Source: Macrostomum lignano
Taxonomy: Eukaryota
Assembly: GCA_002269645.1 (NCBI GenBank)
Contig: NIVC01000501.1
Location: 158,037 to 222,036 of the forward strand
Direction of reading: 5' to 3'
DNA length: 64,000 nt
Shown: positions 1 to 64,000 of the stretch, in pieces
How the letters are laid out: every line of letters starts with the position of its first letter
Position numbering within the stretch: position 1 is the first letter of the stretch
Notes under the pieces: generated by a model
Told to the model about the DNA's origin: nothing
Databases searched by the model: none
The model's input: only the letters and a program-made list of their open reading frames with translations
Made by a program: the position numbers and the translations under genes

Positions 1-518
1 AAGAGAAGATAGAAGTTTCAAAGGATACAAGGGACATAGGGAGAGGCAGAGATAGAGGCCAGAGTTTTCCTGACATTCTATGCAGCTTCCCAGCCAACAA
101 TATCAATGTTTGCCTCAAATCCTAATTTTACACAAATGTACTCTATTTTATGTTTAGCTCTATATCAACTAATAAATGTTAATCTCAATATATGCAAAAA
201 TAGTTCCGGGGATTGAAATTCTGAGGGTTCAAAATCTGCGGGTTTTAACAGCTTGTATTATTATAATAGACATAATATTATTACAAAAATATGCAAAATT
301 TAAGACATAAGTTACTTAAGTTACTTAACGTTAACTTTTTATTACTTGACAAATTTCTAAAAGATGCCTTTTACCAAGGAAAATGAGATCAATAATAGGC
401 CCTTTTGCCTTGGCTTAGGATAGGTTGAACTTTTAAAATCTCATTAGATTAAAGTTCTATTAAAATATTGAAAATGAAAAACATTTAAATAAAGTAATAA
501 AACAATTTTACCTCTTAC

Positions 519-742
519 CTGTGCTTATCACTCTTTGAATGATAATCTTTTTTAGATTTCTTTTTATTAGACTTTTTAGATTTTTTTTGCTTATGATCAT
601 TTCTAGGCCTAGAGTCTTTATCTTTATAGTAAGATCTGTCCTCATAGGCTTCTTTTTCCTTTTCTCTCTCATCAAAGCTGTCATTAGCTTTTGTTTTTTT
701 GCTCCTAGAATAGCCTGGACTACGACTTCTAGACCGACCCAT
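519..742 (-). CDS. Partial gene: exon encoding an RS-dipeptide/Lys-rich N-terminus (MGRSRSRSP...), probably a nuclear or splicing-associated protein continuing toward or past the left edge
   Basis: ATG at 742, open frame to a strong donor AG|GTAAGA at 518. Low-complexity RS/K/D composition. No downstream exon could be linked with confidence. Confidence 0.4.
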
Positions 743-1733
743 TTAGAATCAGTGGTCTAGACTTCTGTTCTAGCCTATTACTTTTAAAGTGTACAAACTT
801 AATTATTTAATTTATTTGTTACACAGCAAACGACATATAAAACGAGAAATCAGCTCCAGCAATGCTTAGCAAAAGAAAAGGTCTTCTGTTATGCGTGGTC
901 TTCTTCGCTCGATCGGGTAGATAAATAAAATTCAGTCTGAGACGCTTGCAGCTAGCTGCTGATCCAGCTAGTAAAATGTAAAATAAAAATTCTGAACATG
1001 ATGCTGACACAAAACCACAAAAGTTCTGTGTTCTCCTCGTTAAATTTATTTATTACATATCTTTTTTGTCTATAAAAGACAGTCTTGCGCTTATGTAACA
1101 TGGTTATTGTGTTTTAACGTGTAGCATTTAGAATGTTTGAATTTTTATAAGAAATGTTAAATGTTTCGAAGAATAACGCACATAAAAAAGGTTAACATTT
1201 CAAAGGCATGTTGTATTGTTGTGTTGTGTAGATAATTTTTTTCGATTCTTTTGGCCATGCTGTAGAAGGTATCCAGTGAATCCGGCGACAGGACGATCCA
1301 GCGACAGACGATGCGGCGACAGTCAATCTGGCGACAAGGAAGGTGTAGTAAAAAGCTATAGGCCTAAGGCCTACATGTACTATGTATATGTAAATCGGCT
1401 ATAGGCATTTGAACATATTAATATTATAGAGCTTTGATTGTTATAACTACTAATAGTTGTTGCTTTTGTTAATAATAATAACTACTTTTTATTTTAATAG
1501 AGTATGCAAAAATAGTTCCGAGAATTGCAAATTTGAATTGGATTGCATTGAATTGGTCCAATTGGAGTGTGGGTTGGTTCAAAATGCGCAGGTTTTAATA
1601 GCTTGTTTTTTAACCTGTATAACTTTCGCCAACACATTTTCAGACACATCTTCCAAAAATTTTTTACAACACTTAAAATGTCACAAAAAGTTTTGGAAGA
1701 TGTGTTGGCAAAAGTTAGGGCTAACCTAACCAT

Positions 1734-2389
1734 CATGGACGGCGGGATGGGAGATTGTGGCACCAGGGGCCCCCCAGAAAATTAGTCCACGTGCCATAGT
1801 CAGGAAGGTGGCCTTTTTTGTCGAAAATTCTGGCGTGCATAGGCATAGCCAAAGATATTTGGCATACATTCGGCGTACATTTGGTCTGCCTTGCAACAGT
1901 TGGCGTACATTCAGCATATGCCATGTATGCCGCAAATATGTGGCATGATATGGGATATAAGGTTGGCATATGAGGCAGTGCTAATTCTCTATTATGTCTA
2001 TCGTATAGTCTTATTTAAATCTCTGCCAAAACTTTATGGTAATTTAAAATGGTCATTTTAATTTTAACATCTTCAGTTAAACAAATTCAGCGTCCTAAAA
2101 AGCTGATAAACAATTAACTAATCAGCGTGCATGGGTGCATTACGGTAGGGCCTATATTCGGCGTGCATTACGGTATATTCGGCATACATATGGTTACATT
2201 TGGCGTACATAGGTAGCCCTGCCCGAATTTCATTCCGGCGTACACATGCCACCTTCCTGACTATGGTCCACGTGGTAATTTTTTGTGTTTTTCTGATTTT
2301 AGGTCCTAATTAGCAGCTTATAAAGGTACCTGTGCCCCCCTTGCCCTGTGTCTAGTGTCCCCCTTAAATATTGGGCTCCACCGTCCCTG
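1734..2389. mobile_element. Older hAT-type MITE enclosing the 473-bp MITE
   Basis: Imperfect TIRs CATGGACGGCGG / CAGGGACGGTGG (10/12). Flanks CTAACCAT vs CTGACAAT (6/8), a possible decayed TSD. Confidence 0.4.
1794..2266. mobile_element. 473-bp non-autonomous DNA transposon (MITE), 8-bp TSD class
   Basis: Perfect 19-bp TIRs CCATAGTCAGGAAGGTGGC (1794-1812 / 2248-2266). Identical 8-bp flanks TCCACGTG (1786-1793, 2267-2274). Repeated internal GGCGTACAT-like motifs near both ends. Confidence 0.9.
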
Positions 2390-4830
2390 CTGACAATTTG
2401 TGAAATGACACTTTTAAACACTTTCTGCAGCATTAATTTAAGTGTTGGAAGATGTGTCTGAAAATATGTTGGCAAAAGTTAATTGTTAAACAACATTTTG
2501 CAACATTTTAAGTCTGCAAAATATGGTGTTTTCTTATAATGATAGCCTAGGCCTAATATTGCTTAAAAAATGGGAAACTGCATTAAATTGATGCATTTTT
2601 AATTTTTACTAAATGTGTCTCATGCCTACATGTTTTATAGGCCTAATCAGATACATTATATTTAAATTAAAGATTTGATATAATGTGACACTCTAAATTA
2701 GGTCTATGTCAGAAGTACTGCCATAATTTATACCATTTTTCAGAAAAGATATTGGCCATTGCCCATCCTAAAGTGAATTGTCTACATATAAAATTAAAAA
2801 CTATATTCATATAAAGTTTTGTTTATATCTAAAATCCATAAAATCTAGAATACAAAATCTTTTGCTAGATTGTCTTTTGCCAATTTGATTGTTGCCAAAT
2901 TGTCTATTGCTAGATTGTCTTGTTGCCAGATCGACTGGCAGCCCTATAGAATTATTGTAATTTTTTAGCTAGGCCTATGCTCTGCTCTAAGTGTATTGGT
3001 CTATTGTCAAGGTCCTGCTACATTTTAGTTTATAACTTTTGTTTCCATTGTCTGTTTTTAATAATGTTAAAGTTAAAATATAAAGAGAGAATTGCTGCTA
3101 TAAATCTATGCAAAATAATATTATTTGGATCAGCAGAACAAGAAATATAATGAAAAGTAAAATTACTTTTTGGATAGCCTTTGTAAATATATTATATATA
3201 AACAATAAAATTGTTATAGGCTATGCCCATGAAACATCTTACATTAAGTCTTTAAATAAATTTTTTGTTTCACTTTTTGTTTCCTAATTAATGTTTCTTC
3301 TTAGCTAGCTTGTCCTTTATCTTTTCTAAGTTCCTTTTCTTCACTTGCCAAGATAGCATCTTCTGTTTGTACTTGCTCATCAAGGCATTATACTTCTGCT
3401 CATCAAGGCATTAGACTTCTTTGGCTCTAGTTCTAATAGCCAATTTTTCTTCCAAATTTCTGCTGACTCCTTATCCTCATCTCTAGCACTGCTTGTGCTG
3501 ACAGCTTTCTGAGCAGTTTGTTGGGCAATTTGCCAAAAAGCTTGACTTAACAAACAATATACAAACCATACAAAATATGATAATAGTTTAACTATATACC
3601 ATTATTAACAAAAAGAGGCAATTGCAACCAAATACTCGTAATTAGACTGCCAAGCTAGAAAATGTAGAAGTAAAACTATATAGAATAAAATGCAGAAATG
3701 CAAAATCTAAGACCCCTTTGTGTATACCAGAATTTTCTTTTGAAAAGTCCATTTTCCATTGTATGTTCTATATGTTTCCATTATGCATATGGCTTAATTT
3801 CATTTTATTCTAATAAAACAATATGATAATTGCAAAATTTAGGCTACCTAGTTTGTTGTATACCATTTTCATATTCTTGTTGCAAATTATGTACACAAGT
3901 AGTTAATGTTATTCCAGTTTACATGTATAATTTAAAAATCTAAAAAGTTTTGATTGCATATCTATGTTATAGCCTAAAATTTTATATTTTGTACCATTTT
4001 TTACCATCTTTATCATTTTTTACCATTACCATTTACCATTTTTACCATTTTTATATTGTACTAGTCTTCAAGATAGACTTATAATATATCCCTAAAAGGG
4101 TCTTAGGCATGTATAGGCCCAAAGCTATCTTAAAGCTTATTGGTATTAAATTTGGGGATCACAAAAATAAATGATCTTTTTATTGAAATAAGACTCTAGT
4201 CTTTAAAAAAGTATTATGCTAATGACCATGATTAACAAAGTGACCTATGTTTACTAGAATCAATTTTTTAAAAGATTACCTAAGAGAAGGTAGGATAATA
4301 AAATTCAAAATCTAAAAATGTATATTTAAAAATCTAAACTTAACTAAAAACTGAAAAAAAAACTGCAATTTATCTTTGGTCCACCAAAATTTATGCTAGC
4401 CAGACCAACTTTGTTGGTTACCAGTGCCAAAGGTATATAAAATCCTCCTCCCCAAAAAATGAAGAGAAAAGGGACAACAAAAGAGCAAGGCAAAGAAAAA
4501 ACAAATCAAAGATGCATTAGAAAAAATATAAAAGTCAACTGTACTACTGAAGCAAACTAAGTTGCAAACAACTAGTATAGGTTGGAGAAGTTTTCCAAAT
4601 ATGACCTAGCTTGTAACCCCCAAATGAAAAAACCCCAATACAGCACTAAATTGCTTCCTATAGTATTAGTTAGGATTTAAACCTTAAGCAAGGCAAAAAT
4701 TGCATAAATTAGATTGACCTTGATGACACCTATACTCATACTCGTACTAGGTGAATTGTTTATCTACAGTCTTAATCTACTGCTTTAGGTTAATGGATGC
4801 TTGCTTATAATATTCCAGAGCGCCACTCCA

Positions 4831-7800
4831 ATGGAGCGCATGCAGAACTGCATAACAGATAGTAATAGTCCAAATGATGATCATTGGATGACATTAGACG
4901 GTCCAGCAATGAGCGGTGGCGGTGTTAAACATGCCGTGCATTGGTTTCGCAGAGATCTTCGACTACACGACAATGCCTCATTGTTGGCTGCAGCTCGTCA
5001 GGCAGACAGTTTGCGCTGCGTATTCCTGCTAGATTGTCAGCTTGAACGGCATCAGCAGCATCGATACCTGGCGGCTAATAAATGGCGCTTCCTGGTTGAT
5101 TGTCTGCGCGATCTTGACGAGTCGTTGAGACGATTAGGCTCCAGATTATTTGTTGTTCGCGGCCAACCTTTGGAAGCGTTTAGGCGTCTGCTGCCGCTAT
5201 GGGGAGCCAGTCATTTGAGCTTTGAAGAGGATTGTACACCTTTGGGTAGGGATAGAGACTCGGCTGTTACTAAACTGGCGCACGAGTTGGGCGTTACTGT
5301 GCTGCGCGGCTGTTCTCAAACTCTTTATAGTCAGCAGGTGCTCATGCAGGTGAGCGGTTGTGCCATTCTGATCTGCTTTTTAGGTGCGGAATTTCGAATT
5401 TGAAAGAAACAATGAAAGATCCACGATGTTTAGGTTTGAAGGTGAGGGACTGGGGGTTTCGGGATTCAAGGTGAGGGACTCGAGTTTTCGGGATTGAAGG
5501 TGAGGGACTCGGGGTTTCGGGATTGTAGGTGAGGTACTCGGGTTTCGGGATTGAAGGTGAGGGACTCGAGGTTTCGGGATTGAAGGTGAGGTACTCGGGG
5601 TTTCGGGATTGAAGGTGAGGGACTCGAGGTTTCGGGATTGAAGGTGAGGTACTCGGGGTTTCGGGATTGAAGGTGAGGTACTCGGGGTTTCGGGATTGAA
5701 GGTGAGGGACTCGGGGTTTCGGGATTGAAGGTGAGGGACTCGAGGTTTCGGGATTGAAGGTGAGGGACTCGAGGTTTCGGGATTGAAGGTGAGGTACTCG
5801 AGGTTTCGGGATTGAAGGTGAGGGACTCGGGGTTTCGGGATTGAAGATGAGGTACTCGAGGTTTCGGGATTGAAGGTGAGGGACTCGAGGTTTCGGGATT
5901 GAAGGTGAGGGACTCGAGGTTTGGGATTGATTGAAGGGGAATCTGAGGTTTGAGAGCTAAGGTGTGGGACTGAATATCTGGTGCGGGTACTCAAGAGGGT
6001 AGACTAAAACCGTCAGGCGAGCTGCTACATTGCCTTACGTTGATACAAGTATAAGCTAAAATATGAATAACTATCAGGATATATGATGTAACATATTTCT
6101 CCAGCTGTGCTAAACACATTCAGCTTTTATCAAACACCAATATAGCCACCGTTCTGACCTAACAACAGGCCTCTGGCGGTGAACTGCCGTTGACTTTTGC
6201 TAAATTTCACCGCCTCCTACTGACCGTGGGCCCGCCGCCGGCGCCCTGTCCCAGCCTCCAAGATGAAGCTGCTACGCTGCCGCCGCCTCCGCCGCCGCTG
6301 ACACCTCAGTTGCATCCAGGCTTTCACCGGGGCCTCAGCAACAGCTTTAGTAATAATAATAAAACCAGTAGTAGTAGTAACGGCAATACCTGCAATGCCG
6401 CTTCATTTATTGACGAAGACGCTTTCAACTTGCCGACGCTAGGCGAATTGGGATTGGACCAAGACGAGGCCAATTATCAGCCAACACCTGTGCTAATTAG
6501 AGGCGGCGAGACTGAAGCCCTGGCCAGGCTCACTCGCCACATGGAGCGCCGATCCTGGGTGGCCACCTACGGTGACAAGCCTCGCTATCAGAGCCAATTA
6601 TTAATGCCGTCTGGCACTTGCTTATCAAGTCACCTGGCTTTCGGCTGTTTGTCGCCTAAATTAGTCTACGCCCAATTAACTGATCTTTATCGAAAGATCA
6701 AAGGCGGCTCGTCCGCGCAGCCGCCGCCGTTGCACATCTATGGCGAATTATTATGGCGCGAGTATCTTTATTTGACCGCGCACGCTAATCCGAATTTTGA
6801 TCGATTAGAAGGCAATCCAATGTGCTTGCCGATACCCTGGTGTCGGGATCAAGCCGCTTTTGGCGTCTGGTCAAACGCCCGGACTGGGGTGCCCTGGATT
6901 GACGCAATTATGACTCAGATCAGATTGGAAGGCTGGGCACATCCATATTGCCGGTATTCGGCTGTGGCTTTTTTAACTAGAGGCCATCTGTTTCAGGTTA
7001 GTTCTGCCAAATAAGCTGTTGGTATGCGTAATTTCATCTGCTAGAAGCTTATAATCACACCGTATCCTACCTTGATATGGGAGCTTAATCCCACACTAGA
7101 TCCCATCTTGATATGGGAGCTTAATCCCACACTAGATCCCATCTTGATATGGGAGCTTAATCCCACACTAGATCCCATCTTGATATGGGAGCTTAATCCC
7201 ACACTACATATAGATCCCATATTGATATGGGAGCTTAATCCCACACTAGATCCCATCTTGATATGGGAGCTTAATCCCACACTAGATCCCATCTTGATAT
7301 GGGAGCTTAATCCCACACTACATATAGATCCCATATTGATATGGGAGCTTAATCCCACACTAGATCCCATCTTGATATGGGAGCTTAATCCCACACTAGA
7401 TCCCATCTTGATATGGGAGCTTAATCCCACACTAGATCCCATCTTGATATGGGAGCTTAATCCCACACTAGATCCCATCTTGATATGGGAGCTTAATCCC
7501 ACACTACATATAGATCCCATATTGATATGGGAGCTTAATCCCACACTAGATCCCATCTTGATATGGGAGCTTAATCCCACACTAGATCCCATCTTGATAT
7601 GGGAGCTTAATCCCACACTACATATAGATCCCATATTGATATGGGAGCTTAATCCCACACTAGATCCCATCTTGATATGGGAGCTTAATCCCACACTAGA
7701 TCCCATCTTGATATGGGAGCTTAATCCCACACTACATATAGATCCCATATTGATATGGGAGCTTAATCCCACACTAGATCCCATCTTGATATGGGAGCTT

Positions 7801-9658
7801 AATCCCACACTAGATCCCATCTTGATATGGGAGCTTAATCCCACACTACATATAGATCCCATATTGATATGGGACCTTAATCCCACACTACATCCCATCT
7901 TGATATGGGAGCTTAATCCCACACTTAATCACATATTGATATTGGAGCTTAATCCCACACTAGATCCCATCTTGATATGGGAGCTTAATCCCACACTAGA
8001 TCCCATCTTGATATGGGAGCTTAATCCCACACTAGATCCCATCTTGATATGGGAGCTTAATCCCACACTAGATCCCATCTTGATATGGGAGCTTAATCCC
8101 ACACTACATATAGATCCCATATTGATATGGGAGCTTAATCCCACACTAGATCCCATCTTGATATGGGAGCTTAATCCCACCCTACATATAGATCCCATAT
8201 TGATATGGGAGCTTAATCCCACACTAGATCCCATATTGATATGGTAGCTTAATCCCACACTTAATCACATCTTGATATGGAAGCTTAATCCCATATTGTT
8301 ATACTGAAAAAAATTAAACTTTTCTCCTAGAACTGGGAAGACGGTGCCAAGCTATTTGAGCAGCTTCTTATTGACGCCGAATGGCCAACTAACAACGGCT
8401 TGTGGCTCTGGATGTCTGGCAGCGCTTTCTTTCAGGCATTCGGCTGCGCCTATTCGCCTGTGGTTGCCGGCCGGAAGCTTGATCCGCAGGTAAGCTTGGT
8501 GTGATTTTCATTCATTCAATTTTATCCATTGAAAGCGTTACCGGCGTGACAAAAATCGCTAAAATTAAAGTCATTGCAAAAAATCACTGGTGACTCTAGC
8601 GACTTTGGGGCGACTCTAATGACTTTTTAATGGCTCAAACGACTGTAATCCAGCGGAGAGACGACTGTTCAGTCACGAGCGCATCATTTGACTTGTAGAA
8701 TCGTAAAATAGCGGCGAAAAGTCGTCCAGGCGCTTAACTTGCTGCTAACTCAAGTAGACTAGATAGGGTTGTTATACTAGAAATCAGCGTCCCCGTTGGG
8801 GAGCCAACGAGGAATTAAATACATTTTTTAATAAACTACGTACATGTAGCTTATGACTTCATCCTTGACATCTTAGCCTCCCCTCGCATCAGCCTTGACA
8901 TCTCAACAATCCCCCCGTACATGTAAGCCTTGACTCTCACATCTGACATGACGCTTTATGTCACTTTTTTCAATATGCTTATATCTTTGACATGACGTTT
9001 ATTTTATTTTTTCGTGACGCTTCTTTCATACGAAACTCGGTGATTCTACAGCAACTCTAGCACGCCTCAGATACGACTGTACAGCCCCAGAGTCATTGCA
9101 GAAGCGCCTTTCAGCGTTGCAGATAAAAAAACGCCTCAAATATTCGGCAAAACTAATCGTGTATTTCAGGGCGACTACATCCGTCACTACCTGCCGCAGC
9201 TGGCCCGCCTGCCAACCCGCTACCTGCACGAGCCCTGGCTGGCTCCACCGGCTGTACAAGAAGCCGCCGGCTGCATCATCGGTCGGCACTATCCGGCCCC
9301 GATGCTGCCAGATCTCGACGAGGCCGCCGAAAGTTGCGCCAGTCGTCTGCGGGCGGTCTACGCTGCACTGCTGACTCAGTCGGGGACTCCAACTGCGGCT
9401 TCTGCTGCTGCTGCTGCTACTGCTGCTGGCGGTTCCACTCTCGCTTCGATGCAGCCGCCGCCACCACCGCCGCCGTTGACTTCGAGGCCGTCGCGACCGC
9501 CGTTCTCTCAAGCATCGTCGTCGTCGTCGACATCATCGGCTTTGGCGCCGCCGCATTTGACTATGGCGACTGGGGTACAACAGCAGCATCAGCAGCACGC
9601 AGAAGACTTCGTGTTGGACATGCTGGCTTCACCAACTATCGATGATTCTATGGCTTAA
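4831..9658 (+). CDS. cry: Cryptochrome/photolyase family protein, mammalian-type (repressor-type CRY1/2-like), ~664 aa, 4 coding exons
   Basis: Exons 4831-5349, 6169-6996, 8331-8489, 9170-9658 (all GT-AG, phase 0, 1995 nt). Motifs HWFRRDLRLHDN, GGETEALARL, FGCLS, GELLWRE, RTGVPWIDAIMTQ, FLTRG, GDYIRHYLP, EPWLAP, C-terminal helix RLRAVYAAL and a long tail. Start could be 4831 or 4909. Confidence 0.93.
5436..5925. repeat. 29-bp minisatellite in cry intron 1 (GGGGTTTCGGGATTGAAGGTGAGGGACTC), ~16-17 copies
   Basis: Direct tandem units visible; explains the repetitive ORF 5380-5994. Confidence 0.95.
7072..8295. repeat. 36/42-bp minisatellite in cry intron 2 (GATATGGGAGCTTAATCCCACACTA[CATATA]GATCCCATCTT)
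   Basis: About 32 units of two length variants; explains the repetitive ORFs 7041-8258. Confidence 0.95.
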
Positions 9659-11342
9659 GACTGGCTCGTATTGTTTTTTTAATTTGCAAGTTTATTTACT
9701 GCGCTTGAATTTGGGACTTTGAATTAACAAAAGTGCAAAGTTATCACTACGGCTTTAATGAATGCTTAATCTTTAAGAAAATAACCTATTTATAAGTTTT
9801 TTGTCAGTCAGTAATTATTTATTGCCAGTACATCTTTTATCCGTCAATTTTAGCTATAGTTATTCCAACATATTTTTTATGCTACTAGAAGTAATACGGC
9901 GGGACGTTTCGTTTCTAAGATAATAAGGCTTTCGTTTATTAAGAAGCCAACAGCGAGACATGGGGCTTTTAAATATTTTCCAGGAAACAAAACTTTCTTA
10001 GCTATATTGACTTTTTTCGATTTTCTACGGCAACTGAAGAATATCAAAGCAAAGCAGTTTTATGCGATTTAATCCGTCCTAACAATTTTATTTTAAAGTT
10101 CTTTTATTTTATTGGCTCTAACAACTGGTTGGTAATGTCAAACTGAAGAAAATATTTATTAATGCGTTGCTTTTATATATAAGTATCATTTTTGTGCTTT
10201 TATTAGTACATTTATTGATACCATCTGTGATATTAATAAACATTAATAACTATATTTTAGGTATGTGGGCTGGTTTTGGGGTATTTTTCACTACATTGTC
10301 CTTTTCAATTACGCTCTTCCAAGATTCTGATGCGCGTATTTCTTCTTTCATGTTGTTTTTAACTAAGATACTTCCGAAATCACCTATCCATTCTTTTTTG
10401 TTAGTCTTATTCGTTGTATTTTATCATAATTTAAATAAATTCTAATTTTATCTTTTTACCCGGATTAGCTTTTTATTTGCGCTTCATGATTTTGGGTGGT
10501 TGCTATAACTTTGTAAGTAGTATATTACAACTACAAGATTAGTTTTGTCTGGTTGAATCAGAACTACCTGTCAGTCTTACTACATCCCAGAATTATGTTT
10601 TGGTGAGTATAGTGTGGCTTGCCTTATGAAAGGTTGGTCGTTTTTTAATTTTAACGTAAGCTTTTAGCCGTTTTAGAAAATGGAAAAATAAAAATCAAGA
10701 AATTAACACACGAAAGAAACTTGAAGACTATCTATTCGTGCAATAGATGGGCTTTTAGCCCCCCCCCCCTGCCCCTACCCCGATTTTAGTATTACAATCT
10801 ATCTGTTTGTTTTATTTAGTCTGGCTGAGGGTTTTCGATTTTCTACTTTGACCTTTAATTCACACGCCGTCTTATCTTGACTATACATAATATTCCTTCC
10901 CTAGTAGGGGGTTGTTGGTCGGTGCGGCTTATCGATTTTTTATTGGTAGGCGCTTAAGACCAATCCTTAACTTTCTAACCCCCCTCAAACACGACAGTTA
11001 CGCCTTATTATTTAGGGGGTAGGTGGGTGGGTCAGGGAGGCAATTATCGATTTTTTGTTTTGTCGGAAGAACCATTCCACTAAGCTTATCCCCATTTAGT
11101 TGTGGACTTGTGGGAGGCTCAGTGGCTGGCTACTTAATTAGTTTACAGTCTCGATTAAATTTAACACATCCTCTATAGGGGTGGACGTTTAACTATTTTA
11201 TCAAATAAAGGGGAATTTTGATGCAGATTATATTTTAGCAATAAGTGTAGATAAGGCTCAAGACTAGCTTTTAATAGAAAAACATTTTGTCATTGATTTC
11301 AACTTTTCTGAATCCAGCACCAACACTGCAGTAACAGTAATT

Positions 11343-14300
11343 ATGTCTGCTAGTGAACTAATCAATAGTCTGCGCAAAGAATTCGAAAATCCTACGGAAT
11401 GGAAGCGTCGGCAGGCGTTCCTGCAGATGAATTTCAATCAGTTGCCGTTTGACAGGCTGGTCTGCCTGTCACATTGCTATGTGAATAGTAGTCTGCACGG
11501 TGCTGTGTACCCGGAACGAGTGATGGATGAGGCGAGTGTGACATTGGTTTTGCGAATTGCATATTTTTATGGTGGCATTTATGGTATTCAGTTCCACTTG
11601 TGCACTTGAGTCGCTCTAATTGGTGCACTAGAGTCACTTTAAATGGTGCATTAATAATGGGGGCATACAGCTGGGATTGTGGCCCAGTGGTCAGAGCGTC
11701 GTACTCACGATTTGAAGGTCGGAGGTTCGATTTCCGATCCCACTGGAACAATTTGTGTCCTTGAGCAAGACACTTAACTCTGCATTGCTTTCAGTTCACC
11801 CAACCATATAACGGGTGCCAGCATTAGCTGGGGTAATTGAGGGTGTGGGCGACACCCCCAGTGCTTGGAGTGAACAGCCGTACGCAGCCTTCAGATGCGC
11901 CACGCAATAGCTGCGGCTGAGCTGTCGGTTGCACATCTGTCCATCTGCCATCAGGACAGGTGTACTAATCAATTAATAATGGAGTCTAAATCGCCAAAAT
12001 CGCCATATAGCGATTAGATAACTCGCATATAAAAGTACATTCTGTTCTCGTTTACAGGTAGAGCAGTACTCTCGCACTATCGATGTCTACTTAGCTGGGA
12101 ATGGCGGTGGCGGCGACGGCTCGTCATCTGGCAATGCTCATCATAACAGTGGTAAGCAGCAGCGCCAGGATCGGCGGGATCAAGCAGATCAACCTGCCTA
12201 TAAGCGAAGTCGTTATTGAACTGTTTAACTCGATTTTGATATTTAATAGTACATGCTACTGCTTACCTTACCTTACATTGCATAGTCTGGAACTTGTTTC
12301 ATGCCTTTTTAACTTAGTAGGTAAGCGTAGTACGTGTATGCGTTTTCAATTCACTTGCTAAATTATTTATAGTTAGTTAAAGGTTATATTACGAGTATTT
12401 CCTTTAAACAACAATTTTCGTCTATTGAATAAGAAGTTTTCTATTCAAAAATAAATATAGCAGCTGTAAAGTTAATTAAGAAAAGTTGAAAGTTACTTAT
12501 TTCTTGGATTGGATTAACTAATTTAATAGCTTATAAAGGTTAGATAATAGCGTTTTGTTATATATATAGCGTAACTATCTAATTTACCTTTTATACTAGA
12601 ACAGTTCAAGGTGACCCTTGCTTCATCCTGATACCGAATTCATCTAATTATCTACCTAATGCTATGACAGGCCAGAAACGCCCTGCTAAAAGCAACGGTA
12701 ATGAAGAGCCTCCATGGAAGCGACTATGCGAGCCTTCTGCTTCTAAAAGCAGCAGCAACAGCAATCGACCCCGACCGCTAGATCTGGATTCGCAACTGCA
12801 GGAAGCATCGGCCACTGCGGCCAAGGCTCTGCCGGCTTTGTCCAATTCCGACATCGACGGAGTGGATCTAAGCGGAGTCAACCTGACCGATTTCTATCTG
12901 AGAGAAATTGAAACAGACGACAATTCGGCCAGCGCGGCCAACTATTCTGCCGCTTCTAATCCGGCCAATGTGCTGAAGTGCTCCGCCGATTTTTGCAGGC
13001 GAACTTTGTGCTATGAATTTAAAGAATTAACGCCAGCGTCTGGTACTACTGCTACTACTACTAGTAGTAACAGCAGGCAGTTTCGATGCACTATTTTATT
13101 GGATAATTGGCCCGTTTCGGCTATGTCGGCGGAGACTAAGCAGGCGGCTAAAGCCGGGGCCGGTGCCGGCCTGCTGGCCGCTCTGCGTCAGCGCTGCTGG
13201 ACTCTGTTTGTGCGCTCGGATCGGGCCTTCATCAGGGCTCAGGCCGATGCCGGCTTTACTAGGCCCGACACGGAGTCTGCGGCTGGGAGGACTGCTGCGG
13301 CTAATGCTGACGATGGTTGGTTATTCAGACTATTCTTTTCAGTTCTGATCTAATATGCATTCTAGCGCATTGCTTCACTTATCTAAAATTTAACTAATCT
13401 CCCAGATCCTCAGTTGCTGGGCCAGCCTCCCAGATCCTCAGTTGCTGGGCCAGCCTCCCAGATCCTCAGTTGCTAAGCCAGCCTCCCAGATCCTCAGTTG
13501 CTAAGCCAGCCTCCCAGATCCTGAGTTGCTGAGCCAGCCTCCCAGATCCTCAGTTGCTGGGCCAGCCTCAGATCCTCAGTTGCTAGGCCAGCCTCCCAGA
13601 GTGTCAGTTGCTGGGCCAGCCTCCCAGAGTGTCAGTTGCTGGGCCAGCCTCCCAGAGTGTCAGTTGCTAGGCCAGCCTCCCAGAGTGTCAGTTGCTGGGC
13701 CACCCTCCCAGAGTGTCAGTTGCTGGGCCAGCCTCCCAGAGTGTCAGTTGCTGGGCCACCCTCCCAGAGTGTCAGTTGCTAAGCCAGCCTCCCAGATCCT
13801 CAGTTGCTAAGCCAGTCTCCCAGATCCTCAGTTGCTAAGCCAGTCTCCCAGATCCTCAGTTGCTAAGCCAGCCTCCCAGATCCTCAGTTGCTAAGCCAGC
13901 CTCCCAGATCCTCAGTTGCTAAGCCAGCCTCCCAGATCCTCAGTTGCTAAGCCAGCCTCCCAGATCCTCAGTTGCTAAGCCAGTCTCCCAGATCCTCAGT
14001 TGCTAAGCCAGCCTCCCAGATCCTCAGTTGCTAAGCCAGCCTCCCAGATCCTCAGTTGCTAAGCCAGCCTCCCAGATCCTCAGTTGCTAAGCCAGCCTCC
14101 CAGATCCTCAGTTGCTAAGCCAGCCTCCCAGATCCTCAGTTGCTAAGCCAGCCTCCCAGATCCTCAGTTTCTAAGCCAGTCTCCCAGATCCTCAGTTGCT
14201 AAGCCAGTCTCCCAGATCCTCAGTTGCTAAGCCAGCCTCCCAGATCCTCAGTTGCTAAGCCAGCCTCCCAGATCCTCAGTTTCTAAGCCAGCCTCCCAGA

Positions 14301-15174
14301 TCCTCAGTTGCTAAGCCAGCCTCCCAGATCCTCAGTTGCTAAGCCAGCCTCCCAGATCCTCAGTTGCTAAGCCAGCCTCCCAGATCCTCAGTTGCTAAGC
14401 CAGCCTCCCAGATCCTCAGTTGCTAAGCCAGCCTCCCAGATCCTCAGTTGCTAAGCCAGCCTCCCAGATCCTCAGTTGCTAAGCCAGTCTCCCAGATCCT
14501 CAGTTGCTGGGCCTTCTTATCAATGCCTCAGTTACCTAGTGCCAGCGTCAGTTGTAAAGCAGAGCACATTGCACTCTCTGCCAAGTCCTTACGCGGTTCA
14601 AACCGACCAGCCTGCCTCCCTGTCTTCAGAGAAAATCGGCTCCGATAACGTTGGCCACCGCCTGCTCAAAGGCATGGGTTGGTCGGGTGTCGGCGGCATC
14701 GGTAAGCGGCTTGAGGGTCGCGCTGAACCCGTCGCCAACGACGTCCGCATCGTCAGCCGGGCGGGTTTGGGCGCCGATTCTGCAAGCGGCGGCTCCGGCG
14801 CCACTGGCGCCGTTTCAGCCAGCTTCCAAACCGGCGTCGGCCGAGTCTTGCGCGATTTCCAACGCGATCCAACCGATCGCGACGATCTGTTCTTTGCGTC
14901 GGATTTCACCAACGAGGAGCGCCGATACGTGCAATCGCAGTGCCTCAGGCTGGGCCTGGCCAGCCGGTCCTATAGCGGCGACAATGACACCCGCTGTTTA
15001 GTTGTCAGCCGGAAGCGGAGCGCTAAAGAATTAGTAGAATTTGTGCGTAGAAATGGTGGCGCTACGGTTCGATATCGGCTAGCTGCGCCGGGTCTGTCGC
15101 GGGAAGCTGGAGATGAGGCTGGCAATGATGGCGATGGCGGCGGAGCTGGAGAGGCTACTGTCACCGCAGAATAG
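11343..15174 (+). CDS. NKRF: NF-kappa-B-repressing factor orthologue (XRN2-binding domain, dsRBD-like, G-patch, R3H-like), ~490 aa, 4 exons
   Basis: Exons 11343-11531 (GC donor), 12058-12151, 12671-13315, 14630-15174 = 1473 nt in frame. XTBD (EWKRRQAFL...RLVCLSHCYVN...GAVYP), dsRBD-like (FRCTILLDN...AETKQAAK), G-patch (IGSDNVGHRLLKGMGWSG...GRAEPV) and R3H-like (FTNEERRYVQ...LGLASRSY...LVVSRK), in NKRF domain order. The exon 4 acceptor has in-phase alternatives (14540/14546/14552). Confidence 0.88.
11673..11980 (+). mobile_element. tRNA-derived SINE with CORE-like central segment in NKRF intron 1
   Basis: A-box TGGCCCAGTGG, B-box-like GGTTCGATTTCC, then TGTGTCCTTGAGCAAGACACTTAAC (CORE-type motif) and an AT-rich TAA tail. 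Confidence 0.7.
13399..14510. repeat. 28-bp minisatellite in NKRF intron 3 (CTCCCAGATCCTCAGTTGCTAAGCCAGC), ~40 copies
   Basis: Direct tandem units with blocks of variants (GAGTGTCAG, CTGGGCC). Confidence 0.95.
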
Positions 15175-15254
15175 CTATGCAGTGTGATTTTATTCGTAAA
15201 TTTTATTACTTTGATTGCAGGTTCCTGTCTGGAAGTAGATTTTTCGTTTTAAAC

Positions 15255-15665
15255 GAGTTCCCTACCGGAAGTAGGTTTTTGGTTTTCAGTGAGTTCCCTA
15301 CCGGATGTAGGTTTTTGGTATTCAGGGAGTTCCCTACCGGATGTAGGCTTTTAGCTTTCTGTGAGTTCCCTACCGGATGTAGGTTTTTGGCTTTCTGTGA
15401 GTTCCCTACCGGATGTAGGTTTTTGGCTTTCTGTGAGTTCCCTACCGGATGTAGGCTTTTAGCTTTCTGTGAGTTCCCTACCGGATGTAGGCTTTTAGCT
15501 TTCTGTGAGTTCCCTACTGGAAGTAGGTTTTTGGCTTACTGTGAGTTCCCTACCGGAAGTAGGTTTTAGCTTTCTGAGTTCCCGACCGGAAGTAGGTTTT
15601 GGTTTTCAGTGCGTTACAGACTGGAAGTAGGTTATTAGGTTTTTAGTGAGCACCCTCCCGGAAGT
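15255..15665. repeat. 36-bp minisatellite downstream of NKRF stop (GAGTTCCCTACCGGA[A/T]GTAGGTTTTTGGCTTTCTGT), ~12 copies
   Basis: Direct tandem units; each carries CCGGAAGT or CCGGATGT. Confidence 0.9.
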
Positions 15666-16149
15666 TGATTTCGAAATATTTGTTTTTGTTTCGTGACCAG
15701 AACGAGTAGGTTGTTCAGTAAACACAAGCGTATCAATGAGTTCCTAAATATAATTTGATTGCTAACTGTATATACGTTTTCCACTGTATGCTGATTTAAC
15801 ATTGAAAGGAATCCGTTTCATAGCGTAAGTTGTTTCCTTAGTGATAATTGGGTTCCAGACCAGAAGTAAGTTAAGTTGTTCACTTTAAATTAAACAAGGC
15901 TTGCATATTTGAGCTTAGTTACGAATCCCATGCTTTGGGGTTCAATACTTTTATTTGCTCCGCCAAAACATCATCTTAACTTACTTAATTATCATTGTAT
16001 ATTAAAATGGCATTTTATTGTATAGCCACTGCCTATTTTGTGTTTGATTTGTTCCATTAAATAAACACACTTAAGGAACTGGTGTATTTATAATTGTTTC
16101 CTTTTCTTCTTTTTTAATTGGTATTATACGTGGAAATTCTGATACTAAA

Positions 16150-16228
16150 ACAGACAGACAGATGGGCGGGCAGACAGACAGACAGACAGATAGACAGACG
16201 GACAGACAGACGACAGGCAGGCAGATGG

Positions 16229-16262
<34 letters not shown>

Positions 16263-16617
16263 AGATAGACAGATAGACAGACGGACAGACAGACAGACAG
16301 ATAGACAGATAGACAGACGGACAGACAGACAGATAGACAGATAGACAGACGGACAGACAGACGACAGGCAGGCAGATGGACAGACGGACAGACAGACAGA
16401 TAGACAGACAGGCAGACAGGCAGAAAGACAGATAGACAGACAGACAGACAGACAGACAGGCAGAAAGACAGATAGACAGACGGACAGACAGACAGACAGT
16501 CAGAAAGACAGACAGGCGGGCAGGCAGGAAGACAGACAGAGAGACAGACAGGCAGGTAGACAGACAGGCGGGCAGGTAGACAGATAGGCGGGCAGGCAGA
16601 CAGACAGACAGGCAGGC
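16150..16617. repeat. (GACA)n compound microsatellite
   Basis: GACA/GATA/GGCA tetramer runs. Confidence 0.95.
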
Positions 16618-16753
16618 ACTGTGACACAGACAAGTACCCTTGTCTTTATGTAAGCAACATAATAGTTACAATAGACATTAGAAAAAAGACACATTAGAGA
16701 TTTGGATAAGTGAATATAAATTAATGTAATTTTGCAGCGAACCTCATAAAAGC

Positions 16754-17304
16754 ATGCGCAACTGCATCATATTTTGCGGAGGCAGCGGCAGCAACCCTGC
16801 CTCCTTCTGCCCTGTGAATGGCTGCCTTTTCACCCTGGCAACCGGGTCCGTACTGCTCAGCCTGGTTGCTATGCTGCACGGCTACCTATTTTGCCTGCCA
16901 TTCTCTCAGTTCGTCTATCCATTGGAACTGGACTTCAATCGCTTGGTATTGGAGCTGGAATCGACCCCAACTGCCAGCAATGTGAGCTGGGCTGTCCCTA
17001 TCAATAATAAAAAATTTCCTGCTTTGCATCCGAATTCAAATCGGTGTGCAAATTTCGAGGTCGGCGAAGGTTCCAAATATCGGCTGTTAATGCTGATTAA
17101 AAGTGCCCTGCCAAATTTTGCTTTTCGACAAGCGTTGCGAGCGACTTGGGCGAATGAAATGAACACGGCAACCGTGCAGATAGGCTATGCCTTTGTTCTC
17201 GGCGGAACTCACAATTCTACCGCTCAGGTGACGGCCTTGACTGGCTTTTTATTTACTACGCTTGTCTTTAGTGTTTGGCATTGATACAAGCAACCTGGTT
17301 AGTG

Positions 17305-17365
<61 letters not shown>

Positions 17366-19084
17366 ATAGATAGATTAAATAGGAGTAGATAGAGTCGCAG
17401 ACAATAGGACGCCTCTCAAACGACTCTAGGACGCTTCTTGGCCTAGGTATCATTTTCATCGAGTCTGTTGTACGCGACCACCGCATGTAACTCGTGAGCA
17501 TAAATGCACAACAGGCCCGTGACTGCCCTTTCTCCTACCTCCAGGCGGCCGTGGATCGCGAGCAGATCACCTACGGCGATCTGATCCAGCAGGCATTCGT
17601 AGACGCGTACTTCAACAACACCTACAAGCTGATGTTCGCCATAGACTGGGCCGCCGCCAGCTGTCCCGGGGCGGATTTTATTCTGTTTGCCGATGACGAT
17701 TACTATGTCAGCACGTACAATCTTGTCAACTTGCTGGGCCAGCTGCAGGCCAACGGCTACACGGCTGAGTCGCTGCTAGTCACTGGTCACGTGTTCTCTT
17801 CGCCCGTGCCCAAGAGGAATCTGTTTAACAAATGGTACACCTCGCTTGCCGAGTATCCGTACACTTTCTGGCCGCCCTATCCTACTGGGGGCGCGTTTCT
17901 GGTGTCCAATAGGCTGTGCAAGCAGCTCAGCTTGGCTCAGCGATATGTCAGGTCTGTTTTTTGGCGCCTCTAGTAGACTTGATAGAGAATTCTACGAGTA
18001 GTATTGGCAACTAGCCAAATTCTCGAGGATGGATATTTCCTAGGCTACGTTTGAAAAGCAGAAATTTGTTCTCTTAACTCTAAGTCTAAGATTGCTATCT
18101 ATGCTGCAAACAATAACAAACTAACAATTCTATCATATCGATTTATATGCCACTTTTATTACACTTACAAAATCATTCGTTGAAATTGGCAACTGGCACA
18201 GGGAAAATCCAATTGCCAATAAGATTTTCTAGGGGCCAAAAAACCCCGTCCCCCCGTATGGCCCAAAAAACCCAGTACGGAAGTAGGGTTGGCAGAGAAG
18301 TAGAGTAGGCAGATAATTAGAGTGAGTAGAGTAGTGGAGTTGGTAGGGAAGTAGAGTAGGTAGGGAAGTGGAGTAGTTAGGGAAGTGGAGTAGTTAGGGA
18401 AGTAGAGTAGGTAAGGAAGTGGAGTGGGTAGAGAAGTAGAGTAGGTAGGGAAGTGGAGTGGGTAGGGAAGTGGAGTAGGTAAGGAAGTGGAGTGGGTAGA
18501 GAAGTAGAGTAGGTAGGGAAGTGGAGTGGGTAGGGAAGTGGAGTAGGTAAGGAAGTGGAGTGGGTAGAGAAGTAGAGTACATGTAGGTATTGAAGTACAG
18601 CCAATAGAGACTTAGAATAATTATAGACAGTGTGGAGTGAGTTAAGAACAGAAGTAGAATGGGAGAAGTAGCGTGGTAGAATGAGCAGTCGTGGAAAAGT
18701 TGGGGGAACGGGATTTGATTAAGCGTGTGGGAGTCCCATCAGAGAAAATAGGGCCTACAGTTGTAGATTAATTAACTTATAAAGCAGGAGACCGACAAGC
18801 AGCAACTGGTCACGTGATCACGTTTCAGGTACCTCCGGTTTGACGACGTGTTCCTAGGCATTGTGCTTTGGAAGCTTGGCGTCAGGCCCATCCACAATGA
18901 GCATTTTTACTTGGGCGAGGTGCCGAAACCGTTCAGCCGATCGGTCTACGCCAGCTACACTGCTGTGCACTTGGACAAAGACCTGGCCGCTCTGGCGCTG
19001 ATCTGGCGCGCGATGGGATTTCCCGTTAGTCTGGCGCCTACCGTTGATGAAGCCGGATATGAGAGCTCCGCCGTGGCTCTGTGA
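16754..19084 (+). CDS. brn: GT31 beta-1,3-glycosyltransferase, brainiac/bre-5 type (beta-1,3-GlcNAc transferase-like), ~378 aa, 3 exons
   Basis: Exons 16754-17227, 17545-17951, 18829-19084 = 1137 nt in frame. N-terminal TM anchor; LLMLIKSA...RQALRATW, GDLIQQAFVDAYFNNTYK, DDDYYVS, KWYTSLAEYP..WPPYPTGGAF, RFDDVFLG closely track the brainiac motif set. Confidence 0.88.
17306..17375. repeat. (GATA)n microsatellite in brn intron 1
   Basis: Near-pure GATA run. Confidence 0.95.
18280..18580. repeat. Purine-rich ~17-18-bp tandem array in brn intron 2 (GTAGGGAAGTGGAGTAG variants)
   Basis: Degenerate direct repeats. Confidence 0.85.
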
Positions 19085-19099
19085 TTTCTCAGTGGGGTG

Positions 19100-19410
19100 T
19101 CATCTCGTATTGATTGTCTCATCTCGAAAGCTTGTCTGTCTCATAGTTTATCTCACATTCTGGGGCTGGTCTCATCTCGAGAGCTTGTCTGTCTCATAGT
19201 TTATCTCACATTCTGGGGCTGGTCTCATCTCGAGAGCCTGTCTATCTCATAGTTTATCTCACATTCTGGGGCTGGTCTGATCTCGAGAGCCTGTCTGTCT
19301 CATAGTTTATCTCACATTCTGGGGCTGGTCTCATCTCGAGAGCCTGTCTATCTCATAGTTTATCTCACATTCTGGACTGGTCTGATCTCGAGAGCTTGTC
19401 TGTCTCATAT
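19100..19410. repeat. 53-bp minisatellite just 3' of brn stop, ~5 copies
   Basis: Unit CTCATAGTTTATCTCACATTCTGGGGCTGGTCTCATCTCGAGAGCTTGTCTGT recurs every 53 bp. Confidence 0.9.
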
Positions 19411-19959
19411 CCCACATAATAGTGCAATAAAAATAGTTTCGGTTATTAGCAAATGTTTACATAGTCGATTATTTATTTTCAGTCCAATGGTTGTAATATG
19501 TTTTTCGACCTTGCAATAAGTTTTTTTGAATCAGTATTTAATATCAATACCCATTCGGTTTATCGCAAAATTCTATTTTATTATCGAGTCGCTTTCGCCT
19601 TAATTGTTCGATTAATTTAGTAATTATGATTTTGTTTGTTTGTCCAAATCACTACTTGTGCAAGTATCAGATGCGCTTTTTATTGGCATATTAGCGGGAT
19701 TTATAGCGAACGCAATGCATTTTCACCTGCTGAGCATAAATTGTTGATTTTTTCAGCATAAGTATTACCATCAGTAGTCAGAGGAGACGTCATTCAACTA
19801 GTTTACTTGTCAGGCAGACACAAAAAATTTCTTTTATACTCGTACCTACATCTTGCTTTTTCTGTTGATAATCTTTGCTTGTTTTCTCAATTTTCTTATA
19901 TTGTTAAAATAATAAACACTCCTCCAACCCACTCAAAACATCCCTCTCCATTGAACACA

Positions 19960-21475
19960 TCCACCCCACTCCATAGTGTACACACCCTCCGCAGCCGGCC
20001 CCACCCCACTCCACAGTGTACACTCACCCTCCTCACCCAACTCCACAGCGTAAAAACACACTCCTCCCACCCCACTCCACAGTGTACATAACCTCCGCAG
20101 CCCGCCCCACCCCACTCCACAGTGTACACTCACCCTCCCCACCCCACTCCACAGTGTACACAACCTCCGCGGCCTGCCCCACCCCACTCCACAGTGTACA
20201 CAACCTCCGCAGCCCGCCCACCCCACTCCACAGTGTACACAACCTCCGCAGCCTGCACCACCCCACTCCACAGTGTACACAACCTCCGCAGCCTGCACCA
20301 TCCCACTCCACAGTGTACATTCACCCTCCCCACCCCACTCCACAGTGTACACAACCTCCGCAGCCTGCACCACCCCACTCCACAGTGTACACAACCTCCG
20401 CAGCCTGCACCACCCCACTCCACAGTGTACACAACCTCCGCAGCCTGCACCATCCCACTCCACAGTGTACATTCACCCTCCCCACCCCACTCCACAGTGT
20501 ACACAACCTCCGCAGCCTGCACCACCCCACTCCACAGTGTACACAACCTCCGCAGCCTGCACCACCCCACTCCACAGTGTACATTCACCCTCCCCACCCC
20601 ACTCCACAGTGTACACAACCTCCGCAGCCTGCACCACCCCACTCCACAGTGTACATTCACCCTCCCCACCCCACTCCACAGTGTACACAACCTCCGCAGC
20701 CTGCCCCACCCCACTCCACAGTGTACACAACCTCCGCAGCCCGCCCCACCCCACTCCACAGTGTACACAACCTCCGCAGCCTGCACCACCCCACTCCACA
20801 GTGTACACAACCTCCGCAGCCTGCACCACCCCACTCCACAGTGTACACAACCTCCGCAGCCTGCACCATCCCACTCCACAGTGTACATTCACCCTCCCCA
20901 CCCCACTCCACAGTGAACACAACCTCCGCAGCCTGCACCATCCCACTCCACAGTGTACACAACCTCCGCAGCCTGCACCACTCCACTCCACAGTGTACAC
21001 AACCTCCGCAGCCTGCACCACCCCACTCCACAGTGTACACAACCTCCGCAGCCTGCACCATCCCACTCCACAGTGTACATTCACCCTCCCCACCCCACTC
21101 CACAGTGTACACAACCTCCGCAGCCTGCACCACCCCACTCCACAGTGTACACAACCTCCGCAGCCTGCACCACCCCACTCCACAGTGTACACAACCTCCG
21201 CAGCCTGCACCACTCCACTCCACAGTGTACACAACCTCCGCAGCCTGCACCACCCCACTCCACAGTGTACACAACCTCCGCAGCCTGCACCACCCCACTC
21301 CACAGTGTACATTCACCCTCCCCACCCCACTCCACAGTGTACACAACCTCCGCAGCCTGCACCACCCCACTCCACAGTGTACATTCACCCTCCCCACCCC
21401 ACTCCACAGTGTACACAACCTCCTCAGCCTGCCCCACCCCAAAGTGTATACACCCCTCCCCAGCCTGCCCCACCC
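19960..21475. repeat. GTGTACA-core minisatellite (CCCCACTCCACAGTGTACACAACCTCCGCAGCCTGCACCA ~40 bp plus a shorter variant)
   Basis: Two alternating unit types; source of many overlapping repetitive ORFs. Confidence 0.95.
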
Positions 21476-22043
21476 TAATTCGCCATCAAAAATCGACTAT
21501 TTTTGTTTTCAAAAATGCGAAATGTTCGCGCACTTTATAGTCCTTAATTTCGCTGCTGATTAGTTTACGTCTCGTTACCTGCTGTGTGATAGTCTACATT
21601 TTTTAAGCATTATGCAGCAATTATTATTATCATATCTATAATCGATTGGCGTTGAGCGAGATGATTTATTAGCATATAACCCGCTTACAATTAGAGATAA
21701 ATTAGGTAGCACTATTTTGTTTAAAATTTAAATTCATGACAATTACAATTCGTTATTGTGTTTCTTGAAAAGTCTTATTTCAGCTAATTGCTACTGCTGT
21801 TGCTTTTGCCTACTTTACAGCTGAGCTTATTGAAGATCGACAATAGGAATAATTAGCTTATTAGTAAGCGAATGACCTGCTTTAGTTACTGCTTTGCGCG
21901 CCAAGCATTCGTGTTTTTGCTGTATTTTTCTAATGATCAATAAATGTTAATTTAAATATGACCCGCATATATATATTGTAGTTGTCCATTTTTTTAACAA
22001 TTAAGCAGTGTAATGTTTTAAATTCCTTTTGAGTTGGGTGGAC

Positions 22044-22325
22044 TGGAGTGTGTACATTGGGGTTGCGGCGGTCTGGAGTGTGTACATTGGGGTTGGGGTG
22101 GTCTGGTGTGTGTACATGGGAACTGGGGTGGTCTGGTGTGTGTACATTGGGACTGGGGTGGTCTGGAGTATGTACATTGGGGTTGGGAAGTCTGGAGTGT
22201 GTACATTGGGGTTGGGGCGGTCTGGAGCGTGTACATTGGGGTTGGGGCGGTCTGGAGTGTGTACATTGTGGTTGGGGCGGTCTGGAGTGTGTACATTGGG
22301 GTTCGGGCGGTCTGGAGCGTGGAGT
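22044..22325. repeat. 30-bp GTGTACA-core minisatellite (TGGAGTGTGTACATTGGGGTTGGGGCGGTC)
   Basis: About 9 direct copies. Confidence 0.92.
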
Positions 22326-23319
22326 CTGGTAGTGGGCGACTTGTGTGGAACTTTTACGTAACAAAAAACAGCAACTGAAATGCAACAAGCAAGCGAGTAG
22401 AATTTAGCTTTTCGGCAATATATATGCATAGAATTTACTAAGACATGGCATGTCAATTATATAAGTAATGTACTTCTTGTCCATATTGAAGTCTATATAA
22501 TCATCTATGTATTTAGTATAACTCAATGCTTAGGGCTTAACTAAAGGATGCGCATCAACTGATAAATCACGAGTCCATTATCTGATCAATCCATTAATCA
22601 ATAAATTAACACGGAGGAAAAATGACTTCACTATACTGCAATCAACCGCGAAAAAGAGGTTAAACAGGAACAATTACAGAGTCGGACGCGAGGATTAAGT
22701 GGATGGCGGTCAGAGATGGATTGAAAACAGAGCAACAATGACAGATGAAGGTTGCAGCTTGGATCGATGAGTCCAGGCGTTTATAATTTTGGAATTACTG
22801 CAGTATTGTGTGTGCCGTAGTGTGTATTATTATGCAACAGATCGGGAGGTGGGAGGCTCACGGGTGGGACTGCAAATCGCACACGAGACAAAAAACTAGT
22901 TAGCCAGTAATAGGACAACGAAAGCATCATTGAAACATTTTGAGTCACTGCCTTACAACTGTTACTACTACTAGTAATAACGCTAAAAAGTAATAACCAG
23001 GAAAAATAAGTTTTTTTATAAGCGACAAATACTAACACTAAAATATTGTCCGTATTTAAGTAGGAAAACGTTTTTATACTTGTCTGACAGACTACTAACA
23101 GTAAATGTAAACAAACGGTGCGTAAAGAGAATTAATATAATTTCAAAAGATATTGGGAGTTTGCTTTCCTGGATATAACTGCTAAATTAACATAGTGACA
23201 GCATTATAAAAGCAAATTATTCCATTGAGTTCTGGACAGGTTGTTCTGAATTAATCACCAGCTTGTAATGAATTGTGACACCTGCCTATGAAGCGGAGTG
23301 AACAATACGATTGGTGAGG

Positions 23320-23782
23320 GGTGTACATTGGGGGCTGGTCAGGGGCGGGTGTACATTGGGGGCTGACCAGGGGCGAGTGTACATTGGGGGCTGGCCAGGG
23401 GCGAGTGTACATTGGGGGCTGGCCAGGGGCGAGTGTACATTGGGGGCTGGCCAGGGGCGAGTGTACATTGGGGGCTGGCCAGGGGCGAGTGTACATTGGG
23501 GGCTGGCCAGGGGCGAGTGTACATTGGGGGCTGGCCAGGGGCGAGTGTACATTGGGGCTGGCCAGGGGCGAGTGTACATTGGGGGCTGGCCAGGGGCGAG
23601 TGTACATTGGGGGCTGGTCAAGGGGCGAGTGTACATTGGGGGCTGGTCAAGGGGCGAGTGTACATGGGGGGCTGGCCAGGGGCGAGTGTACATTGGGGCT
23701 GGCCAGGGGCGAGTGTACATTGGGGGCTGGCCAGGGGCGAGTGTACATTGGGGGCTGGTCAAGGGGCGAGTGTACATTGGGG
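23320..23782. repeat. ~28-bp GTGTACA-core minisatellite (GGGGCGAGTGTACATTGGGGGCTGGCCA)
   Basis: About 16 direct copies. Confidence 0.92.
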
Positions 23783-24167
23783 CGCCACGATTAAGGTCAG
23801 GACCAATGGACCTCAACCTGCATTTGTTAGCAAATTAAATCTCAATGTTATATAAAAGAAGAACTTCAAAAGAATCGAGCAATGACTTTCTCAAATAAAA
23901 CATTCACAACAAAATAGCCGCAGTTTCGCATTGTACACTACTCATATTAGTATTAATAATAACATATTATGCCAATAGGTGTGCAAATATTCAACGTTGC
24001 ATAACTAATACTATTCTACCCTAAATAATTTTTAATAATTTATACTCTCACTAACTGAAAATATACAGTTATTTTTTAAATGTATCCTTATTTAGCAATC
24101 TAAACAGGGAGTGAATGTAGTAGTTAAATAAGAAATAATGTAACCCTCTGCTGCTATCGGGGCAAAT

Positions 24168-25566
24168 CTAGAAAGTGTTCTTCTTGCCAGTCGAGTCCAT
24201 CATGTTGATGCTGATCTCGTAGAACACGTAGGGATGATAGGCCTGCTGGGTGGGCATGAGGCCGGTCATCTCCGCGCCGCCCATTTCAACCGGGGTGCCG
24301 CCCATGTGGTCCAGGTAGCGATAGGTGCTGGCCAGGGTGTCGCGGAGCTTCTTGGCCGTCTTGCGGTTCGGCCGCATCAGCACGGGCTGAGGAAGGGATT
24401 TGGAATTTTTGGATTTGGGAATGGAATTTAAGTTTCAGGTCAGAGTGGGAATTTGAGGATTAAGACTCAAGTGGGATTTAAGGATCGAAAATCAAGTGGG
24501 ATTTGAGGATCGGGACTCAAGTGGGATTTAAGGAGCGGGACTTAAGTGGGATTTAAGAATCGGGACTCAAGTGGGATTTAAGGAGCGGGACTCAAGTGGG
24601 ATTTAAGAATCGGGACTCAAGTGGGATTTAGGGATCGGGATTTAAGTGGGATTTAAGGGTTAGGACTCAAATGGGATTTTAAGGATCGGGACTCAAATGG
24701 AATTTAAAGGTTGGGACTCAAGTGGGATTTAAGGGTCCGGGACTCAAGTGGGATTTAAGGGTCCGGGACTCAAGTGGGATTTAAGGGTCCGGGACTTAAG
24801 TGGGATTCGAGGATCGGTGGGAATCAAGTGGGATTTAAGGGTTGGGATTCACGTGGGATTTGAGGATCGGGAGTCGGGACTCAAGTGGGATTTCAAGATC
24901 GGGACTTAAGTGGGATTTAAGAATCGGGACTCAAGTGGGATTTAAGGAGCGGGACTCAAGTGGGATTTAAGAATCGGGAGTCAAGTGGGATTTAGGGATC
25001 GGGATTTAAGTGGGATTTAAGGGTTAGGACTCAAATGGGATTTTAAGGATCGGGACTCAAATAGAATTTAAAGGTTGGGACTCAAGTGGGATTTAAGGGT
25101 CCGGGACTCAAGTGGGATTCAAGGGTTGGGATTCACGTGGGATTTGAGGATCGGGACTCAATTGGGATTTCAGGATCGGGATTAAAGTGAGATTTGAGCT
25201 CCTGAGCATCAATCTCACCTGGAAATTAACCGGCAGGCCATATCGCAGCACGGACTCAACAAAAACTCGCAAAGCTTTGATGTGAACCCAGGCAATGAAC
25301 GACTCGGAGAAGTTGACGCTTAGCCAGCGAACCAGCGGCGCGTACTGGCGCTGCTTGTCGTCAGCCAGTCGGGCTCGCTCGTTTTTCGAATCCTGCAAGC
25401 TCTTCTCGTCGTAGACAAAATCGCGAACCATAAATTTGTTCTCTCGGCACTTGTGCTTGAAGTCATCTTGGCAACGGCGGAACAGGGTCACCGTCACCAG
25501 CATGTGGTCTGAGTCCTGCGGGTAGGGCGGGTGTGATTACTTAGTTTAGTTAGTTAGTTAGTTAGC

Positions 25567-25597
<31 letters not shown>

Positions 25598-26336
25598 ATA
25601 GTCAGTTAGTTAGTTAGTTAGTTACTTAGTTAGTTACTTGGTTACTTAGTTACTTAGTTAGTTAGTTAGCTAGTCAGTTAGCTTATTTAGCTACCTGAGT
25701 AACCAGCTGAGAGCTCCTCGGCACAACAAAGTCGGCCAGCCGCTCGTACTTCAGCCACCAATCGTTGGCGGAGGCCTGCGGCACCACAACCAACAAGGTG
25801 ATCAAGTAGTCGCTATCCAGCACAAAATGCTCGCGCTTAACCAAAGCTCCCAGATTCTTAGTCATCAAACTGCCTGTCTCTTTGCGATCCAATTGGCTCA
25901 AATTGTTCTTCAAGTCCAAATAGTTTTTCGCACGAGTCTTCAAATCTGCTTCGATTTTAGCCACCTGCCCAACAATGATCTCTGTTAGGCTGGGCAGCGG
26001 CTGCTTCGGCGGGTACTTGCCAGTCTCCCAGGTGAACCTGGTCAGGTAGGACTCGAGATCTAGTCCATTAACCTTCAAGCTCTCCTGCAGCTTAGTTTGA
26101 CCACCTTCGAGAACATCGCTTAGAACACTGACAACCCGTCTAGTTGTGGCCTCGCAGAATGTGTCGTGTTTAGCCAGTTCATCCGACAGGCCAACCAGCA
26201 CGTCCAAGGTGCCAACCTTCAGTTCTGGCGTGTTGAACTTCCAGTTCACCGACAATGTACTAGTGATGGCATTCAGCTTATCAAATGCTTGCTGGGGAGT
26301 TTTCTCGCCAGGCAGGGAGATTAGCCAGTAGTCCAT
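24168..26336 (-). CDS. ATP6V1C1: V-type proton ATPase subunit C, 385 aa, 3 exons
   Basis: Exons 26336-25695, 25515-25219, 24386-24168 (phase 0, 1158 nt). [92 protein letters not shown]. Confidence 0.97.
24440..25190. repeat. Degenerate ~24-28-bp minisatellite in V-ATPase C intron 2 (GGGACTCAAGTGGGATTTAAGG...)
   Basis: Direct tandem units filling most of the intron. Confidence 0.9.
25540..25682. repeat. (TTAG)n/(CTAA)n microsatellite in V-ATPase C intron 1
   Basis: Tetramer run filling most of the 179-bp intron. Confidence 0.9.
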
Positions 26337-27604
26337 GACAACTAGAGTTAAATATTGATGCTGATTTTTCTTTATGTGTATACTTACTTTTTCAGAAGAT
26401 ATTCTGTAAGCTTAAGTGGAGATAAGGCTTTAGAAGTTAAAAGATAAAATACATAACCAAAAGATGAATTGAATTAAATCATTACCTACCTATTTATAAG
26501 GAATTTAGTTCTTCTAATAATCAATAAGCTTCCAAAATTTTATAGCATTTAAAAATTATACTTGATTTGAATTAATTGTGATTTATAGGTTTTATGAATA
26601 ATGATGAATTATGTAAAAATGTATTGAAACTTTTAATGTGGGCAATATTTAATATTGCATAGCTTTGATTTTGTAAAATATTGAATTATGCTAACTTTTG
26701 TTATATGAAGCATATGAAAATTATAAGCTCTGCTAAGCCAAACTAAGTTCTTTTCTTAAGAAAAAACACTTTCACTATCTTACTCAAAAGTAAGATAGCA
26801 AAAACTTATAGCTCTTTTTCTTTTTTATATAAAGCATGCCACATTATGCTAACTTTTAATTTTTTTGCTAGATTAGACATTATTTGTAAAATATTTATTT
26901 GAAACTATAAGACCTTTTGTAACCATTCAACAGAAAATTGATATTTTTCTTTTACAAAGTATATTAAATAAGTCAGAGTCTATTGAAGATTTAAAAAATA
27001 ATATTGGATAAAATTAAAAATACAAAGCTATTTATTTCTGATTATTCTTAAAAATAGGATAGGCCTAGCACTTTATTAGATATCTTACTTTATTTAAAAA
27101 AATATATATTTTATTAAATTGTCTAGAATTTCATTTTAGAAAATAGTTATAGTTATGGAAAATAAAAATATAAATACTTACCAAAAGATATCTAAAGTAT
27201 AAATAATTTGTTTTGTATTTATCTTTCTTAAATTTTTATCATTAGATTTTTTTGAAAAAAAGCTAATATATAATACCTAGCTAGTCCTAGTTTCCTGCAT
27301 TAATTTTTTTGACCCAATTTTCATTATCTTCAGAATACTCATAAATCATGGCTGGACAACCTTGAATGCCTATAAATATTGTACTTCCTACCAATTTGTG
27401 GCCATCAACCAACCTCTGTGACCTTGAGATTAGTCACTGCGATCTGGTGCTATTAACAATTGATGCTGAGTTGACTGTGCGTTGGCTGGCAACCTATCAT
27501 CTAATAGCCTTTTGACTCCCACCTCAGCAAGTTTCTCTGACGCCAACTCTACCCAAAAAGAGCTTTGGCAACTTTCTATATTGGCTGACACATTACTATA
27601 CTAT

Positions 27605-28440
27605 ACAAGAACAACAATAACAAAATACGCGACCTCGCATGCACAGTCACAGTTAAAGCAGTGCATGTCAGATAGCACGCCGCAGAGCCTGGGAGCAAAT
27701 AAAGTCTGCTCTGTTGGCAGTGTTGGGCGCCCCAGCATTGCACAGCAGGCAGTCTACATATTGGCGGGTTTGGGCCTGACCCCGCTAAGTGAGTAGCAGG
27801 ATGTCCTGAACAGGTTGGGGGCAGTAGCCCTCGGCCCAGATCATGTGACCTGCCAGTTGAAGTTGCCACTGGTGCAGGATGATAGACGGACGCTGCAGCT
27901 TGGCCCAATCATACAGGGCCTTGGTCCCGACACTCTTGTCAGCTCAAAAGGCCACATGCCACATAGAGCAGCCCTGAGTGCGCCGAGTCCAGCTGCTACT
28001 CTAGCATAGCTGTCAGTGTCCACGTCTCAGTGTTATAGAGCAAGATGGATTTGACTACTGCCTGCCACAGCCAAGCCCTCTGGCAGTTGGGCAGCACTTC
28101 AGACTGGAGGATGGATTGGATCAAACAAATGGCTGCCCAGGCAAGTCCTCTGCGCCGCCAAAGATCTTCTTCCACATGGGCACTAGACTGCCAAGGTAGG
28201 TGAACCACTGGCAGCGTGCAAGCCTGGTTGTTTGCCTATCTGCACCGCAACACGTCAGGTCCACTGGGATGTCGGCCAGCACAATCAGCACCTCGGTCTT
28301 CAGCATTTTGATGATCAGACTGATGCTCAATGCCACCTCAACCAGCCCATCAATCTGGCGCTGGGCACCTTCAATGGATGAGGACAGGAGGGCAACGTCA
28401 TTGGTGTAGCCAAGCATGCTTAGATGCTATTTGCCGTGGT
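27605..28440 (-). mobile_element. Decayed non-LTR retrotransposon (LINE, RTE/CR1-like) 3' fragment, left part
   Basis: Minus-strand remnants LGYTNDVALLS (degenerate YADD box), FTYLGS, SILLYNTETWTLT, SQALRRAI*, then a TTG/TTA-rich tail. Contains stops and frameshifts. Confidence 0.8.
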
Positions 28441-29711
28441 CCAGGATGGAATTCTTGCACGAAAGTTGTTACGCGTTTGTGCGCGCTTGTCAAATTCGTG
28501 CGCGCTTGCGCGCTTGAAAGGGGCCTACGTGCGCGCTCTCATGAAAGGTATGTGCGCACTTGTGCGCGCGTGCGCGCTTGCGCGCGCGTGCGCGCTTGTG
28601 ACCCCTTGCGTGCATAAGTGCGCACATTTTTAAAAAAAATTGCAGAGATGTCCCTTCGACGAGTGAGAAAAAAACATCATTCATGTAAGTACAGTACATG
28701 TAATACCACATACAAATATACATGTAATGCATATTAATTTATAATTGTACGTATATGATCCGTCAAAATCCGACCCATTTTCGCCCCAATGTTATGTTTT
28801 TGCTTTTGAGGAAATTGAAACGTTTGATGCACCATTCGTAAGAACAAGTTTTTAATATTTTAAATACGGATTTGATTCTATGTTCGTTCAATATACCGTA
28901 AATTCCCAGCTTTATTAATTGGCCGTGTTGTCTGAACTCTTTCCTACATTTTCTCAGAGATTTTAAGAAAAAGTCACTACAGTCTTTAACAAATGCGAAA
29001 AGATGAATTTACTTTCTCATTTTTTTAATCTTTGCACAATTAACTGTTTTGAAATTTCACGTTAAACCATTTGCTTAACTTTTTTTCTAAGAAATACTAA
29101 TATTTTACGCGTACAATTTCTTTAGATTTGAAGTGACTATGCGAATGGCATTGCCAGCCATCGGTGATGGCAATTGGCAAACAATCAATATAGCGAGTTT
29201 AGTTTTCGAGTTTTATTGAAGGGCAACTGCAGTGCCTAAAATAAAAAGAATCGAACAATTTACACTTATAATTTGGACTAATTGGACTCAGACATTTTGT
29301 TTTTGTATAGGATTTCATAACTAAACTAGCCTACAGCCCTACTACACATAGGGCCATTAAGAATTAAGATTAAGATATTGGCTATTAAAAAGCTTTCAGT
29401 GTCAAGCATAAGCCATGAGGCAGGTCAAAGGTTTATACATTATGATTTGGAATTTATCATTTGATTTATACTTTTTATTTTTGTAATTTTTTTCAATACT
29501 ACACTGCAAGTCTGCAATACTATTTTAAAACTAAAAGCTATAGTGTTTATAAATAACTTATATATAGTTCCACTGTTTGTTTCAATAATACTAAAATAGT
29601 AATATTTATTAATACTAATAATAAGAAATAAAATCTTTTATTTTCAGATTATTTTTTAACTGATCTGCATCTTAGCATCTACAACATTCAATAAGACAAC
29701 ATCATATCATA

Positions 29712-32700
29712 ATGGCTTTCCTTGCTGTTGTGCCAGGGATTTGGACAATTGCCATTATTTCATATCTTATGATAACTGCCAAAGACACAATTGATATTGA
29801 AAATGAAATCCAGGCCCCACCAGAACCTAGTCCTACTGGCACTCCTTTGCTTTTGCAAAGAGCAACTGTTTCTGTTTTTACTGCTAGTCCAATTGACAAT
29901 AGCAGTGGTGCTGGATCCATTCCTAGGCCAGATTCACCTATCACTATTACTACTACCCCTTCTGTAAATCGAGAGGATGGACAAGCTTTTTCCTTTGGTT
30001 AGTTAAGATTATTTAACATTGAATATATAGTTTAAATAGGATGGTATATTTCAAACTTTTCAATTAAAGTAACTGCTATTCAAATTTCTTTTTTTAGAAT
30101 TATGGGGCCAAGATAAAGGTGCTGGTTCTAGTATGTCTTCAGGCCAGTCACAGCCACTAGGCCTTGCCTTTCAGGATAGAGGTCCTAACATTTTTATATG
30201 TAAGGAATGTTATCTACAAGGAAAGGTAAATTTGGTTCACTATTTCTAAATATTATTTATATATATTGTTTTCAATAGTTTGATTATTATAGTTGAAATA
30301 TTTTAGTTGAAGTACACTGTCTCTCAAAAGAGAGACAAGGATCGGCACACTGCGAGTAAATTCCACACTGCCAAAACTTGCAATTTGGTTAGGAATTCTT
30401 CCCAGGAGGCCATCTTGCTTGTTAGAGGTATGGCTTAAGTTTTTTTAGAAGTATAACTTCATCTGTTTTTTTGATCATTTCTATTTACTACTTCATAACT
30501 ATTTCACTTTCAGAACATGAAGCTGCTAAAACACATAGGACTTCAAAGAGATCTCATCCTGTTGCTGCACCAGATGAAAGAGAGACCATTTCATGTAATT
30601 TAAAGTGTTTCTTATGGCTTTTTACACATTTTACAATATGCTTTTAGAATGAGCAACACATTAATATAAAAGAAAAAATGAATTTTTAGCTTCTAGCGAT
30701 ACTGAGGCACCTCAGGCAAAGAAGACTCATTCTGAGGCTGATCGCGAAGAAAGTACTACTCTACCACCAACAAACTCTGGTGTAATAAACCCATCCTGTG
30801 CTGGTGACTGTGCCAATGCATTTTCCGATCTTGTTAAAAAACTGCCTAGTATGATAGGAGATATAGTTGAAAGAAAACTCGCCTTTGCCTTTGAGACATT
30901 AGGTAAGCCATCTGAGAATTCCAATCGAAGTCACAGCGCAAGTGTAACTAACAGCGAGTTTGTATTGGACTTGGAGAAGTGGATGACGCTAAACTCTATT
31001 GTAGACATAGCGCGGGAAGTCCCAGACATAGAATTATTTTTGAATGAAGAAGATGGACACTCTGTAGTAAGGTGTAAAACATGCTGGGAAGCTTTAGATA
31101 CTCGAAAGCTGAGTAAAATGTCTGTTTTTCAAGTGTCTCGTCACTATAGTGATAATTGCACATTGGGCACAGGTGTTTACATGAATCCCAGCGAAACTGA
31201 GTTGATTATAAAAGGGACTTCTAATAAAAAAGATACACAGTTTTGGCGAAATTTCAAGAGCAAACTGCGAGGGCATCTTTTAGGGTCATCAAATAATTCA
31301 CAGGGACGGCAGCATGCGCTCTCTGTAAAAAAACAAAAGGATCAAGCAGAAGAAGACAAACTATCTCACGAAATTGCTAAACGCTTAGTCCGCTCAGCAA
31401 TCCAAACTATTAGATCCAAGGCTGGTGCTGTACACTATGAAAATCAAGTAACTTTTCTAGAACTCAATGGCTGTCAAATTGGAAATCGGGGGCACGGAAG
31501 AAAACAGCTTTCAATTATTATTAATGCAGCTAACGAATGGATCAATGATGAAAACCGGAAGCTTCTTTTGACGCCATTGGAGTCTACAGGTCTCCCTCCA
31601 CATTTCATGGGAATTGTTGATAAAGCGACACAGACCCGCGAGACAAACCAGGCTATCTTGCTTGCAACTATAAGCCGAGGGGAAAGAGTCGCATTCCCAG
31701 TTGGTGCCCCATGTGTTTATTTTGTACAAAATGAAGACGTCTGCGAGGAGAACTCCAGTGCTTCAGTAAATAGTGATGTTTCTGATTCTGGTGAATCGAA
31801 TGAATCAGATTCTGACACAAGCACGAGTTAGGACTTAGATCGCGTAGTAGTTACTAGGGGGAGTCTGGCTGAGCTAGCGCAGCTTATCTTTCGCACGATT
31901 CAAGATGAATTAAAACTGGGGGAAAAGGACCTCTTGCGGTATTGTGGTACAGCAGCTGATGGCCAGTATCAACCGGCAATGTTTGCAAATGAAGTAACCC
32001 GCTTGTCAGGGCGTAGCAATATCGCGGACAGTTCTACATTTCAACCTGTAATATGGGATGTATCGCACTTACTTAATTTAGCGGTGTTAGATGTTCGCGA
32101 GTCAAAGTACGGTAAACCTGCGGCAGATTGCTTAACATTGTTTATTGAAAGGGCCAACGAGTTTAACCATTTAATGGGAAGGGGCAAAAACCATACTTTA
32201 ATGTCAAAAGTGGCGTCCAAAATGAAGGAAAAAGTGTCTGTACCAATACCATATGCAACACAGCGATTTACAAGCTCATCTGTTAAGCAGTGGGTCAAAA
32301 TTGAAAGAGCTTACAGTCTGTATGCAGCAACTTTTCGTCGCATTCACGATGAAGATGAAGACTTTCCCCTCCAATATAGGGTTTTGGGAGCAGACTTTGC
32401 TACCGATCTGTGTCTGCTACTAGATGTGTTTCAACCACTAGTTGAAATGATGGAGCTGGCCCAGGGATTGCAATTCAATCACTGGAAAATTGTTTCATGG
32501 GGAATCGCCTTCTACAAATGATGGATAGAAAGTGTCGTCCATTATATGACAAGCACCGAGCTGACATTGAAGGTATGAGCTTTAAGAAGGTGCGGCTTCT
32601 AGAGGGCTGGCATGTAATTGGCGAAGAATATGTCGGGCAAGAAGCAGAAAGTAGTCGAGGAAGACGTCGGAGGTGTAATAAGAAGAAAGTATACCTTTGG

Positions 32701-33648
32701 GAGGAGAGAACAACTAATGATGCAGTCAGAGAGGTCGAAGTCGTTTCCAGCTCTCTCCGTCAAAGTGTGGCTAATCGATTAAATAAGGGAACCTCAGCAT
32801 GCTCAAATATCTTAGCCAAGTTTATGGACTTTGAGCAGCTACTATACCTTTTATGTGGTTCCCGTGAAACTGCTTCCAATGGTACAGCCAAGCCTATTCG
32901 GCAGTGCATAAACTTTTCTGGCTTCATGGAGGCTGGTGAGCCAGAGTTTTGTTCGTTTTTTAATTATGTGGTTTCACTCCCATATATTTCTGAGGTGGCT
33001 GAATCAGACGAATTATTTTCAGAACTGATACTTGGAAACCATAGCTACGTACATGTAAAGTACAAGAATGTTATTGAATCCCTCTTTTGGGGTCACCTTG
33101 CTCCGTATGGGATACAGTGCCTTGTATGTTCCAAGTCAAAAAAGCCAATTAAGGGCCAAATCATTAATTCCATAAAAATTGAAGAGAATTCGCGCCTCCA
33201 GCAGGTTTTTAAAGTTGAAACTGATGTACGCTGTTATGACAACTGTATTCTGGATGAGGCAGCACTTATAAAACAATTATACACAGTTCAACCAGTCTTT
33301 GAAGAAGCTGGTCGAGCTGTGTGCATTCTTCTTGACGTTGCACTGAACACAGGTGGTGGGGAGGCAATTGCTGAAAGTTTCTACGGCGTAATGCGTAGCC
33401 AACGCATTATGGGAAGGCAAAAAAATAAAGCCTTGCAGTTGCGAACGAAGATCGATTGGTGCCTCCCGCCCATCAGCTCTCTAATCGAACGTTCAGTCAA
33501 CGAAATCGCCTCTAAGTATTTAAAGATTGCGGCATGTCCACTTGCATCCGATCCCCGTACCATCCGCGGATATTTAAATAGTGGGTTTAGAAGCGCAGTT
33601 CAGCGCCGAAAAAATTGTGTTAAACCACGGTTGGGCCACCTCGTGTAA
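29712..33648 (+). pseudogene. Spliced hAT-like transposase gene (~1,190 aa) with one nonsense codon and one frameshift
   Basis: Phase-consistent exons 29712(or 29676)-29997, 30098-30225, 30307-30427, 30514-30594, 30690-33648. C2H2 finger CKEC...H..SKFH, TTF-like RCKTC...WRNFK..L.GH...H, putative DDE motifs GIVDKAT / AADGQ / AIAESFY, DxxH motif WDVSHLLNL. TAG at 31829-31831 (frame continues); -1 shift at ~32498. Confidence 0.82.
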
Positions 33649-34021
33649 TGCCGACTGTAACGTCTGACTAGCATTTATACGCAAGTTGAAATGAACCACA
33701 ATGCATGTACAATGACTTGTTAAGATGTTTGACTCAATAAATCATTCGCTATATAATGCGTAAACAATTCAGAACTCTCCAGGCAATAACCACAAATGGA
33801 CAAGCACACCAGCACGCTTAGTGCAACAAAACTTATATTTGTCTTGAATTTTAGAATGAGGGGACGCTAATAATATGCCTAGCGTACATGAAGTGCGGGG
33901 CAGATAGAAAAACAAGAGTGGGGGGTTTGTACTTGTACCTAGGCATGCAGGCCACAGAGAAAAGGACAGAAATGAAGATGGGACGACGCAGCACAGAGAG
34001 GGTTGAATGTACATCTAGCTA

Positions 34022-34269
34022 CAGGGGCGGATTTGGGGGGCGTCCCTAAAATAAGTACTTTTGACGGAACATAGTGCACCCCCAGAAAAAGCCAAAGTTT
34101 GCGCCCCCCCCCCCTAAACTTGATTTTTTCGCCCCGAAACACCATTTTTTGCGCCCTAAGCTAATATCTTATCGCCCCCTACATGCATTTTTAAGCCCCT
34201 AAATTGGCACCCTTATACTCGTGTTGGCGCCCAAACTTAGACCGCCCCCAAAAAATTGATCTGCCACTG
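34022..34269. mobile_element. 248-bp hAT-type MITE nested in the right arm of the large transposon
   Basis: Imperfect TIRs CAGGGGCGGAT / CAGTGGCAGAT. Flanks TCTAGCTA (34014-34021) vs TATAGCTA (34270-34277), a 7/8 TSD. Confidence 0.7.
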
Positions 34270-34804
34270 TATAGCTACATGTAACTTGCAGGAAGGGCAA
34301 AGAAAAATCATTATTTTAATTAAACATGTACATGAAACGCAACATTTCGATTTGAATTTTGCGACAATATACATCAACCCAACTATACTAAATCCAACTA
34401 TACTAAACGTCTAATATTATACTAAAAACATAACTGTACTAAAATTGTCATTTTTGCAGGTGTTTCTCTTTTTTTAATTAATTAAAAGTTATTATTAAAA
34501 CAAAAATATACACAGTTGCATACATGTACTCAAAAATATACAAAGCAATATTTTTTATGAATGTAAAACGTGTCATTATCTTTTTTGTTGCCTTACTCGT
34601 AATTGCATAATCGAAAAGCAAAAATAGTAGCAAATGTACACAAAATACTTCGATTGTTAAAATTTGATAAAATTTGTATACAACATGGTTATGTGCGCTC
34701 AAGTTCTCTTATTTTTAGCTGGCGACCCTGGCGTGCGCACTTGCGCGCTGCTCCAAAAACGTGCGCGCGCGTTTTCCTTCCTCTGAGCAAGAATTCCATC
34801 CTGG

Positions 34805-34910
34805 GCCGTGGTGGCAACCGATACATCTGCATAGCAGGCAGCCATTATTAGCCAAAAGGAATAAGGTCCAAAGTACCCAGTCTAGCAGCACTATGTAATA
34901 CTCCTTTAAG
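34805..34910 (-). mobile_element. Right-hand remainder of the same LINE RT fragment split by the transposon
   Basis: After removing the transposon and one TSD, the minus frame reads IVLLDWVLWTL...HHGK*HLSMLGYTND, i.e. the RT segment directly N-terminal to the YADD box. Confidence 0.7.
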
Positions 34911-36703
34911 ACCTAAGACTTGTTTTAAATCTTTAATAAACTTGCTTTTGTTTGCTTGTTTCAAATTTTGGGTTAAAATAATTTAACCCAGGAAACTAAG
35001 ACATTGCCCTTAGCTTTTATTATTATATTTAAACTGAATTAAATAAGTAATAAGTTTTTTGTCTATTTAAATTTGGCTAGCTTAAAATTCTTTATAAAAT
35101 GACTTGTAGGACCACAAACTAAAATAAGAAGGGCAAATGAAGAAGGACCCTTACAATATTTTTAAGTTAGATTAGAACATGATGGCCATATGGCCTTAGA
35201 CTATATTTTAATATTTAATTAAAAAATAAAAAACATAGAATTACTTTTATATAGTAGGAGATTTTGTACATACAAATGTTTTATTTCAATAGTTTTATTG
35301 CTAGAATGCACTAAATATTTGCTATAAAAGTCACATCAATGGCACTGACAATGTCAATAGGCCTAACTTGAGATTGATAAGACATTTTATTCATAAAATA
35401 CTTTTAAAGTGAAATGAAACGAAACTATAATAAAACTGTAAGAGTTTTCAAAAAGTACAAATTTACCTAACCTAGCTGGTATATTTTGCAAATGCATAAA
35501 AAATATTTTACTGACTGGCTGGCACAAGGCACAATTTTGGAGGGAGCAGGCCAAAAGCAGGGCATGAGGCCATGAGCTACCCTGTGCCACAGGAAACTAA
35601 GGCTGTGGTTTCGTTAGGTTATTTTTCTGTGTAAGCATATGCAGAATAAATTTAGAATCTAAAAAGAATAATTAGCGGTCGACGGTATCTGTCTAAAGGT
35701 GCAAAACCAATAGAATTGATGAAAGTTTAAACTGGGCTGTTAAAAGATCATTATTTTGCTAGTCGTTTCTAGGAAAATGTAAACATCGTGTTATTCCTAT
35801 CATTTAAAAGAAATGCCTACAATTGGTAAAACAAAGTTTAAACTTTTTTTGTAAGTTGGGTCGTGAAAGTAACTGTAAATGTTTACTTATATGTTTTTTT
35901 AGTTTTAATTTAATAGTTTTTAAGACTGCAAATTTATGTCAACTATTGTAAGATGCATAGCTATAGCGACAGATAATTTAAATTGCAATTCTATTTACTG
36001 ATTAATCCAAGACCGATACAAGCTTTTAAAAATATTCCTCACGGGTCTACAGGCCACAGCTCCTAGTCAAAGACAAAAAAGCGTAAAAAGACTTTATAGA
36101 TTGTGCTTCAGCACACCATTGCATCTTGTTTATGCTATGCTATGTTAAAATTATCAAGCCACTATGTTTCTATCTTCGTAGAATATTTTTTAATTGTAAT
36201 ATTTTGAGATGTGTTGTTACGAGTAGCTATTTAAAAAAGTATAAGAAGCACATAGCCTTTAAGTGCGAGTCAAGACAAAAGTGTAGCGATTTTTCAATTT
36301 ATTTTTAATAAATGAAATAATAATATAACAATGATAACAAAACTCCGTAGAATACAATTTCTGGCAACATTTATCTAAAATTCTTACAAATAATACTTTA
36401 TAACTTTCCATTAAACAATACACACATGCTAATATTTTTATACATTTAGCAGTTTATACTAGGATTCAGGGTAATCAAGAACTTAATACAACCAAGAGAA
36501 ATGCAATAGACGTAAAATTAGGAAGTTCGCCAAGATAATCAAATCAAGGCAAATTACGACCTATTAACCTGACCCAATACTTTAAGTTGATTAGTTCGTA
36601 TATCTAATTTTAATGAACATTTAAGAGACGATTTGTTTATTTTCATTGAATATTTCAAAATCAACATTAAAAAAACATACTTTTCAGCTTCCCCTTCACA
36701 CAG

Positions 36704-39700
36704 ATGGCGTCAACCCTTGACAGCATTCGCCCGCCGCCTATATTGCCTCCACTTCGGGGCATCTATGCTGGCAAATATAAGGACAGAAATCCCGATTTGA
36801 AAACTGTAAGCATTGATATCACATATTATAAAAATTATAATATTCAGCTAAACAGCACAATCATATCAAATAAACTTAATACGATTCTAGGCTGGAATAG
36901 TCAGCGATGTTGGAGGAGACACTGCAGCTACCGCTACCAAAGAAATGGAACGTGTAAGTAGCTAATTAGTAGTATATTTCGCCTAGAACTGTCTGTGTAC
37001 ATAAATATTGTTTTAAACGAAATCCACAGGCCGAGTCGCCGGAACCTACAAAAAAGTTTCACCGAACTTTTCGCTCGGAGCCCGGCGAACGAATCGTGTT
37101 TTATGGCAAAGCCAGCGATCCGCAACTGCGCTGGGCGGAGCGCATGACTCACGGAATCAAGTATCCGAAAGGGTGAGTGGCTGAGTGCTGAGCACGGAGA
37201 GATAACGTAATACACGTTGCTTTTTTTCTATCCTCTCTACCATACGCTTATTGCATCGGATTAGGTGTGACTTGGGTTAACACACCTGGTTAGACAGGAC
37301 TATCACACCTGGTTGTACAGGATTATCCACCTGATTAGACGGGATTATCCACTTGATTAGACTGGATTATCGCACCTGATTAGATAGGAATATTGCTCCT
37401 GGTTGGATGGGATTATCACACCTGGTTAGACAGGATTATCGCAAGACAGGATTATCGCACCTGGTTAGACATGATTATCGCACCTAGTTGAACAGGATTA
37501 TCGCACCTAGTTAGACATTATTATCGCACCTGATTAAACAAGATTATCGTACCCCAACTAAAACTCTGTTTCAAACTAAAACTCGCCGCAGCGAGGGCGC
37601 GGGCGGTGTCCTGAACCCGACGCCGCTAACCTTCTACCAGCAGCGATTCATGGACCGCCTTGAAGCCGCTCAGGTGAACGCCAAGAAGCGACCGCTCGGC
37701 CGGTGCCCCGACGGCCGAGAGATGGGCCTGCTGCCGCAGAATCTGGACAAAGACAACACCACGTTCGGCATCACTGTGGAAAAGAGTGAGTCAACTGTAT
37801 AAGTGTATTAACGCTCTTGGGACTAAGACTTCCACGTCATAGGGCCATGCTTCGTGAATCTCATCATATTGAAGATTAGCAATTTCCAATAATCCAGGAT
37901 TCCATACTTTCATATCTGAATAGCCCAGATTTCTTGCTACTAGATAAAAAATTCGAGATTCCCAAAGTAAATATCACAAAATCCCAAACTAAAGATCCTC
38001 AAAATCCTAAACTAAAGATCCGAAAATCCGAAAGTAAAGATCACTAAATCTCTAAGTAAAAATCCCAAATTCCAAAAGCTAAGATCCCAAAAATCCCAAA
38101 GTACAGATCCCGAAAATCCGAAAGTAAAGGTGAGAAAATTCCAAACTAAAGATCCTCAAAATCCCATACTATAAATCCTCAAAATCCCATACTATAAATC
38201 CTCAAAATCCCATACTATAAATCCTCAATATCCCATACTATAAATCCTCAAATCCCATACTATAAATCCTCAAAATCCCTTACTATAAGATCCTCAGAAT
38301 CCCAAAGTAAATATCCCAAAATCAAAAAATCCCGCCAAACCGACCCACGCGCCCAGTCGGTTCAGCTGGCGAGCTGCTCAACCCGTCTGCCACGCCAATC
38401 GAACTGGCCACGGAGGCGGCCAGCGACGCGAACACCTACCTGGTGTCGCACAAGGCCCTGCTGGCCGGAGAACAGGCCAGCCGCGGCTACAATTGGCGAC
38501 TAAAAGACGCCGGCGGCGCCAAACGCTGGGGCAAGCCGACGCCGCACGACAACACCGGGGGCGGCACGCGCAAGTGCATGAGCTGGATAGGGGACGAAGC
38601 GGCGGCCAGGCGGGAGGCTCTGGTAGACAAACGGCTGGATGATTTTCGAGAGCGAACTCAGCATCAGTTGGGCAAGAATCTGGATCCGTGAGTTCCATAT
38701 TCATAAATTGATCCCCTATTCATAAATTGAGCCCATATTCATAGATTGATCCCATATTCATAAATTCATCTCATATTCAAATGGATTTCAAATTTAGATT
38801 AAGACCAAGTACTATTCATGTCATATATCAGTATTCCATTGATCGCATATATTCATATAAATGTGCATATATTTAAATACCATTGATCGTATTGATCTGA
38901 TTATTGATCCCATTGATCATTAATCAGTATTCCATTGATCGCATATATTCATATAAATGTGCATATATTTATCCCAAAAATATTCCACAATAAATGGTTC
39001 TCTAAGTACGTCAAAAATGAACTCTACCTGCGTTTCTCTTAACTTCCCTATGTGCAGCATCAAGGACACGATGAAGGTGCCGCCGGACCACACTTTCGGC
39101 GTCCTGCACAAGCCCGATCCCTACGGAGTCGGCGACCTGTTGCACGGTCGGGCGCCCAAGCATTTCCTTCGCGGCGAGGACCGGCGCCGTGCTCTGGTCG
39201 CCGCGCTGCGCACCCAACTGAAAACTATGAACTACGAGCGCTTCAAAGATCTTGAAGACGCGTTCCGATTCTACGACAAGTCCGGCTCCGGCAAGTTGAG
39301 CGCTGACGACATTCGCGCCGCCTGCCGAGAGATGAGCGTGCCGCTGGACGACTCGCTGCTCGAACAACTTATCGACTTCTGCGACGTCAACGGCGATGGG
39401 CTAATCGACTATCAGGAGTTTGCCAACTTCCTCAACTGGAGAGATATTAGTGAGTATGATGAGGTTTTAGTATGGAAAGACTAGCAATCTGCGCCCCGGT
39501 TGAGGCCGAGGCAACAAAGAAAGAAATGGGAATTTTCGAATAAACAACATACAGGTCTTGAGCTAGTATATATTAATTGCAATCGTTGATTTCTTTGGTA
39601 TGGAATTTGACTAGCCCCCCGTCCTTAATTGGAGTGGTGATTTTAGTATAGAAGACTAGCCAACCCCCCCATTGAAGTGGTGATTTTAGTACAGAAAGAT

Positions 39701-41819
39701 TAGCCAACCTCCATTAGGGTGGTGATGTTAGTATATAAAGACTAGCCAACCCCCCCATTAGATGGGTGATTTAAGTATAGCCAACCCCCCCCCCCATTGG
39801 AGTGGGGATTTCAGTATAAAAAGACCAGCTCTTCTACCCCTCTGAAGAAGCATCCAAGAGAGAGATTCCATCATTTAAACGCGTAAAATCAGTGCCAGCC
39901 CAATTAGAAGTGTAAACTCGGCATCTTTATCACGAGCTCAGCAATAAGTAATTTTCTAATTCAATGCTCCAAGTTGGTTACTATCAGTAAAGTAGAAGCA
40001 GTCTTAAAATAAGACTTTAATTTTCGCATTAGAATGTGCATGTTTCAATATCTTGAAACAATACGTTCCTCATCCGTTTCTGCTAATTACTATGAATAGA
40101 TTAGATCTCGTCCTGGTACAGCTAGATTAGACTTATAGGGCTAGATTTGCCCGTTAAGAACACTGATCAGGTTCTATTTTGTTTGAATCGACGCAAATTG
40201 CATAGCAAATAAGCTCAAAAAGAGAACAGACAACTGCGGAAGTAATCAGCTCGATGTCAATGCAGCAATGCCTTAGAATTATTGAGTGTAGCATTTCGTG
40301 TTGCCTTTTGACAAGAGGAAACTAATTTCCCGTCAAGAGAATCCCAGGCCTCTTCGAATTGCTGTGCATTGTACACTCTACTTTAGCTGCAATTGTCACT
40401 AAGAGTAATAAACCTCTCAGAACAAAATGATTGACACACAGACACGTAGACACATTAGCCTGTTAGGTAATATTGGGTCAATGAGTCGCGGAGATATAAT
40501 TTTAGTATTCTAATTTTTGACCCACTACTGACCCACACCCAACCCTTGACCTACTCAGGCGTCCGCTCCCAGTCGGACTACGGCAAGCGAACTCTAGACA
40601 GCGAGGCGCGGCTCGCTCGCCAAATCGACGAGTCGATCTCGGCTCACAAGACTACCAACAGCATGTACTCGGCCGCTGTTGGCCGCTACGATCCAACCAG
40701 GTTTCGAACCTACGGCTGCGCCACCATCCGCTCCGACCTACCGGCCCCGGCCGTGCGCAGCGTGTCGGATCGGAGGGCCTACGGCAACGAGGGCGACGCG
40801 GCCTCCTGCCTCAATCCGAGCATCTTCACGTCGCACGGCGTGTTTGAGCACGATCTCAAAGCGCCTAGATCGGCGGAGGAGGTCCGTTTTAGCGATTGCG
40901 TTTCCCTGATTGGGCGGAATTGGATGGGGGTTGGATGGAAGAGAAAGGAGAGAAGAGAGTGGAGACAGAAAAGACAGGAGAGAGAAAAGAGAATGGAGAA
41001 GAGAGAGAAGACATGAGAGAAGAGACAGGAGAGAAGAGAGAAGAGAGAGGAGAGAGGAGAGAAAAGACAAGAGAGAAGAGAGAAGAGAGACGAGAGAAGA
41101 GACAGGAGAGAAGAGACAGGAGAGAGAAGAGAAGAGACAGGAGAGAGGAGAGAAGAGACAGGAGAGAGAAGAGAAGAGACAGGAGAGAGGAGAGAAGAGA
41201 GGAGAGACAGGAAAGAAGAGAAACGAGAGAAGAGACAGGAGAGGGGAGAGAAGAGAGAAGAGACAGGAGAGAGGAGAGAACAGAGAGGAGAGAAGAGAGA
41301 GGAGAGAAGAGAGAAGAGACAGGAGAGAAGAGACATGAGAGAAGAGACAGGAGAGAGGAGAGAAGAGACAGGAGAGAAGAGACATGAGACAGGAGATAGG
41401 AGAGAGAGAGAGAAGAGATGAGAGAAGAGAGAGAGAAGACAGGAGACAAGAGACAGGAGAGGGAGACACGAGAGAATAGAGAGGAGAGAATAGAAAAGCC
41501 TTACTCTTTACTCTTAAGAGTAATAGTTTAGGATTTCAAAACTAACTTCAAATTCGAAATTTGCTCGCAATGTGAGAAACTTTGAAGCTTTGAAGACACC
41601 TGCTAAGCATTCAGTTTCAATTTCTGCCTCTGTTTCCGCGCAACCACCTCGCAGATATCTGGCATCTTCTCGGCGGCCGGCATCAGCCTGGACGACAGTC
41701 TAGTTCGTCGAGCATTCGATTTGGCGGGCGCTGACCGGCTGGGCATTGACGAGTTCCGCAAGGTTTGGGCCCGGGCCGCGGCTGAAGATGCGGCCTCCAA
41801 CACCGAGGGCTGCTGCTGA
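36704..41819 (+). CDS. EFHB: EF-hand domain-containing family member B (CFAP21), ~570 aa, 8 exons
   Basis: Exons 36704-36805, 36891-36953, 37030-37172, 37592-37785, 38357-38687, 39058-39449, 40559-40881, 41655-41819 = 1713 nt in frame. VFYGKASDP, RPLG, DDFRERTQHQLGKNLDP, TFG...YGVGDLLH, two EF hands (FYDKSGSGKL, CDVNGDGLIDYQEFANFLNW), GCATIRSDLPAP, GVFEHD. Confidence 0.93.
37262..37550. repeat. ~23-bp minisatellite in EFHB intron 3 (CACCTGGTTAGACAGGATTATCG)
   Basis: Degenerate direct repeats. Confidence 0.85.
37950..38330. repeat. AAAATCCC-core tandem array in EFHB intron 4
   Basis: Degenerate units such as AAAATCCCATACTATAAATCCTC. Confidence 0.8.
38695..38970. repeat. ATTCATAAATTGATCCCAT-type array and local duplication in EFHB intron 5
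   Basis: Short degenerate repeats plus a duplicated ATCAGTATTCCATTGATCGCATATATTCATATAAATGTGCATATATTTA block. Confidence 0.75.
39470..39820. repeat. ~41-bp degenerate array in EFHB intron 6 (GTGGTGATTTTAGTATAGAAGACTAGCCAACCCCCCC)
   Basis: About 5 copies. Confidence 0.75.
40940..41495. repeat. Purine-rich GAGAA/GAGAG/GACAG array in EFHB intron 7
   Basis: Low-complexity tandem run. Confidence 0.92.
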
Positions 41820-42919
41820 ATTTCAACACTTAACTGAGTTTTAACAAAATGACGAAAAGAGTAAAAAAGTAAATGTTTTATAATACTATTATATTTCGTT
41901 AATTACATGTTAAAAACATTATTTTTCACATGTTATGCTTCAATTTTAACTTGAAATTTTTAGCAAAAAATCAACTATTTCAGAGTCGGGATCCGCGGGA
42001 AGTTAAGGAGAATGTTAGAAAGGATTTATTAACATTACTGTACATTTATCGTGCATGTAATCTAAAAAGCTATTAAAGTTTTGTCCTGCCTTGTCCTTTT
42101 ATCGTGCCCTACTTCTATTAACTTATTTAACTTTACAAGCTAATATATAATTACTATTGTTTGTCCATAAACTGTGAGACCCTATATTTAATTATTGCCT
42201 ATTAATTAAATACATGCAGGTCCAAGAACAGAATTTACTTTTGGCTTTGATGAAGATTGTTTGCAAGTACAGCATAAATAAGATTTTGGTATGAAAAATA
42301 TGATAAATGGATTTATTAATGAATTGTTTATTCACTTTCTTCACGAGTTTCCACGTGTTATTAAAGCAATGAAATTACCAGTACGAATCAATATAAAGTA
42401 AGCAGCAAAATTCAGAAAAGTTCAGAGCTGTGATTTACTATTTTTTTGCTTGCAACTCAGGTAGGTAATCATAAAGTAGAAGAACATATTCACACTGATG
42501 GAAAGAATGGGATGCACTCATACGTATAATGGAGCGATAAAATTGTTAAAAAATAAGTTATTTTATGGGTTAGTTACTTTGTGTGGAAGGTACTTTTCAG
42601 GTCTTTCTTTCGCTCCACCAGCTATGATCTATTTATAGAAACAATTTTATAGTCACGTAAGTTGCTATATATAGAAACAACCTAGTGACGTAAGTTGCTA
42701 TTTATAGAAACAAACTAATGACACAAATTTTTATGAAATAACCACGGGACGTAAGTGCACTAGCTATTTTATGAAAATGACTCAATGACATCTGCTGAAA
42801 AGCATCATCCTACCCGAAAATAGTGAAGTTTAAACAGGTACACGGAGAGCGATGACTTAATACTGGCAGTAAGACTTCTACGTGCATCGTACATTCATGT
42901 ACACTGTCTGTATTAATCG

Positions 42920-45873
42920 TCAAATAGAATTTCTCTTCAACAGGCAAGCGTAGGCGTGCAGGCAGCGCATCACGAACAGGTAGTGCGCCTCGTTGGCCAC
43001 AGCCAGCGGGCACTGCCGCCTGAGTCCGGCCGCCAATCTGAGCAGGTCGCAGGACGCCACTCCGCCTCCGCCTCCGGCGTCCGTTAGTCGAGTCCGCTTT
43101 GCTGCCAGCAGCAGCAGCGGCAGCAAGCTCGCCTCCGAGAGTCCCCGCCCGATCGCGGCCGTTGGCGTCGCCGATGTCGTCGGCTGGTTGGCGGCGCAGG
43201 CGTGCGCAAACCGGACAAACTCGGCCGGGGAAGCTGGCGAACTGTCCGGGCTGCGGCTCAAGCCGCCGGCCAGCTGGCACACTCGGATGCGCTTGCTCAG
43301 GTTGCTGTCCAAGCAGTGCATGGTGGCCGTGGTCACCGAGTGGCAGGGGAAGCTGCTGCGCGCCCAGCCGGTCAAGTAGAACCTGGACGATGATGTCGAA
43401 GTTGTCGATCGACTTTCCAGCCAGCCGACAAAGCCCGGGTCCAGCGACACGGCGGCGCCGCCGCAAGCCCAGAGCAACTCCAGGAAGCGTTCGTTATCGT
43501 TGTCGCCGTGGCCGGAGGCGTCCGCCAGCACGAAAGAGAGCCCGGTCTGTCCAGGCTGGCTGGAGGCGTCACCGACCCAGTAGAATGCCGCCGCCGTCGC
43601 TGCTGACGCCGCATCGCTGCCACCAGCTGGCGATCCGAGCCGACTAAACTGTCGGCGAGCTTCGGCCTCGTCGACGTCGCCTACCGCGCGAAATCGCGTC
43701 ACCCGCGACGGCAGCGCACCGTTAGCTTCGTCGTCGCCTTTCATCGCTGTGAAGTCGCTATCATCGTAGTCGGGATTGTAGGCGAGATTCAGCCATCCCA
43801 TGCTGGATAGCCGCGGTCCCGCAGGCAGCGGCGGGCGGACAATCCAGCTGGCAGCCGTATGTGCTTGCATCGGCTGAAGCTCCAGCTCGACAGTCGTCTC
43901 AGACTTAGGCTGCTGCTGTTGCTGCTGTTGGTCCCTGCGCAGTTGGACCTGAGGCTCACAAGATGTGGCTCTGCCCAATATGCGACGAGTGATGAGTACA
44001 ATTAGTTTGTTTATCTTTGTTGCTTTAGCGGACTCTAGACTCCCTCCTAACTGCAATAATCCTAACTCCTCTTTTGGAACCTTTCTACTCCTCCCGGCAC
44101 CCACCTCACGCCGTAGCTTTCCACACCCTCATTCTATACTATTTCTACCCCTCCCAGCACCCACCTCACGCCGTAGCTTTCCACACCCTCATTCTATACT
44201 ATTTCTACCCCTCCCAGCACCCACCTCACGCCGTAGCTTTCCACACCCCCATTCTAAAACATTTCTACCCTCATCTTATCTTTTTTTCTCGTCACCTTAA
44301 TTTTTGCACTTTAACATTCGTTCAGACCGTTCTCACCCATCAGATGTGCACTCTTGCTGCTGCTGCTGCCGTTGCTGCTCCTTCACCCGTTGCCGCTTGA
44401 CCAGAACAACAGCCGCAAGCGCCGTGAAGGCGACGAAGGCTACAAAAACAACAGTGGATGCGATGGCTGCCATCTCGCTTCCGCGACTTGAAGCTGGAGA
44501 ATTATCGCCGGGCGAGGGACAGCTCCCGTTGCCATCGATGATACAGTCCCCTCTGGCCCAGAATGTAGCGTTGAACTTGGCGCAATCGCCTAAGCCTGGC
44601 AGACTGCTGATGCCGGTTCGAAGTCTAGCGGCTTCTTGTTGGAATGCCGCCCTGTTGGCCGGGTCGGCCAGCTCACCGGCTGGCGTGAGCAGGTCCAGTC
44701 GGACGAGGTAAACTGAGGCCTCGGTGGTGGATTCGCTGTCTGAAAAAAACGCGTTCAGAATATTGCGATTCTAGAATTAATGGCATTCTCTTTTGATGCT
44801 AAAGTATTTGTAGAGCTTTAGGGAACCTAGGAGCTATTCTAAGGGGAGGGCGATTCTCGGAAAGAGAGGTTCTCGGGTGGGGCGATTCTTGGGGAGGGCG
44901 ATTCTAATAGAGGGTGATTCTAATGGAGGGCGATTCTAATGGAGGGGGATTCTAAGGGAGGGCGATTCTAATGGAGGGCGATTCTAAAAGAAGTTGATTC
45001 TAATGGAGGGGGATTCTAAGGGAGGGCGATTCTAATGGAGGGCGATTCTAATGGAGGGGGATTCTAATGGAGGGCGATTCTAATGGAGGGCGATTCTTAT
45101 GGAGGGCGATTCTAATGGAGGGGGATTCTAATGGAGGGCGATTCTTATGGAGGGCGATTCTAATGGAGGGGGATTCTAATGGAGGGCGATTCTAATGGAG
45201 GGCGATTCTAATGGAGGGCGATTCTAATGAAGGGCGATTCTAATGGAGGGCGATTCTAATGGAGGGCGATTCTAAGGGAGGGCGATTCTAATGGAGGGCG
45301 ATTCTAATGGAGGGGGTACTATTGGAGGGCGATTTTAATGGAGGGCGATTCTAATGGAGGGGGATTCTAATGGAGGGCGATTCTAATGGAGGGGGATTCT
45401 AAGGGAGGGCAATTCTAATGGAGGGCGATTCTAATGGAGGGCGATTCTAATGGAGGGCGATTCTAATGGAGGGGGATTCTAAGGGAGGGCGGTTCGGAGG
45501 GCGAGGTGAACATGGATCACAAACACACGCAGAACAGCTATAGCCCCGGCAACAGCCCCAATCCTATACCTTTAAGAAGCCCACCGCTCGCTGCCAGACA
45601 GGCAGGGGTGCTCGGCGAACTGTTGAAGGTCTGGTCGCACGCAGCCATCTGGTGACTCAGTTCTGCCAGGCTGGAGTTCACCCGCTGCCACACCTTGGGC
45701 AGGTACTGAACAGCGAATTCGTTGCCATGCTGAGACGGGCATTCGAATAGCAATCGAATACTTCGGTCTAATACCATTCTGTGACCTGTGCCGGTTGGTC
45801 TGGCAGCCACAGAACTGGCCAACAACAGACACACGATGGTCAGTTGCTGTGAAATTGAACTATTGGCAGCCAT
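42920..45873 (-). CDS. Type I membrane protein with a degenerate cytoplasmic protein-tyrosine-phosphatase-like domain (receptor pseudophosphatase), ~585 aa, 3 exons
   Basis: Exons 45873-45570, 44739-44337, 43970-42920 = 1758 nt in frame. Signal peptide (MAANSS...LLLASSVAA), 6-Cys ectodomain, TM AIASTVVFVAFVAFTALAAVVLV followed by KRQR, then PTP-like remnants in order (YNPDYDDS, RFLELLW, SPDSSPASPAEFVRF, TAAIGR, LRRQCPLAVANEAHYLFVMRCL). The gene model is well supported; the PTP assignment is moderate. Confidence 0.72.
44085..44270. repeat. 60-bp x3 tandem repeat in intron 2 of the PTP-like gene
   Basis: CCCACCTCACGCCGTAGCTTTCCACACCC... recurs at 44101, 44161 and 44221. Confidence 0.9.
44842..45492. 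repeat. 16-bp minisatellite in intron 1 of the PTP-like gene (GGAGGGCGATTCTAAT)
   Basis: About 40 direct copies. Confidence 0.93.
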
Positions 45874-46296
45874 TATAAAAATAAATAATCGGCTCTTGCT
45901 ATATCGCTTTTTTCCCGGGGCTTCTTTGCTGCTTTTTTGAAGCAAGTTTTAAATTGCTTTCGCCATATAGGCTGGTGCAAAAAGCCGCTGCCAGCAGAAG
46001 GCCGAGATAAGATCCGCTTGATAAACCACAGCTCATGCACAAAAGCAAAAACTTTCGCCCTAAAGTGGGGCTATTCGGTTTTGTAAGCTGCAGTGTTTTT
46101 AGGCATTTTTAAAAAGCCATCTGATATTTGATTGCAGAGCTATTTTAGTGCATTACTGGCAGGCCCCAATGACATTAATATTTAATATGAGCAAACAGGA
46201 TTATTGGCCTCTCAAGTCAACTTATTTACAGGTGGTGACCTTTCTGGAAACAGATATTGTGTTTCTAATTTTTTAGTTCAGATTATGTTATGCACA

Positions 46297-47295
46297 GTTG
46301 TTAGACAGGGTAGGGTGGCACCTGTTAGACAGGGTAGGGTGGCACCTGTTAGACAGGGTAAGGTGGCACCTGTTGGACAGGGTAGGGTGGCACCTGTTAG
46401 ACAGGGTAGGGTGGTACCTGTTAGACAGGGTAGGGTGGCACCTGTTAGACAGGGTAGGGTGGTACCTGTTAGACAGGGTAGGGTGGCACCTGTTAGACAG
46501 GGTAGGGTGGCACCTGTTAGACAGGGTAGGGTGGCACCTGTTAGACAGGGTAGGGTGGCACCTGTTAGACAGGGTAGGGTGGCATCTGTTAGACAGGGTA
46601 GGGTGGCACCTGTTAGACAGGGTAAGGTGGCACCTGTTGGACAGGGTAGGGTGGCACCTGTTAGACAGGGTAGGGTGGCACCTGTTAGACAGGGTAGGGT
46701 GGTACCTGTTGGACAGGGTAGGGTGGCACCTGTTAGACAGGGTAGGGTGGCACCTGTTAGACAGGGTAGGGTGGCACCTGTTAGACAGGGTAGGGTGGCA
46801 CCTGTTAGACAGGGTAGGGTGGCACCTGTTAGACAGGGTAGGGTGGCACCTGTTAGACAGGGTAGGGTGGCACCTGTTAGACAGGGTAGGGTGGCACCTG
46901 TTAGACAGGGTAGGATGGCACCTGTTAGACAGGGTAGGGTGGCATCTGTTAGACAGGGTAGGGTGGCACCTGTTAGACAGGGTAGGGTGGCACCTGTTAG
47001 ACAGGGTAGGGTGGCATCTGTTAGACAGGGTAGGGTGGCATCTGTTAGACAGGGTAGGGTGGCACCTGTTAGACAGGGTAGGGTGGCATCTGTTAGACAG
47101 GGTAGGGTGGCATCTGTTAGACAGGGTAGGGTGGCACCTGTTAGACAGGGTAGGGTGGCATCTGTTAGACAGGGTAGGGTGGCATCTGTTAGACAGGGTA
47201 GGGTGGCACCTGTTAGACAGGGTAGGGTGGCATCTGTTAGACAGGGTAGGGTGGCATCTGTTAGACAGGGTAGGGTGGCACCTGTTAGACAGGGT
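46297..47295. repeat. 24-bp G-rich minisatellite (GTTAGACAGGGTAGGGTGGCACCT), ~41 copies
   Basis: Highly homogeneous tandem array; explains ORFs 46204-47349. Confidence 0.97.
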
Positions 47296-47734
47296 GGAAT
47301 ATCACCTTTAAAAGTCACTGAGTCCTTCAAGCGTCTCAACCCCCATTGAGCGCCTTGCTCAGAAACTCGTGCTTGAAGAAAGCCGATTCAGAAGTGACAT
47401 GCATAAAAATACACGCGAATAGGTCGTGTCCCGATTTGAACCCTGGCAGCCAAGGTTGCCATACAGATAGCCACCAATGCCCTATTGCGGAGTACACACA
47501 GCATGCAGATGACCCGTTTAAATAGTGCAGTTCTTTATCTGGCCTGGCAACAAATTCAAGGCTCAGCACTTTTCGAACTCGAAGCGTTACATTTTGATAT
47601 TTTTGTTAGTCCTATGGTTTCCTTTATTTAGCGACATAGAAAAAATAAACCAGACAAAAGAATATCCAACATTACAGATAGAAATTTGTTTGCTGACTCC
47701 AGATGGAGCTCATGCAACTGGATCACTGGCTCAA

Positions 47735-48115
47735 AACAACACAAAACTACACGGCTTCAAAACTGCAAAAGCTCAAAACTACACGACTTCAAAACTGCAC
47801 GACTCCAAAACTGCACGACTTCAAAACTGCACGACTTCAAAACTGCACGACTTCAAAACTGCAAAAGCTCAAAACTACACGACTTCAAAACTGCACGACT
47901 CCAAAACTGCACGACTTCAAAACTGCACGACTTCAAAACTGCACGACTTCAAAACTGCACGACTTCAAAACTGCACGACTTCAAAACTGCACGACTTCAA
48001 AACTAAACGACTTCAAAACTAAACGACTTCAAAACTAAACGACTTAAAAACTGCAAAAGCTCAAAACTGCACGACTTCAAAACTGCACGAATTCAGAACT
48101 GCAAAAGCTCAAAGC
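47735..48115. repeat. 16-bp minisatellite (CAAAACTGCACGACTT) downstream of PPP1R16 stop
   Basis: About 22 direct copies. Confidence 0.93.
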
Positions 48116-48186
48116 TAAAAGTCGAATGTGGAGCCTGCGAATCCCCTTAAGCCAGAGAGTGCACAGGTGCAAAGCTGGGCCATAGA

Positions 48187-59580
<11,394 letters not shown>

Positions 59581-59689
59581 AGATCTGCGGCCTTGTGTCT
59601 AGAGACCTGATCTATAGATTGTCTACGATAATCTGCAATCAATATAAAAATTATGTCTAACTGAAAGATGTCTATAGATGGTTGATATA

Positions 59690-60000
59690 AATTCACAGAA
59701 TTGTGTCTATAGATTTACCGTTTAAAGTCTATAGATCTACAGTTTAATGTCTATAGATCTACAGTTCAATGTCTATAATCTACCGTTTAATGTCTATAGA
59801 TCTACCGTTTAATGTCTATAGATCTACCGTTTAATGTCTATAGATCTACCGTTTAATGTCTATAGATCTACCGTTTAATGTCTATAGATCTACCGTTTAA
59901 TGTCTATAGATCTACCGTTTAAAGTCTATAGATCTACCCTTTAAAGCCTATAGATCTACAGTTTAATGTCTATAGATCTACCGTTTTTTATCTATTGATC
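59690..60000. repeat. 22-bp palindrome-rich minisatellite (TCTATAGATCTACCGTTTAATG) upstream of PPP1R16 ATG
   Basis: About 13 copies; overlapping palindromes TCTATAGA and TAGATCTA. Confidence 0.92.
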
Positions 60001-60345
60001 TACAATATACTGTAAATTGTCAATAGTATCTTCACGTCTACAGTACTAAATCTGTCGAAATATTTTGTACAGCAACTATAAAATCACATCCTTCCATTAA
60101 AACATTACTACATATTAGTTAAAAATTACGATTATTTATTTCCTTACTTCCAACCTCATACGACCTGCGCTGAGAAGAATTCTGTAGGGAGACAAAAACT
60201 TCGCGGTTCGGCGTCAACTTTCAGCTCTAGCAGTGCGGAAATACTGTGAATTTGCTTTGGCAAACTGGGAGCCAAATCGGCCGTCTGTTTTCTACTCGAA
60301 TTTCAGGCTTTCGAGATCCGTTTTTTCGGGGCTCAGCGGCTCCTC

Positions 60346-60376
60346 ATTGGCTGCTCAGACTTCTCTACCCTATTGG
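60346..60376 (-). promoter_or_regulatory. Paired CCAAT boxes, candidate PPP1R16 promoter
   Basis: ATTGGCTG at 60346 and 60372 (CAGCCAAT on the minus strand), ~0.8 kb upstream of the ATG. Possible 5' UTR donor CAG|GTCGTA at 60164. Confidence 0.35.
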
Positions 60377-60393
60377 CTGCTGTAGCTTAGTTT

Positions 60394-60987
<594 letters not shown>

Positions 60988-61349
60988 GGGCGGGTCAGAG
61001 CCCAGGGCCCTGGGGTTTCGCAATCGTCTTTGCCCTGCCGACATCACAGAGGCGGAGTTATCAGTCTTCCAACAGAGCAATCATCTCCGAGCCTTTGTCG
61101 CTGGCTAGCAGCGCCTGCATGTGAAACAGGCAAGCCGTTTGATTGAGCAACTTGTGAGCACGCCAAATCTTTGTATTCTAAGCCGAGCTCGTCGTGTTTT
61201 ATTCTGCTCGATCGCTGATTCGGGCTGTCACGTGTGCGTCTGGCTGCTTACGTCATGGACATGCAAGGAAGGATGGATGGCCAATATGCCTTTTCAGATA
61301 GTAGATTATTGAGAGTGTGAGAGATGGGCATTGGGAGATGAAAGAGGAG

Positions 61350-61465
61350 TGATGAGAGAGGGAGAGATGAGAGAGGGAGAGATGAGAGAGGGAGAGATGA
61401 GAGAGGGAGAGATGAGAGAGGGAGAGATGAGAGAGGGAGAGATGAGAGAGGGAGAGATGAGAGTT
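61350..61465. repeat. 15-bp purine repeat (GAGAGGGAGAGATGA)
   Basis: About 8 copies. Confidence 0.9.
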
Positions 61466-62044
61466 GGAGCAATGAGGGAGGGAGATGAGATTGGGAGAGA
61501 TGAGGAACAACGTGGGTAAAATTTTTGTTACAGTGTTTGATTAAAAAAACCGTCAAAATGTTCGTGGCCCTACTGTAAATGTCAGCAGTGTAGCAAGCAC
61601 ATGCATAAGCTTGCTGAAATTTATTTTTTATTAATTGTTCTTGTCGCCGGTCCAACTGACTCTCTGATCTTCCAAGCACGCATTTCCAAGTCCGTCTTTC
61701 AGACTTTCCTGCAAATTCATTCCCAGGCAACTTCTCTCGCGGATAAATAATTCGCGAGAGGAGTTGGTGGTTAGAAAATCTAAAATTTCGATCCAACGGC
61801 TTGAGCCAGATCAAAATCAGCTGGTGTCAGTCTGAAGCCGTAGCTTGATATTGTTCCGCAATATTAATATCAAAACTGAGGGCAGTTGCATTCATGTACA
61901 ATCTCGTACTAGTCATAAAAATGTTTTGCTCTGAGAAGCTTTTCAATTTTATGCGATCGGGTTGCTGAGACTTTGTAATTTTAGTTGTTCATTTCTCAGC
62001 TTATTAATTAAACTCCTAATGCTTTGGGTATTACCATTGTTTTA

Positions 62045-62385
62045 GGATCTTTCTTAGTCTGGGAACTATGAACTTTCTTAGTCTGGGATCTATAAACTTT
62101 TTAAGTCTGGGATCTATGAACTTTCTAAGTCTGGGATCTATAAACTTTTTAAGTCTGGGATCTATGAACTTTCTAAGTCTGGGATCTATGAACTTTCTAA
62201 GTCTGGGATCTATAAACTTTCTAAGTCTGGGATCTATGAAATTTCTAAGTCTGGGATCTATGAACTTTCTAAGTCTGGGATCTATGAACTTTCTAAGTCT
62301 GGGATCTATGAACTTTTTTAAGTCTGGGATCTATGAACTTCACAAGTCTGGGATCTATGATCCTCCACATCGTGGGATCTATGAC
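62045..62385. repeat. 24-bp minisatellite (AACTTTCTAAGTCTGGGATCTATG)
   Basis: About 14 copies. Confidence 0.93.
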
Positions 62386-62821
62386 TCTCCCCAGCTAGTC
62401 ATAAGCCAATGAAAATCAACTTCTGTTGATTGCAGCCACTTTCAAAGCGCAGTGCTTTGTCTGTCTGCCTGTCTGTCTGTGTGTCCACTGCCGTCTCTCA
62501 ATGACCCGCCAGTCTCTTTAAGTTCCTTCCTCCTCATCAACTACTTACTCATGCACTGCATCCTGCCGCGCAGCTTCTGTGTAGTCCTCTTCTCATCTCC
62601 TTTTTCCCCTACATGTGCTTCTCTTAGACTCTTGCAGCCCAGTGTATGTCTGTATTTGAAGGAAAAGCCTAATAAATAAAGCTAAAAAATAGTTTATGCA
62701 CTCTGGTAGTGAAGTGCTCCATCTGGTCCCGGTCGTCCTGCTTTCGCGGCATTTGGCACCGTTGTGAGGAAGTCTTTCAAGGAAAACTGGATCTAAAATT
62801 TGGAGTTTGTTATGGGGTAAC

Positions 62822-63665
62822 TAGTTTGTGAAGTGTCTATGGTTTGTGAAGTGTCTATGGTTTGTGGCGTGTCTATGGTTTGTGACGTGTCTATGGTTTG
62901 TGGCGTGTCTATGGTTTGTGAAGTGTCTATGGTTTGTGACGTGTCTATGGTTTGTGGCGTGTCTATGGTTTGTGAAGTGTCTATGGTTTGTGAAGTGTCT
63001 ATGGTTTGTGGCGTGTCTATGGTTTGTGACGTGTCTATGGTTTGTGGCGTGTCTATGGTTTGTGAAGTGTCTATGGTTTGTGAAGTGTCTATGGTTTGTG
63101 AAGTGTCTATGGTTTGTGACGTGTCTGTGGTTTGTGACGTGTCTGTGGTTTGTGAAGTGTCTATGGTTTGTGAAGTGTCTATGGTTTGTGGCGTGTCTAT
63201 GGTTTGTGAAGTGTCTATGGTTTGTGAAGTGTCTATGGTTTGTGACGTGTCTGTGGTTTGTGACGTGTCTGTGGTTTGTGAAGTGTCTGTGGTTTGTGAC
63301 GTGTCTGTGGTTTGTGAAGTGTCTATGGTTTGTGACGTGTCTATGGTTTGTGGCGTGTCTATGGTTTGTGAAGTGTCTGTGGTTTGAGAAGTGTCTATGG
63401 TTTGTGACGTGTCTGTGGTTTGTGAAGTGTCTATGGTTTGTGAAGTGTCTATGGTTTGTGAAGTGTCTATGGTTTGTGGCGTGTCTATGGTTTGTGAAGT
63501 GTCTATGGTTTGTGGCGTGTCTATGGTTTGTGGCGTGTCTATGGTTTGTGAAGTGTCTATGGTTTGTGAAGTGTCTATGGTTTGTGAAGTGTCTATGGTT
63601 TGTTTGTGAAGTGTCTACGTTTGTGAGGTGTCTAGTTGGTGTTAGTGTCTGTGTTTTGTGAAGTG
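62822..63665. repeat. 18-bp minisatellite (GTTTGTGAAGTGTCTATG)
   Basis: About 45 copies with GAA/GAC/GGC variants. Confidence 0.96.
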
Positions 63666-63944
63666 TCCAAATCACAAACCCTAGTTTGTGAAGTGTATAT
63701 AATTAATTTGTAAAATGTCTAGTTTGTGATATTACTAGTTAGTGAATTGGTCTAAGTTGTAAAGTTTATGATTATTCAGTAAAATATTCTTGTTCGAAAA
63801 CTTCCCAGTTTGTGAAGGGGCAAAGTGCCAATCCAGTTATTACCAGATCATAATACGCAGGTAGTTCTCTTTCCCTGCCTTTCTCAATTGTCCTGGCTGT
63901 CCCAATGCCTTCATAAGAAGGGGAGGGTGGGGGGAAGGGGGCAC

Positions 63945-63968
63945 AGCCAATCAGAGCCAGCCAATCAG
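63945..63968 (+). promoter_or_regulatory. Two AGCCAATCAG (NF-Y/CCAAT) boxes, candidate promoter of a gene near or past the right edge
   Basis: Exact AGCCAATCAG at 63945-63954 and 63959-63968, next to a G-rich tract. Confidence 0.35.
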
Positions 63969-64000
63969 CGTTCGCCATGAGGTCCTTCCTCTCTCTTATC

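What the first reader, a model, noticed from the sequence alone, without database searches (positions are those of the whole stretch)
29676..30850. The transposase gene has at least four spliceosomal introns and an N-terminal zinc finger assembled across an intron
Seen: GT-AG introns of 100, 81, 86 and 95 nt (29998-30097, 30226-30306, 30428-30513, 30595-30689) with phases 1/0/1/1 that join the pieces into one frame. Splicing of intron 2 creates FICKECYLQGK|LKYTVSQKRDKDRHTASKFH, a C-x2-C...H-x5-H finger that the ORF track does not show. A second TTF-like finger follows (RCKTC...WRNFK...H...H). These introns are short, AT-rich and repeat-free, unlike the host introns. Inference: alternative or tissue-specific splicing could regulate activity, as established for the P-element germline intron.
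Basis: partly seen in the sequence, partly recalled or inferred. Interest (0 to 1): 0.72.

Follow-up and report, generated by a model that had tools for sequence, protein, structure and literature searches.

The report
Intron-bearing hAT-like transposon, defective copy
The four short introns and the split zinc finger are real and already present in RNA-based GenBank gene models of the flatworm Macrostomum lignano; they belong to the transposase gene of a young 6.4-kb cut-and-paste transposon of the hAT kind, a design already known from Ac and Tol2, so the finding is correct but ordinary.

Summary
The four GT-AG introns have the stated coordinates, sizes and phases, are 16-26% GC against 41-45% for the exons, and join one frame.

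The window is Macrostomum lignano contig NIVC01000501.1. GenBank's RNA-seq-derived models (BOX15_Mlig007445g1 at this locus; Mlig019669g1 and g6 at paralogous loci) use the same four junctions.

The gene sits in a 6,364-bp DNA transposon at 28441-34804. It has perfect 18-bp terminal inverted repeats and 8-bp target duplications. It occurs at five or more unrelated loci at 99.7-99.9% identity.

An AlphaFold model (pLDDT 79) matches only the Hermes hAT transposase. D, D, D-x2-H and E are conserved across the family.

Both zinc fingers are conserved in distant relatives. There the region matching exons 2-5 is one uninterrupted ORF, so at least introns 2-4 are specific to this lineage.

The window copy is defective, with a CAG>TAG nonsense at 31829 and a 1-nt deletion near 32498. 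One intact 1191-aa copy exists elsewhere.

Regulation by alternative splicing is untested. Intron-bearing hAT transposase genes are already known: Ac, BuT2, and Tol2, whose shorter mRNA product lacks most of the BED finger.

The parts
28433..28440 (.). Left 8-bp target site duplication, GCCGTGGT
   Evidence: The same 8 nt occur at 34805-34812. Four other insertions each carry their own 8-bp duplication.
28441..28458 (+). 5' terminal inverted repeat, CCAGGATGGAATTCTTGC
   Evidence: It is a perfect 18-bp inverted repeat with 34787-34804. Homology with the other copies starts exactly here. The motif CCAGGRTGNNNTYC is shared with the TIR of a distant relative in L008.
28469..28609 (+). Subterminal GC-rich short repeats (GTGCGCGC core); candidate transposase-binding sites
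   Evidence: There are 8 copies of a 22-nt unit. GTGCGCGC occurs 7 times in the window, all inside the element, against 0.7 expected. Copy number differs between copies. Binding is inferred, not shown.
29712..29997 (+). Exon 1 (the annotated CDS starts at ATG 29712); 96 aa with a hydrophobic N-terminus and no homologue
   Evidence: It is in frame with exon 2 after splicing, is annotated in P0010 and P0011, and is 42% GC like the other exons. Whether it is translated is not settled.
29998..30097 (+). Intron 1, 100 nt, phase 1
   Evidence: GT..AG, 20% GC, stops in all three frames. The junction FSF|ELW appears in GenBank models P0001, P0010 and P0011.
30098..30225 (+). Exon 2; encodes the C-x2-C knuckle at 30199-30210
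   Evidence: and the sequence read.
30226..30306 (+). Intron 2, 81 nt, phase 0; splits the N-terminal zinc finger
   Evidence: GT..AG, 16% GC. The junction LQGK|LKYT appears in the GenBank models. The matching position lies inside one uninterrupted ORF in P0002-P0004.
30307..30427 (+). Exon 3; encodes H-x5-H (His codons at 30346-30348 and 30364-30366)
   Evidence: The first His (H64 of P0001) is invariant in the family.
30428..30513 (+). Intron 3, 86 nt, phase 1
   Evidence: GT..AG, 26% GC. The junction LVR|EHEA appears in the GenBank models.
30514..30594 (+). Exon 4
30595..30689 (+). Intron 4, 95 nt, phase 1
   Evidence: GT..AG, 22% GC. The junction TIS|SSSD appears in the GenBank models.
30690..33648 (+). 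Exon 5: the second zinc finger, the catalytic core and the C-terminus; broken in this copy
   Evidence: It is 99% identical to the intact P0010 and P0001. The AlphaFold model matches Hermes transposase.
31073..31315 (+). Second, TTF-like zinc finger (C31073, C31082, W31244, K31256, H31274, H31313)
   Evidence: These six residues are conserved in 19-27 of the roughly 27 aligned family members that cover the region. The model has pLDDT 82-92 here.
31619..31621 (+). Predicted catalytic Asp 1 (VDKAT)
   Evidence: D in 29 of 32 aligned members; coordinates. It lies on a predicted beta strand. The catalytic role is inferred.
31829..31831 (+). Premature stop TAG (CAG in all five other copies)
31958..31960 (+). 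Predicted catalytic Asp 2 (AADG)
   Evidence: D in 30 of 33 aligned members.
32057..32068 (+). D-x2-H motif (WDVSHLLNL)
   Evidence: D in 32 of 34 and H in 30 of 34 members.
32494..32499 (+). 1-nt deletion in a G run, causing a frameshift
   Evidence: All other copies carry one more base here; the frame change is shown. It may be a real mutation or a long-read homopolymer error.
33373..33375 (+). Predicted catalytic Glu (EAIAESFY)
   Evidence: E in 20 of 21 members that cover the column.
34787..34804 (-). 3' terminal inverted repeat
34805..34812 (.). Right 8-bp target site duplication, GCCGTGGT

Best explanation
Window 28441-34804 is one copy of a young cut-and-paste DNA transposon of Macrostomum lignano, belonging to or very close to the hAT superfamily.

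Its single gene is transcribed as a pre-mRNA. The host spliceosome must remove four short introns, all within the first ~980 nt of the gene, before translation can give a 1191-aa transposase.

The protein has four parts:
- an N-terminal BED-type CCHH finger, whose Cys knuckle is in exon 2 and whose His helix is in exon 3;
- a second TTF-like finger;
- an RNase-H-like D,D,E catalytic core interrupted by a large helical insertion domain;
- a C-terminal helical region.

The enzyme presumably recognises the 18-bp terminal inverted repeats and the GC-rich subterminal repeats. It would then excise the element and reinsert it with a staggered 8-bp cut.

The copy in the window cannot make transposase because of a nonsense codon and a frameshift. 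It keeps both ends, so an intact copy (contig NIVC01000608.1) could move it in trans.

Shown here: element boundaries, TIRs, TSDs, dispersed near-identical copies, the exon-intron structure as used in RNA-based models, the fold match, and the conserved residues. Inferred: catalysis, DNA binding by the fingers, and current activity. The introns are most simply constitutive. Nothing here shows regulated splicing.
For: - Junctions, phases and composition.
- GenBank models with identical junctions. They derive from RNA-seq assembly.
- The window is 100% identical to NIVC01000501.1.
- Homology to five other loci starts and stops sharply at 28441 and 34804. These loci have unrelated neighbouring genes.
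- Perfect 18-bp TIRs and five different 8-bp TSDs.
- Copies differ by only 7-20 substitutions in 6.36 kb. One copy is intact.
- AlphaFold model: pLDDT 78.8, pTM 0.71. The top 12 Foldseek PDB matches are all Hermes hAT transposase, with probability 1.00, E 1e-4 to 1e-2 and target-normalised TM 0.48-0.59. The next superfamily scores E 0.07.
- D428, D541, D574-x2-H577 and E1013 are conserved across 37 family members.
- A relative at 28% identity in L008 is also a transposon, with a 19-bp perfect TIR starting CCAGGGTG and an 8-bp TSD ATCGTTGG.
Against: - No Pfam hAT model matches (zf-BED, DUF4371, Dimer_Tnp_hAT), even at E<=1 in 37 members.
- Sequence-profile searches of PDB find nothing.
- Identity to Hermes is 8-9%, and the query-normalised TM is below 0.3 because the protein is twice as long.
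- The five TSDs do not show the weak hAT target consensus nTnnnnAn, which I recall from memory.
- The RNA-seq behind the models was multi-mapped among near-identical copies, so which copies are expressed is unknown.
- The start codon was chosen as the longest ORF. Exon 1 has no homologue and encodes a hydrophobic N-terminus that is odd for a nuclear enzyme.
Confidence: 0.85

Rival explanations
1. Splicing of these introns is regulated, by tissue or by stage. Intron retention would give truncated proteins that carry only the finger and act as repressors or restrict transposition, as with P-element IVS3 or the short Tol2 mRNA.
For: Retaining any one intron stops translation after 96, 145, 181 or 222 aa. 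Retaining intron 3 or 4 would leave a protein that contains only the BED-like finger. There is a precedent in hAT: Tol2-S, encoded by exons 2-4, lacks most of the BED finger and inhibits excision by Tol2-L (PMC4818426).
Against: Every transcript-derived model seen is fully spliced. No isoform or expression data were reachable: the gene identifiers occur in no searchable paper, and the protein cluster holds no transcript-derived members. The splice sites are canonical with good T-rich tracts.
Confidence: 0.12
2. Exon 1 is not coding. Translation starts at a Met in exon 2, so intron 1 lies in the 5' UTR and the CDS has three introns.
For: The 96 aa of exon 1 have no counterpart in any relative and begin with a hydrophobic stretch. 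One copy (L001) has a frameshift in exon 1 and is annotated from a later ATG. The start was set by a longest-ORF rule.
Against: The frame stays open for about 109 codons up to the donor site. Exon 1 has 42% GC like the coding exons, whereas the flanking DNA is AT-rich. Five of six copies keep the frame, although the copies are too similar for this to count as evidence.
Confidence: 0.3
3. The element belongs to another superfamily that makes 8-bp duplications, such as P, and not to hAT.
For: An 8-bp TSD is not exclusive to hAT. No hAT Pfam domain is detected. The motif is D-x2-H, not the C-x2-H common in hAT.
Against: The N-terminal finger is CCHH, not a THAP-type C2CH finger, and no P-element Pfam family matches. 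No P-element transposase structure appears among the top 50 Foldseek matches, while Hermes fills ranks 1-12.
Confidence: 0.08
4. It is a multi-copy host gene, or a domesticated transposase duplicated by the recent genome doubling, and not a mobile element.
For: M. lignano is a neopolyploid with much duplicated sequence. L004 and L005 are the same insertion present twice.
Against: Similarity ends exactly at the TIRs. Flanks and neighbouring genes are unrelated at five loci, each with its own 8-bp duplication. Most copies carry disabling mutations.
Confidence: 0.02

Closest known systems
Tol2 / Tgf2 (hAT, teleost fish)
   Same: Both are autonomous hAT elements with short TIRs and 8-bp TSDs. The transposase gene is interrupted by introns (Tol2 has 4 exons). 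The N-terminal BED finger (Tgf2: Cx2Cx19Hx4H) is encoded near an exon boundary, so that an mRNA lacking exon 1 loses most of it (PMC4818426, PMC4890040).
   Different: The flatworm protein is almost twice as long (1191 against about 650-685 aa). It has a second TTF-like finger and a much larger insertion domain, and it matches no Pfam hAT model. No alternative mRNA has been shown for it.
Ac (maize) and BuT2 (Drosophila buzzatii)
   Same: Both are hAT elements whose transposase gene has five exons, that is four introns (PMC3260210; PMC3942097 abstract). They also have subterminal short repeats. From memory, the Ac TIR CAGGGATGAAA resembles CCAGGATGGAA here.
   Different: In the flatworm element the introns all lie in the first quarter of the gene. 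Intron positions could not be compared, and there is no detectable sequence similarity.
Hermes transposase (housefly; PDB 2BW3, 4D1Q, 6DWW, 8SJD)
   Same: It is the only solved structure family that the model matches: an RNase-H-like core with a helical insertion domain, aligned over about 700 columns. Both have a D,D,E arrangement.
   Different: Identity is 8-9%. The Hermes gene is intronless as far as I know (from memory), and the protein is about half the size.
Drosophila P element
   Same: Both make an 8-bp TSD. The P transposase gene has introns, and germline-restricted removal of the third intron controls activity.
   Different: P transposase has a THAP finger and a GTP-binding insertion domain. 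Neither is detected here, and no P-element structure appears among the fold matches.

Membership tests
hAT superfamily of DNA transposons | 8-bp target site duplication | tested here: met
   Five independent insertions each have a different exact 8-bp duplication. A distant relative in L008 also has one.
hAT superfamily of DNA transposons | Short terminal inverted repeats (about 10-25 bp) | tested here: met
   A perfect 18-bp TIR, and a 19-bp TIR in the L008 relative.
hAT superfamily of DNA transposons | TIR terminus of the YARNG type and weak target consensus nTnnnnAn or nnnTAnnn (both recalled from memory) | tested here: inconclusive
   The TIR starts CCAGG. CAGGA, offset by one base, fits only partly. 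One of five TSDs fits nTnnnnAn and none has a central TA. Five sites are too few to judge.
hAT superfamily of DNA transposons | RNase-H-like DDE core interrupted by a large all-alpha insertion domain (Hermes-type fold) | tested here: met
   The AlphaFold model has pLDDT 78.8. Foldseek ranks 1-12 are all Hermes, with probability 1.0 and target-normalised TM 0.48-0.59. D, D and E are conserved. This rests on a predicted structure, not a solved one.
hAT superfamily of DNA transposons | C-terminal hAT dimerisation domain (Pfam PF05699) or other hAT Pfam domains | tested here: not met
   No hit for the window proteins or for any of 37 family members at E<=1. Sequence-level membership is therefore not shown. 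I file the element as hAT-like, not as a member of a named hAT clade.
hAT superfamily of DNA transposons | Excision through hairpins on the flanking DNA | not testable with these tools
   This needs biochemistry.
BED-type zinc finger (Cx2CxnHx3-5[H/C]) | Spacing of the four ligands | tested here: met
   Cx2Cx18Hx5H in the spliced product. The definition is as quoted in PMC4890040. Relatives have Cx2Cx~24Hx4H.
BED-type zinc finger (Cx2CxnHx3-5[H/C]) | Match to the Pfam zf-BED model; zinc binding | tested here: not met
   There is no zf-BED hit. Two relatives weakly match zf-C2H2_12, the Spin-doc finger, below its cut-off (E 1.9e-5, 24.7 bits against 27.3). In M. lignano the first His of the relatives' H-x4-H pair is Asp, and a His six residues further on is the presumed fourth ligand. 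The model here has pLDDT of only 50-77. Zinc binding was not tested.
TTF-type zinc finger (SMART ZnF_TTF; pattern recalled from memory) | C-x2-C ... G ... W-x3-K ... H ... H pattern upstream of a hAT core | tested here: inconclusive
   The pattern is present and conserved at C246, C249, W303, K307, H313 and H326, with a confident model. No TTF profile was available to score against.
P-element superfamily | THAP (C2CH) DNA-binding domain and GTP-binding insertion domain | tested here: not met
   There are no THAP or P-element Pfam hits. The finger is CCHH. No P transposase structure is among the top 50 fold matches.
Spliceosomal (U2-type GT-AG) introns | GT..AG boundaries, a pyrimidine tract, and removal in mature RNA | tested here: met
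   Boundaries and tracts are shown. Removal follows from the RNA-seq-assembled GenBank models. I did not see the reads myself.

The most novel reading that the evidence does not exclude
The element would represent a large, deep-branching hAT-like clade that has no Pfam model, with about 2,100 cluster representatives at E<=1e-3. One M. lignano copy would still be active. At least introns 2-4 would have been gained in the flatworm lineage, and their removal would be regulated, so that finger-only truncated proteins repress transposition outside the germline or neoblasts.
Probability: 0.1. Interest if true: 0.55.

Novelty: new member of a known kind. Interest (0 to 1): 0.28.

Why it matters
- As a claim about biology it adds little. 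Intron-bearing transposase genes and BED fingers next to exon boundaries are textbook features of hAT elements (Ac, Tol2, BuT2), and these particular exons are already in GenBank as 'hypothetical protein'.
- The first useful by-product is that seven GenBank 'hypothetical proteins' can now be named as copies of one hAT-like transposon, with defined ends.
- The second is practical. With one intact copy and copies 99.7-99.9% identical, this is a candidate endogenous active DNA transposon in the only flatworm with routine transgenesis. There, integration has so far been random or by piggyBac (PMC5730564, PMC8717057).
- The third is that the transposase family is large and has no Pfam model, so it is worth curating.

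Tried and rejected
- Pfam scans of the four ORF pieces, of ten long relatives and of all 37 alignment members gave no transposase domain.
- Profile searches of PDB sequences with 6 and with 37 sequences found nothing relevant.
- The first AlphaFold run, with 6 sequences, was unusable (pLDDT 45). I did not search with it.
- A second word-indexed homologue search with the alignment returned only the query's own cluster, so that search was wasted.
- A paper search for the gene identifiers Mlig019669 and Mlig007445 gave no hits, so no published expression class could be retrieved.
- I tested whether the introns are repeats or 'introner'-like. They show no similarity to each other or to the rest of the window beyond 8-20-nt chance matches, and no tandem repeats.
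- I compared intron positions with the Hyalella azteca relative. Its predicted gaps all lie in the catalytic half. The first 407 aa are one block, which shows no gap in the N-terminal part. The locus does not translate to the model, so it is not informative.
- I considered a tiny GT..AG intron around the TAG at 31829 and rejected it. All other copies read CAG there and the protein aligns straight through.
- I considered the TTTTCAG at 29641-29647 as an upstream acceptor and rejected it. It exists only in this copy; the others read CAT at 29644-29646.
- Joining the two flanks did not restore a long reverse-transcriptase ORF.
Full report
**1. The observation**

They are 29998-30097 (100 nt), 30226-30306 (81), 30428-30513 (86) and 30595-30689 (95).
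- Each starts with GT and ends with AG after a T-rich tract. The exon lengths of 286, 128, 121 and 81 nt give phases 1/0/1/1.
- Introns are 16-26% GC and exons 41-45%. Reading through any intron in frame meets a stop within a few codons.
- After splicing, one frame runs from the ATG at 29712 to 31828. It contains FICKECYLQGK|LKYTVSQKRDKDRHTASKFH across intron 2.

**2. Source of the window and independent support**

- A protein search with the downstream ORFs found Macrostomum lignano BOX15_Mlig019669g1 at 99% identity.
- Its cluster holds six GenBank proteins.
- P0011 (BOX15_Mlig007445g1, 585 aa) is identical to the window's spliced product from Met1 to the stop at 31829.
- P0010 (Mlig019669g6, 1191 aa) is the same protein without interruption.
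- P0001 (1103 aa) starts later in exon 1 but crosses all four junctions.
- The window is 100% identical to contig NIVC01000501.1 over the 15 kb compared.
- The annotation of this assembly is not ab initio. It is a genome-guided transcriptome built with STAR, StringTie and TACO plus the de novo assembly MLRNA150904. Boundaries came from TBONE and ORFs from TransDecoder (PMC5730564).
The caveat is that reads were allowed to multi-map among near-identical copies, and I did not see the reads.

**3. What the gene belongs to**

- Comparing the window with the loci of the paralogous proteins shows homology that begins exactly at 28441 and ends at 34804.
- Neighbouring genes differ at each locus: a RING/PA gene, Pcc1, V-ATPase C with an EF-hand gene, a Myb/CDC5 intron with a glycosyltransferase, and GLTP.
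- The ends are a perfect 18-bp inverted repeat, CCAGGATGGAATTCTTGC.
- Each of five independent insertions is flanked by its own 8-bp duplication: GCCGTGGT in the window, then TGGCCATC, GCACTATG, GCGAATAT and CTGCTCAG.
- L004 and L005 are the same insertion present twice.
- The copies differ by 7-20 substitutions over 6.36 kb, which is 99.7-99.9% identity.
- Inside the 5' end lies an array of GC-rich short repeats with a GTGCGCGC core. It varies in unit number between copies.
- This is therefore a young 6,364-bp DNA transposon, and the finding covers the 5' quarter of its single gene.

**4. State of this copy**

- Against the other five copies the window copy has C>T at 31829 (CAG>TAG). It also lacks one G in a G run near 32498, which shifts the frame.
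- Other copies have their own single-base indels: L001 in exon 1, L004/L005 at 31327, and L006 at 30749 and 31856.
- Only L002 is intact.
- Several of these indels sit in homopolymers of a PacBio-based assembly and may be errors. The nonsense substitution is probably real.
- The window copy is thus non-autonomous but keeps both ends.

**5. Family of the protein**

- Pfam finds nothing in the window's pieces or in relatives. PDB sequence-profile searches also find nothing.
- An exhaustive profile search shows the family is large. There are 2,123 cluster representatives at E<=1e-3 and 270 at E<=1e-30.
- An AlphaFold model built on 37 of them has mean pLDDT 78.8 and pTM 0.71. The core is mostly above 90.
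- Foldseek against PDB returns Hermes hAT transposase in ranks 1-12, with probability 1.00, E 1e-4 to 1e-2, about 700 aligned columns and target-normalised TM 0.48-0.59.
- The next hit is a bacterial ISCth4 transposase at E 0.07. No P-element transposase is listed.
- Across the family, D428 (VDKAT), D541 (AADG), D574-x2-H577 (WDxxHLLNL) and E1013 (EAIAESFY) are nearly invariant. In the window they map to 31619, 31958, 32057-32068 and 33373.
- With the 8-bp duplication and short TIRs this makes the element hAT-like. Because no hAT sequence model matches, I do not place it in a named hAT clade.
- A relative at 28% identity (P0003, locus L008) is itself a 4.86-kb transposon. It has a perfect 19-bp TIR, CCAGGGTGCATTCCATGTA, and an 8-bp duplication, ATCGTTGG. 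The two elements share the terminus CCAGGRTGNNNTYC.

**6. The zinc fingers**

- The N-terminal finger is Cx2Cx18Hx5H, which fits the BED definition Cx2CxnHx3-5[H/C] quoted in PMC4890040.
- Relatives have C-L-x-C followed by about 24 residues and then H-x4-H.
- The two Cys and one His (H64 of P0001) are conserved. In M. lignano the relatives' other His is Asp, and a His six residues downstream is the likely fourth ligand.
- The model shows a hairpin followed by a helix there, but with pLDDT of only 50-77.
- Intron 2 falls between the Cys knuckle (30199-30210) and the His helix (30346-30366).
- The second finger is conserved and confidently modelled. Its pattern is C-x2-C ... W-x3-K ... H ... 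H at 31073-31315. It has the TTF-type pattern as I recall it, but no TTF profile was available to score it.

**7. Age of the introns**

- P0002, P0003 and P0004 are each encoded by one uninterrupted ORF covering everything homologous to exons 2-5, including the finger.
- Introns 2, 3 and 4 are therefore absent in those lineages. The simplest reading is gain in the flatworm lineage, though loss elsewhere is not excluded.
- Intron 1 lies in a region with no homologue and cannot be compared.
- The identity of the introns in all six M. lignano copies, with only one T-run indel in intron 3, says nothing about constraint because the whole element is equally conserved.
- The introns are not repeats.
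The introns of the two neighbouring host genes are packed with tandem repeats. The published mean intron length is 1.1-1.4 kb.

**8. Mechanism and the regulatory idea**

- The best-supported account is an ordinary hAT-type cut-and-paste element whose mRNA needs four constitutive splicing events.
- Retaining an intron would end translation after 96-222 aa. Retaining intron 3 or 4 would leave a finger-only protein. That is how a repressor could arise.
- Tol2 offers a hAT precedent: Tol2-S lacks most of the BED finger and inhibits Tol2-L (PMC4818426).
- No isoform or tissue data could be reached, so this remains a hypothesis at about 10-15%.
- Exon 1 is also unresolved. It keeps a 109-codon open frame and exon-like composition. 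However, it encodes a hydrophobic N-terminus with no homologue, and the start was set by a longest-ORF rule.

**9. Comparison and verdict**

- Ac has a five-exon transposase gene (PMC3260210). BuT2 also has five exons (PMC3942097). Tol2 has four, with the BED finger near an exon boundary.
- The finding is therefore a correct reading of the sequence and a new member of a known kind. Its exon structure is already deposited, although the proteins are labelled only 'hypothetical'.
- The modest added value is the definition of the element, its hAT-like identity, its very recent activity, and the existence of an intact copy in a transgenesis-capable flatworm.

Noticed in passing
window 24444-25195 and 25537-25690 (V-ATPase C gene, minus strand); 37277-41498 (EF-hand/EFHB-like gene): Host introns are largely built of tandem repeats: a 25-bp unit x29, TTAG x38, several 19-96-bp units, and GAAGAGA x80.
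   Followed up: partly
window ~27900-28440, continuing after 34813, minus strand: The transposon sits inside a degenerate LINE-like reverse-transcriptase fragment (ORF 28121-28417, '...YTNDVALLS...'). Joining the flanks does not restore a long ORF.
   Followed up: partly
window 28469-28609; L004/L005 and L002 at the matching positions: The subterminal GC-rich repeat array varies between copies. L004/L005 have one extra 19-bp unit and L002 has a 26-bp deletion.
   Followed up: no
window 29644-29646: This copy alone reads TCA where all others read CAT. The change creates a TTTTCAG acceptor-like site and removes a short upstream ATG present in the other copies.
   Followed up: no
window 29712-29997 (exon 1): Exon 1 encodes 96 aa that start with a membrane-anchor-like hydrophobic stretch (MAFLAVVPGIWTIAIISYLMITA) and have no counterpart in any relative. 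This is odd for a transposase.
   Followed up: partly
window 31740-31870 (P0001 residues ~465-505): There is a roughly 45-aa acidic, Ser-rich insertion (EENSSASVNSDVSDSGESNESDSDTSTS...) between the third strand and first helix of the core. It is absent in relatives and disordered in the model. The window's stop codon lies within it.
   Followed up: no
L008 4657-9512: The 28%-identical relative is a complete 4.86-kb transposon with a 19-bp TIR and an 8-bp TSD. A separate 57-aa ORF upstream of its main ORF (5291-5464) matches Znf_SCAND3. It may be an extra exon or a frameshifted N-terminus. The neighbouring gene has Connexin and NACHT/LRR domains, which suggests a fish host.
   Followed up: partly
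L004 and L005: The same insertion, with the same TSD and flanks and 99.97% identity, is present on two contigs. These are homeologous or haplotig duplicates in the neopolyploid assembly.
   Followed up: no
window 20001-21000 and 43001-44000: These blocks are unusually GC-rich (62% and 66%), the first with a strong negative GC skew (-0.65). I did not examine them.
   Followed up: no

What the first reader, a model, noticed from the sequence alone, without database searches (positions are those of the whole stretch)
28441..34804. Full-length 6.4-kb DNA transposon with atypical CCA termini and a divergent hAT-like transposase (candidate new clade)
Seen: perfect 18-bp TIRs beginning CCAGG, a perfect 8-bp TSD GCCGTGGT, GCGCGC subterminal repeats and a ~1,190-aa protein. 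Established: 8-bp TSDs typify hAT and P; hAT ends usually start YAG, and hAT transposases carry CxxH and RW motifs, whereas DxxH is typical of P/Kolobok-type enzymes. Inference: the motif order here is hAT-like (GIVDKAT, AADGQ, AIAESFY), but it has DxxH (WDVSH), RF rather than RW (TQRF), no THAP domain and CCA ends, a mix that may define an unnamed subgroup. Perfect TIRs and TSD imply a recent insertion.
Basis: partly seen in the sequence, partly recalled or inferred. Interest (0 to 1): 0.8.

Follow-up and report, generated by a model that had tools for sequence, protein, structure and literature searches.

The report
Divergent hAT-like transposon in a flatworm
This is a real, recently inserted 6.4-kb cut-and-paste DNA transposon of the flatworm Macrostomum lignano whose large transposase is predicted to fold like the hAT enzyme Hermes but matches no curated protein-family (Pfam) model, and it represents a widespread, apparently undescribed hAT-related lineage with its own conserved end sequence.

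Summary
Perfect 18-bp TIRs (CCAGGATGGAATTCTTGC) lie at 28441-28458 and 34787-34804. They are flanked by a perfect 8-bp TSD (GCCGTGGT). Subterminal TGCGCGC repeats occur about 10 times on the left and 3 times on the right. A five-exon gene matches M. lignano models of 1,103 and 1,191 aa at 99%.

This copy is disabled by a nonsense codon (31829-31831) and a 1-bp deletion (about 32498). Four other independent insertions in the same genome are 99.7-99.9% identical. Each has its own perfect 8-bp TSD, and two keep an intact main exon.

The protein matches no Pfam model. It has 614 distant relatives (E<=1e-3), named ones from a crustacean, a tunicate and a jellyfish.

Two AlphaFold models match only the Hermes hAT transposase in the PDB (probability 1.00). 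A profile comparison with hAT puts the D, D, C/DxxH and RW/RF motifs in register (E 3e-4).

Two further lineages, about 27% identical in protein, also have 8-bp TSDs and ends starting CCAGGGTG.

Verdict: a deep hAT-related lineage that works like hAT. It departs in DxxH, RF, an extra terminal C, no detectable hATC domain and doubled protein size. I rate it a new variant of a known kind. Repbase and Dfam could not be checked.

The parts
28433..28440 (.). Left copy of the 8-bp target site duplication, GCCGTGGT
   Evidence: Read directly. Identical to 34805-34812.
28441..28458 (+). Left terminal inverted repeat, CCAGGATGGAATTCTTGC
   Evidence: Identical in five other copies. The first 14 nt are 11/14 identical to the TIRs of two distant lineages.
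28479..28626 (+). Left subterminal repeat cluster, about 10 copies of TGCGC[G/A]C. Presumed transposase (zinc-finger) binding sites.
   Evidence: Searches give counts against shuffles. The binding role is inferred by analogy with the Hermes STR/BED and Ac AAACGG repeats (PMC10368747, PMC3260210).
29712..29997 (+). Exon 1 of the 1,191-aa gene model (absent from the 1,103-aa model). Low-complexity N-terminus of uncertain reality.
   Evidence: tblastn with P0163; splice reconstruction.
30098..30225 (+). Exon 2. Holds the CxxC half of the first N-terminal zinc-finger-like motif (FICKECYLQGK).
30307..30427 (+). Exon 3. Holds the H-x5-H half of the first zinc-finger-like motif.
30514..30594 (+). Exon 4, a basic linker.
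30690..33648 (+). Exon 5. It holds the conserved CxxC...H...H module, the RNase H-like DDE core (D, D, DxxH, RF), a large insertion domain and the E helix (AIAESFY). In this copy it is broken.
31829..31831 (+). Premature stop TAA (CAA, Gln, in intact copies)
   Evidence: Alignment with the L001 copy shows a C>T change at 31829. Same frame on both sides.
32497..32499 (+). Site of a 1-bp deletion (a G is missing) that shifts the reading frame
34733..34768 (+). Right subterminal repeats, 3 copies of the TGCGC[G/A]C motif in the same genomic orientation as those at the left end
34787..34804 (-). Right terminal inverted repeat
34805..34812 (.). Right copy of the 8-bp target site duplication, GCCGTGGT

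Best explanation
The interval is one copy of a young, low-copy family of cut-and-paste DNA transposons in Macrostomum lignano. The family belongs to a deep, hAT-related lineage.

Shown:
- The element is 6,364 bp long with perfect 18-bp TIRs.
- It carries asymmetric subterminal TGCGCGC repeats.
- Insertion duplicates 8 bp of target.
- It carries a five-exon gene for a transposase of about 1,100-1,190 aa.
- The predicted protein has an RNase H-like core. D428 follows beta1, D541 follows beta4, and W-D574-x-x-H577 follows beta5. R643-F644 comes next, then a roughly 370-aa insertion domain, and E1013 lies on the following helix (P0001 numbering).
- Among solved structures the predicted fold matches only the Hermes hAT transposase.

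Inferred by analogy with Hermes and Ac:
- The N-terminal Cys/His modules bind the subterminal repeats and bring the ends together.
- The DDE site nicks at the element ends and resolves the break through a hairpin on the flanking DNA. The conserved aromatic F644 would take the place of Hermes W319.
- The freed 3'-OH ends attack the target 8 bp apart.

The window copy has lost its reading frame (one nonsense codon and one frameshift) but keeps perfect ends. It could therefore move only with transposase supplied by intact sister copies such as those in L001 and L002.
For: - TIR, TSD and repeats.
- Five independent M. lignano insertions with different perfect 8-bp TSDs: GCCGTGGT, TGGCCATC, GCACTATG, GCGAATAT, CTGCTCAG.
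- Copies are 99.69-99.89% identical, and two have an intact 986-aa main exon.
- Family size: 614 proteins at E<=1e-3 and 230 at E<=1e-10 among 1.84 billion representatives. Named members come from Hyalella azteca, Styela clava and Sanderia malayensis.
- Conserved residues are listed.
- AlphaFold models: full length pLDDT 75 and pTM 0.68; core pLDDT 83 and pTM 0.82.
- Foldseek against the PDB: ranks 1-12 are all Hermes in both searches. Probability 1.00, E from 2e-4 to 3e-2, target-normalised TM 0.46-0.59, about 650-770 aligned columns. The next hits have E>0.4.
- hhalign of the family against a 26-member hAT profile: E 2.9e-4 over 257 columns, with D/D/H/RW(F)/S motifs in register.
- Two more lineages have CCAGGGTGCATTCC... 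TIRs, 8-bp TSDs (CCTAGGAA, ATTGCATC, GTTGAATG, CATGTTTG) and the same left-heavy subterminal repeat layout.
- From position 2 the ends read CAGGATG / CAGGGTG, close to the Ac end (C/T)AGGGATGAAA (PMC3260210).
Against: - No hAT Pfam model (hATC PF05699 or the other hAT-associated models precomputed for the Hermes relatives) is hit by any of 30 members, even at E<=10.
- The profile-profile probability is only 40.5%, and the C-terminal E motif was not aligned to Hermes E572.
- A profile search of PDB sequences found nothing.
- The structures are predictions, with about 8% sequence identity to Hermes and RMSD of about 8-13 A (up to about 25 A for two chains).
- The catalytic triad assignment rests on conservation and predicted secondary structure, not on inspected 3D geometry.
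- The nine TSDs fit neither the Ac-type nTnnnnAn (PMC10368747) nor the Buster-type nnnTAnnn (recalled from memory) target pattern.
- No excision footprint, empty site or polymorphism was observed, so current activity is inferred only from copy identity and intact ORFs.
Confidence: 0.8

Rival explanations
1. It is a separate superfamily, a sister of hAT within the C/DxxH group (hAT, P, Kolobok, MuDR, Dada), rather than a clade inside hAT. The mechanism would still be DDE cut-and-paste with an 8-bp stagger, but the Hermes-like features would be shared ancestral traits.
For: - No hAT Pfam model is hit.
- hhalign probability is only 40%.
- The protein is about twice the size of Hermes (612 aa), with extra beta-hairpin elements in the insertion domain.
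- It has DxxH and RF instead of CxxH and RW.
- The lineage has its own conserved tip with an extra C.
- There is no hAT-type target consensus among the nine TSDs.
Against: - Hermes is the only significant structural match, and the alignment covers nearly the whole Hermes chain, not just the RNase H core.
- The signature motifs align in register with hAT.
- TSD length, TIR length, the CAGG(G)(A)TG-type end and the subterminal repeats are all hAT hallmarks (PMC3942097, PMC3260210, PMC10368747).
Confidence: 0.2
2. It is a relative of the P-element / THAP9 superfamily, which also makes 8-bp TSDs and has D(2)H.
For: - The DxxH motif and the 8-bp TSD fit (PMC3706591).
- The E-helix motif ESFYGVMRSQ resembles P-element EHFFGSMRSRGG. 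This was the best local hhalign match to the P transposase sequence, which was verified against 6p5a.
- The TSDs are rather GC-rich.
Against: - That hhalign match is not significant (E 0.086, probability 0.7%, 32 columns).
- No THAP or P-element Pfam model is hit.
- The solved P transposase (6p5a/6pe2) is absent from the top 50 Foldseek hits of both models, while Hermes fills ranks 1-12.
- The ends do not resemble the P termini (CATGATG, from memory).
- The comparison was uneven, because only a single P sequence and not a P profile was available.
Confidence: 0.04
3. It is an already named hAT subgroup in Repbase or Dfam. The mechanism would be the same and nothing would be new beyond a new species record.
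For: - Repbase and Dfam hold many hAT sub-classes that are poorly covered by Pfam (my own knowledge).
- The family is widespread, so curators may well have met it.
Against: - All named relatives are 'uncharacterized' or 'hypothetical'.
- Full-text searches found no description.
- The M. lignano gene models survived an annotation step that removed transcripts overlapping classified repeats (PMC5730564). This suggests the 2017 Repbase-based classifier did not recognise the element.
Confidence: 0.35
4. It is a Zisupton/KDZ, Mutator-like or Kolobok element.
For: - Zisupton also makes 8-bp TSDs (PMC12730594).
- One distant M. lignano relative (P0025) is labelled SWIM-type domain-containing.
Against: - No KDZ, MULE or SWIM Pfam model is hit by the 30 members.
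- Kolobok makes TTAA TSDs (from memory); PMC3706591 says only that these superfamilies generate TSDs of 4 to 10 bp.
- The predicted fold matches Hermes across its length.
Confidence: 0.02

Closest known systems
Hermes (Musca domestica), hAT superfamily, Ac group
   Same: - 8-bp TSD and short TIRs (17 bp against 18 bp).
- Asymmetric short subterminal repeats.
- An N-terminal Cys/His DNA-binding module.
- A DDE RNase H core interrupted by a large insertion domain after beta5.
- D, D, xxH, R-aromatic and S motifs in the same order and register.
- It is the only significant PDB structural match.
   Different: - About 8% sequence identity.
- The protein is about 1,100-1,190 aa against 612 aa.
- D replaces C in CxxH, and F replaces W in RW.
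- No hATC or BED Pfam match.
- The element tip has an extra C (CCAGG against CAGAG).
- No nTnnnnAn target preference in nine TSDs.
- The element is 6.4 kb against about 3 kb.
Ac/Ds (maize), hAT superfamily
   Same: - 8-bp TSD.
- The end sequence (C/T)AGGGATGAAA resembles CAGGATGGAAT / CAGGGTGCATT, read from position 2 of this family's ends.
- Multiple short subterminal repeats lie within about 200 bp of the ends (PMC3260210).
   Different: - This family has an extra 5' C.
- The repeat motif differs (TGCGCGC or GGCGTA against AAACGG).
- The Ac transposase (807 aa) is recognised by hAT Pfam models (from memory), whereas this one is not.
Drosophila P element / THAP9 (P superfamily)
   Same: - 8-bp TSD.
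- DxxH after the second D.
- A similar short motif around the catalytic E (E-x-F-[FY]-G-x-M-R-S).
   Different: - No THAP domain.
- No significant profile or structural match.
- The ends differ (from memory, P has 31-bp TIRs starting CATGATG).
- The P insertion domain binds GTP (from memory), and nothing comparable was detected here.

Membership tests
hAT superfamily | 8-bp target site duplication | tested here: met
   Nine independent insertions in three lineages all have perfect 8-bp TSDs.
hAT superfamily | Short TIRs, 10-25 bp (PMC3942097) | tested here: met
   18 bp in M. lignano, 14 bp in lineage 2 and 18 bp in lineage 3.
hAT superfamily | Element tips begin YAG (5'-YARNG; the consensus is from memory; the Ac end (C/T)AGGGATGAAA is verified in PMC3260210) | tested here: not met
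   All copies begin CCAGG. A hAT-like CAGG(G)(A)TG starts only at position 2. The TSD boundaries fix the extra C inside the element.
hAT superfamily | Short subterminal repeats in the terminal ~200 bp, arranged asymmetrically | tested here: met
   TGCGCGC occurs 10 times left and 3 times right. GGCGTA occurs 6 times left and 3 times right in lineage 2. Binding by the transposase was not tested.
hAT superfamily | Hermes-type fold: RNase H-like DDE core with a large insertion domain between beta5 and the E helix | tested here: met
   Two AlphaFold models. Foldseek ranks 1-12 are Hermes only, probability 1.00. This rests on predicted structures, not experimental ones.
hAT superfamily | Sequence homology to hAT transposases, with D, D, CxxH, RW and E blocks in order | tested here: inconclusive
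   hhalign against the hAT profile gave E 2.9e-4 and probability 40.5%. The D, D, H and R-aromatic blocks are in register, but the E block was not aligned. HMM searches of the PDB found nothing.
hAT superfamily | CxxH motif after the second D | tested here: not met
   The family has W-D-x-x-H. D is in 84% of members and H in 82%. DxxH is the variant reported for the C/DxxH group as a whole (PMC3706591).
hAT superfamily | RW motif (Hermes R318-W319) | tested here: not met
   R643 is in 91% of members. Position 644 is F in 86%, so it stays aromatic but is not W.
hAT superfamily | C-terminal hAT dimerisation domain (Pfam PF05699) | tested here: not met
   No hit in any of 30 members at E<=10. In contrast, 40 of the 57 Hermes relatives listed carry PF05699, and most of those lacking it are partial sequences.
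hAT superfamily | N-terminal BED zinc finger | tested here: inconclusive
   A conserved C246-x2-C249...H313...H326 module exists. It aligns at low confidence with the Hermes BED CxxC/H. There is no zf-BED Pfam hit. zf-C2H2_12 (SPIN-DOC type) hits three relatives weakly.
hAT superfamily | Phylogenetic placement among the Ac, Buster and Tip groups | not testable with these tools
   No Repbase or Dfam reference sets are available. Only Ac-group relatives of Hermes could be fetched.
P superfamily | N-terminal THAP domain and P/THAP9 transposase domains | tested here: not met
   No such Pfam hits. hhalign to the verified P transposase gave E 0.086. 6p5a is absent from the Foldseek top 50.
P superfamily | 8-bp TSD and D(2)H motif | tested here: met
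   hAT shares the TSD length, so this does not discriminate.
Zisupton / KDZ | KDZ-type transposase (a Pfam KDZ model exists, from memory); 8-bp TSD (PMC12730594) | tested here: not met
   The TSD length fits, but no KDZ Pfam model is hit and the fold is Hermes-like.
Kolobok / MuDR | TTAA TSD (Kolobok); 9-10 bp TSD, long TIRs and a MULE domain (MuDR). These features are from memory. | tested here: not met
   TSDs are 8 bp and of varied sequence. There are no MULE or THAP Pfam hits.

The most novel reading that the evidence does not exclude
This would be a previously undescribed, animal-wide deep lineage of hAT-related transposons, possibly of superfamily or major-group rank. Its marks are 5'-CCAGGRTG tips, 8-bp TSDs, left-heavy subterminal repeats and a transposase of about 1,000-1,200 aa with D-D-DxxH-RF-E. 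Intact, transcribed and probably still mobile copies would exist in the transgenic model flatworm Macrostomum lignano.
Probability: 0.45. Interest if true: 0.7.

Novelty: new variant of a known kind. Interest (0 to 1): 0.6.

Why it matters
- **Diversity of hAT-type enzymes.** It extends the known range. The Hermes-like architecture persists although the CxxH cysteine, the RW tryptophan and the recognisable hATC domain have all changed. This makes it a natural test of which hAT features are really needed for hairpin-mediated excision.

- **Annotation.** At least 614 proteins (E<=1e-3) match this family. All those for which a source name could be looked up are labelled 'uncharacterized' or 'hypothetical', no Pfam model matches them, and the M. 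lignano copies were kept as host genes in that genome's core annotation. A profile for this family would reclassify them and improve repeat masking.

- **Tool potential.** M. lignano is a regeneration model in which heterologous transposon transgenesis has worked poorly (PMC5730564). An endogenous element with perfect ends and intact sister copies is both a candidate tool and a possible source of insertional instability in laboratory lines.

Tried and rejected
- **Pfam.** Scans of the window exons and of 30 family members found no transposase model.
- **PDB sequence searches.** phmmer and a profile hmmsearch found nothing.
- **Word-indexed homologue search.** With the protein, and then with the family alignment, it returned only the M. 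lignano protein itself, so one search was effectively wasted.
- **Single-sequence hhalign.** Comparison to Hermes or to the P transposase was uninformative. Only the hAT profile gave a meaningful alignment.
- **Ends of two relatives.** I could not define element ends for P0049 (the contigs L006 and L007 are the same locus, with no flanking inverted repeat). The same was true of Hyalella P0002 (no flanking inverted repeat by blastn). These may be decayed, domesticated, or have TIRs too short to detect.
- **Empty site.** A search among the sequences in hand found no match. The M. lignano assembly itself cannot be searched with these tools.
- **Alternative boundary.** I considered reading the element as CAGG...CCTG and rejected it, because the flanks then no longer form a direct repeat.
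- **Other superfamilies.** Zisupton/KDZ, MuDR and Kolobok were considered and rejected on TSD, Pfam and fold.

Full report
**1. What is in the sequence**

The 18-mer CCAGGATGGAATTCTTGC occurs exactly twice in the 64-kb window. One copy is at 28441-28458 on the + strand and one at 34787-34804 on the - strand. With up to three mismatches allowed, 0.02 matches are expected by chance.

The eight bases outside each end are identical: GCCGTGGT at 28433-28440 and at 34805-34812. Moving the element boundary inward by one base destroys this repeat, so the element really starts CC and ends GG.

Inside the left end, GTGCGCGC occurs six times between 28479 and 28595, and once near the right end. The whole window is expected to hold 0.7. 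The looser motif TGCGC[G/A]C occurs ten times in the first 190 bp and three times in the last 75 bp, always in the same genomic orientation.

**2. The gene, and the state of this copy**

The + strand carries a long reading frame from 30665 to 33645. It is interrupted by one in-frame TAA (31829-31831) and one frameshift near 32498.

A search of 5.8 billion proteins returned a single hit at 99% identity. It is a hypothetical protein of Macrostomum lignano (PAA71545.1, 1,103 aa), which identifies the source genome.

tblastn and a splice reconstruction give five GT-AG exons: 29712-29997, 30098-30225, 30307-30427, 30514-30594 and 30690-33648. These reproduce the 1,191-aa model PAA79914.1.

An intact sister copy (L001) differs from the window element by 18 substitutions and 7 indel columns over 6.37 kb. 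Two of those differences disable the window copy: a CAA>TAA change at 31829 and a missing G at about 32498. The element is therefore structurally complete but cannot make its own transposase.

**3. Other copies**

Contigs encoding the cluster members gave four further independent insertions in assembly GCA_002269645.1. One of them is present on two redundant contigs.

- All have the same perfect 18-bp TIRs.
- Each has its own perfect 8-bp TSD: TGGCCATC, GCACTATG, GCGAATAT and CTGCTCAG.
- Their flanks are unrelated to each other.
- Pairwise identity is 99.69-99.89%.
- L001 and L002 keep an uninterrupted 986-aa main exon. The others carry frameshifts.

This is the signature of a young, low-copy family that may still be mobile.

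The gene models come from a transcriptome-guided annotation that discarded transcripts overlapping classified repeats (PMC5730564). This suggests the element is transcribed and that it was not recognised as a repeat.

**4. What the protein is**

Pfam finds nothing in the window exons, in P0001, or in any of 30 family members, even at E<=10. The only exception is a weak SPIN-DOC-type zinc-finger match in three relatives. HMM searches of PDB sequences are also empty.

An exhaustive HMMER scan of 1.84 billion representatives shows a large family. There are 614 proteins at E<=1e-3 and 230 at E<=1e-10, at 25-35% identity. The named ones come from an amphipod, a tunicate and a jellyfish, and all are labelled 'uncharacterized'.

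Family-wide conservation, in P0001 numbering, picks out:

- C246, C249, H313 and H326;
- D428 (GIVDKAT);
- D541 (ADGQY);
- W573-D574-x-x-H577;
- R643-F644 and S647;
- a D686/D690/D696/Q709/W716 block;
- D1000, G1007 and E1013 (AIAESFY).

**5. Fold**

AlphaFold2 with the family alignment gave a full-length model with pLDDT 75 and pTM 0.68. A core model covering aa 395-1080 had pLDDT 83 and pTM 0.82.

The secondary-structure order is that of an RNase H-like transposase:

- beta1, ending at D428;
- beta2 and beta3;
- a disordered acidic insert, then alpha1;
- beta4, ending at D541;
- alpha2, then beta5 (W573-D574);
- a helix carrying H577;
- a roughly 370-residue, mostly helical insertion domain;
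- the helix carrying E1013.

Foldseek against 350,542 PDB chains returned, for both models, twelve Hermes hAT transposase chains at ranks 1-12. Probability was 1.00, E ranged from 2e-4 to 3e-2, target-normalised TM was 0.46-0.59, and about 650-770 columns were aligned. Nothing else had E below 0.4. The P-element transposase, RAG1 and Transib were not in the top 50, apart from one RAG chain at E 1.8.

**6. Profile comparison**

I confirmed my recalled Hermes and P-element sequences against PDB entries. I then fetched 57 Hermes relatives and aligned 26 of them.

hhalign of the new family against this hAT profile gave E 2.9e-4 and probability 40.5% over 257 columns. The pairings were D428 with D180, D541 with D248, H577 with H268 (D574 lies where Hermes has C265), R643-F644 with R318-W319, and S647 with S321. 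The alignment runs on into the first helices of the insertion domain.

With a looser threshold, the conserved CxxC (246/249) falls on the CxxC of the Hermes BED finger. The E block was not aligned.

Against the single P-element sequence, only the E-helix motif aligned, and not significantly (E 0.086). That comparison is weaker by design, because no P profile could be built.

**7. The ends are a lineage trait**

Two more lineages were recovered from metagenome assemblies of unidentified eukaryotes. Their proteins are 52% identical to each other and about 27% identical to the M. lignano protein. Two independent copies of each defined the element limits.

- Lineage 2 (L010 and L011, about 5.5 kb) ends in CCAGGGTGCATTCC, with TSDs CCTAGGAA and ATTGCATC.
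- Lineage 3 (L012 and L013, about 6.2 kb) ends in CCAGGGTGCATTCCATGT, with TSDs GTTGAATG and CATGTTTG.

Eleven of the first 14 terminal bases match the M. lignano TIR.

Lineage 2 also has a short subterminal repeat (GGCGTA), six times on the left and three times on the right, in one orientation. This is the same layout as TGCGCGC in M. lignano.

In total, nine insertions in three lineages share 8-bp TSDs and 5'-CCAGGRTG tips. From position 2 the ends read CAGGATG or CAGGGTG, close to the Ac end (C/T)AGGGATGAAA (PMC3260210). The tips are thus hAT-like with one extra C.

**8. How it most likely works**

Shown: the element structure, the 8-bp duplication, and the conserved acidic triad candidates on a predicted Hermes-like scaffold.

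Inferred from Hermes and Ac (PMC10368747, PMC3260210):

- The N-terminal Cys/His modules read the subterminal repeats. These are more numerous at the left end, as in Hermes.
- The transposase synapses the two ends.
- The DDE site cuts and forms hairpins on the flanking DNA, with F644 in the role of Hermes W319.
- The 3'-OH ends integrate 8 bp apart.

The window copy would need transposase supplied in trans.

**9. Classification and novelty**

The element works like a hAT element and is related to hAT. Several features used to recognise hAT were tested and not met:

- the CxxH cysteine;
- the RW tryptophan;
- the Pfam hATC domain;
- the YAG tip;
- the hAT target patterns.

I therefore do not file it as an ordinary hAT member. 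It is a deep hAT-related lineage, either a new major group of hAT or a sister lineage.

P, Kolobok, MuDR and Zisupton/KDZ are rejected on domain content, TSD or fold.

I could not query Repbase or Dfam, and I could not build a tree that includes the Buster and Tip groups. The lineage may therefore already sit in a curated library under a hAT sub-label; I put that at about one in three. Full-text searches found no description of it.

**10. Verdict**

I rate it a new variant of a known kind, of moderate-to-good interest to transposon biologists and to users of the M. lignano model.

Noticed in passing
window 1-64000, for example 7064-8293, 13399-14508, 20067-21441, 46299-47295, 52588-53998, 55853-56695: The window is crowded with long tandem arrays. 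TRF reports 51 rows at score >=200, with units of 4-170 bp and up to about 150 copies. This fits the simple- and tandem-repeat-rich M. lignano genome. Several arrays create long spurious ORFs on both strands, for example at 19933-21563.
   Followed up: partly
window 25108-26336 (-): There are two exons of a V-ATPase subunit C gene (Pfam PF03223, E 2.5e-74 and 2.6e-43), about 2 kb upstream of the insertion. An EF-hand protein exon lies at 38957-39484 (+). The transposon sits between these host genes.
   Followed up: partly
L003 4817-11199 and L004 84-6466: The same insertion (TSD GCGAATAT, same flanks, 2 substitutions) appears on two contigs of the assembly. This is consistent with the documented redundancy and extra chromosomes of the DV1 line. 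In L003 it lies within the span of a Myb/CDC5-like gene model on the opposite strand, so it is probably intronic.
   Followed up: partly
M. lignano annotation: PAA71545.1, PAA79914.1, PAA48345.1, PAA53737.1, PAA55831.1, PAA82038.1: Copies of this transposon are annotated as ordinary host genes (BOX15_Mlig019669g1-g6, Mlig007445g1). The truncated models start or stop at the copies' frameshifts. The annotation pipeline removed transcripts overlapping classified repeats, so the element evidently escaped repeat classification.
   Followed up: partly
P0001 residues 466-502 (window about 31730-31840): A disordered Ser/Asp/Glu-rich insert (EENSSASVNSDVSDSGESNESDSDTSTS) lies between beta3 and alpha1 of the catalytic core. 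It is gapped against the family consensus in the hhalign output. The window copy's nonsense codon falls at its end.
   Followed up: no
P0025 / P0170 (UniRef A0A1I8FTV9, A0A1I8IA18) and P0024 (Sanderia): More distant family members are fused in gene models to SWIM, HECT or protein-kinase fragments. These are probably chimeric predictions across TE insertions. It also hints at a second, older family of this lineage in M. lignano.
   Followed up: no
L006 6543-10211 / L007 (P0049 cluster) and L008 (Hyalella azteca P0002): An intronless 1,222-aa relative was recovered on several metagenome contigs, of which the two read are the same locus, and a multi-exon Hyalella relative was also found. Neither shows detectable flanking inverted repeats. 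They could be decayed copies, domesticated genes, or have very short TIRs.
   Followed up: partly
L012 and L013 flanks; L009-L011 flanks: The unidentified hosts of lineages 2 and 3 are TE-rich. Neighbours include piggyBac-like (DDE_Tnp_1_7), Harbinger-like (DDE_Tnp_4), Tc3-type HTH and reverse-transcriptase genes, a weak DUF4371 (hAT-related) hit, and Pox_A32-like and rva_4 hits. The host organisms were not identified.
   Followed up: no
TSDs of nine insertions (window, L001, L002, L003, L005, L010, L011, L012, L013): Several TSDs contain short palindromes: TGGCCA, CCTAGG, TGCA, CTG..CAG. None fits the nTnnnnAn or nnnTAnnn hAT target patterns. The sample is too small to call a preference.
   Followed up: no

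What the first reader, a model, noticed from the sequence alone, without database searches (positions are those of the whole stretch)
42920..45873. Candidate novel receptor-type pseudophosphatase with a short Cys-rich ectodomain
Seen: signal peptide, ~190-aa ectodomain with six Cys and several N-x-S/T sites, one TM, a Gln-rich juxtamembrane part and a C-terminal domain with PTP landmarks in the right order. The WPD loop reads RSPD, the HCxxGxxR P-loop reads TPTAAIGR (no Cys) and the Q-loop reads VANEAHYLF. Established: loss of the P-loop Cys abolishes catalysis; such domains act as scaffolds or pTyr traps (EGG-4/5, RPTP D2 domains). Inference: an undescribed single-domain receptor pseudo-PTP, adjacent and co-oriented with the PP1 regulator PPP1R16.
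Basis: partly seen in the sequence, partly recalled or inferred. Interest (0 to 1): 0.7.

Follow-up and report, generated by a model that had tools for sequence, protein, structure and literature searches.

The report
Flatworm membrane protein with dead phosphatase relic
This is an already-annotated gene of the flatworm Macrostomum lignano for a single-pass membrane protein; the last ~105 residues of its tail are a faint, catalytically dead remnant of a tyrosine-phosphatase domain, which makes it a lineage-specific curiosity, not a new kind of receptor.

Summary
Three minus-strand exons (45873-45570, 44739-44337, 43970-42920) join through GT-AG introns into a clean 585-aa ORF. It has a signal peptide, a ~165-aa ectodomain with six Cys, one TM helix, Gln-rich stretches and a C-terminal region with PTP-like strings.

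The gene is not unannotated. The product equals GenBank PAA82040.1 (Macrostomum lignano BOX15_Mlig019222g2) minus that entry's 15 extra N-terminal residues. GenBank models for this genome come from a genome-guided transcriptome assembly. UniRef already names two sister copies 'Tyrosine-protein phosphatase domain-containing protein'.

PTP homology is real but thin:
- phmmer against PDB and against 1.84 billion representatives finds no PTP, and no Pfam hit is on record.
- Against a 19-domain PTP profile, hhalign gives P=4e-4 (0 of 300 shuffles reach the score).
- The signal sits only in aa 481-585 (alpha3 through Q-loop/alpha6; P=8e-5). The FW-motif-to-WPD stretch and the N-terminal third are not above chance.
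- There is no catalytic Cys or His, and the P-loop register is ambiguous.

AlphaFold without an alignment failed. With a PTP alignment it gave a PTP-like core, which is circular.

No orthologues were found outside M. lignano. Three near-identical syntenic copies keep the ORF intact, with pN/pS about 0.7-0.9.

Verdict: a divergent, lineage-restricted receptor-like pseudophosphatase relic. Scaffold or pTyr-trap roles are untested. Interest is low to moderate.

The parts
45570..45873 (-). Exon 1: start codon, signal-like peptide (aa 1-24 = 45802-45873) and the first part of the ectodomain (C45, C79, C92; N66, N84)
   Evidence: A GT donor follows 45570. The same exon is 99.3% identical in L001 and L002.
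44740..45569 (-). Intron 1 (830 nt), mostly a 16-bp tandem repeat x38.6 at 44880-45495. It is 2298 and 1153 nt long in the two other copies.
44337..44739 (-). Exon 2: rest of the ectodomain (C154, C167, C175; N158, N172), the TM helix aa 192-215 (44399-44470), the KRQRVK stop-transfer and the first Gln run (44354-44380)
43971..44336 (-). Intron 2 (366 nt) with a 60-bp repeat x3.2 at 44082-44270. It is 782 and 483 nt long in the other copies.
43547..43970 (-). Exon 3, first part: second Gln run, an acidic/Ala-rich juxtamembrane region (to aa 377) and an NPDY motif at 43766-43777. No detectable PTP similarity.
   Evidence: hhalign on this segment is not above shuffles (18 of 100 reach its score). 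pLDDT is below 50 even with the PTP alignment. Most differences between copies fall here.
43238..43546 (-). Exon 3, aa 378-480: the stretch that lines up collinearly with PTP motifs 4-8 (SFVLADASGHG, RFLELLW at 43469-43489, LSRSPD at 43244-43261). It is not significant on its own.
   Evidence: It is included in the full-length hhalign and MAFFT alignments. Alone it scores 10.9, and 72 of 100 shuffles do as well.
42923..43237 (-). Exon 3, aa 481-585: the recognisable PTP relic. It comprises an alpha3-like helix, a Cys-less P-loop-like TPTAAIGRG (43142-43168), alpha4/alpha5-like helices, a Q-loop-like VANEAHYLF (42974-43000) and an alpha6-like helix.
   Evidence: hhalign gives P=8.3e-5, probability 61%, with 0 of 100 shuffles reaching the score. 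Sub-segments aa 481-540 (P=0.0053) and aa 541-585 (P=3.8e-4) each hit the correct profile positions. hmmsearch aligns aa 543-579 to the Q-loop/alpha6 positions.
42920..42922 (-). Stop codon TGA

Best explanation
The locus is copy g2 of the Macrostomum lignano gene Mlig019222. It encodes a 585-aa type I membrane glycoprotein found so far only in this species.

Layout: a signal peptide; a ~165-aa ectodomain with six Cys and four N-glycosylation sequons, and no detectable relatives; one TM helix; a Gln-rich and acidic juxtamembrane region; and a C-terminal region descended from a classical protein-tyrosine-phosphatase domain.

That domain has diverged so far (12-18% identity) that only its last ~105 residues (alpha3, P-loop surroundings, alpha5, Q-loop, alpha6) are still statistically recognisable. 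The nucleophilic Cys, the preceding His, the Q-loop Gln and the pTyr-recognition loop are gone, so it cannot be a phosphatase (shown from sequence).

If the protein is functional, it most likely acts as a non-catalytic receptor or adaptor. Its cytoplasmic relic and juxtamembrane motifs would then serve as protein-binding surfaces (inferred, untested).
For: - Gene structure and identity to PAA82040.1 / PAA79041.1 / PAA82043.1.
- GenBank models for this genome derive from a genome-guided RNA-seq transcriptome assembly (PMC5730564), so the junctions have transcript support.
- UniRef names two copies 'Tyrosine-protein phosphatase domain-containing protein'. This is an independent automatic domain call.
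- My own 19-domain non-redundant PTP profile: hmmsearch 3.7 bits, E=0.0018 for one target. hhalign P=4.1e-4 over 175-246 collinear columns. In 300 composition-preserving shuffles the mean score was 14.3, sd 2.6, max 24.8, against 33.2 observed; the reversed sequence scored 12.3.
- Two non-overlapping sub-segments hit the right profile positions in the right order: P=0.0053 and P=3.8e-4, each with 0 of 100 shuffles.
- MAFFT L-INS-i independently places the same landmarks, except for the P-loop register.
- The alignment-free AlphaFold run, though low in confidence, predicts the same order of helices and strands over aa 392-584 as the alignment-based run.
- There is no Cys in either P-loop register.
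- All three genomic copies keep an intact 1758-nt ORF with identical junctions and no indels. By contrast, 1047 nt of flanks show 5-6 gap openings per pair.
- Synteny (MYPT-family gene upstream, EF-hand gene downstream) is kept in the copies.
Against: - Single-sequence searches see no PTP at all: phmmer against PDB at E<=10 and phmmer against 1.84 billion representatives.
- No Pfam hit is on record for the product.
- hhalign probability is only 35% for the whole tail and 61% for aa 481-585.
- About 60% of a normal PTP domain, including a hydrophobic beta12 strand before the P-loop, has no significant counterpart.
- The confident AlphaFold/Foldseek PTP result is circular, because the alignment consisted of PTPs.
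- pN/pS of 0.67-0.90 rests on only 3-8 synonymous differences and cannot exclude neutral drift.
- No expression pattern, orthologue or function is known.
Confidence: 0.65

Rival explanations
1. Decaying relic. The gene is a former receptor PTP drifting neutrally. It is transcribed, and its ORF is still open only because the three copies separated very recently. It has no function of its own.
For: pN/pS is 0.67-0.90 between copies. Exon divergence from copy L002 (1.37%) is close to that of the flanks (~1.5%). The catalytic machinery and most family motifs are gone. The central beta12 strand position is polar. No orthologue exists in 1.84 billion representatives.
Against: A sequence that has fallen to 12-18% identity with its family yet keeps a 585-codon ORF, a signal peptide, a TM helix and amphipathic helices has probably been evolving as a coding gene for a long time. 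There are no indels in 1758 coding nt, against 5-6 per 1047 nt in the flanks. The gene is present in the transcript-derived annotation.
Confidence: 0.15
2. Not PTP-derived. This is an orphan membrane protein whose Ala/Leu/Ser/Gly/Arg-rich tail resembles the PTP C-terminus by chance, and the reader's motifs are pattern-matching.
For: There are no PTP hits by phmmer and no Pfam hit on record. The hmmsearch score is only 3.7 bits. Two thirds of the putative domain is not above shuffles. The P-loop register is ambiguous. The alignment-free AlphaFold model gives no PTP hits.
Against: Shuffle controls give z of about 7 for the tail, and 0 of 100 shuffles reach the score for each of two independent, correctly ordered sub-segments. 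The reversed sequence scores at background. UniRef's automatic naming reached the same family independently.
Confidence: 0.15
3. Phosphotyrosine trap. The dead domain still binds pTyr substrates and sequesters them, as EGG-4/5 or substrate-trapping mutants do.
For: In the hhalign and reader register an Arg (R511) and the Gly before it occupy the positions of the P-loop GR, and an Asp (D478) aligns with the WPD Asp.
Against: No counterpart of the KNRY pTyr-recognition loop is detectable. His and Cys are absent, and hhalign needs a 5-residue deletion across 'VHCSA'. In the MAFFT/AlphaFold register the Arg position is Glu. The Q-loop Gln residues are Ala and His. R475 next to the 'WPD' varies between copies.
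Confidence: 0.05

Closest known systems
Classical (class I Cys-based) protein-tyrosine-phosphatase domain (Pfam PF00102, PROSITE PS50055), receptor-type subgroup
   Same: The architecture is type I membrane with a C-terminal PTP-like region. There is collinear profile similarity, significant over alpha3 to Q-loop/alpha6. Arg, Tyr and Phe are conserved in the (M/L)R.Q…QY.F block of the alignment (LRRQ…HYLF in the query).
   Different: There is no C(X)5R nucleophile and no His. No KNRY, DYINA or QTxxQ motif is present. The N-terminal ~60% of the domain is not recognisable. There is a single domain instead of the usual D1-D2 tandem of most receptor PTPs. The ectodomain has no FN3, Ig, MAM or CA modules and no detectable relatives.
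IA-2 / phogrin (PTPRN, PTPRN2; IDA-1 in C. elegans): single-domain receptor-type pseudophosphatases of dense-core vesicles
   Same: Single-pass membrane protein with one catalytically inactive PTP domain at the C-terminus. After the circular AlphaFold run, Foldseek lists 2i1y among many PTP hits.
   Different: From my own knowledge, IA-2 keeps the P-loop Cys and nearly all PTP motifs (it is inactive through a few substitutions), is conserved across animals, and has a RESP18-homology/SEA-like luminal part. Here the Cys is lost, identity to PTPs is 12-18%, no orthologues exist outside M. lignano, and phmmer finds no IA-2 similarity in PDB.
EGG-4/EGG-5 of C. elegans and membrane-distal D2 domains of receptor PTPs (non-catalytic PTP domains used as binding modules)
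   Same: These are PTP-fold domains that have lost catalysis and are used, or proposed to be used, for binding.
   Different: Those domains are readily detected by Pfam and retain an intact pTyr pocket architecture. EGG-4/5 are cytoplasmic. D2 domains sit behind an active D1. None of this applies here, and binding was not tested.

Membership tests
Classical PTP domain (PF00102 / PS50055) | Significant match to the family profile over the domain | tested here: inconclusive
   No Pfam hit is on record. A home-made 19-domain HMM gives 3.7 bits, E=0.0018 for one target. hhalign gives P=4.1e-4, probability 35%; aa 481-585 alone gives P=8.3e-5, probability 61%; 0 of 300 and 0 of 100 shuffles reach these scores. 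The UniRef name implies an automatic PTP-domain call, which I could not re-run.
Classical PTP domain (PF00102 / PS50055) | P-loop (V)HC(X)5R(S/T) with a nucleophilic Cys | tested here: not met
   There is no Cys or His in either alignment register: TPTA-----AIGR in hhalign; Ile at the Cys position and Glu at the Arg position in MAFFT.
Classical PTP domain (PF00102 / PS50055) | pTyr-recognition loop (KNRY) and DYINA motif in the N-terminal third | tested here: not met
   aa 294-377 is not above shuffles (18 of 100 reach its score). pLDDT is below 50 even with a PTP alignment. No such strings occur in the sequence.
Classical PTP domain (PF00102 / PS50055) | WPD loop with the general-acid Asp | tested here: inconclusive
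   hhalign aligns L…(SRS)PD to W…PD, so Pro and Asp are kept but Trp is lost, with a 3-residue insertion. The segment is not significant alone.
Classical PTP domain (PF00102 / PS50055) | Q-loop QTxxQYxF | tested here: not met
   It aligns to ANEAHYLF. Both Gln are lost; Tyr and Phe are kept.
Classical PTP domain (PF00102 / PS50055) | PTP fold | tested here: inconclusive
   Alignment-free AlphaFold gives pLDDT 34, and Foldseek finds no hit at E<=0.001. With a PTP alignment, pLDDT is 68, pTM 0.69, and all top Foldseek hits are PTPs at E~1e-7 with TM 0.47-0.58. This is circular.
Receptor-type PTP architecture | Signal peptide, ectodomain, single TM helix, cytoplasmic PTP-type domain | tested here: met
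   Hydropathy, the positive-inside KRQRVK after the TM, Cys and sequons in the N-terminal part, and the PTP-like relic at the C-terminus. No dedicated signal-peptide predictor was available.
IA-2/PTPRN family | Recognisable orthology to PTPRN/IDA-1 (conserved PTP domain that retains Cys; RESP18/SEA-like luminal domain) | tested here: not met
   phmmer against PDB (which includes 2i1y) finds no hit at E<=10. An exhaustive phmmer search finds only M. lignano self-hits. The ectodomain search finds only M. lignano.

The most novel reading that the evidence does not exclude
Mlig019222 could be the founding member of a Macrostomum-specific class of receptor-like proteins. In this reading only the C-terminal half of a PTP fold has been kept, remodelled into a new Cys-less binding module, and coupled to a novel six-Cys ectodomain and an NPxY-type sorting or docking motif. 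That would be a functional new signalling receptor built from a phosphatase relic, rather than a decaying gene.
Probability: 0.12. Interest if true: 0.5.

Novelty: new member of a known kind. Interest (0 to 1): 0.25.

Why it matters
Pseudophosphatases are a recognised but small class. A receptor-type example that has lost the Cys and most family motifs would show how far a PTP domain can erode while its gene stays open and transcribed.

In practice the gene is species-restricted, already deposited and auto-named, and has no known expression pattern or function. Its value is mainly as an annotation note and a candidate for an RNAi screen in a tractable flatworm model. It does not open a long-standing question.

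Tried and rejected
- phmmer of the full protein against PDB at E<=10: only poly-Gln and TM noise.
- Word-indexed search of the full protein: only M. lignano copies. The candidate list may have been flooded by poly-Gln words, so the ectodomain was searched alone. That again found only M. lignano. The 58%-identical P0131 is a frameshifted older model of the same gene, not a paralogue.
- Exhaustive phmmer of the C-terminal 324 aa against 1.84 billion representatives: self-hits plus one spurious bacterial adhesin.
- Single-sequence AlphaFold (pLDDT 34) and Foldseek on it: meaningless hits.
- NCBIfam scan of the tail and the ectodomain at E<=10: nothing.
- dN/dS between the three copies: too few substitutions to decide.
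- Searching papers and the supplements of three M. lignano transcriptome papers for 'Mlig019222': no occurrence.
- An IA-2 relationship was considered and rejected for lack of any specific similarity.
- Functional linkage to the neighbouring PP1 regulator was considered and set aside, because gene adjacency in an animal genome is not evidence of shared function. An operon-like transcriptional unit was not tested.
Full report
**What is there.** On the minus strand, three exons (45873-45570, 44739-44337, 43970-42920) are bounded by GT…AG and join in frame to 1758 nt, giving 585 codons and a TGA stop. The product has these parts:
- an N-terminal hydrophobic segment (aa 1-24, ending …SSVAA|RP);
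- a mature extracellular part of about 165 aa, with six Cys in two groups of three (C45/79/92 and C154/167/175) and four N-x-S/T sequons;
- one strongly hydrophobic helix (aa 192-215), followed by KRQRVK, which indicates a type I topology;
- two Gln runs;
- an acidic, Ala-rich juxtamembrane region containing an NPDY motif (aa 301-304);
- a C-terminal ~210 aa rich in Leu/Ala/Ser/Gly/Arg, holding the strings RFLELLW, LSRSPD, TPTAAIGRG and VANEAHYLF.

Both introns are filled with tandem repeats: a 16-bp unit x38.6 and a 60-bp unit x3.2.

**Identity of the locus.** The window is Macrostomum lignano DNA. The product equals GenBank PAA82040.1 (BOX15_Mlig019222g2, annotated 5'-partial) from residue 16 on. 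It is 99% identical to PAA79041.1 (g3) and differs from PAA82043.1 (g1) at 16 of 585 residues (about 97% identical). UniRef names the g3 and g1 entries 'Tyrosine-protein phosphatase domain-containing protein'. From my own knowledge, such names are assigned automatically from a PROSITE/InterPro domain match. GenBank gene models for this assembly come from a genome-guided transcriptome assembly built from RNA-seq (PMC5730564), so the exon joins have transcript support in principle, although I could not inspect the reads. No paper or held supplement mentions Mlig019222. The gene is therefore annotated and auto-named but undescribed.

**Is the C-terminus a PTP domain?**

Ordinary sequence searches say nothing:
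- phmmer against all PDB chains at E<=10 returns only poly-Gln/TM noise.
- An exhaustive phmmer of the last 324 aa against 1.84 billion representative proteins returns only M. lignano itself and one spurious bacterial adhesin.
- No Pfam family is on record for the product in either sister locus.

I therefore built a profile. Bait sequences recovered 120 real PTPs (the PTP1B bait matched real PTPN1 at 100%). Their domains were cut out and reduced to 19 sequences below 70% identity. Results against this profile:
- hmmsearch with filters off gives 3.7 bits (E=0.0018 for a single target), aligning aa 543-579 to the Q-loop/alpha6 positions.
- hhalign gives score 33.2, P=4.1e-4 and probability 35% over 175 columns, or 246 with a permissive cut-off. 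The order is FW motif, WPD, P-loop, Q-loop.
- 300 composition-preserving shuffles of the query give mean 14.3, sd 2.6, max 24.8. The reversed sequence gives 12.3.

Cutting the query into pieces shows where the signal lies:

| Segment | Result | Shuffles reaching score |
|---|---|---|
| aa 481-540 | hits profile positions 172-198, P=0.0053 | 0/100 |
| aa 541-585 | hits profile positions 227-264, P=3.8e-4 | 0/100 |
| aa 481-585 | P=8.3e-5, probability 61% | 0/100 |
| aa 378-480 | score 10.9, not distinguishable from shuffles | 72/100 |
| aa 294-377 | not distinguishable from shuffles | 18/100 |

Two independent sub-matches at the right places in the right order, plus the independent UniRef name, make homology of the C-terminal ~105 residues to the PTP family likely. 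I put it at roughly 0.8. The claim that a whole PTP domain with all landmarks is present is not supported statistically.

**Catalytic residues.** Identity to real PTP domains is 12-18%.
- hhalign keeps the GR of the P-loop in register but needs a five-residue gap exactly over 'VHCSA'.
- MAFFT, and the AlphaFold model built on it, use an ungapped register that puts Ile at the Cys position and Glu at the Arg position.
- Either way there is no nucleophilic Cys and no His.
- The Q-loop reads ANEAHY, so both Gln are lost.
- No KNRY or DYINA counterpart exists.
- The strand before the P-loop, hydrophobic in real PTPs, is TTSATPTAA here.

Loss of catalysis is therefore shown from sequence. An intact phosphotyrosine pocket is unlikely.

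**Structure prediction.**
- Without an alignment, AlphaFold gives pLDDT 34, and Foldseek finds nothing at E<=0.001.
- With an alignment of the query plus 16 PTP domains (A2), it gives mean pLDDT 68 and pTM 0.69. Confidence is 63-93 from about aa 378 to the end but below 50 for aa 294-376. Foldseek then returns only classical PTPs at E~1e-7 and TM 0.47-0.58.

The second result is circular, because the alignment consisted of PTPs. I use it only to note two things. The N-terminal third is not modelled even when the alignment pushes for it. And the order of helices and strands over aa 392-584 agrees with the alignment-free run.

**Evolutionary state.** Three genomic copies exist: the window, L001 from NIVC01000655.1 and L002 from NIVC01000500.1.
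- All have the same junctions and an intact 1758-nt ORF without indels. Intron lengths differ: 830/2298/1153 nt and 366/782/483 nt.
- The flanks show 5-6 gap openings per 1047 nt, not only in homopolymers.
- pN/pS is 0.67-0.90, but rests on only 3-8 synonymous differences. This can establish neither constraint nor neutrality.
- Synteny is kept: a MYPT-family gene upstream on the same strand, and an EFHB-like EF-hand gene and a V-ATPase C gene downstream. This fits the known large-scale duplication of this genome (PMC5730564).
- No orthologue was found in any other organism, for either the tail or the ectodomain. Transcriptomes of other Macrostomum species appear not to be in these collections.

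**Neighbour.** Minus-strand exons at 59362-59598, 58011-58310, 52126-52320 and 50530-51006 encode an RVxF-type motif (RQVRF) followed by ankyrin repeats. Joined, they match MYPT1 (1s70_B) collinearly from its KVKF motif at E=1.5e-47. From memory, the motifs fit PPP1R16 (MYPT3/TIMAP); the subtype was not tested. The adjacency claim holds but carries no functional weight.

**Conclusion.** This is a lineage-restricted receptor-like membrane protein with a strongly eroded, catalytically dead PTP relic at its C-terminus. It is a new member of the pseudophosphatase kind, already present in databases, with function unknown. A scaffold role is the most economical guess, a pTyr trap is unlikely, and a neutrally decaying relic cannot be excluded.

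Noticed in passing
window 54339-55361 (-): An intact 341-aa mariner-type transposase ORF (Mos1 3hos_A, E=3.5e-45, full length). It lies inside an intron of the upstream MYPT-family gene and may be a recently active element.
   Followed up: partly
window 50530-59598 (-): A MYPT-family PP1 regulatory subunit gene (RVxF-type RQVRF motif plus ankyrin repeats; 1s70_B, E=1.5e-47). It sits upstream of and co-oriented with the finding, and the arrangement is kept in both other genomic copies. The PPP1R16 subtype was judged from memory only.
   Followed up: partly
window 43766-43777 (-), aa 301-304: An NPDY (NPxY-type) motif in the cytoplasmic juxtamembrane region, about 85 residues after the TM helix. 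The Tyr is Phe in copy g3. It could be a sorting or PTB-docking signal, or chance.
   Followed up: no
window 44880-45495, 44082-44270, 46299-47295, 47742-48103, 48468-48870, 49442-49998, 40938-41498: Dense tandem-repeat arrays (16-bp x38.6, 60-bp x3.2, 24-bp x41.5, 16-bp x22.6, (GACA)n x102.2, 79/146-bp units, GA-rich 7/21-bp units) fill the introns and intergenic DNA around the gene. Their copy number differs between the three genomic copies and accounts for the different intron lengths.
   Followed up: partly
window ~38957-41016 (+); L001 15941-20932, L002 14490-17779: The downstream, convergently oriented neighbour is an EFHB-like EF-hand gene (Pfam DUF5580_M, EF-hand_7, EF-hand_EFHB_C on the sister loci). 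A V-ATPase subunit C gene follows. Older UniProt models (A0A1I8HQZ0, A0A1I8IVF7) fuse these neighbours with the finding into chimeric proteins.
   Followed up: partly
P0131 (UniRef A0A1I8FKS2) and P0009 (A0A1I8HL79): These older M. lignano protein models are frameshifted or truncated versions of this same gene, named 'Transmembrane protein' and 'Secreted protein'. They look like divergent paralogues in searches but are artefacts of an earlier assembly.
   Followed up: yes
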